A stretch of 52,788 nt of DNA from a virus (Duplodnaviria > Caudoviricetes), in the IMG/VR virus record IMGVR_UViG_3300042516_004385, positions 1-52,788 of that record; one strand, 5' to 3'. Positions 1-52,788 of this stretch are shown in pieces. The notes beneath the pieces are model-generated. The model did no database searches and had not been told where the DNA came from. It saw nothing but the letters and a program-made list of their open reading frames with translations. Every line of letters starts with the position of its first letter. The first letter of the stretch is position 1. The position numbers were made by a program, and so were the translations under genes.

Positions 1-1
1 A

Positions 2-115
2 GCAAAAATGCTTCACAAGCAGCTTATCAGTTGGAAGACTATTGATAAGAAAGAATATGATCTTTGGAAACAACTAAACAATAAAAAAGATGAAATCTAC
101 GGATTTGAAGATTAA
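2..115 (+). CDS. 3' end of a hypothetical protein (partial, begins before the window)
   Basis: Frame 2 is open from the window start (AKMLHKQLISWKTIDKKEYDLWKQLNNKKDEIYGFED) to TAA at 113-115 and overlaps the next ORF. Confidence 0.45.
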   Translation, partial: AKMLHKQLISWKTIDKKEYDLWKQLNNKKDEIYGFED

Positions 116-281
116 GTGCCTTGAATTGGCAGTAGCAACTAATAACAGATCAATATCAATGAGTGCCGATTCTGTAGCAACTATGCAGATGAAAGGTACA
201 CTTGTTTTGGCCCAGGAGTTTTATCAGTGGCTTACAGAAAATACAAAAGTTGAACCGGTAGAACCTGCAAGCAATGATTAA
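90..281 (+). CDS. hypothetical protein (63 aa)
   Basis: ATG after an A-rich stretch; overlaps both neighbours in a tightly packed operon. Confidence 0.65.
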   Translation: MKSTDLKIKCLELAVATNNRSISMSADSVATMQMKGTLVLAQEFYQWLTENTKVEPVEPASND

Positions 282-1092
282 GTTTATAGAAAAAGGACAT
301 ATCTACACCTCAGTTATACCTGACAACATTAAGTGGTTGGGTATAACTACTTTGGTGGGACATCTGCATGAGAAGTTCAATGCAAAGGAACAATCTATCA
401 AGTCCTCTAATAGAAAACCTACTGCAAAGTATCCAAACAAATGGTATGGTTTACCTCCTACTGAGATACAGAATGCATGGAATGCAGAGGGTCAAAGATC
501 TGTAGAGCTTGGTAGTTGGTACCATAAGATGAGGGAAGATGCTTTGTACGAGAAAGGGGCAACTAATGTGTTCCGGCCAAAAGTAGAAGATGGTATTAAG
601 TATGCACCTGATCAGGTCCTGCTTAATGGTATCTATCCTGAACATATGGTCTATCTGAAATCAGAGGGGATATGTGGTCAGTCTGACTATGTAGAGGTAA
701 GAGATGCAAAGATCTTTATCAAGGATTACAAGACATCTAAGGAGATTAAGCGTAACAGCTTTGTAAATTGGGAAGGTATAAAAAAGATGATGTTGACACC
801 GGTTAATCATCTTGAAGATTGTCACTTTTACCACTATGCTTTACAGCTATCTCTGTACATGTACGTCATGCTTAGACATAATCCTAATCTCAGCCCGGGT
901 ACACTGATCATTGAGCACGTCAAGTTTGAAATAGAAGACGAGGATAAGTACGGATACCCTATTTACAAAAAGGATGAGGCAGGAAACTTTATTGTAAAAG
1001 AGATTGAAGAGATAGAACTTCCTTATTTGAAAAAAGAAGTTCACGCAGTAATCAACTGGTTAAAAACAAATAAACAAAAATTGATCAAATGA
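274..1092 (+). CDS. PD-(D/E)XK superfamily nuclease (Cas4/lambda-exonuclease-like)
   Basis: Motifs GSWYH, PEHMVY, ICGQSD, IKDYKT and HYALQLSLY match the E...D...DxK and QxxxY motifs of this family. Confidence 0.85.
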   Translation: MIKFIEKGHIYTSVIPDNIKWLGITTLVGHLHEKFNAKEQSIKSSNRKPTAKYPNKWYGLPPTEIQNAWNAEGQRSVELGSWYHKMREDALYEKGATNVFRPKVEDGIKYAPDQVLLNGIYPEHMVYLKSEGICGQSDYVEVRDAKIFIKDYKTSKEIKRNSFVNWEGIKKMMLTPVNHLEDCHFYHYALQLSLYMYVMLRHNPNLSPGTLIIEHVKFEIEDEDKYGYPIYKKDEAGNFIVKEIEEIELPYLKKEVHAVINWLKTNKQKLIK

Positions 1093-2165
1093 AATTACAG
1101 TTTGTAGTACAGCAGAAATCAGGTATTGCTTATCATAGGATTGTTACTCCCATGGAGTTTATGAAATGGGATGAAAACGAAGAAGCAGAGATGCTATGGA
1201 TTGTTCAGGATGAGCATAAAATAGATGGAGATGTACTATTGTACAGTAAGTTTATTTGGACCCAGGTTGATCAGCTCAAAGCAATCAAAGAGAAAGGTAC
1301 TAAAATCATTGTAGACGTAGATGACTCTTGGGATCTGCCGGTGTCTCATCCTTTCTATGATATTTGGAACCAGAGAGGTAGTGCACAGAAAGTAATTGAC
1401 AATATACAAGTTGCAGATCTTGTTATCTGTACAACACTAAAGCTTCAGGAGAAAATAAGAAAGTACAATAAGAATACTGTAGTAATTCCAAATGCACTTC
1501 CTTTTGGTTATGAGAACTATGTACCAAAACCGGTACCACATGATAAGATGACTTTTATTTACGTAGGAGGTTCTTCTCATTTGGCTGACATTGAGATGTT
1601 AAGAGGGAAGTTTAAAAAGATGGGTGGGGAACCGTTTATTAAAAACAATGCAGAGTTTGTTCTGGCAGGATATGAACCAACAACAGTTCCTCGTTACCTA
1701 ACTAAAGAAGACTTTGAAAACAAAAAGCCTACAATGATACAGGTACGTGATGTGTGGGATAAGATGGCTTCAGTCTTTGCAGAAACAGGCTCATCAAGAA
1801 TACTTCCTTCTACGGATCTTGAAGAGTACATTGATTACTATGATCAGGCAGATGTTGCACTGGTACCATTACTGAATACTGATTGGAACAATCATAAGAG
1901 TGAACTTAAGATCATTGAGGCCGGCTGTAAAGGAATACCGGTAATTTGTTCAAAGGTTCTTCCTTACAGTACCCTTTATGGTAAGGAGGGTATTATGTGG
2001 GTAGAGACTCCTGATGATTGGATCAAGCATATAAGGTACTGTATCAAAAACCCTAACTTTGTAAAAGACATGGGTCAGAAGATGAGCGAATGGGTAAAAA
2101 GGGATTATGATCTTCTTAAGTGGAATGAAGTAAGGAAACAAGTAATTAAATCGGTTCTGAAATGA
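1089..2165 (+). CDS. glycosyltransferase, GT-B fold (GT4/group 1-like)
   Basis: YHRIVTP, IIVDVDD, VVIPNA, YVGGSSH, DVALVPL...NNHKSELKIIEAG..GIPVICS are typical of phage GT-B enzymes. Confidence 0.85.
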   Translation: MKLQFVVQQKSGIAYHRIVTPMEFMKWDENEEAEMLWIVQDEHKIDGDVLLYSKFIWTQVDQLKAIKEKGTKIIVDVDDSWDLPVSHPFYDIWNQRGSAQKVIDNIQVADLVICTTLKLQEKIRKYNKNTVVIPNALPFGYENYVPKPVPHDKMTFIYVGGSSHLADIEMLRGKFKKMGGEPFIKNNAEFVLAGYEPTTVPRYLTKEDFENKKPTMIQVRDVWDKMASVFAETGSSRILPSTDLEEYIDYYDQADVALVPLLNTDWNNHKSELKIIEAGCKGIPVICSKVLPYSTLYGKEGIMWVETPDDWIKHIRYCIKNPNFVKDMGQKMSEWVKRDYDLLKWNEVRKQVIKSVLK

Positions 2166-2338
2166 TAGAAGATATTATAGGAACAATGACTCCTTATATT
2201 GTAAAGGGTAAAAAATTATATGAAGAAGAGGATGTTAAAAGAGCTCTTGCAAAGATGCTCAAGATGATAACCTCTTCTGTTATAGTTAAGCCTGTAGAAC
2301 CGTCTGAACTTAACGAATACCCTGAAGTAACATGCTGA
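2162..2338 (+). CDS. small hypothetical protein (58 aa, MIEDIIGTMTPYIVKGKKLYEEEDVKRALAKMLK...)
   Basis: Read directly: ATG overlaps the upstream stop (ATGA) and the ORF fills the gap to the next gene; not in the ORF track. Confidence 0.6.
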   Translation: MIEDIIGTMTPYIVKGKKLYEEEDVKRALAKMLKMITSSVIVKPVEPSELNEYPEVTC

Positions 2339-2565
2339 GAGAAATTATAAAAATATGGCTACTAAAAAGATCATTAATAAAGCACCTTGATATTGCTGAT
2401 TATCTTTTATGGTTACGAGACAGTGTTACTCTTGACCAAGGAACTATGGAAGAAGTTATTGAAGAAAAAGACAATTTAAGACTTGAAGCTGAAGCACATA
2501 AAAGAGCAGCAAGAAGAATCCGTAAAATACTAAACAAGTACAACAATGTTAATCAATCTATTTGA
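2332..2565 (+). CDS. hypothetical protein (77 aa, helical)
   Basis: ORF overlapping both neighbours. Confidence 0.6.
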   Translation: MLREIIKIWLLKRSLIKHLDIADYLLWLRDSVTLDQGTMEEVIEEKDNLRLEAEAHKRAARRIRKILNKYNNVNQSI

Positions 2566-3094
2566 TGTTGAGGATCGTAAACTTACCCCTAGCCAGGCAT
2601 GTTATGCTATACCCTGGCTTGAGAGAATAATGACACTGTACCCTAATGATTACATACAGATCTACAAGTACATCTTCTTTACAACCTGTCCTGATGGTAC
2701 AATCAATCCTTATGTCAACCTACCTGAGGATGAGAAAGAAGACGTGGTTATGGCAGACCTGGCACCACTTAAGTTTTCTCTTGAGGATGATGTTATAGTA
2801 GATACAGTAAACAAGTGCAAGAAGCTTTACGAGACACCGGTGCTCAGAACATTCTTGGGAGCCAAGAAGATGTTGGATAAGGTGGGCCGGTTTCTGGATG
2901 ATGAAGAGATTACTACTGGTAAGGATGGTAATTCCAGTGAGATACGAGCTATGCTTAAAGAACTCTCTACCTATTGGGAGAACTACAATAAACTTGAGAA
3001 TGTTTTGAAGGAAGAACAAGCCAAAGTAAAAGGTGATCGTGTAATACCTTTCCATCAACAAGCCGGATACAAAGAAACTAAACAGTATGAGTAA
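2546..3094 (+). CDS. conserved crAss-like protein, candidate terminase small subunit
   Basis: 182 aa acidic helical protein with a C-terminal coiled coil (ITTGKDGN...LKEEQAKVKG) upstream of terL; function inferred from size and position. Confidence 0.45.
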   Translation: MLINLFDVEDRKLTPSQACYAIPWLERIMTLYPNDYIQIYKYIFFTTCPDGTINPYVNLPEDEKEDVVMADLAPLKFSLEDDVIVDTVNKCKKLYETPVLRTFLGAKKMLDKVGRFLDDEEITTGKDGNSSEIRAMLKELSTYWENYNKLENVLKEEQAKVKGDRVIPFHQQAGYKETKQYE

Positions 3095-3665
3095 TAAAAA
3101 ACCAATAGTAACATTTGTAGTCATTACCTATAAAGAACAATGGGAACCATACATGTTCATAGGGATGCTCAAATGCATGAAGAATCCTAACTGGAAAGCT
3201 ATTGTTTGGCACGATGGACCTAACCCTGAAATGAGAGCCATATTTGAAGCTTTTGGTGATGAGAGGATACAGTACATAGAAAACGAAGAGAACAAGGGTT
3301 CCTGGGGCTGTTATAATCGTATAGATGCACTGAAACTGGTAGATACAGAGTTTGTGGTACAGACTACTATCCAGGAATATTACATGCCGGTGTTTGTAGA
3401 TGTCATAGAACAATTAAGCAGTAATGATCTGATCTACTGGCCCTGTATCCACCATTCCTTCGGATACAATATCATAAATGCAGAACCTGTCCGTGGCAGA
3501 ATGGATTGGAGTAACTTTGCACTGAAGTCACACATTGCAAGAAAGGTAGGAATCAATCATCCTGATGCATACATGGCAGATGGTCTGTTTATTGAGGATG
3601 TAATGAAATCAAACCTTGTAAAGAAAAAAATAAGAGTTGAAAAAGTACTAAACATAAAGAACTGA
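3087..3665 (+). CDS. glycosyltransferase, GT-A fold (GT2-like)
   Basis: VTFVVITY, WKAIVWHDG, DERIQYIE...NKGSWGCYNR, ADGLF match the GT2 N-terminal fold. Confidence 0.8.
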   Translation: MSNKKPIVTFVVITYKEQWEPYMFIGMLKCMKNPNWKAIVWHDGPNPEMRAIFEAFGDERIQYIENEENKGSWGCYNRIDALKLVDTEFVVQTTIQEYYMPVFVDVIEQLSSNDLIYWPCIHHSFGYNIINAEPVRGRMDWSNFALKSHIARKVGINHPDAYMADGLFIEDVMKSNLVKKKIRVEKVLNIKN

Positions 3666-4402
3666 TGAAAGAAAAAATAGCCATCTGTCTTATAGTAAAA
3701 GATGAACCGGAAATGCTTCCTGAGTTTATAGATTATTATTTAAAGTTAGGGGCAGATTCTATTATTATTTACGATAATGATTCTACAGAACCGGTTGTTT
3801 CAGAAAACCCTAATGTAATAGTACATAGATGGCCGTCAGTATGGCCGGGCAATCAAACAAAGGCTTACTATGATTGTGCAGTAAAGTACAAGAATGAGTA
3901 TAAGTGGATTGCCTTTTTTGATACAGATGAATATCTGATCCTTAAAAAGCATAGTGACATTAAAGCATTTCTTGCCGATTATGATCAGTACCCGGGGGTT
4001 GGAATTAACTGGTTATGTTTTGGTTCTTCTGACATAGAAATACACAGTTCACATAAGGATTATTACAAGCACTGTAGATTTACCAATCCAATCAATACTC
4101 ATATAAAATCTATTGTGAAACCTGAAAATCTTACTATACCTGCACCTGATCCTCATTTTGTTGTAAAAGGAACTATAGATACAAATTTTAATGAAATATA
4201 TGGACCTTTCTCTGATTTTAAAAGTGATATAGCTTACATAAAACATTGCATTATGAGAACAAAAGAAAATTACATTTCTAAAATAAAAAAAGGCGATGTT
4301 AATGTTTTTCAAAAAAATGCAAACTTTAGAACAGAAAGTAAATGGGATGATCATTATCGAACTTTTAATGAGTGTCAAGATGAGAAAAAAATTTGGTTGT
4401 AA
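3665..4402 (+). CDS. glycosyltransferase, GT-A fold (GT92/GT2_4-like)
   Basis: IAICLIVKDE, IIIYDNDS, WIAFFDTDEY (DxD), INWLCFGSS, HIKSIVKP. Confidence 0.85.
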   Translation: MKEKIAICLIVKDEPEMLPEFIDYYLKLGADSIIIYDNDSTEPVVSENPNVIVHRWPSVWPGNQTKAYYDCAVKYKNEYKWIAFFDTDEYLILKKHSDIKAFLADYDQYPGVGINWLCFGSSDIEIHSSHKDYYKHCRFTNPINTHIKSIVKPENLTIPAPDPHFVVKGTIDTNFNEIYGPFSDFKSDIAYIKHCIMRTKENYISKIKKGDVNVFQKNANFRTESKWDDHYRTFNECQDEKKIWL

Positions 4403-4414
4403 AATAGACAAAAA

Positions 4415-4996
4415 ATGAAAGTAACATTTGTAGCATTGGCTTTTAATGAAGTTTTCAGTAACCGACCCTTGCTTGATTCTTTAATAATGCAAAGTAACCC
4501 AAATTGGGAGCTGATCATTTATCATAATGGTGCATCTGCAGAAATGAAATCTTGGGCAAATAGTTATAATGATCCAAGGGTAAGATACTATGAAACAGAA
4601 GTCAATAACAATAATGCTTGTTTGAACAGATTAGATGCAATAAACAATCTTGTTACTACTGAATACATAATACAAACATCTATTCAGGATTACTATCTTT
4701 CTTGGACAGTTGAACTTATTCTTAAAAGGTTATCTGAAACAAAAGCTGATTTTTGTTATTGGGATTCCATTAATCATTTATGTGGACATGCAATATTGAT
4801 TACAAAATTAGAAATGTCACATATTGATTGGGGTAACTTTTGTATTCCAATAGAGATAGCTAAACAAATAGGTATTCCTGGTATTCAACCAAGCATAAGA
4901 AGAGAAGATGATTGGTACACTGTAGAAAAAGGACTACAAATGAACCTGTTTAAAAATATAACAAAGATAAATAATGTACTTACGATTCACAACTAA
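4415..4996 (+). CDS. glycosyltransferase, GT2-like; paralog of 3087-3665
   Basis: Shares VTFV, NPNW, D.R..Y.E, NR.DA, V.TE...QT.IQ.YY, DW.NF and VL.I.N with the 3087 ORF. Confidence 0.8.
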   Translation: MKVTFVALAFNEVFSNRPLLDSLIMQSNPNWELIIYHNGASAEMKSWANSYNDPRVRYYETEVNNNNACLNRLDAINNLVTTEYIIQTSIQDYYLSWTVELILKRLSETKADFCYWDSINHLCGHAILITKLEMSHIDWGNFCIPIEIAKQIGIPGIQPSIRREDDWYTVEKGLQMNLFKNITKINNVLTIHN

Positions 4997-5019
4997 GTAG
5001 ATTATAATAAAAGTAAAAG

Positions 5020-7341
5020 ATGAGCATTCTATATAGAAACATACCGACAAGAGAAGAAGATGGTACCTGGGGCTATACTCGGTTTGAGACTAAAGAAGAG
5101 TTTAGGGATTTTGTTAAACAACTGTTTAAGAAACCGGGAAAGTATGAGTTTGATCGTGTAGCAGTTGAGGAGTTTAGCAAACATGCCAGAACATTTATAG
5201 CAAAGGGTATGTTCTGTGATGCTCCGAGAATGTCAAGAGACTACATTGATTATTGGGATAGTGAAAGGGAAAAATGTAGAAAAGGGGTTATTATAAAAGG
5301 TAGTCGGGGCCAGGTATGGTATCTTCCAAGGTTTCTGTATCATTGGTTAAACTTCCTACAGATCTACAACACTGTACATACAAAGTTTGAGTTTCCCGGC
5401 CTCAGGGATGTACAGTATCATATGGCCCTGTATGAGTTCCTGGCCGAGTTACATGGTAAGAACATAGCTATAGTTAAGAAGAGGCAGATGGCTTCTTCTT
5501 ATTTTCATATAGCCAAGCTCTACAACAAGTACATCTTTGAGGAAGGTTTTGTGGCCAAGATAGGTGCATCTGATAAAAAGTACATTGATGCTACTAACGG
5601 TTGCTGGAAGTTCCTTAACCAGTACCACAACTTTACAAACAAGCATACTGCCTGGGCATGTGGCAACTTTCCGGATAAAGTGTTTTCATGGCAGCAAAAG
5701 GTTGAGACCAAAACACCGGATGGTCGAAAGGTAGAAATCGGTACTATGGCTACCATTACCGGCATCTCTTTTGATAAGGATCCGGTATCGGGTGTAGGTG
5801 GTGCCTGTAACGAAATGTTCTACGAAGAAGGTGGGGTTGCACCAACAGCAGACATCACATATGGATATATGAAGTCAGCTATGAGACAGGGTACAAGTGT
5901 TACCGGAGTCTTTACAATAGCCGGATCCGTAGGTGATCTGTCTCAGTGTGAGCCACTTAGGGATTTTATAATGAATCCGGATGCCAATGATTTCTATTCT
6001 ATAGAAACCGATCTGATTGATGAAAACGGTACAACAGGAATTACTGCTCTCTTTATTCCGGAACAATGGAGTTTGACCGGGGAAGGAGAAACAAACTTTA
6101 CTGATGAGTTTGGTAACTCAAAAGTAGAAGAGGCTCTTGCTTATCTGAACAACGAGTTTGAAAGGATGAGAAGGGTAATGAGTGAGGAGAAGTATCAGCT
6201 TGAAGTATCACAACGGCCCCGGAACATCAGAGAGGCTTTTGCCATGAGGACAGTTTCTGTTTTCCCGGCACAGCATACAGGTAGTCAGCTCAGACGTATA
6301 GAAGAAGGTGAATATGCAATGGAGTACGTTGACCTGATCAGGAATAACAAGAATGAGATAGAGGCACTAAATTCTGACCGGAGACCGATCAGTGAGTTCC
6401 CTCTTCCCATGAAGACTGTTGACAAGAAAGGTATTGTTTGTATTCATGAACATCCTATAAAAAATGCACCTCACGGTACGTACATATGTGCAATTGACCC
6501 GGTAGAGGTTGGTAAGACAACTACATCTGCCTCACTTGCATCTATAGTTGTCTACAAGATGGACATAGAGGTAGTTAATGAAGAAGTGTTCCGTAAAGCT
6601 CCGGCCCCGGGCAAAGAAGGAGTTGAATTAGAGTGGGGCCCGATCAGTAAAAAGAAACAGGAACAAGGTAAACCAGAGGTAAAACTTACTACACACATAG
6701 AGGGTGGAAAAATTGTAGCATTCTGGTGTGGTCGTTTTGATGACCCTAATGAAACCAATGAGTACATATCAAGATTAGTTGAATACTATAATGCCAGAGC
6801 ATTGTGTGAAAACAACAAGCCGGGTTTCATCAACTACATGAGATCCAAAAAACGTCAGAAGTATCTGGTCTTTAGGGATGAGATGATTTTTGACAAAGAG
6901 CTTGATATTAAACTTAGTGGTAATGAAAGGTACGGTATTACCATGACACCCAGGCTTTGGAAGGTTCTTTTGGAGTATGCTGTCAACTCTTTATCAGAAG
7001 TAATGTATGAGGAAAGAGATCAGGAAGGAAATGTTACCCGGATACATTATGGTGTAGAAAGAATAACGGACCCTATGATCTTAAAGGAGATGCAGCTTTA
7101 CCAACCTGGTATGAACGCTGACCGACTTATCTCTTATGCACTACTTATGACCTTTGTAAAGATCCTTCAGGCTTCAGGTAGAATGAGAAAGAAAATCGAA
7201 AGATCAGATGATAAATTGGAAAATCCGTCAAAATTTGTTACATTTAAAGGGGCAGATAGACCATTATTTCAAAATATTGGTAGGGCCGGCAATGGTAACA
7301 TGTTAAGGGCCAATAGAAACCCATTTAAAAATATTAGATAA
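5020..7341 (+). CDS. terL: terminase large subunit
   Basis: Walker A-like IVKKRQMASSY, Walker B MFYEEGG, coupling motif IAGSVG, nuclease YICAIDP, LCENN, NADRL; directly upstream of the portal gene. Confidence 0.93.
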   Translation: MSILYRNIPTREEDGTWGYTRFETKEEFRDFVKQLFKKPGKYEFDRVAVEEFSKHARTFIAKGMFCDAPRMSRDYIDYWDSEREKCRKGVIIKGSRGQVWYLPRFLYHWLNFLQIYNTVHTKFEFPGLRDVQYHMALYEFLAELHGKNIAIVKKRQMASSYFHIAKLYNKYIFEEGFVAKIGASDKKYIDATNGCWKFLNQYHNFTNKHTAWACGNFPDKVFSWQQKVETKTPDGRKVEIGTMATITGISFDKDPVSGVGGACNEMFYEEGGVAPTADITYGYMKSAMRQGTSVTGVFTIAGSVGDLSQCEPLRDFIMNPDANDFYSIETDLIDENGTTGITALFIPEQWSLTGEGETNFTDEFGNSKVEEALAYLNNEFERMRRVMSEEKYQLEVSQRPRNIREAFAMRTVSVFPAQHTGSQLRRIEEGEYAMEYVDLIRNNKNEIEALNSDRRPISEFPLPMKTVDKKGIVCIHEHPIKNAPHGTYICAIDPVEVGKTTTSASLASIVVYKMDIEVVNEEVFRKAPAPGKEGVELEWGPISKKKQEQGKPEVKLTTHIEGGKIVAFWCGRFDDPNETNEYISRLVEYYNARALCENNKPGFINYMRSKKRQKYLVFRDEMIFDKELDIKLSGNERYGITMTPRLWKVLLEYAVNSLSEVMYEERDQEGNVTRIHYGVERITDPMILKEMQLYQPGMNADRLISYALLMTFVKILQASGRMRKKIERSDDKLENPSKFVTFKGADRPLFQNIGRAGNGNMLRANRNPFKNIR
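7215..7246 (+). promoter_or_regulatory. candidate promoter for the portal gene, inside the terL 3' end
   Basis: ATTG-N20-TACATTTA, matching the motif seen at intergenic sites. Confidence 0.35.
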
Positions 7342-7358
7342 GATAAAGTTATTCGTAT

Positions 7359-10106
7359 ATGGCAGTTTTAAATGCAATGCAGCTAAAGGCCGGGGCAAAG
7401 GTTGAGCCTTTATATGGCAAAACCCTTGGTGGTATATACCAGCCTTACCAGATGTTGCCGATGAAAGAAAAGGATCAGCAATGGACGGCTCAGGTAATGG
7501 ACTATATTGAATGGACTGGCATGAGGCAACTCAAACGGACTGCAGGTAAAATGCTGAAGAACTATAAGCTGGCTAATGCACAAATTGAAAAAAGTGATTA
7601 TATCATAGCAGAAAGTGACTACAGTGAAGTAATTGAACCATTGATAAAAGAAGATGTCTCTGCTCTTGAATTGAAGTTTTATCCTATTATCCCTACTGTT
7701 GTTGATGTTCTTACCAATGAGTTTTCTAAAAGGTATTCTCGGATAACTTTTGAAATGAGGGATGAACAAAGTGCTAATGAGTTGTTACAAGAAAAGTATA
7801 AAGATGTTGAGCAGGTACTTTTACAAAAAGCTACACTAAAACAACAACTTGCTTTGCAACAAATGGGCATGGATCCTGAATCTGAAGAAGCTCAACAAAT
7901 GATGAATCCTCAGGCAATTAAAAGTTTGCCGGAGATTCAAAGATTTTATGCAAAAGATTATCGTTCTATTTATGCTGAATGGGCCGAACATCAAATGGCA
8001 GTTGACAATGACAGGTTCTCAATGCAAGAACTGGAACGCCAAAACTTCAGAAACTCTCTTATAACTGATAGGGAGTATTGGCACTTTGTTATGGGAGAAG
8101 ATGACTATGTTTTAGAGACATGGAATCCTACCCAGGTATTTTACCGTAAGTCTCCTAATGTCAGATACATGTCTGATGCTGCTTGGGTAGGTATGATTAC
8201 CCTTATGACAGTACCAGAAGTTATTGACAAATACGGATGGATGATGAGCCAGGACCAGATGGAAACACTTAACTCTCTGTATCCTGTTCGTGGTGCAATG
8301 TACACTCAGACCGGTTTAGGTAATGAGAGTGGTGCATTTTATGATCCTACCATGTCATATGAATGGAATACTCAGGGCCCGGGTGTAGGCATGAGACAGT
8401 TTATGAGTGCTTACAACACACATAAAAGTAACGGTGATATTATACGATGGATCCTTGATGAGAATGAGGATCTTCAGGATACTGACTCAGCTTACCTTGT
8501 AAGGGTAGCAACTATCTACTGGAAGACTCAACGTATGATGGGTCACCTGACTAAGATAGATGAGACAGGTATGGTCATCCAAGAAATAGTTGATGAAAGC
8601 TATAAAATAACAGACAAGCCTTTATATAACACACTGGTTTTCAAAGAGAAAAGTAAAGACAACTTAATTTTTGGAGAACATATTGATTGGTTTTGGATGA
8701 ACGAAACCTGGGGAGGATACAAGATCGGCCCCAATATTCCTGGCTTTATAGGGATGAATAACCCTTCTGGTTTTGCCCCCATGTATGTTGGTATGACCGG
8801 AGGTATTCCAGGTAGAATCAAATATCAATTTAAAGGTAGTAAAACAACCTGGGGTTGCAAACTACCGGTAGAAGGTCGTGTATTTAATGATTACAATACT
8901 CAGAGCAAATCCTTAGTAGATAGATTAAAACCATATCAGGTAGGTTACAACATGGTACTGAACCAGATACAGGATATTCAAATAGATGAGCTTGGTACCA
9001 TTATAGTATTTGACCAAAGGACACTGCCTAAGAACTCAATGGGTGAGGATTGGGGTGAGAACAATATCCAAAAGGCTTACCTGGCAGCTAAGAACTTCTC
9101 AATGATTCCGATAGATACTTCTATCCTGAATACAGAAACTGCTATTCAACAAATGCCTTTCCAGAAAATAGACATGAGTCAGCATGAAAGGATCATGTCA
9201 AAGATCAGACAGGCTCAGTGGATTAAAGAAGAAGCACTTGCATCTATAGGTTTGAATCCTCAACGTATGGGTACACCTATAGATCAATCACAAACAGCTA
9301 CCGGTATAGAACAAGCTATTGCTGCTTCATATGCCCAAACAGAACAGTACTTTATCCAGCACTCAGATGAATTAATGCCAAGAGTTCACCAAATGAGAAC
9401 TGACCTGGCCCAATTCTACCAATCAACAAAACCATCCTTGCGTTTACAATATGTGACTAAGGATGAAGAAAAGGTATTGTTTATGTTGAATGGAGAAGAT
9501 CTTGTAGGTAGAGATATTAATGTAAGTTGTCATACCAGGGTTGGTATGCGTAATATTCTTGAGAACATTAAACAGATGATGCTTAAGGATAATACTAGCA
9601 ATGCAACTCTTTGGGACAGAATTAGGGCAATCAAAGCTGATGATATGGTTGATCTTGAAAATGGCCTTAAGGCTATGGAACTTCGTCATCAGAAGGAACA
9701 AGAAGATCAGGCACGTCAACAACAAGAAGCTCAACAAGCTGAACAGGAGCATCAGGCACAAATGCAACAACAACAGCAGCAATTTGAAGCCGAACAGAAA
9801 CAGCTTGATAGAGATACTCGTATTCAAGAAGCTGAAATTAGAGCTGCCGGTTTCTCTGGTGCAGTGGATATAAACAAGAATGAACAAAATGACTACCTGG
9901 ATAATATGAAGTTTCTTGAGTCACAACGTCAGTCTACTGATAAGATGAATCTGGAAAGAGATAAACATATTACAGATACCAGACTTGAGCAAACTTATTT
10001 GGACATTCAGAGACAAAAGATAGCTGAACAGTCCAAAAGAACCACTGCTCAGTTACAAGTAGCAAAAATCAACAATAAAGTTAAGGACAAAAACAAAAAA
10101 AGCTAA
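7359..10106 (+). CDS. portal protein
   Basis: 915 aa between terL and scaffold/MCP; FYPIIPTVVDVLTNEF, SLVDRLKPYQ..YN, IGLNPQRMG..QTATG..QA are crAss-type portal motifs; Q-rich coiled-coil C-terminus. Confidence 0.88.
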   Translation: MAVLNAMQLKAGAKVEPLYGKTLGGIYQPYQMLPMKEKDQQWTAQVMDYIEWTGMRQLKRTAGKMLKNYKLANAQIEKSDYIIAESDYSEVIEPLIKEDVSALELKFYPIIPTVVDVLTNEFSKRYSRITFEMRDEQSANELLQEKYKDVEQVLLQKATLKQQLALQQMGMDPESEEAQQMMNPQAIKSLPEIQRFYAKDYRSIYAEWAEHQMAVDNDRFSMQELERQNFRNSLITDREYWHFVMGEDDYVLETWNPTQVFYRKSPNVRYMSDAAWVGMITLMTVPEVIDKYGWMMSQDQMETLNSLYPVRGAMYTQTGLGNESGAFYDPTMSYEWNTQGPGVGMRQFMSAYNTHKSNGDIIRWILDENEDLQDTDSAYLVRVATIYWKTQRMMGHLTKIDETGMVIQEIVDESYKITDKPLYNTLVFKEKSKDNLIFGEHIDWFWMNETWGGYKIGPNIPGFIGMNNPSGFAPMYVGMTGGIPGRIKYQFKGSKTTWGCKLPVEGRVFNDYNTQSKSLVDRLKPYQVGYNMVLNQIQDIQIDELGTIIVFDQRTLPKNSMGEDWGENNIQKAYLAAKNFSMIPIDTSILNTETAIQQMPFQKIDMSQHERIMSKIRQAQWIKEEALASIGLNPQRMGTPIDQSQTATGIEQAIAASYAQTEQYFIQHSDELMPRVHQMRTDLAQFYQSTKPSLRLQYVTKDEEKVLFMLNGEDLVGRDINVSCHTRVGMRNILENIKQMMLKDNTSNATLWDRIRAIKADDMVDLENGLKAMELRHQKEQEDQARQQQEAQQAEQEHQAQMQQQQQQFEAEQKQLDRDTRIQEAEIRAAGFSGAVDINKNEQNDYLDNMKFLESQRQSTDKMNLERDKHITDTRLEQTYLDIQRQKIAEQSKRTTAQLQVAKINNKVKDKNKKS

Positions 10107-10119
10107 GAGTGCATTTTTC

Positions 10120-10136
10120 TAAACATAGAATGTTTT
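10120..10136. promoter_or_regulatory. palindromic operator-like site (copy 1) TAAACAT-AGA-ATGTTTT
   Basis: Near-perfect inverted repeat; perfect copies at 29001 and 44448. Confidence 0.6.
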
Positions 10137-10154
10137 TCTTGTCCCAGATTATTG

Positions 10155-10177
10155 TATATTAATATTGAACCAACAAA
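10155..10177 (+). promoter_or_regulatory. -7-like element TATATTAA followed by leader TTGAACCAACAAA
   Basis: Same arrangement at 13204-13226; no clear TTTG -33 element here. Confidence 0.5.
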
Positions 10178-10186
10178 TAAATATAA

Positions 10187-11452
10187 ATGCAAACTACAGT
10201 AACTACAGAAGTTGTAGATCTTGACAAATTGTTCCCGGGTGTAGATACAGGAGATGTACTTACATCCAAGGTACCAAATATCTTGAGTAATGATAATGAC
10301 ATGTCGTTTTTGGATAAGCCGGTGCCAGCAAACAAAACTGAAGATGTCACAGATCCAAAGTCTGAAGATGAACCCGCTAAAGCAAAACCAATTGTCAATG
10401 AAACAGAAGCTAACAAGATTCTGGATTCGATAGGCAAGGATGATGAAGATGATGACGATGAGAATGGAGGTAGTACACAAAGCGGAACAGGAAGACCAAA
10501 ATCAGATAAGAATGCCCTGGCAGGATATCTGAAAGAAAAGATAGAAGCAGGAGAGTTTTCTGCTTTTGAGGATTGGGATGAAAAGAAACAAAGTCTTGAC
10601 GAGTATCTTTCAAAGCAATCTGAAAAAACACTGCATCAAATGCTTGATGCAAATTGGGAGTCCAAGGAGAGAGAACTTCTTGAACGCACCCCACAGGAGT
10701 TCTTTGAAGCATTACCGGAAGAGCTGCAATATGCTGCAAGGTATGCACTGGAAGGTGGACAGGACATGAAGAGTCTGTTTGCTGCACTTGCAAGGGTTGA
10801 GCAGGTAAGGGAGTTAGATCCTGAGGATGAAGATGGTCAAATTATCATAGCCAGAAATTATCTACAGGCAACAAACTTTGGTACATCTGATGAGATTGAA
10901 GAGGAAATAGCTAACTGGAAAGAAAGCAATCGTCTTGAAAAGAAAGCTAAGGATTTTAAACCAAAGCTGGATCAGATGCAGAAACAGCAGGTTGAATATC
11001 AGCTTGCACAACAGGCAGAGTTCAATCGTCAACAAAGAGAAGCTGCTCAGATGTATGTATCGAATGTTGGCCAGGCTCTTCAGAAAGGTGATCTGAATGG
11101 AATAAAGCTTGATAGAAAAACACAAGCTATGCTTTATGAAGGTCTTACCAATGTTGCTTATCCAAGTGCATCAGGTAAAGCAACAAACCTTTTGGGACAC
11201 ATGTTGGATAGGATCCAGTACGTTGAACCAAATTTTGAATTACTTGCAGAAGTAACATATCTGCTGGCCGATCCGGATGGATATAGAAACAGTATAAGGC
11301 AACAAGGTAAAAATGCTGCAGTTACTGAAACAGTAAAAAAGTTAAAAACAGAACAACTGCAGAACAATGGTAGTTATAGTGTTGATGATGTTGAAGAAAC
11401 TAAGTCAAGTAAAAAGAAGCTCATCAAACCGAAAAACTTATTTGAACGATAA
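10187..11452 (+). CDS. acidic scaffolding-like head protein
   Basis: Very acidic, low-complexity N-terminus, coiled coils; lies between portal and MCP as in crAss-like phages. Confidence 0.65.
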   Translation: MQTTVTTEVVDLDKLFPGVDTGDVLTSKVPNILSNDNDMSFLDKPVPANKTEDVTDPKSEDEPAKAKPIVNETEANKILDSIGKDDEDDDDENGGSTQSGTGRPKSDKNALAGYLKEKIEAGEFSAFEDWDEKKQSLDEYLSKQSEKTLHQMLDANWESKERELLERTPQEFFEALPEELQYAARYALEGGQDMKSLFAALARVEQVRELDPEDEDGQIIIARNYLQATNFGTSDEIEEEIANWKESNRLEKKAKDFKPKLDQMQKQQVEYQLAQQAEFNRQQREAAQMYVSNVGQALQKGDLNGIKLDRKTQAMLYEGLTNVAYPSASGKATNLLGHMLDRIQYVEPNFELLAEVTYLLADPDGYRNSIRQQGKNAAVTETVKKLKTEQLQNNGSYSVDDVEETKSSKKKLIKPKNLFER

Positions 11453-11488
11453 ACAATTTTGTAAACAATTAAAATAGATAAATAAACA

Positions 11489-13111
11489 ATGAGTACTCCA
11501 GTTTTAAACAATGGTATCGCACTTCGTGATAACGTGTACGAGATAGGCTCGAACTACGACTCCTATCACTTGTATAATATGATGAAGGATGCGAAACCTA
11601 CCGATCTCGGTCCCATCGAATTTTGGGCTAACACACAGGTTGCACAGATGCCCCTGTACGCATTCTCTAACTTTGGTAAAGGTAATACCATTGATGTAGA
11701 TGATCCTCGTGGTCGTTACACATGGCAGACACCGGTTGCAAACGATCTTCCTCAGATCACTCGTGACATTGACCCACAGGACGGTAAGAAAGGTTTGGCT
11801 GAAAGGTCTTTCCGTATCGTGTTGAACCGTAGGGAATATGGTCATACTGCAGTCCTGACATTCGATAAATATCGTGGTCTGGAGTTCAGGGTAACTGAAG
11901 ATCCAATCGTTTCTATGGGTAACAACGAGTTTGTTTACACATGTAAACTGATCAACAACAACTCTGCTGCTTATTTGGATAACAAATACCTGGTACCTGG
12001 TACCAAAGTATTCCGTGTAACGTCTGGTCGTGGTGAATACGGTGAGCGTTGGGATGACGTTGTATCTCGTGCCGGCTACAGGGAGTTCTATAACATCCTG
12101 GGTAACGCTGAAGCGAATGCTTCTTACCACATCACTCAGAGAGCTGATGCAATGATGCGTAACGGTCAGAATACAGGCGGTATTCCGGTAACTGAGATCT
12201 GGAAAGTTAACGATCCATCTCTTCGTGCTGATCCATCACTCCGTACTCTGGAAGACATCTCAACTCGTCTGGGCCAGGTAGGTATGCTGAAAGCAATGAA
12301 AGAAGGTCAGATCAGCAAAGCGTTCATCACTGAGATTGAGCGTCAGGCTATCAAGAAAGTAACTACAGACCTCGAAACTTACCTTATGTGGGGTAAAGGT
12401 GGTCGTGTTCAGCAGGATGGTCCGGATGATCTGAGATTCTCTACAGGTCTGTGGATCCAGTCTGACAACGGTTACAAGAAAGTGTACAATGTTGGTACTT
12501 TCAGTACAGACATGTTCAACTCTGAAATCTACAACTACTACATCGGTAAGGTGAACTTTGACGGTCCTGATCCTAAGCGTAAGCTGATTGTTCAGACTGG
12601 TCTGGCCGGTATGCAGCAGATGAACAAAGCTATTCAGCAGTTTGCTATCAACTCTGGTCTGGTACAGAACGCTCACGAGCTGGGTGCTATCAAGGGTGAA
12701 GCTCTTGACTTGGACTTCGGTTACGCTTTCACATCGTACACAATTCCATTCTTGGCAAACCTGAAGTTTGTTATCAACCCTGCGTTTGACAACGTGGAGG
12801 CTAACGAGATCGAGAATCCGATCATCAACGGTTTCCGTCTGTCATCTTACAGCTACATCATCTTTGACGTAACTGATCGTGGTACAGATAACATCAAAAT
12901 GCTCCGTGACAAGCACGATCACGAGTTCCACTGGATGTACCAGAACGGTACTGCAGACTACATGGGCCGTACAAAAGGCTTCCAGTCTTCAGGTGACTTC
13001 AATGGTTACAAGGTGAAAATGTTCCAGAAGCAAGGTGCTCTGGTTGTAATGGACCCTACAAGGTTGCTGAAGATTGTGGCTAAGAACCCAATCACAGGTT
13101 ACTCTCTGTAA
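11489..13111 (+). CDS. major capsid protein (crAss-type, HK97 fold)
   Basis: 540 aa; position; motifs RGEYGER, LMWGKGG, TGLWIQ, LIVQTGLAG, VINPAFD, VMDPTR; strongly biased codon usage (CGT, GGT, AAC, TTC) and a downstream terminator. Confidence 0.88.
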   Translation: MSTPVLNNGIALRDNVYEIGSNYDSYHLYNMMKDAKPTDLGPIEFWANTQVAQMPLYAFSNFGKGNTIDVDDPRGRYTWQTPVANDLPQITRDIDPQDGKKGLAERSFRIVLNRREYGHTAVLTFDKYRGLEFRVTEDPIVSMGNNEFVYTCKLINNNSAAYLDNKYLVPGTKVFRVTSGRGEYGERWDDVVSRAGYREFYNILGNAEANASYHITQRADAMMRNGQNTGGIPVTEIWKVNDPSLRADPSLRTLEDISTRLGQVGMLKAMKEGQISKAFITEIERQAIKKVTTDLETYLMWGKGGRVQQDGPDDLRFSTGLWIQSDNGYKKVYNVGTFSTDMFNSEIYNYYIGKVNFDGPDPKRKLIVQTGLAGMQQMNKAIQQFAINSGLVQNAHELGAIKGEALDLDFGYAFTSYTIPFLANLKFVINPAFDNVEANEIENPIINGFRLSSYSYIIFDVTDRGTDNIKMLRDKHDHEFHWMYQNGTADYMGRTKGFQSSGDFNGYKVKMFQKQGALVVMDPTRLLKIVAKNPITGYSL

Positions 13112-13135
13112 TTCTACTTGTTCATTATATATATC

Positions 13136-13170
13136 AAAATGGTGTGGTTCAAAAGACTACACCATTTTTG
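13136..13170 (+). terminator. rho-independent terminator after MCP
   Basis: AAAATGGTGTGGT-tcaaaag-ACTACACCATTTT hairpin ending in a T run. Confidence 0.8.
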
Positions 13171-13180
13171 TTTATATTAT

Positions 13181-13211
13181 TTTGAAAATTCGTACTTTTG
13201 TTGTACATTTA
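13181..13211 (+). promoter_or_regulatory. Bacteroidota-type promoter TTTG-N19-TACATTTA
   Basis: Spacing matches the Bacteroidota -33/-7 consensus (TTTG-N19-21-TAnnTTTG); an overlapping canonical TACTTTTG lies at 13193-13200. Confidence 0.65.
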
Positions 13212-13235
13212 ACTTGAACCAACAAACTAAATAAA

Positions 13236-14303
13236 ATGAATATCAAAACAGGTAGCAGGGTTAGCATTAAACCCTACATCAGTGGATTGCCAAATGCAGG
13301 ACTTGAAAAGTATGATATGGTTGTAGCCGATGGTGCACAACACAAAGAGCTTTTGGGTCTCGTAGAACGTAATGGAATCAAATGTTATCTGACAGGTCTT
13401 AATGAATTAGCACCTGAGGTACAGAACATTAAAGATCCGGAAAAGAAAGAAGCTGTTATCAGAGACATCCGTAAGACTGTAGTATTTCTTGAGAACTCCC
13501 TGGCCGGTAACTTTACACTTACTGAAAAGGATATTGATGAGTATGACGAGAAAGGAAAAGCTACCGGTAAATTGTCAGATACATTCTGGGGTAAGGTAAC
13601 AATGTTTATCTCACAGGCTCCGGACAAGTTTGACGATAAGAAAAATCGTATCCCTACGTATTGGGATAGTGTAGAGATCAAGTGCTCAAACAGTACAACT
13701 TATCTCGATCCAAAGAATCCACATGATCTTATTTTGATATATGCTATCCAGGCCGGTGGTTTCCTGTGTGTCGCTCCTTCTATGGATGCTGCAAGAAACG
13801 CAGTAGAGCCACCAAAATGGTATCTGGATAAAGAAGAAGAAACTGCAAGCATTAAGACTGAACTTAAGAAACTCCGTAACCAGGCCGGTGCAGAACTTCA
13901 GAAACTGTATGATAAGGATCAGACAAAGCTTTTCTACATTACAAAGCTTTGTGCAGTGAACTCTTTGAGTTACAGAAAGACTACTCCAAATGATATTATG
14001 TACGATGATTGTGATAAGTACATCAATGGTGAAACAGTAGACAAGAATAAAAAGATGACTGCTGAGAAATTCATTGAATACTCTAAACAAGCATTGGCAG
14101 AATTACGTGTTCAGGCTATTGTGAAGGATTCTACAGAAATGCAACTTTTGACTTATAAGACAGATGGTCAGCTTTACTACAATGCTACCGGAACTCCTAT
14201 GGGTAAGAGTATCAGTGATGTAGTGAGATTTTTACAAAATCCTCTTAACAACGATGTCCTTACAAGTATTACGGACAAAGTTGAAGAGGAGTGGGTGAAG
14301 TAA
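13236..14303 (+). CDS. conserved crAss-like capsid-module protein (post-MCP gene)
   Basis: 355 aa gene following MCP; GLEKY, YLTGLNE.APEV, YLDPKNPHDLI. Confidence 0.6.
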   Translation: MNIKTGSRVSIKPYISGLPNAGLEKYDMVVADGAQHKELLGLVERNGIKCYLTGLNELAPEVQNIKDPEKKEAVIRDIRKTVVFLENSLAGNFTLTEKDIDEYDEKGKATGKLSDTFWGKVTMFISQAPDKFDDKKNRIPTYWDSVEIKCSNSTTYLDPKNPHDLILIYAIQAGGFLCVAPSMDAARNAVEPPKWYLDKEEETASIKTELKKLRNQAGAELQKLYDKDQTKLFYITKLCAVNSLSYRKTTPNDIMYDDCDKYINGETVDKNKKMTAEKFIEYSKQALAELRVQAIVKDSTEMQLLTYKTDGQLYYNATGTPMGKSISDVVRFLQNPLNNDVLTSITDKVEEEWVK

Positions 14304-14322
14304 CCTCTTAAATCAACATAAA

Positions 14323-14388
14323 ATGGCAAAAGGAAAAAAGCCAGCACCAATGCCGGCACCGAAACCGAAAAAAGGAAAAATGTGTTAA
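14323..14388 (+). CDS. 21-aa Lys/Pro-rich micro-protein MAKGKKPAPMPAPKPKKGKMC
   Basis: ATG after ACATAAA; the ORF fills the intergenic gap and has strongly non-random composition. Confidence 0.55.
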   Translation: MAKGKKPAPMPAPKPKKGKMC

Positions 14389-14391
14389 CCG

Positions 14392-15099
14392 ATGACCAAC
14401 GAGTTATTACAGGTAAAATTCCAGCAAAGGCTTAACAAGCTATCATCCAACGACTATGGAAACATAGAGTGTTGGATGGTAGCTGAAGCCTTTAACAAAG
14501 CCATGGATGCTTGGGTATCCCGGCAGTTGCAGGGTATTAACCAAACTAAGAGTACTGCAGAAGGATCAATCAGGAGCATAGACAAGCTTCAGATCATTCT
14601 TAATCAGGCACCTCTTACAATGGTTAACCAGGGCATCTATTGGGAATGTGATGTACCAAGCGATTATGTTGAATGGTCAAGAATAAGTGCTGAGGCCCAG
14701 GCCGGAGATTGCTGTCCACCGAGAAAGCTGAAAATCTTTTTGGGTGAGGAAGCGGATATCGACCTTGTGCTTTTGGATAAGAACAGGCAACCTTCTTATG
14801 AATGGGCCGAAACAGTTGCTACTGTTATAAATGGAAAGTTTAGGATATACACAAACAAATGTTTTGATGTTGTAAATCCTGCAATTACTTATTACAGAAG
14901 ACCTGCTCACATAAAGATAGTTGGGTGTACCGATCCTGATACAGGATTGATTGTACCTCCGGGAGGTGGTGTAGAATGTGAGTTTCCAAATAACGTAATA
15001 GAGACTATTATTGATGAAGGTGCAGCAATTCTTGCTGATGATATGGATAACTATAACAAAATGCAAGCACTAAATCAAAATGCGGAACATAGTAACTAA
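14392..15099 (+). CDS. head-tail ring/adaptor protein
   Basis: RLNKLSSNDY, AFNKA, TYYRRP.HI, ECEFP...IIDE.A.IL resemble crAss ring proteins; position in the capsid module. Confidence 0.65.
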   Translation: MTNELLQVKFQQRLNKLSSNDYGNIECWMVAEAFNKAMDAWVSRQLQGINQTKSTAEGSIRSIDKLQIILNQAPLTMVNQGIYWECDVPSDYVEWSRISAEAQAGDCCPPRKLKIFLGEEADIDLVLLDKNRQPSYEWAETVATVINGKFRIYTNKCFDVVNPAITYYRRPAHIKIVGCTDPDTGLIVPPGGGVECEFPNNVIETIIDEGAAILADDMDNYNKMQALNQNAEHSN

Positions 15100-15126
15100 T
15101 TGAGTACTTTAATAAAACTCTAATAA

Positions 15127-15624
15127 ATGTCTTTACCAGTACTAAACCGATTAGGGTTTTGGTATGCCACCACTAACACACCATCTCTTGCAGATGGTGT
15201 TGGTACTTTAGGGGATTGCTATCAGATTGTAACTACGGATCTGACAGCAACTCCTCCTGCCGGGTACTTTATGTATAACCGGAATTTGGGCAGTGGTACA
15301 AAGACATGGATATCAACTCTTTATATCTACTATGACGGTGCCGAATGGCAGATGATCGGTGGTGCAGCAGGTGGTGCAGGTACGGGTACAGTTACTCAAG
15401 TAAATACTGCCGGCCTGATTTCAGGTGGCCCGATAACAACCACCGGTACCATAACTACTTCCATGAATACCAATAAGTTGGTTGGTAGAAGTACTGCCGG
15501 CACAGGTGTTATGGAAGAGATTACTGTAGGTTCCGGTCTTACTCTTAGTGGTGGTACGTTAACTGCAAGTGGCTCGGGATCAGGATCAGCATATGAACAA
15601 CAATTTTTATTAATGGGTGCATAA
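15127..15624 (+). CDS. fibre/decoration protein, Gly/Thr-rich
   Basis: GTGTVTQV, GGPITTTGTIT, EEITVGSGLTLSGGTL fibre repeats; ends FLLMGA. Confidence 0.7.
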   Translation: MSLPVLNRLGFWYATTNTPSLADGVGTLGDCYQIVTTDLTATPPAGYFMYNRNLGSGTKTWISTLYIYYDGAEWQMIGGAAGGAGTGTVTQVNTAGLISGGPITTTGTITTSMNTNKLVGRSTAGTGVMEEITVGSGLTLSGGTLTASGSGSGSAYEQQFLLMGA

Positions 15625-15626
15625 TT

Positions 15627-16190
15627 ATGGCAAAAACTACAAAAATAAAATGCAATTGTCCAAGTTGTGGGATCGAAAGGTTTGTAAGAGGAGATAGAAG
15701 TCATAGGGTTTGTAGAAAATGCTCCTATAAAAAAATATCTGAATCTCGTAAAGGGTGGATACCTTCTGAAGAAACTAAACAAAAAATGTCAGAAGGAGCT
15801 AAGAAAAGAACATGGACTGAAGAAGAGAAAGAAAAAAGAAAACAAGGGTTAATAAAAGCTCATACTGGAAATAAATATAGTTTAGGTAAAAGAAAAGAAA
15901 ATTCAAAATATTCAGAAAATTATAGAGATAGAAGAATATTTAGAGCAGCTTTACAAAAATTGATATTTGAAAGAGATAATTATTCTTGTAAACATTGTAA
16001 TAAAAAAGGAGGATATTTACAAGTAAACCATATAAAAGAATGGTCAAAGTTTCCAGAGCTAAGGTTTGATATTGACAATTGTGAAACTCTTTGTATGGAC
16101 TGTCATTATAAACATACATTTAATAAAGAAAAACCAAGTCATATAAAAAATTGGGGACATAATTTAAGTAAAAAGTTAGAAAAAAAATGA
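15627..16190 (+). mobile_element. free-standing HNH homing endonuclease with N-terminal Zn-ribbon and NUMOD3-like repeat
   Basis: CPSC...CRKC, SEETKQKMSE, ERDNYSCKHC...QVNHIKEW...NCETLCMDCH; visibly more A-rich than flanks. Confidence 0.85.
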
Positions 16191-16513
16191 ACGTATACAA
16201 AATATTAGGACAATCTTCTCCAATTGCTACAACAGAAACAACTTTGTATACTGTTCCGGCAGCTACCTCTACTATAAGTAGTTCAATCATTATTTGTAAC
16301 AGAGGTGCTACTCAAACAACTTTTAGAGTAAGTATTTCTCAGAGCGGTGGTGTTACTGCTAATAAGGATTATCTTTATTACGATGTAACACTTGCCGGCA
16401 ACGATACATTCATTGCAACAATAGGTGTAACTTTGGCTGCAACTGATGTTGTAAGAATATATTCAGGTAATGCAAGTTTGTCTTTTCAATTGTTTGGAAC
16501 AGAAATATCATAA
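16187..16513 (+). CDS. small beta-rich virion protein
   Basis: YKILGQSSP.ATTETTLYTVP...SSIIICNR...FQLFGTEI pattern, common in phage fibre modules. Confidence 0.7.
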   Translation: MNVYKILGQSSPIATTETTLYTVPAATSTISSSIIICNRGATQTTFRVSISQSGGVTANKDYLYYDVTLAGNDTFIATIGVTLAATDVVRIYSGNASLSFQLFGTEIS

Positions 16514-16515
16514 TC

Positions 16516-17766
16516 ATGGCACAAGGCTATTCAGGATACAGTATAATTAGTCCGGGTGTAACTATTACAGATAGTGCAAACCTTGATGCTTTTAGTAGAT
16601 TAAGAGTTTCGAATCCTCTGGTTCTACACAACTCTCAGTTTACTTACGATCTTGCTCCTGTTATATATGAACCAATAACTAATGGGACAGGGGCAACTGT
16701 TACTTTTGATAGTACAAACAGATATGCATTATTGACTTTTGCATCTACTCCTACAGGAGGAAAAGCATACATGCAAAGCTTTGAGTATCTTCCATATCAA
16801 CCAGGTAGATCTCAGCTTATTTTTATTACCTTCAACATGCTTGGTGGTGTAGCAAATACACTAAAATTTGCCGGTTATTCTGATGGTACAAACGGAATTG
16901 AGTTTCAACTTAATGGTACAACAAAGCAATTTGTTATCTACTCAGGAAGCAGTGCAGGAAATGAGACTGTAACACAATCTTCTTGGAACATTGATCCTTT
17001 GGATGGTACAGGTGCAAGTGGTATTACACTGGATGTAACAAAGACTCAAATACTTGTTATAGATATTCAGGCACTGTACGTAGGTAGAGTAAGGGTTGGT
17101 TTTGATATTGGTGGACAGGTTATATATGCACATGAGTTTTTACATGCTAACACTTTTATCTATCCATATGCTCAGACGGTGAACTTACCGGTAAGATGTG
17201 GTATGACATGTACTGGTACTGTAAGTACAACCATGAATTTTATCTGCTCTGCTGTAATATCTGAAGGTGGTTCTGAAGACATTAACGTATATGGTTATAC
17301 CTTTCAACAGGATTCAGGTCCAGTGAACGTAGGAACAGGTGGTACACATATGCTTAGTCTCAGACCAAGAACAACTTTTAATGGTATTACCAATAGATCA
17401 CGAGTAGCTTTTATAGATGTAGAGATTTACAATGCGGGTAACCAGGCTGTCCAATGGCAACTTTGTATTGGTCAAGCTATTACCGGAACAACTACATACA
17501 ATGATGTAAATACAAATTATAGTAGTAGTGAATATAATGTATTAGGAACACTTAGTGGTAGTCCTGCTATTGTAATAGATGGTGGCTATGTTGCATCGGG
17601 TGGTTCGGTTAAAACCGTTACAAATACAGCAATCATATCACGTTATCCAATAACTTTAGATGCAGCAGGATTACATAGAGCAATGGGTACACTGACATTA
17701 AAAGCTACATCATTTTCTGGTTCACAAAACTGCTACGGATCAATAAAATTCAGAGAAATTAGGTAA
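16516..17766 (+). CDS. virion structural protein, beta-sandwich/lectin-like
   Basis: LDAFSRLRVSNP, YQPGRSQLI, QSSWNIDPLDGTG.SG.TLD, YVGRVRVGF; beta-rich. Confidence 0.65.
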   Translation: MAQGYSGYSIISPGVTITDSANLDAFSRLRVSNPLVLHNSQFTYDLAPVIYEPITNGTGATVTFDSTNRYALLTFASTPTGGKAYMQSFEYLPYQPGRSQLIFITFNMLGGVANTLKFAGYSDGTNGIEFQLNGTTKQFVIYSGSSAGNETVTQSSWNIDPLDGTGASGITLDVTKTQILVIDIQALYVGRVRVGFDIGGQVIYAHEFLHANTFIYPYAQTVNLPVRCGMTCTGTVSTTMNFICSAVISEGGSEDINVYGYTFQQDSGPVNVGTGGTHMLSLRPRTTFNGITNRSRVAFIDVEIYNAGNQAVQWQLCIGQAITGTTTYNDVNTNYSSSEYNVLGTLSGSPAIVIDGGYVASGGSVKTVTNTAIISRYPITLDAAGLHRAMGTLTLKATSFSGSQNCYGSIKFREIR

Positions 17767-19124
17767 TGGCACAAGGAACAACTAAAGGGGTACCAATAGA
17801 TACTGATCCGTTGCTGGCGGCAAATAGTGATCTTCTTGTACCTTCTGAAAAAGCGGTAAGAACTTACATAGCTGCAAATTCTGTAGCCTTTTCCAGTTTG
17901 TTTGCAAATCCTCCTTTGTCTTACAATGGTGCCGGTGTATTTAGTATTACACAAGCCAGTGCATCTACAAACGGCTATCTTTCTTCTACCGACTGGAGTA
18001 CCTTTAGTGCAAAAGTACCGACAGGTTCTATAACAACTTCCGGCCTTACTCAGAATACTAACAAACTTTTAGGTCGGGGAACTGCATCTTCAGGAGCTAT
18101 TGAGGAAATAACCCTGGGAACCAATCTAAGTTTGTCAGGTACAACTTTGAATGCAGCAAGTGGTTCAACTCCTCCGGGAGGTGCAACTACTCAAGTACAG
18201 TATAACAATGCCGGCTCTTTTGATGGTGCTTCTCAGGTAACTATAGATACTACAGATGAGAACCTGATTCTTTTAAGTACAAATAGTACTACAGCCATGA
18301 CTGCTCCGGGAAGTGCCGGTGCCAAGATCTGGACAAATAATAGGGTTGGTTTAAATCAACCAATGTTTACTCCATTTTTAGGAGTAGAGACACCGTTTCA
18401 AGCTTCTTTTGGAAACAAACTTGTAGGAGGTTATACTGTATCAGGTAGTGCTAACATATTTGCCTGGGGTCAATTGGCATCTGCAATGAGTACAGTAAAC
18501 CCGGGAAATGGTGGTGCAACAATTACTGCACGTACTTACGATGCTACTAACTTACTACCAAACTATGCACGTTATGCATTACTTACACTTACAAGTGCAA
18601 GCAGCTATTCAGAAACTCGTACCAGTATTGCCGGCAAAGGATCTGTTATGGGCAACAATACTTACGGTGGTGGTAGTAAACTAGTTCATACATTTGGTTT
18701 AGGTGCATACAATGCAGGTGAACGTCTTTTCTTTGGTTATACCGGCAGTGCTTTAACCTGGTCAACAAACATTGACCCTTCTGCTCAGATAAATACTTTT
18801 GGTCTTGCTAAGGATGTAGGTGATAGTACATTTCAATGGATAACAAATGATGGTACAGGTATTGCTACAAAAACTAATACAGGTGTAACTCCAAACACTA
18901 CTGATGTATACCGCCTTACGGTTTATGTACCACCAAATACTACAACAATCTATATGCAACTGGAGGTAATGACAAAAAGTGCAATTACAATATATTTACA
19001 CTCTGCATCATCTGATATTCCGGCTATTGGTACATTGATATACCAAAGAATGTATGTAAACAATGCAGCTACTGGTGCAGCACTTTCAATTATGATGATT
19101 CAAATAGAAGAAGAACTTTACTAA
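17766..19124 (+). CDS. tail/head fibre protein
   Basis: VPSEKAVRTY, GYLSSTDWSTF, PGGATTQVQYNNAGSFDG fibre motifs; beta-rich C-terminal tip. Confidence 0.7.
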   Translation: MAQGTTKGVPIDTDPLLAANSDLLVPSEKAVRTYIAANSVAFSSLFANPPLSYNGAGVFSITQASASTNGYLSSTDWSTFSAKVPTGSITTSGLTQNTNKLLGRGTASSGAIEEITLGTNLSLSGTTLNAASGSTPPGGATTQVQYNNAGSFDGASQVTIDTTDENLILLSTNSTTAMTAPGSAGAKIWTNNRVGLNQPMFTPFLGVETPFQASFGNKLVGGYTVSGSANIFAWGQLASAMSTVNPGNGGATITARTYDATNLLPNYARYALLTLTSASSYSETRTSIAGKGSVMGNNTYGGGSKLVHTFGLGAYNAGERLFFGYTGSALTWSTNIDPSAQINTFGLAKDVGDSTFQWITNDGTGIATKTNTGVTPNTTDVYRLTVYVPPNTTTIYMQLEVMTKSAITIYLHSASSDIPAIGTLIYQRMYVNNAATGAALSIMMIQIEEELY

Positions 19125-19125
19125 T

Positions 19126-19380
19126 ATGGTACAGATAGTCCCTTTTCAAGCAACAACAGGTGGTCCCCTGGCAACTCAATTAGATGTTTCCTGTACGGAT
19201 GATGATCTTTATGCATCAGCAAATTTCAGGTGGGTACTGTTTGATGCTATCGGCCAGATAGTCAACAATGGCCTCATTCCTTGTATGGATCAAGATTACA
19301 CCAATTGGGATGGAAGCAACACATACCCTTACACTTTTGTTGCCGGAGTGCTTGGTGTACAAATTATTGGTAATGTCTAA
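19126..19380 (+). CDS. small fibre-associated protein (possible assembly chaperone)
   Basis: 84 aa after a fibre gene; DYTNWDGSNTYPYTFVA. Confidence 0.55.
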   Translation: MVQIVPFQATTGGPLATQLDVSCTDDDLYASANFRWVLFDAIGQIVNNGLIPCMDQDYTNWDGSNTYPYTFVAGVLGVQIIGNV

Positions 19381-19401
19381 TAAAAAACTTATCTTAATTA
19401 C

Positions 19402-20460
19402 ATGAGCAGTTCAGGTAAATCTCCGAATGTATTTGGTATACCGGCCACCTTGCAGTGGTGCGTAGGATCAATTGAGCAGTTAAAGGGTCAGGTATGGGGC
19501 CTTATACAAAATGGTGGTGGTGGAGGTGGAGGTACACAAGATCTTCAAAGTGTACTTAGTTATGGTAACAGTGCTTTTAACCAAAGTATAATTCTTGAAG
19601 GAAATGACTATAGTCAAATAACAATAAGTGGAACACCAGATAGTTCATATGTTGAATTAGTATCTCCAAATAGTACAAATGGTATTTTTTTATTTGTAAA
19701 CGATTCTTCAAACTATCTCCAGTTTTATACTGAAGGTGGAGAGTTTAGATTACAACTTGAACCATCTGGTCCAATAGTATCAACTGAAAGAGTTAAGATT
19801 CCCGTAGATGCTACTTTTCCATTAGGTGAAAGCGGTATACTTCTTTTATCTGATTTTTTAGGGGTAGCTAATGGTATTGCTACTTTGGATAGTTCAGGAC
19901 TTGTACCGGTTACCCAACTTCCTTTCTCTGCTACTACTTATCAAGGTACTTGGGATGCCACTAATCCTCCGGTAGGTGGTACACCGACATTATCGGATGC
20001 TTCTATTGAACCTGCCGGTAACTTTTACTTTGTCTCAGTAGGTGGTACACAGGATCTTGGAAGTGGTAATATTACTTTTGATGCCGGAGATGTTGTTGTT
20101 TCTAACGGATCTATATGGGAAAAGGTAGGTACACCGGTACCAACTACTCAGAAAGTTGAGTCTCGCCCAGATGCTGCATACCAACTTTTACTAACAGACA
20201 ATCAAAAATTACTAAAGTTTCCTTTTTCAACTAGTTATAATATTACCGTACCTTTAAATGCAACTGTTGCTTTCCCGGTAGGTAGTAGAGTAGACATCAT
20301 GATGACAAATGATGGCCAGGCTACATTTGTAGGAGAAACTGTTGGAGTATCGATTCTTTCTAAAGGTGGAAATAAAAAAACAAACGGTAAGTATACTGTA
20401 GTTTCTATTGAAAAAATAGCCACAGATGAGTGGGTATTAGTAGGCGATTTAACTTCATAA
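19402..20460 (+). CDS. mosaic fibre protein
   Basis: QDLQSVLSYGN, GVANGIATLDSSGLVPVTQLP, YQGTWDA and C-terminal ITVP.NATVAFPVG...DEWVLVGDL fibre modules. Confidence 0.7.
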   Translation: MSSSGKSPNVFGIPATLQWCVGSIEQLKGQVWGLIQNGGGGGGGTQDLQSVLSYGNSAFNQSIILEGNDYSQITISGTPDSSYVELVSPNSTNGIFLFVNDSSNYLQFYTEGGEFRLQLEPSGPIVSTERVKIPVDATFPLGESGILLLSDFLGVANGIATLDSSGLVPVTQLPFSATTYQGTWDATNPPVGGTPTLSDASIEPAGNFYFVSVGGTQDLGSGNITFDAGDVVVSNGSIWEKVGTPVPTTQKVESRPDAAYQLLLTDNQKLLKFPFSTSYNITVPLNATVAFPVGSRVDIMMTNDGQATFVGETVGVSILSKGGNKKTNGKYTVVSIEKIATDEWVLVGDLTS

Positions 20461-20461
20461 C

Positions 20462-21394
20462 ATGTTAACAACCATACCATTAGGAGTAATTGATTCGGCT
20501 GGTAGCAGAGTTTATGCTAAGTGGAGTTCTCTAAATAAGAGTTCCTTTATAACTCTGTCTACTGATAAACTTAGTACATCAAGTGTTGTAGGACAATATG
20601 GTAGTATTATTTCAGATATTGGAATAGCTCCCGGAGATACAGGTTATTTTGAGTTAACTCCTACAGTAGCATCTCCAACAGGAGGTGGTCCTTTTATGGG
20701 AATGGGTAATTTTATTCCAATTTCAGGAGCAAGTACACAACAAGTAGGAAATATTTCAAACTCATTTGCATTTAGAGGAAATGCAGGAACTATTGGGCCA
20801 GGTACAGCATGTATACAAACAAAATTTGGAAGTTCTGCTAGTACTTATGTTGGAATAAATACTTGTACAATATCAGTAGGGGCTAACTGTATTGTAACTA
20901 TAACTAATCATAACTATTACACAGGAATGCCTTTTAGACTTACAACAACTGGAGTTTTACCAGGAGGTCTTGGAACTAATACTACTTATTATGTACATGT
21001 AATAGACAATAATACTTTTAATATAGCAGCTACTCTTGCAAATTCTGTTGCTGGTCCTTACATAACTACATTGTATTCTGGGTCAGGTGTAATTACTGTT
21101 AGACCAGTAGGTGATTGTACATCAAATGTTGTATCGACAGATGTATTTTCATTTGTAATTAATAACACTACAGGTAAAGCAAATATTTACAAAGCTAGTT
21201 TAGCAGGTGTAAGTCAAAAAGTATTTATTGATTTTTATGTACCATTGGGAAGCACATGGTATCCATGTGTATCAGGGGATGGTAGAGGTAGTGGAGTTAC
21301 TGCAAATTTTGGACAGAATGCTTGGGATGCAAGAACAGCTAGTCTTAGAAGCACTTTAGAAACTGCAGGATATAAAATAGGAATTTACAACTAA
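20462..21394 (+). CDS. SPRY/concanavalin-like putative receptor-binding protein with an inserted beta domain
   Basis: WSSLNKSSFITLS, YFEL, TWYPCVS, ANFGQ resemble SPRY-like phage proteins. Confidence 0.55.
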   Translation: MLTTIPLGVIDSAGSRVYAKWSSLNKSSFITLSTDKLSTSSVVGQYGSIISDIGIAPGDTGYFELTPTVASPTGGGPFMGMGNFIPISGASTQQVGNISNSFAFRGNAGTIGPGTACIQTKFGSSASTYVGINTCTISVGANCIVTITNHNYYTGMPFRLTTTGVLPGGLGTNTTYYVHVIDNNTFNIAATLANSVAGPYITTLYSGSGVITVRPVGDCTSNVVSTDVFSFVINNTTGKANIYKASLAGVSQKVFIDFYVPLGSTWYPCVSGDGRGSGVTANFGQNAWDARTASLRSTLETAGYKIGIYN

Positions 21395-21405
21395 GAATAG
21401 ATAAG

Positions 21406-21693
21406 ATGAAAATAGATATCAATAAAGCTTTTGTTGCAGTTACTTCAGTATTTATTGCATTCCTTAGCTGGTTTGGAAAGATTACATATGACAAACTCAC
21501 AAAGATCGAAACTGATGTACAAGCTTTATTGGTTGCATCTGGGATTGATAGAACTGAAATACAGAATCTTAAGGATAGAATAGATAGTGCTCCCGGGTCT
21601 AAAAAGCCAGTGAGTTACGTACATTACCACAAAGAGTTTATACTGCCGGATGAAGTTCTCCCCAAGAAGAAAAAATTGATATTCAAATCATGA
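21406..21693 (+). CDS. membrane protein, possible holin
   Basis: Single N-terminal hydrophobic segment, coiled coil, basic C-terminus; precedes a spanin-like pair. Confidence 0.4.
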   Translation: MKIDINKAFVAVTSVFIAFLSWFGKITYDKLTKIETDVQALLVASGIDRTEIQNLKDRIDSAPGSKKPVSYVHYHKEFILPDEVLPKKKKLIFKS

Positions 21694-22046
21694 ACAAGGT
21701 AGCTGTAGTAGTTTTTATAGGAATAGTTGGTGTCCTTTTGGCAATCATTGCATTTTACCAGAAGCCGGCCAAGTTTGAGGGTATTACAGCAAAGGAACTA
21801 TCCGACAGCCTGGCTGCCCACGACAAGGTAAGAGACCAGAAACTATCTATCCTAAGGATAAAGTACGAACAGGATTCTGTGAAGTTGACAAACATGAGAA
21901 GCCAGATAGATCAGGTACCTGATCTCGTGAAACAAATAAACAAGAAGTATGATAAAAAAAGGGATCACATTAATACTCTTTCTGTTGACGAGCAAGTTGG
22001 CCATATGTCAGACTGGTTATCCAAAGATAGTAGTCTTGGAGAATAA
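21690..22046 (+). CDS. i-spanin-like membrane-anchored coiled-coil protein
   Basis: N-terminal TM segment (VAVVVFIGIVGVLLAIIAF) followed by coiled coil; overlapped by the next gene. Confidence 0.5.
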   Translation: MNKVAVVVFIGIVGVLLAIIAFYQKPAKFEGITAKELSDSLAAHDKVRDQKLSILRIKYEQDSVKLTNMRSQIDQVPDLVKQINKKYDKKRDHINTLSVDEQVGHMSDWLSKDSSLGE

Positions 22047-22380
22047 TACTGTAGTAGTTATAACAAAAGCACAGATGAAGAAGATTAACAATCTTCATCT
22101 CCACTACCAGGAATGTAAAGAAACAAACACACTTCTCGAAAGTACACTGGATAGTTGCAAAGCAGTCTTTGCAATCTACGACACTATGCTCATCAACCTT
22201 AAGGATCAAAGGATTATCCTGCAAGAAGGAGCCAAAGAATCCAAGAAGGTTATTAGCCAGATGGTAGAACTGGATGAGAAAAAGAACAAGAAGATCCGGA
22301 ACCTTACTCTCCAAAACAAACTTCTCAAAGCCGGTGGAATACTGGCCCTTGCTGCTGCAGCAATCTTTATGATTATTTAG
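21949..22380 (+). CDS. spanin-like protein with N-terminal signal and C-terminal TM
   Basis: MIKK + hydrophobic stretch ending LAIC; coiled coil; C-terminal GGILALAAAAIFMII; 98-nt overlap with the upstream gene. Confidence 0.45.
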   Translation: MIKKGITLILFLLTSKLAICQTGYPKIVVLENNTVVVITKAQMKKINNLHLHYQECKETNTLLESTLDSCKAVFAIYDTMLINLKDQRIILQEGAKESKKVISQMVELDEKKNKKIRNLTLQNKLLKAGGILALAAAAIFMII

Positions 22381-22413
22381 GTATTTATTATCAAAATAAA
22401 TATTTCAAAATAG

Positions 22414-22444
22414 TTTGTTGGAAAACAAAAAAGGTGTATATTAA
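22414..22444 (+). promoter_or_regulatory. promoter TTTG-N19-TATATTAA
   Basis: Bacteroidota-type spacing in the intergenic region before the auxiliary capsid gene. Confidence 0.6.
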
Positions 22445-22511
22445 ATATGAGAGGGGAAGATACTCTCTCCGTTCAGGTTTCCTGGATGTCACAAAAAAAC
22501 TTTTTTAAAAA

Positions 22512-23900
22512 ATGATTTATCCGTATTCATTTAGACGAGCGTACCTTGCATCGCCAGTAGGAGGAGCACTAGTAGTACAACAAAGCGGTACTACAGACAT
22601 TATCAAAAAAGGAGAATTTGGTTTCTGTACAGCACCAAATGGTATTGAAGGCTCCTTTATCTCTGCTGCCACAACTACTACCTTGAAAATGGTAACAGGT
22701 AGCTGGCACAATGTTGACAAGATTGCACCATTCTATGGTGGTCTTCAAGCCCCTTACTATAGTAAGGCAATTGATCCACGTAGGGTAACACGATTTATCC
22801 AATCAATAGCACAACCTGCTCAACAGCAAATTGTTGTTGCCGGTTGGGATCTGACTACAGGGACTACTGGTGTAGGTCCAAAGTTCTACTGTGGCGAAGC
22901 TTATCAACTCCGTTTGGACATGATCGGTTCTCCTGCTCTCCGTCTTCTGAATCACCAAATATATGTAACACTGCCGGCTTATGGTGGATGTTGCGATAAT
23001 GACTGCTCTTCAGGTTGTACAGCTACTCCTGTTGATGCTGCTTGCATTATGTTGCAGTGGAATGACTTTATGAGGTATGGTACTTACAACCCAGGTATCG
23101 GTAACACTTCAATGAACTCAAATGCAGGTGCAATACCATATCTGACACAATTCTTTATGCCACAAGTATTTGTACAGACAAGTGCTACAACCTCACAACA
23201 GGTATATAGTCAACTTGACTACGAAGCTGCACTTGCAGGTAAATATGGTACTACTGTTGAAAATGATGCAGTAATAGCAGCAGGTGCATATGTATGTGAA
23301 ACAGTAGATCCAGGATCTGTAGTAGCCGGTTTCCAACTTACAGGTGCTTACTACCAAACAAACTACGGTGATTGTACCTTTACTCCATCGGATTACTTTG
23401 AAATAGAGCCTATCTTCTGTAAGATATCTCTGATGACCGGTAACTTCTCAGGAGTAAACAACTTCTCACCTTGTGGTTGGGATACAACAATCAACACTTC
23501 TGTACCTAACATGGTAACTCAGATCCAAGCTCCTGCTTATCCTAAGGGTCTAGGTGAACAAGTTGTCCGTGAAATCATACAGTCTGAAAGATATCGTCAG
23601 GATCACTTTGCAGATAGCATCTATGTAGATAGCTTCCGTATGAGGGAAATTGAAGATCAGAAGTGGATACTTGACAATGTAAGCCGTCAGGGTTACTACG
23701 ATAGCATTGCAATTGTCTACAACATCTTCAGGCCACAGAACAGTCAGCAGGTTCATGACAATGATGAGTATGTAGAAATTATCTACATGCCAACAGGTAC
23801 AAGTGCTACAACATTTACTAATCTGTTCCAAGCATGTTTGACTGCAGTAGGTAGCCCGGTAACGCTGGAAAAAACAGCAGGTAACGGTAGCGGTATCTAA
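22512..23900 (+). CDS. auxiliary capsid / major structural protein (crAss capsid-module type)
   Basis: Has its own promoter and terminator; YSKAIDP, FYCGEAYQLRLD..GSPALR, GLGEQV, RMREIE motifs. Confidence 0.6.
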   Translation: MIYPYSFRRAYLASPVGGALVVQQSGTTDIIKKGEFGFCTAPNGIEGSFISAATTTTLKMVTGSWHNVDKIAPFYGGLQAPYYSKAIDPRRVTRFIQSIAQPAQQQIVVAGWDLTTGTTGVGPKFYCGEAYQLRLDMIGSPALRLLNHQIYVTLPAYGGCCDNDCSSGCTATPVDAACIMLQWNDFMRYGTYNPGIGNTSMNSNAGAIPYLTQFFMPQVFVQTSATTSQQVYSQLDYEAALAGKYGTTVENDAVIAAGAYVCETVDPGSVVAGFQLTGAYYQTNYGDCTFTPSDYFEIEPIFCKISLMTGNFSGVNNFSPCGWDTTINTSVPNMVTQIQAPAYPKGLGEQVVREIIQSERYRQDHFADSIYVDSFRMREIEDQKWILDNVSRQGYYDSIAIVYNIFRPQNSQQVHDNDEYVEIIYMPTGTSATTFTNLFQACLTAVGSPVTLEKTAGNGSGI

Positions 23901-23919
23901 TAACCGATAATTTATCATC

Positions 23920-23961
23920 GAGAGGGGAAGGGTAAATGAACCCCTTCCTCTCTCTTTATTT
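23920..23961 (+). terminator. rho-independent terminator
   Basis: GAGAGGGGAAGGGT-aaatga-ACCCCTTCCTCTCTC followed by TTTATTT. Confidence 0.85.
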
Positions 23962-23968
23962 GTAAATA

Positions 23969-24574
23969 ATGGGAAAGCACATACTACAACTTAATTTTCC
24001 GGATACAACCAATGAGGGTGTATTTCTTATTGATGATATATCCATATATGACAATACTCTTTTGGGAGTATCTTCTGCTGTATCCGGTAGTACAATTCCT
24101 TGTTCAGGAGTTACAATTCCATGTGCTAACTTGCAAATAACCCCTGCCGGTTTCTACACTCCTACTTCTATAGATGTTCGATATGGAAACTTCAGGCTTG
24201 TTTTGAATGCTTGTACTATAGGAATTACAGGTGCAGCTAATTGTGCATCAAGTTGTCCTACAATACCGGATGGTCTTTACAATGTCCGATATTCGGTGGC
24301 ACCGAATGATAAAGTGTTTGTGGAGTACAAGATACTCAGGATCACCCAGGCAATGAACCGGTACTATAACTTGCTTTGCAGAGTAGGACTTACTCCTTGT
24401 CTGCCGAGCCAAGAACTGCAGTATCAGATAGACAATTTGCAGACAATCAATACTTACCTCACTGCCGCCAAAGTAATGGTGGAAAATGAGCACCAGTTTA
24501 CAGATGGTATGAATCTGTATAGGTTTGCAGTGGAGTTGATGGATAAAATGAGTTACGAACCTCTTAATTGTTAA
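23969..24574 (+). CDS. virion structural protein (ring/hub-like)
   Basis: IDDISIY, LQITPAGF, IPDGLYNVRYSVAPN, then a helical C-terminus. Confidence 0.55.
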   Translation: MGKHILQLNFPDTTNEGVFLIDDISIYDNTLLGVSSAVSGSTIPCSGVTIPCANLQITPAGFYTPTSIDVRYGNFRLVLNACTIGITGAANCASSCPTIPDGLYNVRYSVAPNDKVFVEYKILRITQAMNRYYNLLCRVGLTPCLPSQELQYQIDNLQTINTYLTAAKVMVENEHQFTDGMNLYRFAVELMDKMSYEPLNC

Positions 24575-24578
24575 AGTT

Positions 24579-24743
24579 ATGAAGAACCAACAGAAACATC
24601 ATCATTTTCAGAACGCAACACACTGTCCAAATTGTGGAAGATGTTTTTGCAGTGTAGCCAAAGCAAGTACTTCCGATGGCAAAGCAATTTGTGTTAATTG
24701 TAAGCCGGCATATGAGGCCAAGATAGCAAAACAACACCAGTAA
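24579..24743 (+). CDS. 54-aa Cys-rich (Zn-finger-like) protein
   Basis: Read directly: MKNQQKHHHFQNATHCPNCGRCFCSVAKASTSDGKAICVNCKPAYEAKIAKQHQ; fills the gap exactly. Confidence 0.7.
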   Translation: MKNQQKHHHFQNATHCPNCGRCFCSVAKASTSDGKAICVNCKPAYEAKIAKQHQ

Positions 24744-24744
24744 G

Positions 24745-25092
24745 ATGAACTACAAAGATGCAATAAAGCGAATCAATAAGGATTATGCTAATACAACCTA
24801 TGCTACTTATATGAAGCAGCAGTGGGGAGTTAGAGTAGGTTATAGGATAGTTGATCCTTATACAATGTATATGAGGAAGAAACTGGCCGACTGGCAACTA
24901 TCCTATGATTGCTCTGGAGATCTTTGTACTAAATCAAGAACACAACCAGTGATTGTAAAACAAGTAGCAGGAGGATATCCTACCGGTACTTGTGATATAC
25001 TTAACCCGCAATTGAATCCAAACTGTAACCAATGGTGGCGTGATTGGCCAAGAAATGTGAACGAGATTTTGATAAATAGTTTCACCAGATAG
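24745..25092 (+). CDS. hypothetical structural-module protein
   Basis: ORF in operon, starts 1 nt after the upstream stop. Confidence 0.6.
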   Translation: MNYKDAIKRINKDYANTTYATYMKQQWGVRVGYRIVDPYTMYMRKKLADWQLSYDCSGDLCTKSRTQPVIVKQVAGGYPTGTCDILNPQLNPNCNQWWRDWPRNVNEILINSFTR

Positions 25093-25113
25093 TTATTTTT
25101 CAGGATAATTTTG

Positions 25114-25121
25114 TATATTTA
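25114..25121 (+). promoter_or_regulatory. -7-like element TATATTTA, 7 nt before the ATG
   Basis: Same octamer as at 29054 and 44535; -33 element not evident. Confidence 0.4.
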
Positions 25122-25128
25122 AAATAAG

Positions 25129-25773
25129 ATGGCAGATCCAATAAGAAGCAATGTATTGTCAAACACATGTGGAGAAGTTACAAGCTCTAACTGTGTTGCT
25201 TGGGCAGGTCCGGATCTTCCCGGTTTAGGCCTTTGTAGAGGTGCAAGTATGACTGATGTTATATACAGTTTAAATAGTAACTGTTGTAATCAAAACTTGT
25301 CATCTTGTTACACTGGTGAATGGGTAAACCTTGTTCCTCCTACATTAAGCGGAACAATAACTGGTGTTAGTTGGTTAATACATGATTTTGGTATACAGTT
25401 TCCTACAGGAACAGGTGGTGAGAATGTACCTCAATATAAAATAGATAAAGATGGCAATGTAAAGATCAGAGGAAGTTTCATGTTTGATATTACTCCGGTT
25501 TCAACAATTACTAATACCTTTTACAAAATAAAGATTGGTAATATTCCTACAGCATCTAAATGTCTTGGTACTAAATGGAATGCTTCTCAAACAAGCATTG
25601 TATCTACTGACTGTTTTGTAGGACCCAATCAGATCAATATTGTAACAAGAGGTTTTGTAACATTAGAGTATCCTACAGGAGATCTTTATTTGAATTTTTC
25701 ATTTGCCTATATAGTTCCTACTTCATTTAGTGTAGGTGTATACTTAGGTTCAACAACTTTTAACATAACTTAA
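25129..25773 (+). CDS. Cys-containing fibre-like protein
   Basis: N-terminal CGEVTSSNCVAWAGPDL motif; C-terminal PQYKIDKDGNVKIRG fibre-tip-like domain. Confidence 0.6.
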   Translation: MADPIRSNVLSNTCGEVTSSNCVAWAGPDLPGLGLCRGASMTDVIYSLNSNCCNQNLSSCYTGEWVNLVPPTLSGTITGVSWLIHDFGIQFPTGTGGENVPQYKIDKDGNVKIRGSFMFDITPVSTITNTFYKIKIGNIPTASKCLGTKWNASQTSIVSTDCFVGPNQINIVTRGFVTLEYPTGDLYLNFSFAYIVPTSFSVGVYLGSTTFNIT

Positions 25774-25774
25774 C

Positions 25775-26950
25775 ATGCCACAACTTCAACCATACGTATC
25801 TAATACTCCCCTTGTGGTAGCCAAGAATCTGAGGTTCTTAGTTGCCGGCATTCCTGTTACTGAGATGCTTCCTATAGGGATGGTAGGGAATGTAGTTAAT
25901 GATAATCCTGAAACAGGTTACATCTCAAGAATAGGTGCAATACTGAGTGATCAGATTGATCTTTACAACAATGTTGAGCTTACCTTAAACCAGTATCTTA
26001 TTGATATTAATGATCTTGATAGCAGAGTAACTGCTCTTGAGATATCCGGCACTACTATTCCTTCTGTAAATGGTCAATGTTACAACGGTAACTCTGCCAT
26101 TCTGGTAACAGATATGGTTAATTTACTTACTGCAGATCTTTGTGCTTATAAACCTGTTCTTGGTACAACAAGTGAACTTACTTCAGCCCTTGCTACATAT
26201 TCTCCAGGTACAACAAATCTTTTATCTGCATTTAGTCAGAATAGTACGTTGTCTAACCTGAATGGTTGGTTACCGACTCTAACTCCTACTATAGCAGATA
26301 CCATAAACAATATCTGGTTAGCATACTTTGATGCAAGGACTGGTATAGAGACTGTACTTGAAGCAGTTACACCAAACTGTTCTCAGGTCATAGTTGATTT
26401 CCAGTCAGTATATAGTTCAAGTGCTGCCGGGTTCAATTTATACTTTAGCGGTTACTCCTTTATTCCTTCCGGCTATTTGGATGGTGGAAGTACTATAACA
26501 ATAACAGATGATCAGAGTGGTATTCTTTACACCGGTTTTGACATAGTAAACCAGGCCCAGGATACAAATCCTCTGTTCCTTTCTATCAGTGCTTCTACAC
26601 TGTCTCCTACATCTGCTTTCTATACAGTTAGTGTAACATCAAATGTTGCCAATGCTGCTATAGGTACTACTTGTGTAAAGACAGTCATCCATACAAGTTC
26701 ACTTGAGGGCGGTGCCGGTTCTATTTACAACATAGGTAACTATACGGATGGTATATCAGGAACTACTGCGACAATAGTTTCCGGGTTGACATATGGGCCA
26801 AGGTTTGTACAAATAACAGCCAAAGACTCAGCTACTGCTACTGCATTGCTGAACGGATATTACCTGACATATACAAATGACGGGGCAACACTTACATTGT
26901 TGTCATCAGTTCAAACAACACTTAATCTTGATTGGATAGCTTATAAATAA
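25775..26950 (+). CDS. virion structural protein (tail hub/fibre-associated)
   Basis: Short coiled coil (INDLDSRVTALE), TIADTINNIWLA, Ser/Thr-rich beta C-terminus. Confidence 0.6.
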   Translation: MPQLQPYVSNTPLVVAKNLRFLVAGIPVTEMLPIGMVGNVVNDNPETGYISRIGAILSDQIDLYNNVELTLNQYLIDINDLDSRVTALEISGTTIPSVNGQCYNGNSAILVTDMVNLLTADLCAYKPVLGTTSELTSALATYSPGTTNLLSAFSQNSTLSNLNGWLPTLTPTIADTINNIWLAYFDARTGIETVLEAVTPNCSQVIVDFQSVYSSSAAGFNLYFSGYSFIPSGYLDGGSTITITDDQSGILYTGFDIVNQAQDTNPLFLSISASTLSPTSAFYTVSVTSNVANAAIGTTCVKTVIHTSSLEGGAGSIYNIGNYTDGISGTTATIVSGLTYGPRFVQITAKDSATATALLNGYYLTYTNDGATLTLLSSVQTTLNLDWIAYK

Positions 26951-26955
26951 ATAAC

Positions 26956-27426
26956 ATGTGTAATTGTAATTCATCACCGGCTAGTATATGCAATCAGTGT
27001 GCACAAGGAAACACATGTGGCTGTCCTCCTGATTATACAGTAATGCCATTATCTGTACCTTGCGGATGTTGTCCTGCAGGTTATACGTATGTACCAGGTA
27101 CTACTGCAAACAATCCTGCCACTTGTGTAGATTCTACAGGCACAATAACAAAATCCCCTATACCTTGTCCAAGTTGCGAAGAAACAATATCTTCAAACTG
27201 TGTAATATTACCCGCAGGGAATTGTTACAGTTTACCTGCAGGAACTACACTTACTCAATTTATTGAGTTTATGTGTTCAAGTCCTGTATTTATACAAAAG
27301 ATACTTACAAATATTGGATTGGATGTAAATCTTGGTAGTGCTTTTTGTCAACTTGTACAAAACTGTCCTCCTTCAGGAAGTGGTACAACTCCAATATTAG
27401 GAGCAATAACTGTAACATTCCCATAA
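26956..27426 (+). CDS. very Cys-rich protein (17 Cys in 156 aa)
   Basis: CNC...CNQC...CGC...CGCCPAG...CPSCEETISSNCV. Confidence 0.7.
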   Translation: MCNCNSSPASICNQCAQGNTCGCPPDYTVMPLSVPCGCCPAGYTYVPGTTANNPATCVDSTGTITKSPIPCPSCEETISSNCVILPAGNCYSLPAGTTLTQFIEFMCSSPVFIQKILTNIGLDVNLGSAFCQLVQNCPPSGSGTTPILGAITVTFP

Positions 27427-27435
27427 AAATAAAAT

Positions 27436-28014
27436 ATGGCAACTTTTAATATACCAATAACATGCGATAATACAACCGGTAGTACTAATTTTAGGATTAA
27501 GTACCGGCTTGCGGGAGATAGTGTTTGGACAATGTTTCTTATAGCACCAAGTTCTGCAACTACTGTTACAATACCACAGGATTCACCAACATCCGTATTG
27601 GATAACAATAGGATATACGACTTTCAGGTTCAGAACTTGAATGGTTCAGATAACCCTTTGTCTTTAATTGTTCAGAGTATTGGTATTACGGATCCCGGAG
27701 TTGTATTCTCTCCTACCAATATTTCGGTAGGTTTTGAATTTGAGAATCTTTCAGTAGATATTGATAGTTACCTGATAACTCTTAGTACAGTAGAAGATCC
27801 ATCTACAATAATTGCTACTCAAACATTGTCTACCGGTAATGTTTATCCTCAGACAATGACAGGTACTTTTTCATCTCTAAGCCCTCTTACTGCCTACAGA
27901 TTTGTAATAAGTCCTGCAGCAAACCAATTTACTGAGTCTTTTGTATACACGTTTATTACAGAAGCAACTGAAACATACCCTAACGTAATTTCTGTAACAG
28001 CAACTCTTTCTTAA
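27436..28014 (+). CDS. tandem fibronectin type III-like protein
   Basis: FRIKYR...W, LDNNRIYDFQV, FSSLSPLTAYRFVI are Fn3 tyrosine-corner motifs. Confidence 0.65.
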   Translation: MATFNIPITCDNTTGSTNFRIKYRLAGDSVWTMFLIAPSSATTVTIPQDSPTSVLDNNRIYDFQVQNLNGSDNPLSLIVQSIGITDPGVVFSPTNISVGFEFENLSVDIDSYLITLSTVEDPSTIIATQTLSTGNVYPQTMTGTFSSLSPLTAYRFVISPAANQFTESFVYTFITEATETYPNVISVTATLS

Positions 28015-28015
28015 T

Positions 28016-28921
28016 ATGAACTTATCAATAGCCTGGGTGCCACCTGTACCTGCTCCTACATGCGGATATAAAGCTCTCTATAGGGCCAAAGGTCAAACAA
28101 CATACACAGAGATATCTGCCTCTGGTACTACAGCTACTGTAGTTCTAAGTGCACCGGCCTGTTACGAAGGACTTGTAAAAAGTGACTACTGTTCAGGAAA
28201 TACTGCAAGTGGTATGCCTTTTGGAGTAAATGCATATGGAGAGTTTTCAGTTGCTGTCGTTTTGAATGATAGTGGTGAGGCAGAAGTTACAATCAGCTCT
28301 ACGTATGCCAGTCCATATGACTTGATGGTAACTGGTACATTTGACGGTACTGCAAACCTAATGACTACTACATATCCTTTTTCTGATATAACACTAAGTG
28401 CAGGTGAAACAAGTTATACTGAAATAGTTACAGCACCATTGCCAGGATCTCCTATAATTTCAAATATTGTAGTTACTTCATTTAGTTCTGTATTTAATGA
28501 AGGAGGACAGTTGCAGCAACTTGATCCGGTAAGCACTCCTGAGTACTTCCAATTCTATTGGGATCAGGATGGTGAGCCGGCATTTGATGGTGCACCAATA
28601 AGCCTTCCTTCTTTCACGCTTGATAGTTTTACTATCACAGAACAAGACATAAGCGGAAACCCTACTGCAGGTACATTGAATTTTTCCTATATAGTTCCTG
28701 ATACCTACGTTCCACCTTTTAACCTGGTAGAGTTTATAGCTATAGATGACACAGGTACTGTTGGTACAACAATTGTATCAATTGAAGGAAAGGGTGTTAC
28801 ATACGCTTCAATGGATCTTGTTATTACCGGCTCACTTCTTGACAATCGTCAAATGCAAGCTTACTGGCCGGATACTACTCTTATTACACAGAGGTATTTC
28901 ATGTTACCTACTGTTGATTAA
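28016..28921 (+). CDS. Ig/Fn3-like beta-rich structural protein
   Basis: LSIAWVPP...GYKALYR N-terminal Fn3-like domain; acidic and Ser/Thr-rich. Confidence 0.6.
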   Translation: MNLSIAWVPPVPAPTCGYKALYRAKGQTTYTEISASGTTATVVLSAPACYEGLVKSDYCSGNTASGMPFGVNAYGEFSVAVVLNDSGEAEVTISSTYASPYDLMVTGTFDGTANLMTTTYPFSDITLSAGETSYTEIVTAPLPGSPIISNIVVTSFSSVFNEGGQLQQLDPVSTPEYFQFYWDQDGEPAFDGAPISLPSFTLDSFTITEQDISGNPTAGTLNFSYIVPDTYVPPFNLVEFIAIDDTGTVGTTIVSIEGKGVTYASMDLVITGSLLDNRQMQAYWPDTTLITQRYFMLPTVD

Positions 28922-28924
28922 AAT

Positions 28925-28998
28925 AGCTGGTGTTGTTGGTTCCATCACTGCCGGAACTCTTTTGGACTCGTTTCAAAAGATTCCGTGTCCCTACCTAT
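28925..28998 (+). other. structured intergenic element (possible ncRNA or regulatory 3' UTR)
   Basis: TGGTG/CATCA stem enclosing TTGTTGGTTC; alternative GGTTCC/GGAACT stem; TCTTTTGGA/TTCAAAAGA hairpin at 28958-28980. Confidence 0.35.
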
Positions 28999-29000
28999 TT

Positions 29001-29017
29001 TAAACATAAAATGTTTA
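29001..29017. promoter_or_regulatory. palindromic operator-like site (copy 2) TAAACAT-AAA-ATGTTTA
   Basis: Perfect inverted repeat just upstream of a promoter. Confidence 0.65.
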
Positions 29018-29030
29018 TTCTTATTGCTTT

Positions 29031-29061
29031 TTTGCACAATCAGAGTTTATTCGTATATTTA
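29031..29061 (+). promoter_or_regulatory. promoter TTTG-N19-TATATTTA
   Basis: Shares TTTGCAC...TCGTATATTTA with 44511-44542. Confidence 0.7.
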
Positions 29062-29066
29062 TTCTG

Positions 29067-29699
29067 ATGGAATCAACAGGCAAAAAATTAAGTTTCATAA
29101 AAGCAGATCCTCGTGCACCTCGATTTATTAAAGAGAAGTACGATCCTTTGAAGGAAACAGATACCTCTTTTTTTAAAAGGTTGAAAAAAGCTCACCCTGA
29201 ATTAAAGAAGTACAGTAATCGTGAGATAGGTAGATACATCAAAGCTGTAAATCTGAGAATTTCGAAAGAAGTTATTGAGAACAGGAACGGGGTTCGTTTA
29301 CCAGAGGGACTAGGGATTATTGTTGCCGGGGCATGTAAACTCAATAATGATTCGCTGAAAAAGAATATTGACTATGCTACATCACAGAAATTAGGTAAGG
29401 TTGTTTACTACCAGAATCAGAGTAGTGATCAGTTTATAGCTAAGATCAAGTACAGTAATGAGATGGACAAGCATATGTTCGATAATCATGAAATGTGGTG
29501 TTTTGATGCTTGTAGACCATTATGTGCTGCTTTATCCAAAGAGTTTAAGAAAGAGTCCGGTTATAAGAAATACATAGTCTTTACAAGCAAACAGTCAATT
29601 GCTCATTTGTTTCGTAAGACAAAGATTCAAAAGGTAAACAAAGTGGGCCAGGAGTTAACAAAGATAAACCTTGCAGCACACAATGAGTTTGACATTTAA
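29067..29699 (+). CDS. basic DNA-binding protein, IHF/HU-like (crAss tail module)
   Basis: Lys-rich; EVIENRNGVRLPEGLG resembles the HU/IHF arm; located before the tail ring genes as in crAss-like phages. Confidence 0.55.
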   Translation: MESTGKKLSFIKADPRAPRFIKEKYDPLKETDTSFFKRLKKAHPELKKYSNREIGRYIKAVNLRISKEVIENRNGVRLPEGLGIIVAGACKLNNDSLKKNIDYATSQKLGKVVYYQNQSSDQFIAKIKYSNEMDKHMFDNHEMWCFDACRPLCAALSKEFKKESGYKKYIVFTSKQSIAHLFRKTKIQKVNKVGQELTKINLAAHNEFDI

Positions 29700-29711
29700 T
29701 GAAGAATTACA

Positions 29712-30395
29712 ATGAGTAAGACCATTATAGGAGACGTAACAAGTAGGTTGAGAGGACAGGTTAAGGCTGTTCGTCAGGATTCGTTTTTGACTGACAGAAT
29801 GATCTATAGCCTTTTCAAAAAACATGCATCATTGTCTATTAAAAGACTGGATCAAACAAAAAGACTTACTGCTTTTGCATCTATCTTCGAAACTCTTGAT
29901 TATGTACAACTTACTGAGATTGATAAAGTTGAGGCTTCTACTTGTGGAGTGGCACCAAAAAGCTATGCTACAATAAGAAGGACATGTTTGCCAATACCGG
30001 TATTTACTGAAGGTATCTATGGTCCAATGATCCGTAGTGTGTCATCTATTGATGGTAGTGAGTTGTTAAAACTTACTACTCCGGATGAGTACAACCACCT
30101 TTCAAAAAGCAAGAACTTCAGATTCAACAAACAGAAATACGTATGGTACATAAACGACCATCTGTATTTCCCTAATATAGATTGGCCGGCTGTCAAGATA
30201 GATGCAATGGTAGAGGAAGACATTACTCCTTTTAAGTGTGACTATGATCAGAAATGCCAGACAAGGCAGTGTCATTCATTGAACATACCAGATTTTTTAC
30301 TTAGTGAGATAGAGGCAAATGTTTTAAAGGACCTGGCATTCCAGTTACAGGCACCGGAAGATGATGCTCACGATAACAAGAATCAATTACGATAA
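29712..30395 (+). CDS. tail ring protein
   Basis: FLTDRMIY, IRSVSSIDGS, YVWYINDHLYFPN; position. Confidence 0.6.
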   Translation: MSKTIIGDVTSRLRGQVKAVRQDSFLTDRMIYSLFKKHASLSIKRLDQTKRLTAFASIFETLDYVQLTEIDKVEASTCGVAPKSYATIRRTCLPIPVFTEGIYGPMIRSVSSIDGSELLKLTTPDEYNHLSKSKNFRFNKQKYVWYINDHLYFPNIDWPAVKIDAMVEEDITPFKCDYDQKCQTRQCHSLNIPDFLLSEIEANVLKDLAFQLQAPEDDAHDNKNQLR

Positions 30396-30397
30396 TA

Positions 30398-31651
30398 ATG
30401 GCAACTCCTACTTTAAAAGAACTCAAGTATCGGACCTTTGATGATCTCATGACGGAGATCTATAATGACTTGCCCTCACTCAGCAGGGAAGGTCTTATTG
30501 AGCCGGCACAACTGATCAAAGTTGCACAAAGGGTAAACCAGGAACTTGGCCTTAAGATAAACAGAGTAAAAGAAACAATCCTTCAGTTGGAGTTTGGTCG
30601 TGCTAAACTTCCTGATGACTTTCATGTACTGAACCTTGCACTGTTATGTCATAACTATACTCTTCAGGAGCCAGGTCTTTTTAATGGTATACAGAACGAA
30701 ACCAGAGTTACACCTGTACAGAATCCAAACAGCATTCCTCAGCGTACTTCATGTCCTTGTTGGACAGTAGTTGCCCAGGCTGTGCAAGCAACGGTTACTT
30801 ATTGCGATGGTACCGTAGATTCTGTTTTCTTCCCTGCTAATACGGATGGTTCTCCAAAAACAACAAAGCTTTGTGCAAGTACTATAGTAAAAACAGGCGG
30901 TGGAAGTTTTAGTGCTACTACCAATTCGAATTGCTGGAACATTCCGGCTACCGGTCAATTGAGTTGTACTATTCCGGAGGACTGTGGTTGTAACACTCCT
31001 AATATAGATAGTTGTTCAGCAGTAAATACAGATCCTTGGAACCAGAATAGAGTGTACACTACTTGTGACAATACAATGCAAGTAACAGTTATCGAGTACC
31101 ATTCTAACCAGATAAGAGAATACCGGGAGTTCCAAAAGATATACATGGTGTCTTCAAAAGAGGCAAGTGCTTTTTGTATGAACACTCAGTTTAGAGATGC
31201 TCCTCACCAAGGTCATATACAGAATGGATTTATCTATGTTCCTACCATGAGAGATTATGGTCAGAGAACAGATGAGAATCTGCACAATGGTCATGGTAAG
31301 GTGTACATATCTTACATGGGTGCAATGGAAGATGAGGAAGGTAATCTTCTTGTACTGGATCATCCTAAGATCAATGAGTACTATGAATGGGCAATTAAAG
31401 CTCGTATCTTTGAGAACATGTATCTTAATGGTGAGCCGGATATTGAAAGGAGATTGGATCTTGTTAAGAGAGAACTCAAAGTAGCAAGAGCAGAGGCATT
31501 ATCAATAGCAACAATGCCTGACTTCTACGAACTGAAGAAAACTATAGAGCAGAATAGAAGAGCAATGTATCACAAGTACATGCATCCGTTTAGTTCACTT
31601 TATGCGAACACTCCGGGATGGCCATGGTCTTATAATAACGAGTATATCTAA
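30398..31651 (+). CDS. tail ring/tubular protein (P22 gp4-like) with Cys-rich insertion
   Basis: GRAKLPDDF, GKVYISY...DEEGNLLVLDHP..NEYYEWAIK; central Cys-rich segment. Confidence 0.6.
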   Translation: MATPTLKELKYRTFDDLMTEIYNDLPSLSREGLIEPAQLIKVAQRVNQELGLKINRVKETILQLEFGRAKLPDDFHVLNLALLCHNYTLQEPGLFNGIQNETRVTPVQNPNSIPQRTSCPCWTVVAQAVQATVTYCDGTVDSVFFPANTDGSPKTTKLCASTIVKTGGGSFSATTNSNCWNIPATGQLSCTIPEDCGCNTPNIDSCSAVNTDPWNQNRVYTTCDNTMQVTVIEYHSNQIREYREFQKIYMVSSKEASAFCMNTQFRDAPHQGHIQNGFIYVPTMRDYGQRTDENLHNGHGKVYISYMGAMEDEEGNLLVLDHPKINEYYEWAIKARIFENMYLNGEPDIERRLDLVKRELKVARAEALSIATMPDFYELKKTIEQNRRAMYHKYMHPFSSLYANTPGWPWSYNNEYI

Positions 31652-34600
31652 TGGCAAAGCAAGAAGAGCAAGAAGAAAATGTTCCGCAGAAGGGTAACTC
31701 CCCAATAGTAGGAAGTACCAACACTTTTACCGGTGGTATGGTAAAGGATCCTGTTGACTTGTTCAAAAAGAGCAATACATATACTCATGCAAGAAACATG
31801 AGCACTTTCCTTCCCGATGGGCAGTTAGGAGGAAGAAGTTCTGAGTTAGCTAATATTCCTTCAGCTCTTGTACCTTACACTATTATAGGTAGTGCTTTTC
31901 TTGGTGATGGTAGTTGGATTATATTCAGTACTAACAATACTCTTTCAGAGATTGGTATCTTTTCCGAAAACAGTAACAGTTATAGTACTTTGATGAATGA
32001 TGCTGTTACAATAGTAAGTATCAATCCTATTACAGGTACTTTTTATTCAGGTCTTGGTTTTAAAACAACCAATCTTATAACAGCAGTAGCAAGAAGAGGG
32101 TATGATTGTGGCTTTGATGTGTACTGGTCAGATGGTGGTTTGAATCCGGATAGGATTTTGAATACAGCAACCTGTCCATGGACAATAGGTGCATTCCCTA
32201 CATCACCACCCAAAACAGTTCCAAACCCTTGGGTACAAAACTGCATTACCACTGCAGCATGTGTTGACTGTTACAATACTAACAAGATAGACATTGAGCA
32301 ATTGAGACTTGCTCCTTTGTTGGATGTTCCATGTATCAAACTTTCGAAATCGAAAAGTGGTGGTTTGCTACCAAATGGTTCTTATCAGGTGTGTGTTGCT
32401 TATGCTGTAAACAGTATAAAGTGTACAGACTATCTTGCTTTTTCGGATGTCTACTCAACATTTACCCATCTTAATAACGGAGGGTGTATTGATGTTACAA
32501 TAGAAGGAATAAGTGACTCTACAAAGATTCGATTTACCGAACTTGAGGTAGTTGTCATCTCTATGGTAAACCAACAGGTTCAGGCCAAGAGATTAGGGAT
32601 TTATTCTACAAACCAGGGAAAGATTACAATAGACAATATTGATCTTACTCTTCCTAATATACCAATAGAGAAGTTACCAATATCTACACCGGCTATTGTA
32701 AGCAGTGATGCAATTTTTGGTATCTCAAACTATCTTACAAGAGTTGGGCCCAAAGAGTATCCTGACTTTAACTATCAACCACTTGCTAATAAGATAGAAA
32801 CATATTGGGCTGCTGTTGAGTACCCTGAAGATTACTACCATGTAGGTGGTAATGATTACGGTATGAATGTCAGCTACCTTAGAGGTGAGGTGTATGCATT
32901 TTTTATTCGTTGGATCCGTAACACAGGTGACAAAACTGCATCTTACCATATACCTGCAAGAAGTGTTCCTACACCTGCATCTAATGCTATTGGTTTACCG
33001 GGAGGACCAAGTGTACCAGGATCAATAAGTACTGTTATGTATGGCAGGACAGGTGTGTATGTATCAAATGAAAAATATCCTGATCGTAGTCCTGCAGTTT
33101 GGACGGTTCTTTGTGGACAAAACATAATGCACCACAGGATGCCGGATCAGGCAGATGCAGGAGGAACATGGCTTTCTCACTTTAATCCACATGGTGCTCC
33201 ACCTACAGGTACACCTGGAACTATTTCTATTCTTGGTGTATACTTTGATCAGATTGCATACCCTGTTGACATAAACAATAACCCTGTTCCCGGCATTGTC
33301 GGTTATGAGATCTTAAGGGCATCACGAGACGGACATCAAAGCATTATAGCTAAGGGCATGATTAACAACATCAGAAAGGTTTCTGATAATCAAGGTAACC
33401 CTCAGTTGTTTGCAAACTATCCTTATAACGATCTGGGTAGGGATGAATTTTTAACTGAGAATTTTAGTAATGTAGTAAATGGTCAAGCAGGTAATGGTTT
33501 TGAAGTTAATGACTGTGTACCTGAGTATAACTCAAATCCTGCAATAAGTGGCTTTGATAATAACAAATGGTCATTCCACTCACCGGATACTGTATTCAAA
33601 CATCCTTATTTAGGTAAGGGTACTTTGGAAGTAGTAATGGGTTTGAATGGGCAGAGTACTGGTTTGTTTCAAACTCCGTACAGGCACCCTCAGTTTAAGG
33701 TAATGACTGACTTTGTTGGTTATCTTACTTTTATTGCAGGGGCAACATTTATTGCAATACAAGCAATACAGGCTATAACTATGGGATTAGGAGGAGATGC
33801 TCCTGATATAAAAATGGCTGCGACTGAATCACTACCAATAAGTTTTCCTATACTTGCAAACACTAGTACGACTATTGCAGGTAGCACTGCACCAGGTGCA
33901 ATATCTATTGCAGCAACTGGTGCAAATATAGCAATACTTGCAGCTCTTTTTCCTATTCAATTATCTGCTTTTCAACAACAGTTACTTAATATAATTAAAG
34001 GACTTGTAAAACCTTCACAGTATGCACTTCAGTATAACTCGTGGGGATATTATAATAAACCTGTAAGTCAACCTAGAATACCTGCTGCAGTAAATGATTA
34101 TCAGTACATTAAAGACCAAATGCAATCATTTGCTGGTTATACTGTAAATAATCTTTACAGGAATGACTACGTGATAATGAATACTGATCAGGTAATTCCA
34201 CCTTTTCCTTTTGGAGATATTCAAAGTAGATTCAGAATTTACAATTCTAGTCTGGACTCAGATGATCAAATAAAACCAAATAATTGGGAAAATAGACATA
34301 TTGGTTCTTACTATGCTGCTTACAAAGTTCCTCAACTTTCTCAGTACGGTCAGATAGATAGTACTAAACAGGTACCAATAGGTTGTGCTCAACAAATTGT
34401 ATACAAAGCAGCACCTGGTACTTTACCTCCATCTCCTGTAATGTTTGGTGGTGATACATACATTAACCGGTATACAGAAAAGAACCCATTTATGTTCTTT
34501 AATGACTGGTTAGTAAATGCTCCTGATGATTTTACCTACGACTATCGTAACTACATCAATGTTCCTTATCCGATGTTCTGGATCAACAATGATGTTCTTA

Positions 34601-36459
34601 CTTATGATTTTCTTGGAAGAGTATCAAGAAATCGTAGACTAGATGGACCTCTGAACCTTTGGATTTTGGGAGGAGGTGGAGGACTCTTTTCTTTAAAAAC
34701 AGGTTATTTCTATCTTTTTAATAATGGTGTCCGTGACTTCTTTGTTGAAAGTTCTGTCAATGTTGGCTATAGGGATTGGGAAGATATGACTGCAAAAAGG
34801 TTCTATGATCCTTACGCATCTGCCAATACCTTTATTAACGAGATGTTCCGTTCTGATATTATCAAGAGCAACACTCTTTATAAATACGACTTCTCTTTAT
34901 CAAGCAACAGGTTCATCAACCAGTTTATTTCCTGGGGCCAGTGTTTAAGAAGAGACTATGATCCTATGCTGGCATACACATGCTTTGCTTACTATCCTCG
35001 TAGGGTGGCTTATTCTTTGCCACAGGAAGAGGAGCAGATGCAGGACAACTGGAGGATCTTCCTTCCCAACAACTATAAGGATTTCAATGACAGAGTATAC
35101 GTCATCAAAGATCTTCATAAGACCGGTGCAGTTTTCCTGATGGAGAATAGTTCACCAATGATGTTTGCCGGTATTGAAACAATTCCTTCAAGAAGTGGAA
35201 CTGAGTACAGCGTAGGAACAGGTGCACTGTTTAATCAAACACTACAGTCAATAAACAACATTGACGATCCTTACGAATATGGATCTTGTCAAAGTAGACA
35301 AGGTGTAGTGAATACTCCACATGGAGTGTTCTGGGTATCACAAGATACAGGTAAGATCTTTAATTTAAAAAGTGGACAACTTACAGATCTTGGTATAATG
35401 GATAACATAAGTTACCACTTGTATCACTATTTACCTTCACAGTTAACACAACAGGTTCCATCTTTTCCATTAAAGGATAATCCTGTAAGTGGTGTAGGTT
35501 GTCAACTTGTTTACGATAGTAGTCATGAAATTCTTTATATCTGTAAAAAAGACTATGGTGTTCGTCCGAATGCTGCCAATTATTACAATGGTCAATGGTA
35601 TGTCGGCCCATGTCCTCCAGGAACTGCTCCTGCCGGGACTGATCCTGTTACAGGTAAACCCATATGTGTTGCATGTTTAGATGGTACACCTTGTCCTGGT
35701 GTAAAGGTAACATTTGGAGATCCAAGGTATTTTGATGATGCAAGTTGGACACTCTCGTTTGATTGTGTAACAAAAACTTTTGTTAGCTGGCACGACTGGC
35801 ATCCTTCTCATGTAATACCATCTAAGATAGGATTCTTTACTGCAAATGGTCTGTCCGGAAGATTGTGGAGACATAACTTTGATAATCAGTCATTTGCAAA
35901 CTTTTATGGAGTAGATTATCCTGTAGAGATAGAATACTATACTAATACCCAGGTAACAGAAACTGTTTTACAAAGTGTCGAGTGGTTGCTTGAAAGCTAC
36001 CAGTATGCACCTAATGGTACGGATAAGTTTCTGAACTACGATGAGAACTTTGATCAGGTAATGATCTATAACAGAGAACAGAACAGTACTCTTCAGAACA
36101 TGTTCCTCAAACCTTGGAATGATCCTTATGCTGCATTGAGCTATCCGAACTTCTCCGGCCCTACAAGGCAGGTTCTGTATCAGAAGGTAGAGAATAAGTA
36201 CAGACTGAATGACTTCTACGATTATACAAAAGATAGAGGACAATTCTTTGTAACTTCGAATATCCCAATGATTACAACGGATCCTAATGGTTATACCTTT
36301 AGTACCAATACACCTTACTTTGATCTTTCAAAACCATGGAACCAACTTAAGAGAATGAGGTTTATGGGTACAAGGATCTTTATGAGGAAAAGGAACCTGG
36401 GTAAGAATAGTTTAACAATCAGGTATGCAAATACTAAAAACCAATATTCACCACGATGA
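31651..36459 (+). CDS. tail muzzle / stabilisation protein (P22 gp10-like)
   Basis: 1602 aa; NTFTGGMVKD, YTHARN, VYWSDG.LNP, YLRGEVYAF, FGGDTYI, TPHGVFW, WTLSFD...VSWHDW typical of the crAss muzzle. Confidence 0.75.
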   Translation: MAKQEEQEENVPQKGNSPIVGSTNTFTGGMVKDPVDLFKKSNTYTHARNMSTFLPDGQLGGRSSELANIPSALVPYTIIGSAFLGDGSWIIFSTNNTLSEIGIFSENSNSYSTLMNDAVTIVSINPITGTFYSGLGFKTTNLITAVARRGYDCGFDVYWSDGGLNPDRILNTATCPWTIGAFPTSPPKTVPNPWVQNCITTAACVDCYNTNKIDIEQLRLAPLLDVPCIKLSKSKSGGLLPNGSYQVCVAYAVNSIKCTDYLAFSDVYSTFTHLNNGGCIDVTIEGISDSTKIRFTELEVVVISMVNQQVQAKRLGIYSTNQGKITIDNIDLTLPNIPIEKLPISTPAIVSSDAIFGISNYLTRVGPKEYPDFNYQPLANKIETYWAAVEYPEDYYHVGGNDYGMNVSYLRGEVYAFFIRWIRNTGDKTASYHIPARSVPTPASNAIGLPGGPSVPGSISTVMYGRTGVYVSNEKYPDRSPAVWTVLCGQNIMHHRMPDQADAGGTWLSHFNPHGAPPTGTPGTISILGVYFDQIAYPVDINNNPVPGIVGYEILRASRDGHQSIIAKGMINNIRKVSDNQGNPQLFANYPYNDLGRDEFLTENFSNVVNGQAGNGFEVNDCVPEYNSNPAISGFDNNKWSFHSPDTVFKHPYLGKGTLEVVMGLNGQSTGLFQTPYRHPQFKVMTDFVGYLTFIAGATFIAIQAIQAITMGLGGDAPDIKMAATESLPISFPILANTSTTIAGSTAPGAISIAATGANIAILAALFPIQLSAFQQQLLNIIKGLVKPSQYALQYNSWGYYNKPVSQPRIPAAVNDYQYIKDQMQSFAGYTVNNLYRNDYVIMNTDQVIPPFPFGDIQSRFRIYNSSLDSDDQIKPNNWENRHIGSYYAAYKVPQLSQYGQIDSTKQVPIGCAQQIVYKAAPGTLPPSPVMFGGDTYINRYTEKNPFMFFNDWLVNAPDDFTYDYRNYINVPYPMFWINNDVLTYDFLGRVSRNRRLDGPLNLWILGGGGGLFSLKTGYFYLFNNGVRDFFVESSVNVGYRDWEDMTAKRFYDPYASANTFINEMFRSDIIKSNTLYKYDFSLSSNRFINQFISWGQCLRRDYDPMLAYTCFAYYPRRVAYSLPQEEEQMQDNWRIFLPNNYKDFNDRVYVIKDLHKTGAVFLMENSSPMMFAGIETIPSRSGTEYSVGTGALFNQTLQSINNIDDPYEYGSCQSRQGVVNTPHGVFWVSQDTGKIFNLKSGQLTDLGIMDNISYHLYHYLPSQLTQQVPSFPLKDNPVSGVGCQLVYDSSHEILYICKKDYGVRPNAANYYNGQWYVGPCPPGTAPAGTDPVTGKPICVACLDGTPCPGVKVTFGDPRYFDDASWTLSFDCVTKTFVSWHDWHPSHVIPSKIGFFTANGLSGRLWRHNFDNQSFANFYGVDYPVEIEYYTNTQVTETVLQSVEWLLESYQYAPNGTDKFLNYDENFDQVMIYNREQNSTLQNMFLKPWNDPYAALSYPNFSGPTRQVLYQKVENKYRLNDFYDYTKDRGQFFVTSNIPMITTDPNGYTFSTNTPYFDLSKPWNQLKRMRFMGTRIFMRKRNLGKNSLTIRYANTKNQYSPR

Positions 36460-36560
36460 TCGAAGTCATGGTTACTATATATCGACCTGATATGATAACT
36501 ATCGAACAAGTTTTGAAGATAACTCAATACATATTACTTAACGAACAAATCGAAAATTAA
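36456..36560 (+). CDS. 34-aa micro-ORF MIEVMVTIYRPDMITIEQVLKITQYILLNEQIEN
   Basis: ATGA overlap with the muzzle stop; ends 1 nt before the next ATG. Confidence 0.4.
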   Translation: MIEVMVTIYRPDMITIEQVLKITQYILLNEQIEN

Positions 36561-36561
36561 A

Positions 36562-36999
36562 ATGCAACTAAAAAAGCCAATCTCTCCAATGTCCACAATG
36601 CCGGTGAGCATGGGAATGTCATCAGGAATGAATCCTGATATGATAATGAGCAAGTTGTTCAATATGCACACAAAGGCTCACTTCTACCATTTGCAAACTA
36701 CAAGCTTTGCCCAACACAATATGTTGAAAGGTCTGTATGAAGATCTTGAAGATAGCAAAGATGCAATCTCTGAGTACCTGTTAGGTATCCAGGCCCCTAA
36801 AAGATTTGGTGCACTTGCAACTGAAGCAGTAGAACCATTTAGTGAAGGAACTGTTGCAAAGTTTCTTGACGAAGGGTTTGGTTTTACAGTAGCACTGTGT
36901 GATTATGCAAACACTAAAGGACTGGAAGAACTGTGCAACCTTTCTTCAAACTTGCAAGGTTCATTTGCAAAAGCTAAATATCTCAATACCCTTAAATAA
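36562..36999 (+). CDS. ferritin/Dps-like four-helix protein
   Basis: AHFYHLQTTSFAQHNML..LYEDLEDSKDAISE matches the Dps-like His/Asp/Glu pattern. Confidence 0.7.
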   Translation: MQLKKPISPMSTMPVSMGMSSGMNPDMIMSKLFNMHTKAHFYHLQTTSFAQHNMLKGLYEDLEDSKDAISEYLLGIQAPKRFGALATEAVEPFSEGTVAKFLDEGFGFTVALCDYANTKGLEELCNLSSNLQGSFAKAKYLNTLK

Positions 37000-37007
37000 T
37001 CTCAGAA

Positions 37008-38249
37008 ATGGGTTGGTTAAAAAAGTATCAACAAGGTGGTAAAAAAGACAAGGGTTTCTCTATTGAAGGTCGGGTAAACAAATGGTTAAACGATCCTCAG
37101 GGAAAAGCCCGTAAGGATGCTGAGAACAAATCAGGTGATGGTGACGAGGAAATTGACAACATCCGTCATGCATCTGCCGGCAGATATGCAGCAGAAGCTA
37201 TTGCCAATAAAACCGGCAATATTCCTTATGTCTCAAAACCATTAGGTGTAATTGGTGCTAACATCATGGGTCTTGGTCATGAGATTGGTACTTACGTTAC
37301 TGATCCGAGATGGACAGATAAAAACTGGAAAGTCAGCAATTTTGATAAAGCAAAAGTTATATCAAGAGAATTATTAGAAGATGCTTATAACAACTTTGCC
37401 GGTTCTGTTATAGGTGCAACAGATATGACCCCTGAGCAAAAAACAGCAAGGATAAAATATCTGTCACAAAACTATATGATACCAGATGGCTATGGTTTAC
37501 TCCATCCTTATGGAGATAACCCAACTTTTGTGGATCCTTACAGTAAGAAAAAGTACGGTGGGTACTCTACTACCGGCTACAAATCAAACTCTCCTGATAA
37601 AGATAATCCTTACAACATCATACCATCAGGAAGAATAACAATGCAGAATGTACCACATCCTGTATTGGACATTGATAACCTTGGTAACAGACAAATGATG
37701 AGGCCAGGAGGTGAGTACCAGTTCCAGGGAGATCAGGTGTTTGAGATGCCGGTTATGAAAGAAGGTGGTATTCCTGAAAGGTACAAGAACATGGGCTTTA
37801 CACATGTCGGTCAGAAAAAGGCCGGAGATGGTCAGCACAAATGGAAAGTTCTTGCAAAAAAAGGGGATAGCTACAAAGTAGTACAAGGTGGTTACAGAGG
37901 AATGCAGGATTTCAAACAGCACCACTCTGAAGAGAGGAAAGATAGATTCTGGGATCGTATGGGAGGTAGAAACTCCTCAAAGGCTAAGGATCCATTCAGT
38001 CCCCTGTACTGGCACAAAAGGTTTGGTACCTGGGAATACGGTGGACCAGTACCTTCTTCCGAGATGTATAAAGATGGTGGCATGATCAAAAGAGCAGATG
38101 GTTCCTACTCTCAAAGAGGGTTATGGGATAACATCAGGGCAAATGCCGGCTCCGGTAAAAAGCCAACCAAGGAGATGTTGCAACAGGAGAAGAAGATCAG
38201 AGCTGCTGAGAAGAAGGAATACGGAGGCTGGTTGTCCAAATATAAATAA
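37008..38249 (+). CDS. modular internal virion (cargo) protein 1 with xxGG-delimited domains
   Basis: Four dissimilar modules separated by YQQGG, KKYGG, MKEGG, WEYGG, YKDGG, KEYGG. Confidence 0.7.
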   Translation: MGWLKKYQQGGKKDKGFSIEGRVNKWLNDPQGKARKDAENKSGDGDEEIDNIRHASAGRYAAEAIANKTGNIPYVSKPLGVIGANIMGLGHEIGTYVTDPRWTDKNWKVSNFDKAKVISRELLEDAYNNFAGSVIGATDMTPEQKTARIKYLSQNYMIPDGYGLLHPYGDNPTFVDPYSKKKYGGYSTTGYKSNSPDKDNPYNIIPSGRITMQNVPHPVLDIDNLGNRQMMRPGGEYQFQGDQVFEMPVMKEGGIPERYKNMGFTHVGQKKAGDGQHKWKVLAKKGDSYKVVQGGYRGMQDFKQHHSEERKDRFWDRMGGRNSSKAKDPFSPLYWHKRFGTWEYGGPVPSSEMYKDGGMIKRADGSYSQRGLWDNIRANAGSGKKPTKEMLQQEKKIRAAEKKEYGGWLSKYK

Positions 38250-38305
38250 GGAAAAGTCACGGAAATTGAGTAAATTTATTATAGATAATACTAAAACAAT
38301 ACACA

Positions 38306-40318
38306 ATGCATAAGTTCATGAAAATGGCCGGCTGTAATACCGAAGAGGAGTTTTACCAAAAGTACCCCTCTGAGAAGGATTTCTTTGCAGCGTATCCTCA
38401 TATGAAAGGTAATCAAACAATGAAAATGGGAGGAGCTGCTTCTGGTCACCCGGGTTCTTACTGGAATGGAGATCAGTGGGTATCATCTGCCGGTGACTCA
38501 GGAACATATGCCAATGGTGTATATTACGCTACAGGTGGTCCGGTCTTTATGCCGGGAGGTAGTGCACCTATTTTCGGAATGGGTGGGGCTGCATCTTTTA
38601 ACATAAGCAACAATGAATACCCTACTCCTTTTGCAATGGCACCGGGAACAGGTAGAGGTGGAGGATATCTTCAGGACCTTCCTACACACATGGCACATGG
38701 TGGCCCAATCCCGGGAGCTGAGATAGTGGATCCTTTTGCTATGTACCCAGGTACCGGCAAAGGTGGTGGTATGTTACAAGACTTACCTGTAGAGATGAAG
38801 AAAGGAGGGATCCATATTGCACCATCAAAGAGAGGAACCTTTACAGCAGCAGCTACAAAACACGGAAAGAGTGTACAAGCTTTTGCTTCCCAGGTGCTGG
38901 CCAACAAAGAGAACTACTCTCCGGCCATGGTAAAGAAAGCAAACTTTGCAAGGAATGCTGCCAAGTGGAAACATGAGTATGGTGGAATGTATCAAGATGG
39001 TGGTCCGTTATTACCAAATAACCCATCTGGTTATGTTGATAGTGTTATAAATGCTAATCAAGAAAGTCCTTTTTATAAAGATCTTAAAGCAGGAAGAGTT
39101 CCTAAAAATGTAGATTTTTTTCAAAATGATAATTCTCATGAATGGGATAGAAAAGTAGAAGATCTTAATAACCCTTATGTAGGTAACTCTACGGACTTTT
39201 TACCTCATGGTTCTTATATAGGATATAATCAATGGGGGACTGGTAGACCGGCCATGTATATGCGGATACCACAAGACCAATCTGTAAATCCTGTTAGCAG
39301 AATGTATATAGGAGCAGGACCAGATAATGTAATAAAATTTCCAAGTAAAACTGCTGCTAATATATTTCAGCAAGAGATAGAAAAAAGGATAAGTTCTGGT
39401 AAAAAAACTAAAGAGTATGGAGGATCAACAATACCAGACAACCCAGGTTTCAGAGCCCTTCCTCCTGCAGTACAGCAAAAGATAATGGACAATATGCAGA
39501 CCGGTGGCATGGTAACTGCTGATAGGGTAGTCTATGGTCCAGGTGGTCAGTATATGGAGCAGGGTGGAATGGTTAATCCATACCACCCAATGGCTAAGTT
39601 TATGAGAGGTGGTTATTATCAAAACGGTGGTCAATATAATGTAGGTCAGTATGTACCGGGTTTAGGTTACTGGAATGGATCAACTTTCCAAGCAACAAAT
39701 CCTAAGTTGTTTGCAGCAAGCAATATGGGTGAAGCAGAAGAATATCCAAGTGAAATGCCTACTGTACCGTCTCCAATGCCAAAAATGGAAAATTTTAATA
39801 AGAGTACACCTACAGAAGAAGCTGTTCAACAAACTCCAAATTCTACAACAACTAACACTACTTCTACAAACACTACAGATAATTCTCAGTCTGATTATTC
39901 AGGATGGGATAAAACAAGAGATTGGAGCAATGCTATCCTTGGTACAGGCATGGCTGCTCTTGGTGTAGCAAGTGCATTTGCTGATAGAAGAGATGCAAGA
40001 AACTTAAGAAACAAGCAGTTCAACGACAGAAGCAGTGCAAACATGTATGCTGCAGTAAATCAACCGGGAGGTAAAGGTGACTACACACAACAAGGTGTAT
40101 TCAGGCCGGATTCAATGACTCCTACTGCTGCCGGCAAATTCTATCCGGGTATGCCAGGTAGTTATAATCAAGGAATGGGAATAACAGCAAAAATGGGAGG
40201 TGTAATGAATAACTATACCTTTGCACACGGTGGTTACCATGTTGGACAGGAACTTGAACTTTCTGATGCTGAGATAGCTAACCTGAAAAGAATGGGTTAC
40301 AAATTTGATATTCTCTAA
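38306..40318 (+). CDS. modular internal virion (cargo) protein 2 with about 16 xxGG motifs
   Basis: Gly/Met/Tyr/Pro-rich and low complexity; basic IHIAPSKRGTF...ANFARNAAKW module; a hydrophobic helix near the C-terminus. Confidence 0.7.
   Translation: MHKFMKMAGCNTEEEFYQKYPSEKDFFAAYPHMKGNQTMKMGGAASGHPGSYWNGDQWVSSAGDSGTYANGVYYATGGPVFMPGGSAPIFGMGGAASFNISNNEYPTPFAMAPGTGRGGGYLQDLPTHMAHGGPIPGAEIVDPFAMYPGTGKGGGMLQDLPVEMKKGGIHIAPSKRGTFTAAATKHGKSVQAFASQVLANKENYSPAMVKKANFARNAAKWKHEYGGMYQDGGPLLPNNPSGYVDSVINANQESPFYKDLKAGRVPKNVDFFQNDNSHEWDRKVEDLNNPYVGNSTDFLPHGSYIGYNQWGTGRPAMYMRIPQDQSVNPVSRMYIGAGPDNVIKFPSKTAANIFQQEIEKRISSGKKTKEYGGSTIPDNPGFRALPPAVQQKIMDNMQTGGMVTADRVVYGPGGQYMEQGGMVNPYHPMAKFMRGGYYQNGGQYNVGQYVPGLGYWNGSTFQATNPKLFAASNMGEAEEYPSEMPTVPSPMPKMENFNKSTPTEEAVQQTPNSTTTNTTSTNTTDNSQSDYSGWDKTRDWSNAILGTGMAALGVASAFADRRDARNLRNKQFNDRSSANMYAAVNQPGGKGDYTQQGVFRPDSMTPTAAGKFYPGMPGSYNQGMGITAKMGGVMNNYTFAHGGYHVGQELELSDAEIANLKRMGYKFDIL
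38627..38809 (+). repeat. internal duplication of a GG-terminated module
   Basis: PFAMAPGTGRGGGYLQDLPTHMAHGG versus PFAMYPGTGKGGGMLQDLPVEMKKGG. Confidence 0.8.
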
Positions 40319-40329
40319 ATTACAATATA

Positions 40330-43300
40330 ATGGCCAAAATTAAAATAAAGGCAGTTCCTAAAATGCAAACTGGTGGATATGCTCCACTCACTTCTCAGGA
40401 AAGAGATGCCTGGGAAAGAATGCAGTCTGCTGCCTATGAACAAGGATTTTTAGGTAGTGAGCATAATAGACAACCAGGTGTTGACTTTATGAGACAATAC
40501 GGAGTTGATCCTAACAGATTGTCTGCATACCAAGCTGATCTTCTTGAGCAAAGAAATGTTGCTCCATGGGGAAGACCTGGTGCTTACATGGCCAAGGGTC
40601 CTGAAACAACTTTTAGTAATGTTGATGCCTTTTACGGTCCCAAGACTGCAAGAGAGAGATATGGACAATATTCAATTAAAGAAGGAAACAAACCCGCTGT
40701 AAATTTTGGTACAGATTGGAAAGCGGCAACTGCTTATAGTAATCAACTGGAAGCTGCTCGTCAAGCTGAATATAAAGACTACGGTAAACCAGAGGCTAAT
40801 ATAAACTACCAAGCTCCGGAAGCTCCGGTTACTACACCAGCCCCAAGAGCTACAGGTTTAGCTGCTACAGGTTTTCCTACCCGGGAAGAGGCTGTTGCAA
40901 AGTACAAGGCAAGAAAAGCATCTGGCCAAGAACTACCAAGCAATTACTTTACCGGTAAAGGAAATGCAGACTATTCTATTGATAGTTTGAGAAGTACAGG
41001 GAAAGGTTCTGATGAGTTTGCATATGGTGGTTCTACAAAAAAGATCCGTATCAGTGGTGTACCGACAATGGCTACCGGTGGATATGCTAATAAAGATGCA
41101 AGTCATGGTTACGGTAATCAACAACTTGGTCAAAGTTATGCATTGAACAGATTCTGGAATACTCCTGCCGGGTATCCTTTTACTACCTCTAAAGTTAATC
41201 CTTATGGAAAGGTAGGCAATACTTTACCTGAGGCTAAGGATGGTGGTGATATCAATGCTGAAAAGCAAGAAATGGTACTTGGTGACTTTGATCAGGATGG
41301 ACAACAGGAATTGATGAATGTTGATGGACCTCCTCACACAGAAGGTGGTAAGGATGTCAATGTTCCATCTAACTCATTTGTATTTTCTGATACAAAAGAT
41401 CTGAAGATAAAAGATCCTCAGATCCTTGCCATGTTTGGAATGGCACCAAAGAGAGGTGGTTATACACCGGCACAGATAGCTAAGAAGTACGATCTGAACA
41501 AGTTCAAAAAGATCCTTGATGATCCTAATGCGGATGATGCATCTAAGAAGACTGCTCAGTTGATGAATGACAACTATCTGTCTAAACTTAACAGGCTTGC
41601 ATCTGTACAAGAATCAATGAAGGGTGCAATGGGTATGGAGTATCATGATCCACAAAGAGGTCAGGTACCGGCTGAAGAAGCACCTGTACAAGAAGTAGGT
41701 AATATGGATCAAGGTGGTACAGAAATGATGCAACCTGAAGAAATGATGATGGAATACGGAGGTGCTCCTAAGTACCAAACTGCCGGTATTTTTAATTCAA
41801 AATACACAAATTTTTTAAATTCTGCAAAACAGGATTTGCAAAAACTGTACCCGGGCAAAAGTGTAAACATTGTAGAAACAAGTACATACAGACATCCTTC
41901 AACTCAAGCAGGTTTGGTTAAAAAAGGTGCATCTACTACAGATGTATCTTTACATGCAGTAAATGCGGCTAAAGATTTTCAGATACTTGTAAACGGTAAA
42001 CCTGTAAATGATCCTGAATTATATCACGATGTTCTTTGGAAAAATGCAGAAAGAAATGGTCTTTACCATTTAGACCCTAAAGGTTTTGGAGCAAAAGATC
42101 TTGGTCATATTGGGGTAATTGAAGAAGATGGAAAAAGTACTTATGGAAGACTGATTGATGCATACCCTCAGATAAAAAATACTAAGGAGTTTAATGCACT
42201 TTTTGAACATGTAAAAAATAGAGTAGGTTCTGGAAATCCAACACCTAAAGAGTTATTGGTTTACAATCAGTTACAAGGACAGCGTTATGAACCGGAGCTT
42301 TGGTATAAACCAATGTATCCTGCTACAGAAAATGCTACATCCCCTTTACAAGAAACAGTTACAAAAAGTAAAGTTTCAAGGCCGGTAAATCTCCCTATCA
42401 AAAAAGGAATACTGACTGCTCGTGAAGTTCCTGTACCACCTGTTTTACAAACAGATACTGATAATAAAAATAGTAATGTGAATATAAATGATTGGGTGAT
42501 GTCTGAATATAAAGGTCAAATACAAAGACCTACAATGCAGTATGCCGGACTATACCCAACTACATTACAATCTTTAGGTACTGTTCCTAATTGGCAAGAA
42601 GCTATTCCTGTAAGCCAATGGACTCCAAATACTAATGCAAATCAACAAGTTGCTAAAACTGTACCTTCTCCGTATAAAATGCAACCTTCCGTTGCAAAAC
42701 AGCAACAAAATCCTGAATTGCCATATAATGAGTTTTTGGATATAGTTGGTAGAAATCCAAATTTGGATAGATTACCAATAACAGGGCTATCTTCTCCTTA
42801 TTCTTTAGAAGAATATCCTGTACCATGGGCAGGTACAAATTACCAAATGCAAGGTCAAGAAGTATTGCCCCTTCGTCCTCTTTCTGTTTCGCCTCAGACA
42901 TCTGCAGCAACTGCTGTAAATGTTCCCCCAATGACACCTTTTGTTTCTACTGATACAGAAGCACTTGTTACAAACGAAAACAAAAAGAAAAATAGAACAG
43001 CTAAACAAAGAACGGGGATTTTTGCAAACCCTAATCTGTACGGTGATGTAATGAATCTTGCTCAGATGGCACAGCTTAGAAAATTTGTACCATATGAACC
43101 GGTACCACAGGCTGTTATTCCTGAAACAGTATTTATGGATCCTACCCGGGCAATAGCTGCTCAACAGGAGATGGCAAGGAATGCTATGGAAATGGCCGGT
43201 CAAAGTGCCAATGCAAGAGCTGCAAGAGCAACAGGTCTGGCATACCAGGGAGAGGCAGGAAAACAAGCTGCAGATACAATAGCACAGTATGCTAACCAGA

Positions 43301-44442
43301 ATGTTGCTATAGCTAACCAGGCAAATGCACAAGCTGCACAGATAACCAACCAATTAATGGCAATGGAAGCTAACAGGCTGGCCGAACTTAATAAGGGCAA
43401 CTTCTTGGCTGCTAGGGATTATCAAAGGGAAATGGGTAGACTTCAAGCTGAATGGGCTGACAGGAAGCAAAAACAGCACGATACTGCAGTTAAAACAGCG
43501 TGGCTTAATAAAACATCTCCATACTTTAACATTGATCCTTATACACAAATGCCGGTGTTTAAACCCGGTGATGCAGAAGCAAGGTATTGGAAAGATATTA
43601 AAGGTGGAAGCGATGGTAATTTCCCAGACATGATTTCAAAATTGATGTCTGAGAAAGGGTGGTCATTTGAACAAGCTCTTGCTGCTCTTACTAAGGGTAC
43701 AGGTACTGTAAAAACTCAACATACAGATCCTGTTACAGGGGATAAAACAACCAGTACAGGTACTGCTGCAGGTAAATATGGAGGTATGATGAGGTATGGT
43801 GGTTCTCACATGGCAATGCCGGAAATGGCACCTTACTATCAAATAGGAGGAAACTTTATACCACTTGCAGGTGGCCCTGACGTATCATTTAATGCAGTAG
43901 ATAATACTGCCTATACAATGCCTGTACAAAGTACAGAACCTTTGGAGATAGAAACAGAACAGTCACCTTTAAAAGGTTTGTCGTCAAAAAAGGCAAGCAG
44001 AAGAGATATTGCTACAATAACAAACAACCCGGGCAATATGATCTATAGTCCTAAGTTTGGTAAGTTATTTGGAGCAGTAGACTCCGGTATTAAACAAAGG
44101 GATGGTAAAGGTCACTTTGCTATGTTCCCGGATCTCAACACAGGTTTTAAAGCTTACCAGACACAACTCTTTGGTGAAGTAGATGGTGTTATGAAATCAA
44201 ACTACTACAAGAAAGATACTACTGTTAACCAAGCTTTAAAGACTTGGAGCAATAATGGTTATGATGGTAGTATCTACCCTGAGGTAAAAAACAAGAAGCT
44301 TTCTGAACTTACAATGGCAGAAAGAAATGAACTTGCTAAGAGGCAGATAAAACATGAATCAGGTGATATGTATAAGCTGCTCCGTGAAAGAGGTGTGTTT
44401 AAAAAATATGGAGGTAGTGCCTTACAAAAGTTCATAAGATAA
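40330..44442 (+). CDS. large cargo/ejection protein with M15-like peptidase and NNPGN lysozyme-like domains
   Basis: xxGG motifs; TYRHPSTQ...SLHAVNAAKD...DLGH; TNNPGN...FAMF...KHESG; Gln/Ala coiled coil. Confidence 0.7.
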   Translation: MAKIKIKAVPKMQTGGYAPLTSQERDAWERMQSAAYEQGFLGSEHNRQPGVDFMRQYGVDPNRLSAYQADLLEQRNVAPWGRPGAYMAKGPETTFSNVDAFYGPKTARERYGQYSIKEGNKPAVNFGTDWKAATAYSNQLEAARQAEYKDYGKPEANINYQAPEAPVTTPAPRATGLAATGFPTREEAVAKYKARKASGQELPSNYFTGKGNADYSIDSLRSTGKGSDEFAYGGSTKKIRISGVPTMATGGYANKDASHGYGNQQLGQSYALNRFWNTPAGYPFTTSKVNPYGKVGNTLPEAKDGGDINAEKQEMVLGDFDQDGQQELMNVDGPPHTEGGKDVNVPSNSFVFSDTKDLKIKDPQILAMFGMAPKRGGYTPAQIAKKYDLNKFKKILDDPNADDASKKTAQLMNDNYLSKLNRLASVQESMKGAMGMEYHDPQRGQVPAEEAPVQEVGNMDQGGTEMMQPEEMMMEYGGAPKYQTAGIFNSKYTNFLNSAKQDLQKLYPGKSVNIVETSTYRHPSTQAGLVKKGASTTDVSLHAVNAAKDFQILVNGKPVNDPELYHDVLWKNAERNGLYHLDPKGFGAKDLGHIGVIEEDGKSTYGRLIDAYPQIKNTKEFNALFEHVKNRVGSGNPTPKELLVYNQLQGQRYEPELWYKPMYPATENATSPLQETVTKSKVSRPVNLPIKKGILTAREVPVPPVLQTDTDNKNSNVNINDWVMSEYKGQIQRPTMQYAGLYPTTLQSLGTVPNWQEAIPVSQWTPNTNANQQVAKTVPSPYKMQPSVAKQQQNPELPYNEFLDIVGRNPNLDRLPITGLSSPYSLEEYPVPWAGTNYQMQGQEVLPLRPLSVSPQTSAATAVNVPPMTPFVSTDTEALVTNENKKKNRTAKQRTGIFANPNLYGDVMNLAQMAQLRKFVPYEPVPQAVIPETVFMDPTRAIAAQQEMARNAMEMAGQSANARAARATGLAYQGEAGKQAADTIAQYANQNVAIANQANAQAAQITNQLMAMEANRLAELNKGNFLAARDYQREMGRLQAEWADRKQKQHDTAVKTAWLNKTSPYFNIDPYTQMPVFKPGDAEARYWKDIKGGSDGNFPDMISKLMSEKGWSFEQALAALTKGTGTVKTQHTDPVTGDKTTSTGTAAGKYGGMMRYGGSHMAMPEMAPYYQIGGNFIPLAGGPDVSFNAVDNTAYTMPVQSTEPLEIETEQSPLKGLSSKKASRRDIATITNNPGNMIYSPKFGKLFGAVDSGIKQRDGKGHFAMFPDLNTGFKAYQTQLFGEVDGVMKSNYYKKDTTVNQALKTWSNNGYDGSIYPEVKNKKLSELTMAERNELAKRQIKHESGDMYKLLRERGVFKKYGGSALQKFIR

Positions 44443-44447
44443 TGGAC

Positions 44448-44464
44448 TAAACATAAAATGTTTA
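44448..44464. promoter_or_regulatory. palindromic operator-like site (copy 3) TAAACAT-AAA-ATGTTTA
   Basis: Identical to 29001-29017. Confidence 0.65.
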
Positions 44465-44478
44465 CAAAAAATATCAAG

Positions 44479-44519
44479 AGGTGCACATAAAAGGTTTTTC
44501 CAACCGATTATTTGCACCT
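44479..44519 (+). terminator. long imperfect hairpin, possible terminator, overlapping the next promoter
   Basis: AGGTGCA/TGCACCT, ATAA/TTAT and GGTT/AACC stacked stems; weak T tail. Confidence 0.45.
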
Positions 44520-44542
44520 TAATTGTTTAACTCGTATATTTA
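44511..44542 (+). promoter_or_regulatory. promoter TTTG-N20-TATATTTA
   Basis: Bacteroidota-type spacing; ATG at 44550. Confidence 0.7.
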
Positions 44543-44549
44543 TACTGTT

Positions 44550-47500
44550 ATGGATTATAATTGGCTCGAAAATGTCCCAAGCAGCCTAACACCAGTGCCG
44601 GTGTACCAGCCTGATTTTGGTTTTCTGCAAAGTATGCAAATGAAAGCTAATCAGCAATATGAGCAGGGATTTAAAGAAGTAAAGACTGCATACTCTTCTC
44701 TTTTTAATAAGAAGGTAACTGGTGAAGAAGCTACCAAGCGGCAGCAGGATTATAGCAAACAGGCACTTGACCAAATGAAGGCCATTGCTGCTACGGATCT
44801 GTCTGATCCAAAGAATGTGCAGATAGCTGATGATATTCTGGCCCCGTTTTATGAAGACAAGCTTTACTTGCAGAACATTGCAGATACCTCTCATTATCAG
44901 AATGAGTTTGCCAAACAGGAGGCAATGAAGAGTGCCAAGACTAAAGAAGAAAGAGAACTTTACAATCCTGTTATAGATTACTATTTGGGTAAAGGTTATG
45001 AGCAGCTTGCAAAAGCTCCTATGACCAATGAAGCATATGGTAAACTGGAGAGAAGGAAATCTATAGGTGTTGTAAATATTTCAGAAATTGCAAAAAAGCA
45101 GATAAGTGATGTAGGTTATATAAAAACTGTTGATGCCAATGGTAATGCAATGGTTATTACCACAAATGGACCAAAATCTGTAGAGGCATACTCTTCTGTA
45201 TACAAGTCAATAGCTGCCAGGCCGGAGTATGCAGAGCAAAATAGAGTTCTTTCTATAGCCAGGTTCGAGATGGAAACTGATCAGATCAGAAAAGATAATC
45301 CCAATTTATCACAGGATCAGGTTAATGGCTTAATTGCAGATAAAGCAATAGCAGGTAATGTAAAATGGTATGCCGGCAACATTGCTGATTACAGAAAAAC
45401 TGCAGCAGAATGGAGAAGAAAGAATATTGTTTATATGGATCTTGATGAAAACGGTTATCCTAAAGACGGTGTAGGAAAACCTCTTTCTATTGAAGATCAA
45501 CAAAATATTGAATATAACCTTAGTCAGGCAAAAGCTTTTGAAGAACAAGCAAAAAGAACCGAAGAGCTTTTTACTAAAGAGTTTGGTTATGTTCAGACAG
45601 ATCCGACTAAGTTTTCAACAAACATTGAAGATTATATCAAAGCAGTTGATCCTAATTCAGATCTTTACAAGAAAAGAGTATTAGATATAACAACAAACAC
45701 AAAGGATTACATACAGAATGTATATCTGTCTCAGGATGCAGATGCTTTTGCTAAAGGCCTGGCAAACCTTTCATCTATAGAGATAAAGGTAAATCCTGTA
45801 CAGCAAGAAGTAAATAAACAAGTTGCAGATGCATTCAAGCAACAAATGGACTTACTTAAGACTGAAGCCGGGATTGCACAAAAGCAGGAAGAAATTGATA
45901 TAAAGCTGTTACAAGCTAAAGCAAAAGCAGGTACCCTTTCTCAAGAAGATTTGGACAAGTATTACGGTCAAGGGTTTACAATGAAAGGTGTAGGTGCTTC
46001 TGCATCTCAATCAGGTATTGATGTTGGATCAGGTGATGTATATATGACCGGTACAAACGTCAGAAAGGTATCGACAATAGACAGCCTCAATCTTGCTAAA
46101 TTAAAACTGGCTACTGATATCAATAGAGAGTCATTTGGAGCAGATGGGATGCTGAACATGGCATCTGAGGATATTGTACCAAATGGTCTAAATGGTCCCG
46201 AGATACTTACTCTTTCCGGTGCATACAACAACTATCTTGCTACAGGTAAATATGACAATTCCTCATTAGCAGAGCGTGAAAAAATAGCTAATGTTCTAAA
46301 CAGTCTTCCTGAAAATAAGAACAAGAAATTTACTGCAGATAGTCATCCTAACGATATAAGAGAGGCACTTGGAAATATGGCTCGTACAGATGCTGCAGAT
46401 CCTCTTTTTAAGACAGTAAATCCTGAAAAGCAATCACTTGTCATGAAGATGGCATTGCAGAACCAGGTTATACAAAAGAACTCTGCAGAGCTTTTAAAAC
46501 TAAATGGAGATTATCAAAAAAACCTATCAGAATTTCTCAGAACAAACAATACAAAAGGGGAATTTAATAAGTTAATAAAAACTACAATTGATCCTAAAAC
46601 AGGAGAAAAAACTTATGACATAATTACTGCTAAAGATATGGCTTCTTCTTTTCCAAGTCTTACTGTAAAAGATAAAGAAAAAGGAGAAATTACTTTTACT
46701 CCTGAACAAGTTGCAGAAATGTGGAAAAATAAAACCATTGGTGAATTATTTAAAGACCAAGGTTCTCATATTGTTGGAGTAAATAAAAAAAGAATAGAGG
46801 ATTTTAAACATTTTATGCCATCAATGAATCGTGATGAATTGATGAAAGAGTGGCATAAATATATTTATGGTACATATAAAAGCCCCGCTACAGGAGGAAG
46901 CGGTCTTGATTATGTTACAGTTATAAGAGACAATTCACATCGTTGGGACAATGTTCCACCAGATCCTAACACGCCTGCAGCTAAATACGGTTCACCTGAT
47001 GAGATTCAAAATAAATTAAATACACTGTCATCAAAAGTAGTTGCTAATTTACCTCAATTTGCTACAGGGGAGTCTTCTCCTGAACTTACTTTTGATCTGT
47101 CTGGTACAGATAAACAAGAAATTGATCCTGTACAGAAAAAGACTGGTGAAGCTATAATAAAAACTATGCAATCTCCTATTAACAGGAAGAACATGTATAT
47201 TGTAGATGGTAGCAATAAACAAATTGAAAATGGTATTGATACTGATATACAAAAAGCAATAACAAATGCAAAGTTCAAAGACTTTATTTATGATATTGCT
47301 GGCTCAGTAACATACATTCCTTTTGGTCCAAACGGTGTGCCGGCTATTCGTATAAGCACTCAGCTTGGAAAAGGTGATAAAGACAATGAAACAATAGGAG
47401 GTGTTAGTGTTGCTAAAATTAAAAGTCTTGACACTATTTATATGGATATTGCAGACAATGCAAAATCTGAGGTATTGCAACAATTACCAAGACCTGAAAC

Positions 47501-47912
47501 ACTATACCGTTATGGTCAACTTCTTACTGATCCAAAAGGTATAACACAAGACGATTTTGAAAAAGCAAATGGTTTTGTGTACACAGTAAAACCTGATCCT
47601 AACAGTAAGAATGAAAAAGGTTTATTTACAAGGATGTATGTATATACAAGTCAGTGGCAAGTTGATGAAAAAACCGGCCAGTTTATAATGGAAAACAGTA
47701 AACCTAAATCTACTCCACAAGCAACTGCAGTATTTAATGTAGGTGAAGGTGGTTATAGTATTGATCATATCTGCGAGGATATGAAAAATAACTGGATATT
47801 GGGAGAGATGCAAAAAAGAAGGATGTTACTAGATGCTAATAAAAATAAACCTTCCTCATCTAACACTCAAACATTTGGTGATATTTACAAGAAATTTGGA
47901 TTCCAACAATAA
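44550..47912 (+). CDS. large internal virion / ejection protein
   Basis: PVYQPDFGFL...QQYEQG, DLSDPKNVQIA..ILAPFYED helical N-terminus; start moved from TTG 44523 to ATG 44550 because the former lies inside the promoter. Confidence 0.7.
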   Translation: MDYNWLENVPSSLTPVPVYQPDFGFLQSMQMKANQQYEQGFKEVKTAYSSLFNKKVTGEEATKRQQDYSKQALDQMKAIAATDLSDPKNVQIADDILAPFYEDKLYLQNIADTSHYQNEFAKQEAMKSAKTKEERELYNPVIDYYLGKGYEQLAKAPMTNEAYGKLERRKSIGVVNISEIAKKQISDVGYIKTVDANGNAMVITTNGPKSVEAYSSVYKSIAARPEYAEQNRVLSIARFEMETDQIRKDNPNLSQDQVNGLIADKAIAGNVKWYAGNIADYRKTAAEWRRKNIVYMDLDENGYPKDGVGKPLSIEDQQNIEYNLSQAKAFEEQAKRTEELFTKEFGYVQTDPTKFSTNIEDYIKAVDPNSDLYKKRVLDITTNTKDYIQNVYLSQDADAFAKGLANLSSIEIKVNPVQQEVNKQVADAFKQQMDLLKTEAGIAQKQEEIDIKLLQAKAKAGTLSQEDLDKYYGQGFTMKGVGASASQSGIDVGSGDVYMTGTNVRKVSTIDSLNLAKLKLATDINRESFGADGMLNMASEDIVPNGLNGPEILTLSGAYNNYLATGKYDNSSLAEREKIANVLNSLPENKNKKFTADSHPNDIREALGNMARTDAADPLFKTVNPEKQSLVMKMALQNQVIQKNSAELLKLNGDYQKNLSEFLRTNNTKGEFNKLIKTTIDPKTGEKTYDIITAKDMASSFPSLTVKDKEKGEITFTPEQVAEMWKNKTIGELFKDQGSHIVGVNKKRIEDFKHFMPSMNRDELMKEWHKYIYGTYKSPATGGSGLDYVTVIRDNSHRWDNVPPDPNTPAAKYGSPDEIQNKLNTLSSKVVANLPQFATGESSPELTFDLSGTDKQEIDPVQKKTGEAIIKTMQSPINRKNMYIVDGSNKQIENGIDTDIQKAITNAKFKDFIYDIAGSVTYIPFGPNGVPAIRISTQLGKGDKDNETIGGVSVAKIKSLDTIYMDIADNAKSEVLQQLPRPETLYRYGQLLTDPKGITQDDFEKANGFVYTVKPDPNSKNEKGLFTRMYVYTSQWQVDEKTGQFIMENSKPKSTPQATAVFNVGEGGYSIDHICEDMKNNWILGEMQKRRMLLDANKNKPSSSNTQTFGDIYKKFGFQQ

Positions 47913-47921
47913 AAAGAATTT

Positions 47922-50900
47922 ATGTCAAACTTTTCAGAGTACATACCTTTAGCAAGCAATCAGTCATCTTTATCGCTTGATACTCCTGTAACTCCAAACG
48001 TGCCATCTCCGGATGCATTCATATCTCCTATAGGTAATAATCCTCCAGTTATTGATAATAGTCAAAGTAGTTTCGGTAACTATATAGATGCACCTACTTT
48101 ACAAGAAAAACTGGCACCTACTCAGTTTGATTGGAATAAAACTCAAGCAGATAGGTTTACTCAAAGTAAGTATTTTACTACTAAGGGTTTTGATCCTTAT
48201 GCAGGATATGAAACTATTGATGGTAAGTCTTATGATGTAAATGAGCTCAAGTATGCAGGTGCACAGACATGGGGTGATGTAATGAGCAATGCTGTTGGTG
48301 GTTCACTGGCACTTGCTAAAAATACCTTTGTTGAAGGTTGGAAAGGGTGGGCTAATATGGCCAATGCATTTACAAACTGGAACAGTGATGAGACTTTTAT
48401 GCAAAGGCTTGCAGGTTCTCCTGAAGAGTTAATGCAAAAAGATGAGGAACAGAAAGCAATCTTTAACAAGTATGCAATCTTCAAAAGCCCTGTAAAGGAT
48501 ACCGGTTTTGGTGTATTTAACAGAGAGTTTGTTGGTGACATGGTACAACAATCCGGTTTCTCTTTGGGTGCCGGTGCACAGTTCCTTTCTGAGATGGCCC
48601 TTACCTGGGGAATAGGTGAAGGTTTTGGTGCAGTAGCTAAAAGTGCAGGTTGGTTAGCCAAAGGTCTGTCTGCAACAGAAGAAGGTGCAGAGACATTAAA
48701 CATGCTACAAAAGACAAACCAGCTTGCATCTAAAGGAAAGGTTATTAATGATGCAAGAAAGATAGCAGATCCTACAGCAATAAAAGGATATGGAGAAAGA
48801 GTACTTTCTTGGATTGGTGAACAAGTTACGGATGTTACAGGTATAGGTAAAATGGCAGAAGCTTATGGTGCAGGTGCATCAAAATACCAACTTGCAGCAA
48901 TGGGTGTAGGTGGTATTACAAGGTTCGGTGCAGCATTAAATACTGCTGCTACAGAAGCTCGTTTTGAAGCTGCCAATACCTACGGACAGATGTATGGTAG
49001 CTTTTTGAATGATTGGCAGGAAAAGAACAATGGTCAATTACCGGTAGGTAATGATCTGGAAAGGATAAGAAAAACATCCTATGCTGCTGCTACGGATGTG
49101 TTTGTAGCCAATACTGCATTATTACTTGCATTTAATCAGCTTGAGTTTGGTAATATAATTAACAAGTTTGGTTCTTCTTCTCGTTTAATGAGAGAAGCTC
49201 TGGAGCAAGGAGAAAGTGAGCTTTTTAGTGTTACAGGTAAACTTAAAAGGGATATTGCATCTACAGCAGGAGGGGCTGGTCTTAAAGAAGGACAGAAAGC
49301 TACACAGGCATATCTTAAGGGTAGGCTTGGTGCTCTTTCCAACTTCAACACTATCCGTAAGGATTTTGGTTTAGGTACAGCATTGTGGCAAGTAGGCAAA
49401 AGATCACAAGCTACAAAACTTCAAATTGGTGAGGGTCTGCAAGAGATACTGCAGAATGCAACTGATGTAACCTTTACTGATTACTATAAAAATCTCTATG
49501 ACGGAGGTAAAGATATTGATGGTAACAGCTTTGTGAAAGATCTTACTTCTGCAGATTGGGGTAAGGGTTTACAAGCTCAGTTGAGCATGGAAGGTTGGCA
49601 GACATTCTTAATGGGTGCCGCTACAGGTCTATTTATTACACCGGTACAGAGTGCTGCAATGGCCGGCTTTAAAAAAGCCAATGCATCAATCAATAAGCAG
49701 TACCAAGGAGAAGTAGATGCTCACAAGAAGATCATGAAAGCAAATCTTGATATTCTTAATACATGGTATACTGATCCTACAAAAGCACTGAACGAACATA
49801 TTAACGGTATAAAAGTACAAGGTAAGGCAGATAAAAACATGCAAGCTGCTTTACAAGGAAATGATAGATATGAGTTTCATAATGCCAAAGATGATGCTTT
49901 TGCAAGTGCAGTATCTGTTGCCATAAAGACCGGCAACTATGAATCATTTGTAGATAGCATTAGTGAGCTTGGAGAACGTCTTACAGATGAACAGTTTGAA
50001 CAGGCATTCGGTCTAAAGAAAACTAGCAGTACCAAAACAAGTGCCAGGGCCTTTACTCAGTCTATTGTAAAGGATATTGAAAAATATCATGATAATTGGG
50101 AAAACCTTAAAGACAAATTTGCGTATCTGATACAGCCGGAGCTTTATGCAAAAGACTCTAAGGATTATCAGAATGCCAAAGTAGCTAAGAAGATACTTGA
50201 TGATGCTATAGAAGTACTGGCAACCACATCTCATCATGCAGAAAGAACACTTGAAAGAGCTGCAGAACTGAGAGCAAAAGCTGCTGCTATTCCTGGTATT
50301 GGTGCATCGGCAAACAAGTCTTTTGATGTACTTAGTAGTTCATTTAATGCCTCAGTTGAGCTAAACCGTCTAAAAGATGAACTTACAAATCTTGAAGGTT
50401 TAACTAAAGATGCTACAATAACCGAGCAGATAAAAAATAACAAGGAGCAACAAAAGCACCTTGAGCAGTGGTTTGTTTTACATACAATCCTGGATGAGCT
50501 TAAGGGTATGGAAACTGCACCCGATTTAACTGAGCTTCAAGAAAACATGAAGAATAGTTTTACCGGCTATATTTCTGCAGTAAATACACAGTATGATAAA
50601 ACAGCACCTACATTGGATAAAAATGAGGTGAATGAGGTATTTGGTTATCTGATTGACTTTAATACTTTGAACAAAGACAATGGTCATTATGTAGCTGCAT
50701 TGAATGTACTTTCTGATCCTAAGAACTTTGCTCTGATGTATCAGAAGATGAAAGAGGGGGCAGAGGCTGCAAAAGAAAAGATAAAAAAAGAGCACGTCAA
50801 AGAAGCTAAGAACAGGACAGCAGCTTCTACTGGTACAGAAGTAGAAGAAGATGAAGAAGAAGAAGAACAAGAAGATGAAGATAAAGAATCTGAGCTTCCT

Positions 50901-52788
50901 GTACCAGATGAGGTTTTACAGAACCTGATCAGTTACTATGGACAAGATGAATACATTGCTTCACCTTCAGGTGGCTATACTTCTAATCCTAAAAGGGTAC
51001 TATCAGAAGATACTGAAAACTGGCTGAAAGAGAATGGTGAGTTGGAAAATAAGCTTGATACTGCTTATAACAATGCCAAGAGAGGGGTACTGAGTAGTAC
51101 TGAAGTGGAGGCAATAATAAAAGAACATTTTGCCAAAGAGGAACCGGAAACAGATGAACAGAAAGCTGAAAGGCTTGCTAAAGAAAAAGCTATTGCACTA
51201 GCTGCTGAAAAGAAAAGGTTACAGGCACAGTGGAACAAAGAACTACAAGAGAACAGAAAGAAGTATCCTCATACTCCTCAAAAGCCTTTATCTGATGCGG
51301 ATCTTGCTCTCAGAGAAAAGAATGAAAAAGAGATCAATGCAAAGTATACAAAGCTGATTGCCGATCTTGATGCTCAACTTGTTACTCCTGTTCCGGGTGC
51401 TACAGGTACTACTTCTACTCCCGGTACATCTGTATCTAAAGTAGAGAAGATACAAAAGCTTATTGATGATGTTCCAAGTATAGAACAAGCTGATGTTAGA
51501 ACAGATGCTACAGTTAAAGCAATCAATGTAATCTTTGCAATTAATGATATACCTCTGATTACTGCTTATTCGGATGATGCTTACAAACAAGCACGAGATC
51601 TTGCAAGCTTCCGTTTTACATTCAACAACCTTACTAACTTTAAGGAAGAAGCTCAGAAGTATTTTGATAGTATTAAAAACCTGATTGAAAAATCAGAACA
51701 AGGTACTGGTACACCTGTATCTGATATAGATGCCCAAAGAGCTGAGATAAAGTTTGCAATAAAGCAACTTGAGGATAATTTACAAGCAAGGATTGATGAT
51801 TTTATTGCCAAAGGTGCCCCAAAAGAAGAAGCTGAAAAATTAGCATTAGCCGAATTTCCAAAAGATGATAAAAAAGCATTAGATGAATTAAAAGCAAAAC
51901 TTGCAGCATTAGAGCAACAAGGTTCTGGTGCTAAAACATCTCTTGAAGGTCTTCCTAAAATGCAGATCCTTGACTCTCAAGTTAGTGTTGCTGCTCATAG
52001 ACTGGAAGATATAAAAACCGGCAAGTATGTTGATACTGTTGAACAAGCAGAACAAAGACTTGCTAATACACTATCATCTTTATCACAAGCTGATTTGGAT
52101 GAAGGTTTATCTATTATAGTTACAGAAAGACCAGCAGGGCAAGCTAAAGCTGCTATACCAGGTAATGAAGTTGTTTACATTAAACCACAAAAGTATTCAA
52201 TACAGCTTCGTTACAAAAACCAACCTATTGGTTATTTAACAAATGCCGGCTTCTATGTATTCAAAATAGATGGTCAGGAGCTGAATGCTTTGGATCTTTC
52301 TGTTGAACAGTTTGAAAAGCTGATGGAAATACCAAAGGGTATGACTGCTCAAGAGGCACTTGAAAAGTTCCAAGAAGATTATAAGGTAGCTTCTGCTATA
52401 CAGATTGCTATTGAGAAACATCTGGCCAATGGAAAGAATACTTTCTCAGGAACAGAACTTCAGGAGTTGGTATCAATACGTCCGGTTATCACTCTTGACT
52501 TTGTAAATGCAGAAGACCCAAGAACAGCACCTCTCCTTAAGGACATTAATGCAAACACTAATATCCCTGTAACAGAATCAGGTGAGAAAAGGATGATTGT
52601 TGTAAACAATGCTAGGTACAAAGAAGCTGCAGATAAATTAAAAGCAACTGGAGAATTTACTACAGTATCAAGTTCTGAGTATGCACCTATGGTATTGGGT
52701 GAAATGGGTGATTTAGATTCAGCTGCTCTTCAATCTGCTGGTCCTGTTCCTATGACAGATAAAGAAGGAAAAGAATATCCATTAGGAA
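47922..52788 (+). CDS. giant virion protein, partial (at least 1622 aa); likely the crAss-type ejection / virion RNA polymerase-associated polypeptide
   Basis: Starts MSNFSEYIPLASNQ, still in frame at the window end (...KEGKEYPLG); Gly/Ala-rich hydrophobic helices, EARFEA, EGLQE motifs, acidic linkers; no RNAP catalytic motif seen within the window. Confidence 0.75.
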   Translation, partial: MSNFSEYIPLASNQSSLSLDTPVTPNVPSPDAFISPIGNNPPVIDNSQSSFGNYIDAPTLQEKLAPTQFDWNKTQADRFTQSKYFTTKGFDPYAGYETIDGKSYDVNELKYAGAQTWGDVMSNAVGGSLALAKNTFVEGWKGWANMANAFTNWNSDETFMQRLAGSPEELMQKDEEQKAIFNKYAIFKSPVKDTGFGVFNREFVGDMVQQSGFSLGAGAQFLSEMALTWGIGEGFGAVAKSAGWLAKGLSATEEGAETLNMLQKTNQLASKGKVINDARKIADPTAIKGYGERVLSWIGEQVTDVTGIGKMAEAYGAGASKYQLAAMGVGGITRFGAALNTAATEARFEAANTYGQMYGSFLNDWQEKNNGQLPVGNDLERIRKTSYAAATDVFVANTALLLAFNQLEFGNIINKFGSSSRLMREALEQGESELFSVTGKLKRDIASTAGGAGLKEGQKATQAYLKGRLGALSNFNTIRKDFGLGTALWQVGKRSQATKLQIGEGLQEILQNATDVTFTDYYKNLYDGGKDIDGNSFVKDLTSADWGKGLQAQLSMEGWQTFLMGAATGLFITPVQSAAMAGFKKANASINKQYQGEVDAHKKIMKANLDILNTWYTDPTKALNEHINGIKVQGKADKNMQAALQGNDRYEFHNAKDDAFASAVSVAIKTGNYESFVDSISELGERLTDEQFEQAFGLKKTSSTKTSARAFTQSIVKDIEKYHDNWENLKDKFAYLIQPELYAKDSKDYQNAKVAKKILDDAIEVLATTSHHAERTLERAAELRAKAAAIPGIGASANKSFDVLSSSFNASVELNRLKDELTNLEGLTKDATITEQIKNNKEQQKHLEQWFVLHTILDELKGMETAPDLTELQENMKNSFTGYISAVNTQYDKTAPTLDKNEVNEVFGYLIDFNTLNKDNGHYVAALNVLSDPKNFALMYQKMKEGAEAAKEKIKKEHVKEAKNRTAASTGTEVEEDEEEEEQEDEDKESELPVPDEVLQNLISYYGQDEYIASPSGGYTSNPKRVLSEDTENWLKENGELENKLDTAYNNAKRGVLSSTEVEAIIKEHFAKEEPETDEQKAERLAKEKAIALAAEKKRLQAQWNKELQENRKKYPHTPQKPLSDADLALREKNEKEINAKYTKLIADLDAQLVTPVPGATGTTSTPGTSVSKVEKIQKLIDDVPSIEQADVRTDATVKAINVIFAINDIPLITAYSDDAYKQARDLASFRFTFNNLTNFKEEAQKYFDSIKNLIEKSEQGTGTPVSDIDAQRAEIKFAIKQLEDNLQARIDDFIAKGAPKEEAEKLALAEFPKDDKKALDELKAKLAALEQQGSGAKTSLEGLPKMQILDSQVSVAAHRLEDIKTGKYVDTVEQAEQRLANTLSSLSQADLDEGLSIIVTERPAGQAKAAIPGNEVVYIKPQKYSIQLRYKNQPIGYLTNAGFYVFKIDGQELNALDLSVEQFEKLMEIPKGMTAQEALEKFQEDYKVASAIQIAIEKHLANGKNTFSGTELQELVSIRPVITLDFVNAEDPRTAPLLKDINANTNIPVTESGEKRMIVVNNARYKEAADKLKATGEFTTVSSSEYAPMVLGEMGDLDSAALQSAGPVPMTDKEGKEYPLG

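Follow-up and report, generated by a model that had tools for sequence, protein, structure and literature searches.

A hydrophobic-GG motif that brackets modules in the candidate cargo proteins of a crAss-like phage

Our analysis concerns a short protein motif, a hydrophobic residue followed closely by two glycines, that punctuates three consecutive genes (ORF1, ORF2 and ORF3) in a window of 52,788 nucleotides of viral DNA. The window is a fragment of a crAss-like phage, and the data support the view that the three genes encode its virion cargo (ejection) proteins. The motif is enriched beyond the composition of these proteins and conserved across their family, and in alignments it brackets conserved mini-modules and marks the sites at which modules are gained or lost. 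We propose that it may stay uncleaved and serve these mosaic ejection proteins as a hinge between modules, a reading to which we give an even chance.

Enrichment of the motif and its position at module borders

The sequence-only reading of this DNA had counted about 30 copies in the three ORFs, and all 31 of its GG pentapeptides and both AG variants were recovered. Scored as [YMFW]xxGG or [YMFW]GG, the pattern matches ORF1, ORF2 and ORF3 8, 16 and 9 times against shuffle means of 1.7, 3.4 and 2.3; ORF2 is the densest of the three, at 2.4 per 100 aa. The excess holds after correction for composition, as none of 5000 shuffles preserving the composition of each protein reached the observed count in any ORF. 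Bare GG dipeptides are only mildly enriched (9, 21 and 14 against 6.2, 10.9 and 9.5 in shuffled sequences), and thus the signal lies in the hydrophobic residue that precedes GG: Y, M, F or W stands at -3 or -1 of 33 of 44 GGs in the cargo ORFs, compared with 17 of 79 in the window's other 36 ORFs. The large flanking genes are motif-poor, as had been claimed, with at most 5 copies in the 1602-aa ORF, none in the 1129-aa ORF and 1 in the 1622-aa ORF.

Across 285 homologues the motif is in 3.6-5-fold excess (1123 vs 258, 1221 vs 240 and 373 vs 103 in shuffled sequences). The residue at -3 of GG is Y, M, F or W in 53%, 60% and 45% of cases, whereas -2 is depleted of these residues (6-7% vs a background of 13-16%). 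Conserved GGs form nearly invariant columns amid otherwise variable linkers. The motif uses Gly codons in the same way as the sequence overall, and its GG hexamers are diverse (8 different); the signal is at the protein level. The Gly content of ORF1, ORF2 and ORF3 (12.3%, 12.8% and 8.4%) would favour chance in proteins rich in Gly, Met and Tyr, but this explanation, whose probability we regard as practically nil, is refuted by the shuffles, since neither the 5000 for each ORF nor the 200 made family-wide ever reached the observed counts. A position near both termini had also been claimed; this describes ORF1 (GG at 10 and 406 of 413) and ORF3 (15 and 1361 of 1370), is less true of ORF2 (42 and 642 of 670), and does not extend to the family, as the termini of 282 homologues are not enriched (motif in the first 20 residues in 71 and in the last 20 in 62, where uniform placement expects 69.8).

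The proposal that the motifs lie at module borders is borne out by homologues in which conserved mini-modules are bracketed by GG (Table 1). The three-helix module of ORF2, modelled at pLDDT 83-88, has GG 1-4 residues after its end in 92 of 95 copies, and in 72 of the 95 GG stands before it. It matches 2241 cluster representatives at E<=1e-3, with most of the best 150, phage proteins that are otherwise unrelated, at 75-95% identity; ORF2 166-231 is 91% identical to homologue P0051 over 66 residues, and the module also exists as stand-alone proteins of 75-123 aa. The DUF5754-like module, the best-folded portion of ORF1 (pLDDT up to 92), has GG before it in 82 of 91 homologous copies and xxGG after it in 99 of 102. 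The C-terminal mini-module of ORF1 recurs at the extreme N-terminus of other proteins, and the C-terminal element of ORF2 is common to proteins of 116 to 788 aa. For some modules, conservation extends to thousands of phage proteins, and those of relatives include cell-wall enzymes (lysozyme, SLT, glucosaminidase and YkuD).

Gain and loss of modules at the motifs, the core of the earlier plug-in idea, is equally apparent: indel boundaries lie exactly beside GG in 12 of 40 cases (1.8 expected) and, at flank identity >=0.8, within 3 residues of GG in 12 of 13 (3.0 expected), the aligner's possible preference for anchoring on GG-rich motifs being able to inflate the result at low flank identity. 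Examples are found in P0123, P0122 and P0010. P0123 and P0124 lack exactly module A of ORF1, the joint falling at GG, and both joints of the optional ORF2 module are at GG. The first motif-dense linker of ORF2 contains a tandem 35-aa duplication (101-135 and 136-170), with additional copies in P0016 and P0020, and tandem runs of motifs without an intervening module occur at ORF2 77-94 and 400-442. Gly makes up 23% of the motif-dense linkers, in which Pro, Met and Tyr are also abundant. In the AlphaFold models, 5 of 8 motif GGs of ORF1 and 16 of 16 of ORF2 fall in segments with pLDDT <50, which suggests disordered linkers but may stem from shallow alignments (37 and 40 sequences). The confident islands of ORF2 (1-30, 171-221, 443-465 and 645-670) start or end at motifs, and ORF2 550-573, beside the glycine-zipper-like stretch, is modelled as a helix. 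In the ORF3 family the most invariant portion is the conserved helical region.

Table 1. Cargo genes, their modules and neighbouring genes (positions in the window; residues in each protein).
Feature	Position	Strand	Remark
Muzzle-like (tail 'stabilization') protein, 1602 aa	31651..36459	+	PHROG matches; motif-poor
145-aa ORF between muzzle-like and cargo genes	36562..36999	+	DUF5856, Dps-like PHROG
Cargo ORF1	37008-38249	+	413 aa, 8 motif copies; parts common to 1149 database proteins
ORF1 module A, residues 12-183	37041..37556	+	helical, optional
ORF1 DUF5754-like module, residues 255-341	37770..38030	+	PF19058 3.2e-05, below cut-off
ORF1 C-terminal mini-module, residues 359-402	38082..38213	+	also in P0051
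Cargo ORF2	38306-40318	+	670 aa, 16 motif copies; 2259 proteins at E<=0.001
ORF2 motif-dense low-confidence linker, residues 62-170	38489..38815	+	pLDDT <50
ORF2 ultra-conserved three-helix 60-aa module, residues 169-223	38810..38974	+	phrog_20603 1.2e-4
ORF2 optional module, residues 233-371	39002..39418	+	missing in most close homologues
ORF2 second motif-dense linker, residues 399-442	39500..39631	+	5 motifs in 44 residues
ORF2 hydrophobic glycine-zipper-like helix, residues 541-559	39926..39982	+	top Kyte-Doolittle window 1.31
ORF2 conserved C-terminal element, residues 645-670	40238..40315	+	pLDDT ~75
Cargo ORF3	40330-44442	+	1370 aa, 9 motif copies + 2 AG variants
ORF3 optional module, residues 17-232	40378..41025	+	missing in P0257, P0259; joints at GG
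ORF3 candidate CARG1-like domain, residues 318-438	41281..41643	+	hhalign 85.5% probability, E 5.7e-6
ORF3 weak endolysin-like stretch, residues 517-568	41878..42033	+	phrog_465 3.4e-4
ORF3 conserved helical region, residues 897-1078	43018..43563	+	invariant columns of ORF3-family alignment
ORF3 C-terminal motif cluster, residues 1148-1182	43771..43875	+	P0250-P0252 deletions begin there
Downstream 1129-aa ORF	44523..47912	+	motif absent
Downstream ORF >1622 aa	47922..52787	+	1 motif; runs past window end

The cargo genes of a crAss-like phage

The major capsid protein of the window matches Crass_capsid at 1.2e-28, and the window makes up about 41% of a genome. ORF1-ORF3 appear to occupy the crassvirus position of the genes for ejected cargo proteins: gene order and sizes match those of cr128_1 and nine IMG/VR loci, with the upstream identity weakly matched and the downstream genes unmatched, and the motif is restricted to the cargo genes in 9 of 9 related loci. 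The muzzle-like protein matches phrog_37948 (9.7e-40) and phrog_15100 (6.5e-25), both 'virion structural protein', and has no PDB match; its position and size equal those of the cr128_1 stabilization protein, with which it is collinear despite a direct BLASTP E of 0.06. The 145-aa ORF matches PF19174 (DUF5856) at 1.8e-07, below cut-off, and phrog_858 at 4e-11, and contains no GG. Searches of PHROG, PDB and phage records gave no match to the 1129-aa ORF. The >1622-aa ORF sits at the crassvirus slot of RNA-polymerase-associated proteins, a putative identity by position; neither large downstream ORF has a match, and DFDxD is absent from the portion within the window. The 421-aa ORF between portal and MCP is likewise without a match.

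The assignment of ORF1-ORF3 as cargo proteins follows from the modules that they share with CARG1 proteins and from gene order. P0051, for example, carries crAss_CARG1, and P0060, with the same 60-aa module as ORF2, matches gp45 of PDB 7qog at 1e-105. The gene for gp45 of ΦcrAss001 (cargo protein 1) follows the muzzle gene, as the cargo ORFs appear to do here. Like ORF2, gp45 has a Gly-rich hydrophobic helix, a stretch of gp45-like proteins to which ORF2 541-559 is comparable, and holds a divergent copy of the 60-aa module at about 373-423. ORF3 may contain a domain like its compact, portal-bound CARG1 domain, as indicated by a profile-profile alignment (hhalign of the ORF3-family alignment, A3, with the gut C1-protein alignment, A4), and ORF3 is probably the counterpart of crassvirus cargo protein 1. 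The cargo ORFs have no direct Pfam or PDB match to gp45, and none of the three matches crAss_CARG1 (PF25725) in Pfam at E<=0.1. In contrast to gp45, the features are split here over three genes, and the motif is far denser, with up to 2.4 per 100 aa compared with 5 copies in the 854-aa cr128_1 homologue. The endolysin-like assignment of ORF3 517-568 is tentative, with Peptidase_M15_2 at only 0.12.

Possible roles: hinge, cleavage site or sticker

The cargo proteins are mosaics of small, apparently self-folding modules carried on predicted-disordered linkers rich in Gly, Pro, Met and Tyr. The signature, hydrophobic at -3, polar at -2 and any residue at -1 before GG, caps each module and opens the next linker. 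In the proposed model it would work uncleaved: a short strand-like hydrophobic 'clasp' would end the module, and the GG break would then provide a flexible hinge. Each module could thus fold or unfold on its own, both during packing of the chain into the cargo zone and on its way through portal and tail. As all modules start and end alike, recombinants joined at the signature would stay functional, and modules could therefore be gained and lost in plug-in fashion. The ejection proteins of T7 (gp14/15/16) and P22 (gp7/16/20) are packaged in the head, exit before the DNA and must unfold to get through the tail. They may include domains of cell-wall hydrolases, enzymes that are found here among the modules of relatives. 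They have no sequence relation to the cargo ORFs, and we know of no GG-punctuated bead-on-string build among them. Both sets of proteins are mentioned in the consulted part of the ΦcrAss001 structure paper (PMC10172136).

The earlier reading had offered cleavage as one role of the motif, and this is not supported. We consider it fairly unlikely that the cargo proteins serve as polyproteins, with a host protease or an unrecognised one of the phage cutting behind GG, either inside the capsid or once ejection has taken place, and releasing small effectors such as the three-helix module, and slightly less likely still that they yield a cocktail of mini-proteins, a phage counterpart of adenovirus core maturation with plug-in effector delivery. 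Adenain, PLpro and ASFV S273R cut at GG-type sites, which the motif resembles, and the adenain, S273R and poxvirus I7 systems likewise involve virion-internal proteins with repeated hydrophobic residues and GG. An adenain-type site, which has its hydrophobic residue at P4 of x-G-G, is ruled against here, as the residue lies at P5 (-3, 45-60%) or P3 and P4 (-2) is depleted. Stand-alone module proteins do begin and end at motif borders (cr10_1 gp63, of 75 aa, P0305, P0314 and P0309), and some one-module proteins retain a short leader ending in the motif, as a cut site would predict. The neighbour of cr10_1 gp63 is a gene annotated 'peptidase' with HExxH, Vibrio phage qdvp001 has, next to its portal gene, a DUF5754-like module fused with a prohead protease of the XkdF type, and in relatives L006 and L009-L011 the first cargo ORF contains GG-bracketed HExxH modules. 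Against this, profiles of eight families (adenain (C5), C39, C48, C57, S78, XkdF-type S78_2, ClpP and JAB) matched 0 of 5 records each, the window being included for 7 of the 8 and the relatives being 62-98% complete, three of them at 92-98%. These results cover the clan CE proteases suggested earlier (PF00770, PF02902 and PF03290), the double-glycine leader peptidase C39 (PF03412) and prohead-type proteases (PF04586, PF14550 and PF00574). The scanned window ORFs contain no PHROG or Pfam protease, and HExxH is absent from the three cargo ORFs and the two large downstream ORFs and rare in homologues (5 of 288 vs 1.9 by chance). In phiKZ-like giant phages (e.g. SPN3US) the head protease processes ejection and inner-body proteins, and T4 internal proteins have a cleaved capsid-targeting leader; ORF1 and ORF3 could have comparable short leaders, with GG at 10-11 and 15-16, but T4 and phiKZ sites terminate in Glu rather than GG, and the prohead protease families were not among the records searched. 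Pro follows 5.6% of 2677 motifs, tandem motifs would give peptides of 6-15 residues, and the unenriched termini also argue against cutting. The gp45 dipeptides 427-428, 434-435 and 447-448 are intact within residues 425-552, modelled continuously in the virion, although gp45 is a distant relative and these GGs lie inside a folded domain; in the view argued by the authors of the structure, a single gp45 chain reaches from the tail barrel into the capsid (both from the part of PMC10172136 consulted). Neither 'cleav' nor 'proteol' occurs in that paper (PMC10172136). In favour of processing, the consulted part of a preprint notes for crAss-like phages that a Zincin-like protease domain is packaged in the virion and that there are fused polyproteins, 'likely cleaved' (Drobysheva et al., bioRxiv 10.1101/2020.03.07.982082).

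A docking tag, the other role suggested earlier, found no positive support as such, and it is fairly unlikely that the motif is a multivalent short linear motif that binds a virion partner (capsid interior, portal or tail barrel) or itself, so that motifs in Gly-rich spacer would bring in the cargo and keep it as a dense, fluid mass that can be extruded. A pure hinge needs no position-specific Y, M or F at -3, and the hydrophobic residue at this fixed position may therefore have a partner; the tandem arrays fit a multivalent 'sticker' better than module capping, and the linker composition, the GGs conserved amid variable linkers and the restriction to cargo genes in all nine loci are in keeping with it. 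No partner of the motif is known. Encapsulin cargo-loading peptides are single, terminal tags; the motif may resemble them by analogy as a short, Gly-containing hydrophobic peptide that could tag the interior of an HK97-fold shell, but it is internal and repeated. An encapsulin-type terminal targeting peptide was rejected on the terminal counts given above, which weigh against docking in general. In the consulted part of the ΦcrAss001 paper the ordered, partner-bound cargo segments are only module bodies; both ordered gp45 segments have hydrophobic-GG elements at their edges and start at or 4 residues after one, which would suit a sticker, yet the motif preceding residue 214 is not resolved in the virion (PMC10172136). 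That the motif is a functionless scar or hot spot of module recombination is very unlikely: indel joints do coincide with it, but its ordinary Gly codons and diverse hexamers leave no DNA-level homology to recombine on, and it is kept in place among orthologues, around modules never seen moving and in tandem where nothing joined.

Implications for crassvirus cargo proteins

Crassviruses rank with the most abundant viruses of the gut. The motif is not discussed in the consulted part of the ΦcrAss001 structure paper (PMC10172136), nor did we find it mentioned in the parts of the literature consulted. Should the motif prove to be a cut site or loading tag, it would give tailed phages a new mechanism of maturation or packaging, and could serve as a handle by which foreign cargo is loaded. 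As a simple, conserved punctuation mark set between the interchangeable modules of thousands of cargo proteins from metagenomes, the motif shows how these unannotated proteins can be divided into units and explains their extreme mosaicism. It singles out units that can be tested, namely the ultra-conserved 60-aa module, DUF5754, DUF5872 and the cell-wall enzyme modules.

A short GG element in three cargo genes

The three ORFs exist as the sequence-only reading had described them, and all of the motif instances that it listed were found in them. The motif ([YMFW]xxGG or [YMFW]GG) occurs 8, 16 and 9 times in ORF1, ORF2 and ORF3, against shuffle means of 1.7, 3.4 and 2.3, with 0 of 5000 shuffles reaching the observed counts; the flanking giant genes are motif-poor, as had been claimed, with at most 5, 0 and 1 copies. 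Tyr, Met, Phe or Trp stands at position -3 or -1, counted from the first Gly, in 33 of the 44 GG dipeptides of the three ORFs; for the remaining 36 ORFs the figure is 17 of 79. The same pattern runs through the database homologues, where 119 relatives of ORF2, 119 of ORF1 and 47 of ORF3 hold 1123, 1221 and 373 motifs (shuffle means 258, 240 and 103, with shuffle maxima far under the observed counts). In these homologues the four residues occupy -3 in 53%, 60% and 45% of GGs (ORF2, ORF1 and ORF3), -1 in 23-32%, and -2 in 6-7% vs a background of 13-16%; position -2 is mostly small or polar (A, Q, E, K), and the residues following the GG are enriched in I/V/Y/L. Judged from this residue pattern, the motif is a defined short element, in which what would be a strand-like alternation leads into a GG break, and not a loose compositional feature.

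The tandem duplication in ORF2 listed in the table has additional copies of its unit in two relatives (P0016 and P0020). Nine copies of the motif are present in gp041 of Cellulophaga phage phi17:2, which its record lists as a virion structural protein and assigns to a non-crass phage.

Coordinates of the features discussed, in the window unless a related record is named
Feature	Position	Context or content
Terminase large subunit ORF	5020-7341	PHROG match
Portal ORF	7359-10106	PHROG match
421-aa ORF	10187-11452	between portal and major capsid genes; no Pfam/PHROG match
Major capsid protein ORF	11489-13111	Pfam crassvirus family, 1.2e-28
HNH endonuclease ORF	15627-16190	inserted amid tail-fibre-like genes
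Muzzle-like ORF	31651-36459	1602 aa
Small ORF	36562-36999	145 aa; between muzzle-like and cargo genes; sub-threshold DUF5856 match; Dps-like PHROG match; zero GG
ORF1	37008-38249	413 aa
ORF2	38306-40318	670 aa
Tandem 35-residue duplication	38606-38815	ORF2 residues 101-170; each unit ends in the motif
Three-helix module	38810-38974	ORF2 residues 169-223; 55-60 aa
Conserved C-terminal element	40238-40315	ORF2 residues 645-670; acidic helix, then G-Y-x-F/Y-D/E-I/V-hydrophobic at extreme end
ORF3	40330-44442	1370 aa
D-F-D-x-D string	41284-41298	ORF3 residues 319-323
HExxH-bearing first cargo genes	L009/L010 7488-9857; L011 7455-9854; L006 6161-9982	HExxH modules without Pfam match
cr10_1 gp64, gp63	L004 4649-6180	60-aa module copy and 'peptidase'
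qdvp001 gp133	L003 1225-2232	DUF5754-like module and XkdF-type protease

Modules, their borders and their exchange

Among 8000 scored candidates, 2259 relatives of ORF2 were found at E<=0.001, most of which match only about 60 residues (ORF2 166-226) at 75-95% identity, the rest of the protein being different. This three-helix module has 2241 matching cluster representatives at E<=1e-3 and 1339 at E<=1e-10; of the best 150, most carry it at 75-95% identity to the query and a few at 54-72%, and these carriers are less than 50% identical to each other overall. It may lie anywhere in proteins of 87-1791 aa, sometimes in two copies, and has stand-alone forms of 75-123 aa. In some records it is annotated as a 'transcriptional regulator'.

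Conserved mini-modules are bracketed by GG independently of their neighbouring modules. GG comes within 1-4 residues after the 60-aa module in 92 of 95 copies and before it in 72 of 95, and for a DUF5754-like module GG comes before in 82 of 91 copies and xxGG after in 99 of 102. Most of each AlphaFold2 model (mean pLDDT 47.8 and 54.1; 37 and 40 sequences in the input alignments) has low confidence, apart from small confident islands, which in ORF2 start or end at motifs; all 16 motif GGs of ORF2 fall in segments below pLDDT 50, as do five of eight in ORF1, where a sixth adjoins a border. By composition, the low-confidence segments of ORF2 are 16% Gly, 8.5% Pro and 6.7% Met. The predicted disorder may be exaggerated by the shallow alignments, and an ESM Atlas model of ORF2 is as poor as the AlphaFold2 one.

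The expectation that modules are gained or lost at the motifs is borne out by aligned homologues, and favors plug-in modularity. One ORF1 homologue (P0123) is missing residues 12-183, with the joint at a GG, and has 223 additional residues at another motif; in P0122 about 195 additional residues lie between two motifs, and P0003-P0011 are without ORF2 233-371, with GG at both joints. Pairwise alignments with the 13, 28 and 28 closest of the 119, 119 and 47 homologues gave 383 raw gap runs of at least 15 residues (62, 99 and 222 for the three ORFs), of which internal ones were kept and merged if within 6 residues, at a flank identity threshold of at least 0.6 (0.5 and 0.8 were also applied). 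The resulting 27 distinct indels have 40 boundaries, 12 directly beside a GG (1.8 expected) and 23 at most 3 residues away (7.2 expected); raising the flank identity threshold to 0.8 leaves 13 boundaries, 12 of them no more than 3 residues from a GG (3.0 expected). Motifs are rare in the C-terminal two thirds of ORF3, and the indels there lie far from any GG.

Cargo proteins of a crAss-like phage

The major capsid, terminase and portal matches, with a CheckV completeness of 41% for the 52,788 bases, identify the window as a fragment of an uncultured crAss-like phage. Its large ORFs are all on the + strand, and tail-fibre-like genes lie downstream of the head genes. The interval between portal and major capsid genes, the usual site of a scaffold or protease gene, holds the 421-aa ORF. 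Further on, the muzzle-like gene and the small ORF precede the three motif genes, which are each in a different frame, separated by stop codons, and so are not one continuous reading frame, and two giant genes follow. Nine related IMG/VR loci have the same order, with motif richness limited to three (once four) genes 3' of the muzzle-like gene and 2.5-3.0 motifs per 100 residues in the middle motif gene of seven. In cr128_1 a 60-aa-module gene directly follows the 'stabilization' (muzzle) protein and precedes a second hypothetical gene and an RNA-polymerase subunit; the identities of the neighbors as muzzle and polymerase genes are weakly assigned.

The 'cargo' label of the sequence-only reading is well founded, because modules are shared with C1 proteins, the relatives of gp45 (cargo protein 1 of ΦcrAss001), and because of the gene order, which agrees with that of cr128_1, and the ΦcrAss001 cargo data (PMC10172136). 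A 60-aa-module carrier, P0060, matches 'Cargo protein 1 gp45' (PDB 7qog chain M) at 1.2e-105, and P0051 joins a copy 91% identical to that of ORF2 to a second mini-module found in ORF1. At residues 318-438 the ORF3 family profile aligns to the CARG1 domain that gut C1 proteins carry (85.5% probability, E 5.7e-6). Among ORF2 relatives many have crAss_CARG1 and others phage lysozyme, YkuD, peptidoglycan-binding or glycine-zipper domains (Pfam); the ESM Atlas pointed to crAss_CARG1 clusters only below threshold. As described for ΦcrAss001, gp45 and gp46 belong to the cargo of the virion and are kept in both capsid and tail; they are presumed to leave it N terminus first and partly unfolded, and to build the trans-envelope channel (PMC10172136).

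Pfam and PHROGs searches with single modules gave only weak hints in ORF3 (M15/endolysin-like and injection-transglycosylase-like stretches), and Foldseek of the low-confidence ORF1 model against the PDB gave nothing at E<=0.001. Phmmer against PDB sequences returned zero matches for ORF1-3, the muzzle-like ORF and the two downstream ORFs, as did tblastn against phage records for ORF3 and the 1129-aa ORF. The D-F-D-x-D string in the CARG1-like domain of ORF3, near-invariant across the ORF3 family, is spelled like the catalytic motif of crass virion RNA polymerases; it lies within a small domain and is missing from gut C1 proteins, and the resemblance is probably a coincidence.

Cleavage, docking or hinge

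The sequence-only reading had offered the motif as either a cleavage site or a docking tag. The clan CE or other protease that was to be looked for did not turn up: adenain, C39, C48, C57 (poxvirus I7-type), S78 (HK97-type), S78_2 (XkdF-type), ClpP and JAB each matched 0 of 5 records, among them relatives with completeness ratings of 92%, 96% and 98% whose cargo genes are motif-rich, and none of the window ORFs scanned has a protease match in Pfam or PHROGs. An adenain-type site has its hydrophobic residue at P4, whereas the motif places it at P5 or P3. The sole HExxH among window ORFs is in a tail-fibre-region protein. A hint towards cleavage comes from Zincin-like HExxH modules, about 150-270 residues long with GG motifs on either side, in the first cargo gene of four related loci; HExxH is not enriched (5 of 288 homologues vs 1.9 by chance), and neither these modules nor the cr10_1 'peptidase' has a counterpart in the window (tblastn E at least 0.99). 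For the processing of fused chains speaks the account of Drobysheva et al. (bioRxiv 10.1101/2020.03.07.982082), which mentions a packaged Zincin-like domain, and also fused polyproteins that it calls 'likely cleaved'. In the ΦcrAss001 virion gp45 is modeled over residues 425-552, which by the published ranges have a hydrophobic-GG at their start and two further GGs inside; the other ordered segment, 214-245, has a Tyr-GG four residues ahead of its start. Peptides from the stretch that separates these segments were detected, and the authors favor a single chain spanning tail and capsid (PMC10172136). We consider processing sites rather improbable.

A multivalent binding motif is also unlikely, if somewhat less so. 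The fixed hydrophobic position, the module-free tandem arrays and the conservation of GG in variable linkers leave room for a role in binding or self-association; in the ΦcrAss001 maps, as reported, the ordered cargo parts are module bodies and not motifs (PMC10172136). A terminal tag as a family-wide property is ruled out, the motif being no commoner at protein ends than expected among homologues. A better candidate for a packaging signal is the C-terminal element of ORF2, common to proteins of 116-788 aa (P0361, P0366, P0002, P0010) and to the middle cargo gene of related loci. That the motif is a by-product of recombination would fit the indel boundaries, and is very improbable: its Gly codons match general usage and the GG hexamers are diverse, so that constraint acts on the protein and a DNA-level explanation is ruled out. 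Compositional chance, in view of the shuffles, is practically negligible, and a small remainder falls to none of these explanations. We favor the motif as an uncleaved module cap and hinge, a reading to which we give an even chance.

Modules of this pool are found in head-assembly neighborhoods too. In cr10_1 the 60-aa module forms a protein of its own (75 aa) that adjoins the HExxH 'peptidase' between portal and capsid genes, and Vibrio phage qdvp001 has, beside its portal gene, a fusion of a DUF5754-like module with an XkdF-type protease. Both arrangements hint at processing.

The literature searched holds no mention of hydrophobic-GG punctuation, and just two papers on DUF5754, both concerning algal viruses. 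The GG punctuation of crass-type ejection proteins is real and family-wide, and apparently undescribed; the proteins themselves belong to the already known crassvirus cargo proteins, and it is their GG-punctuated, bead-on-string build that is new.
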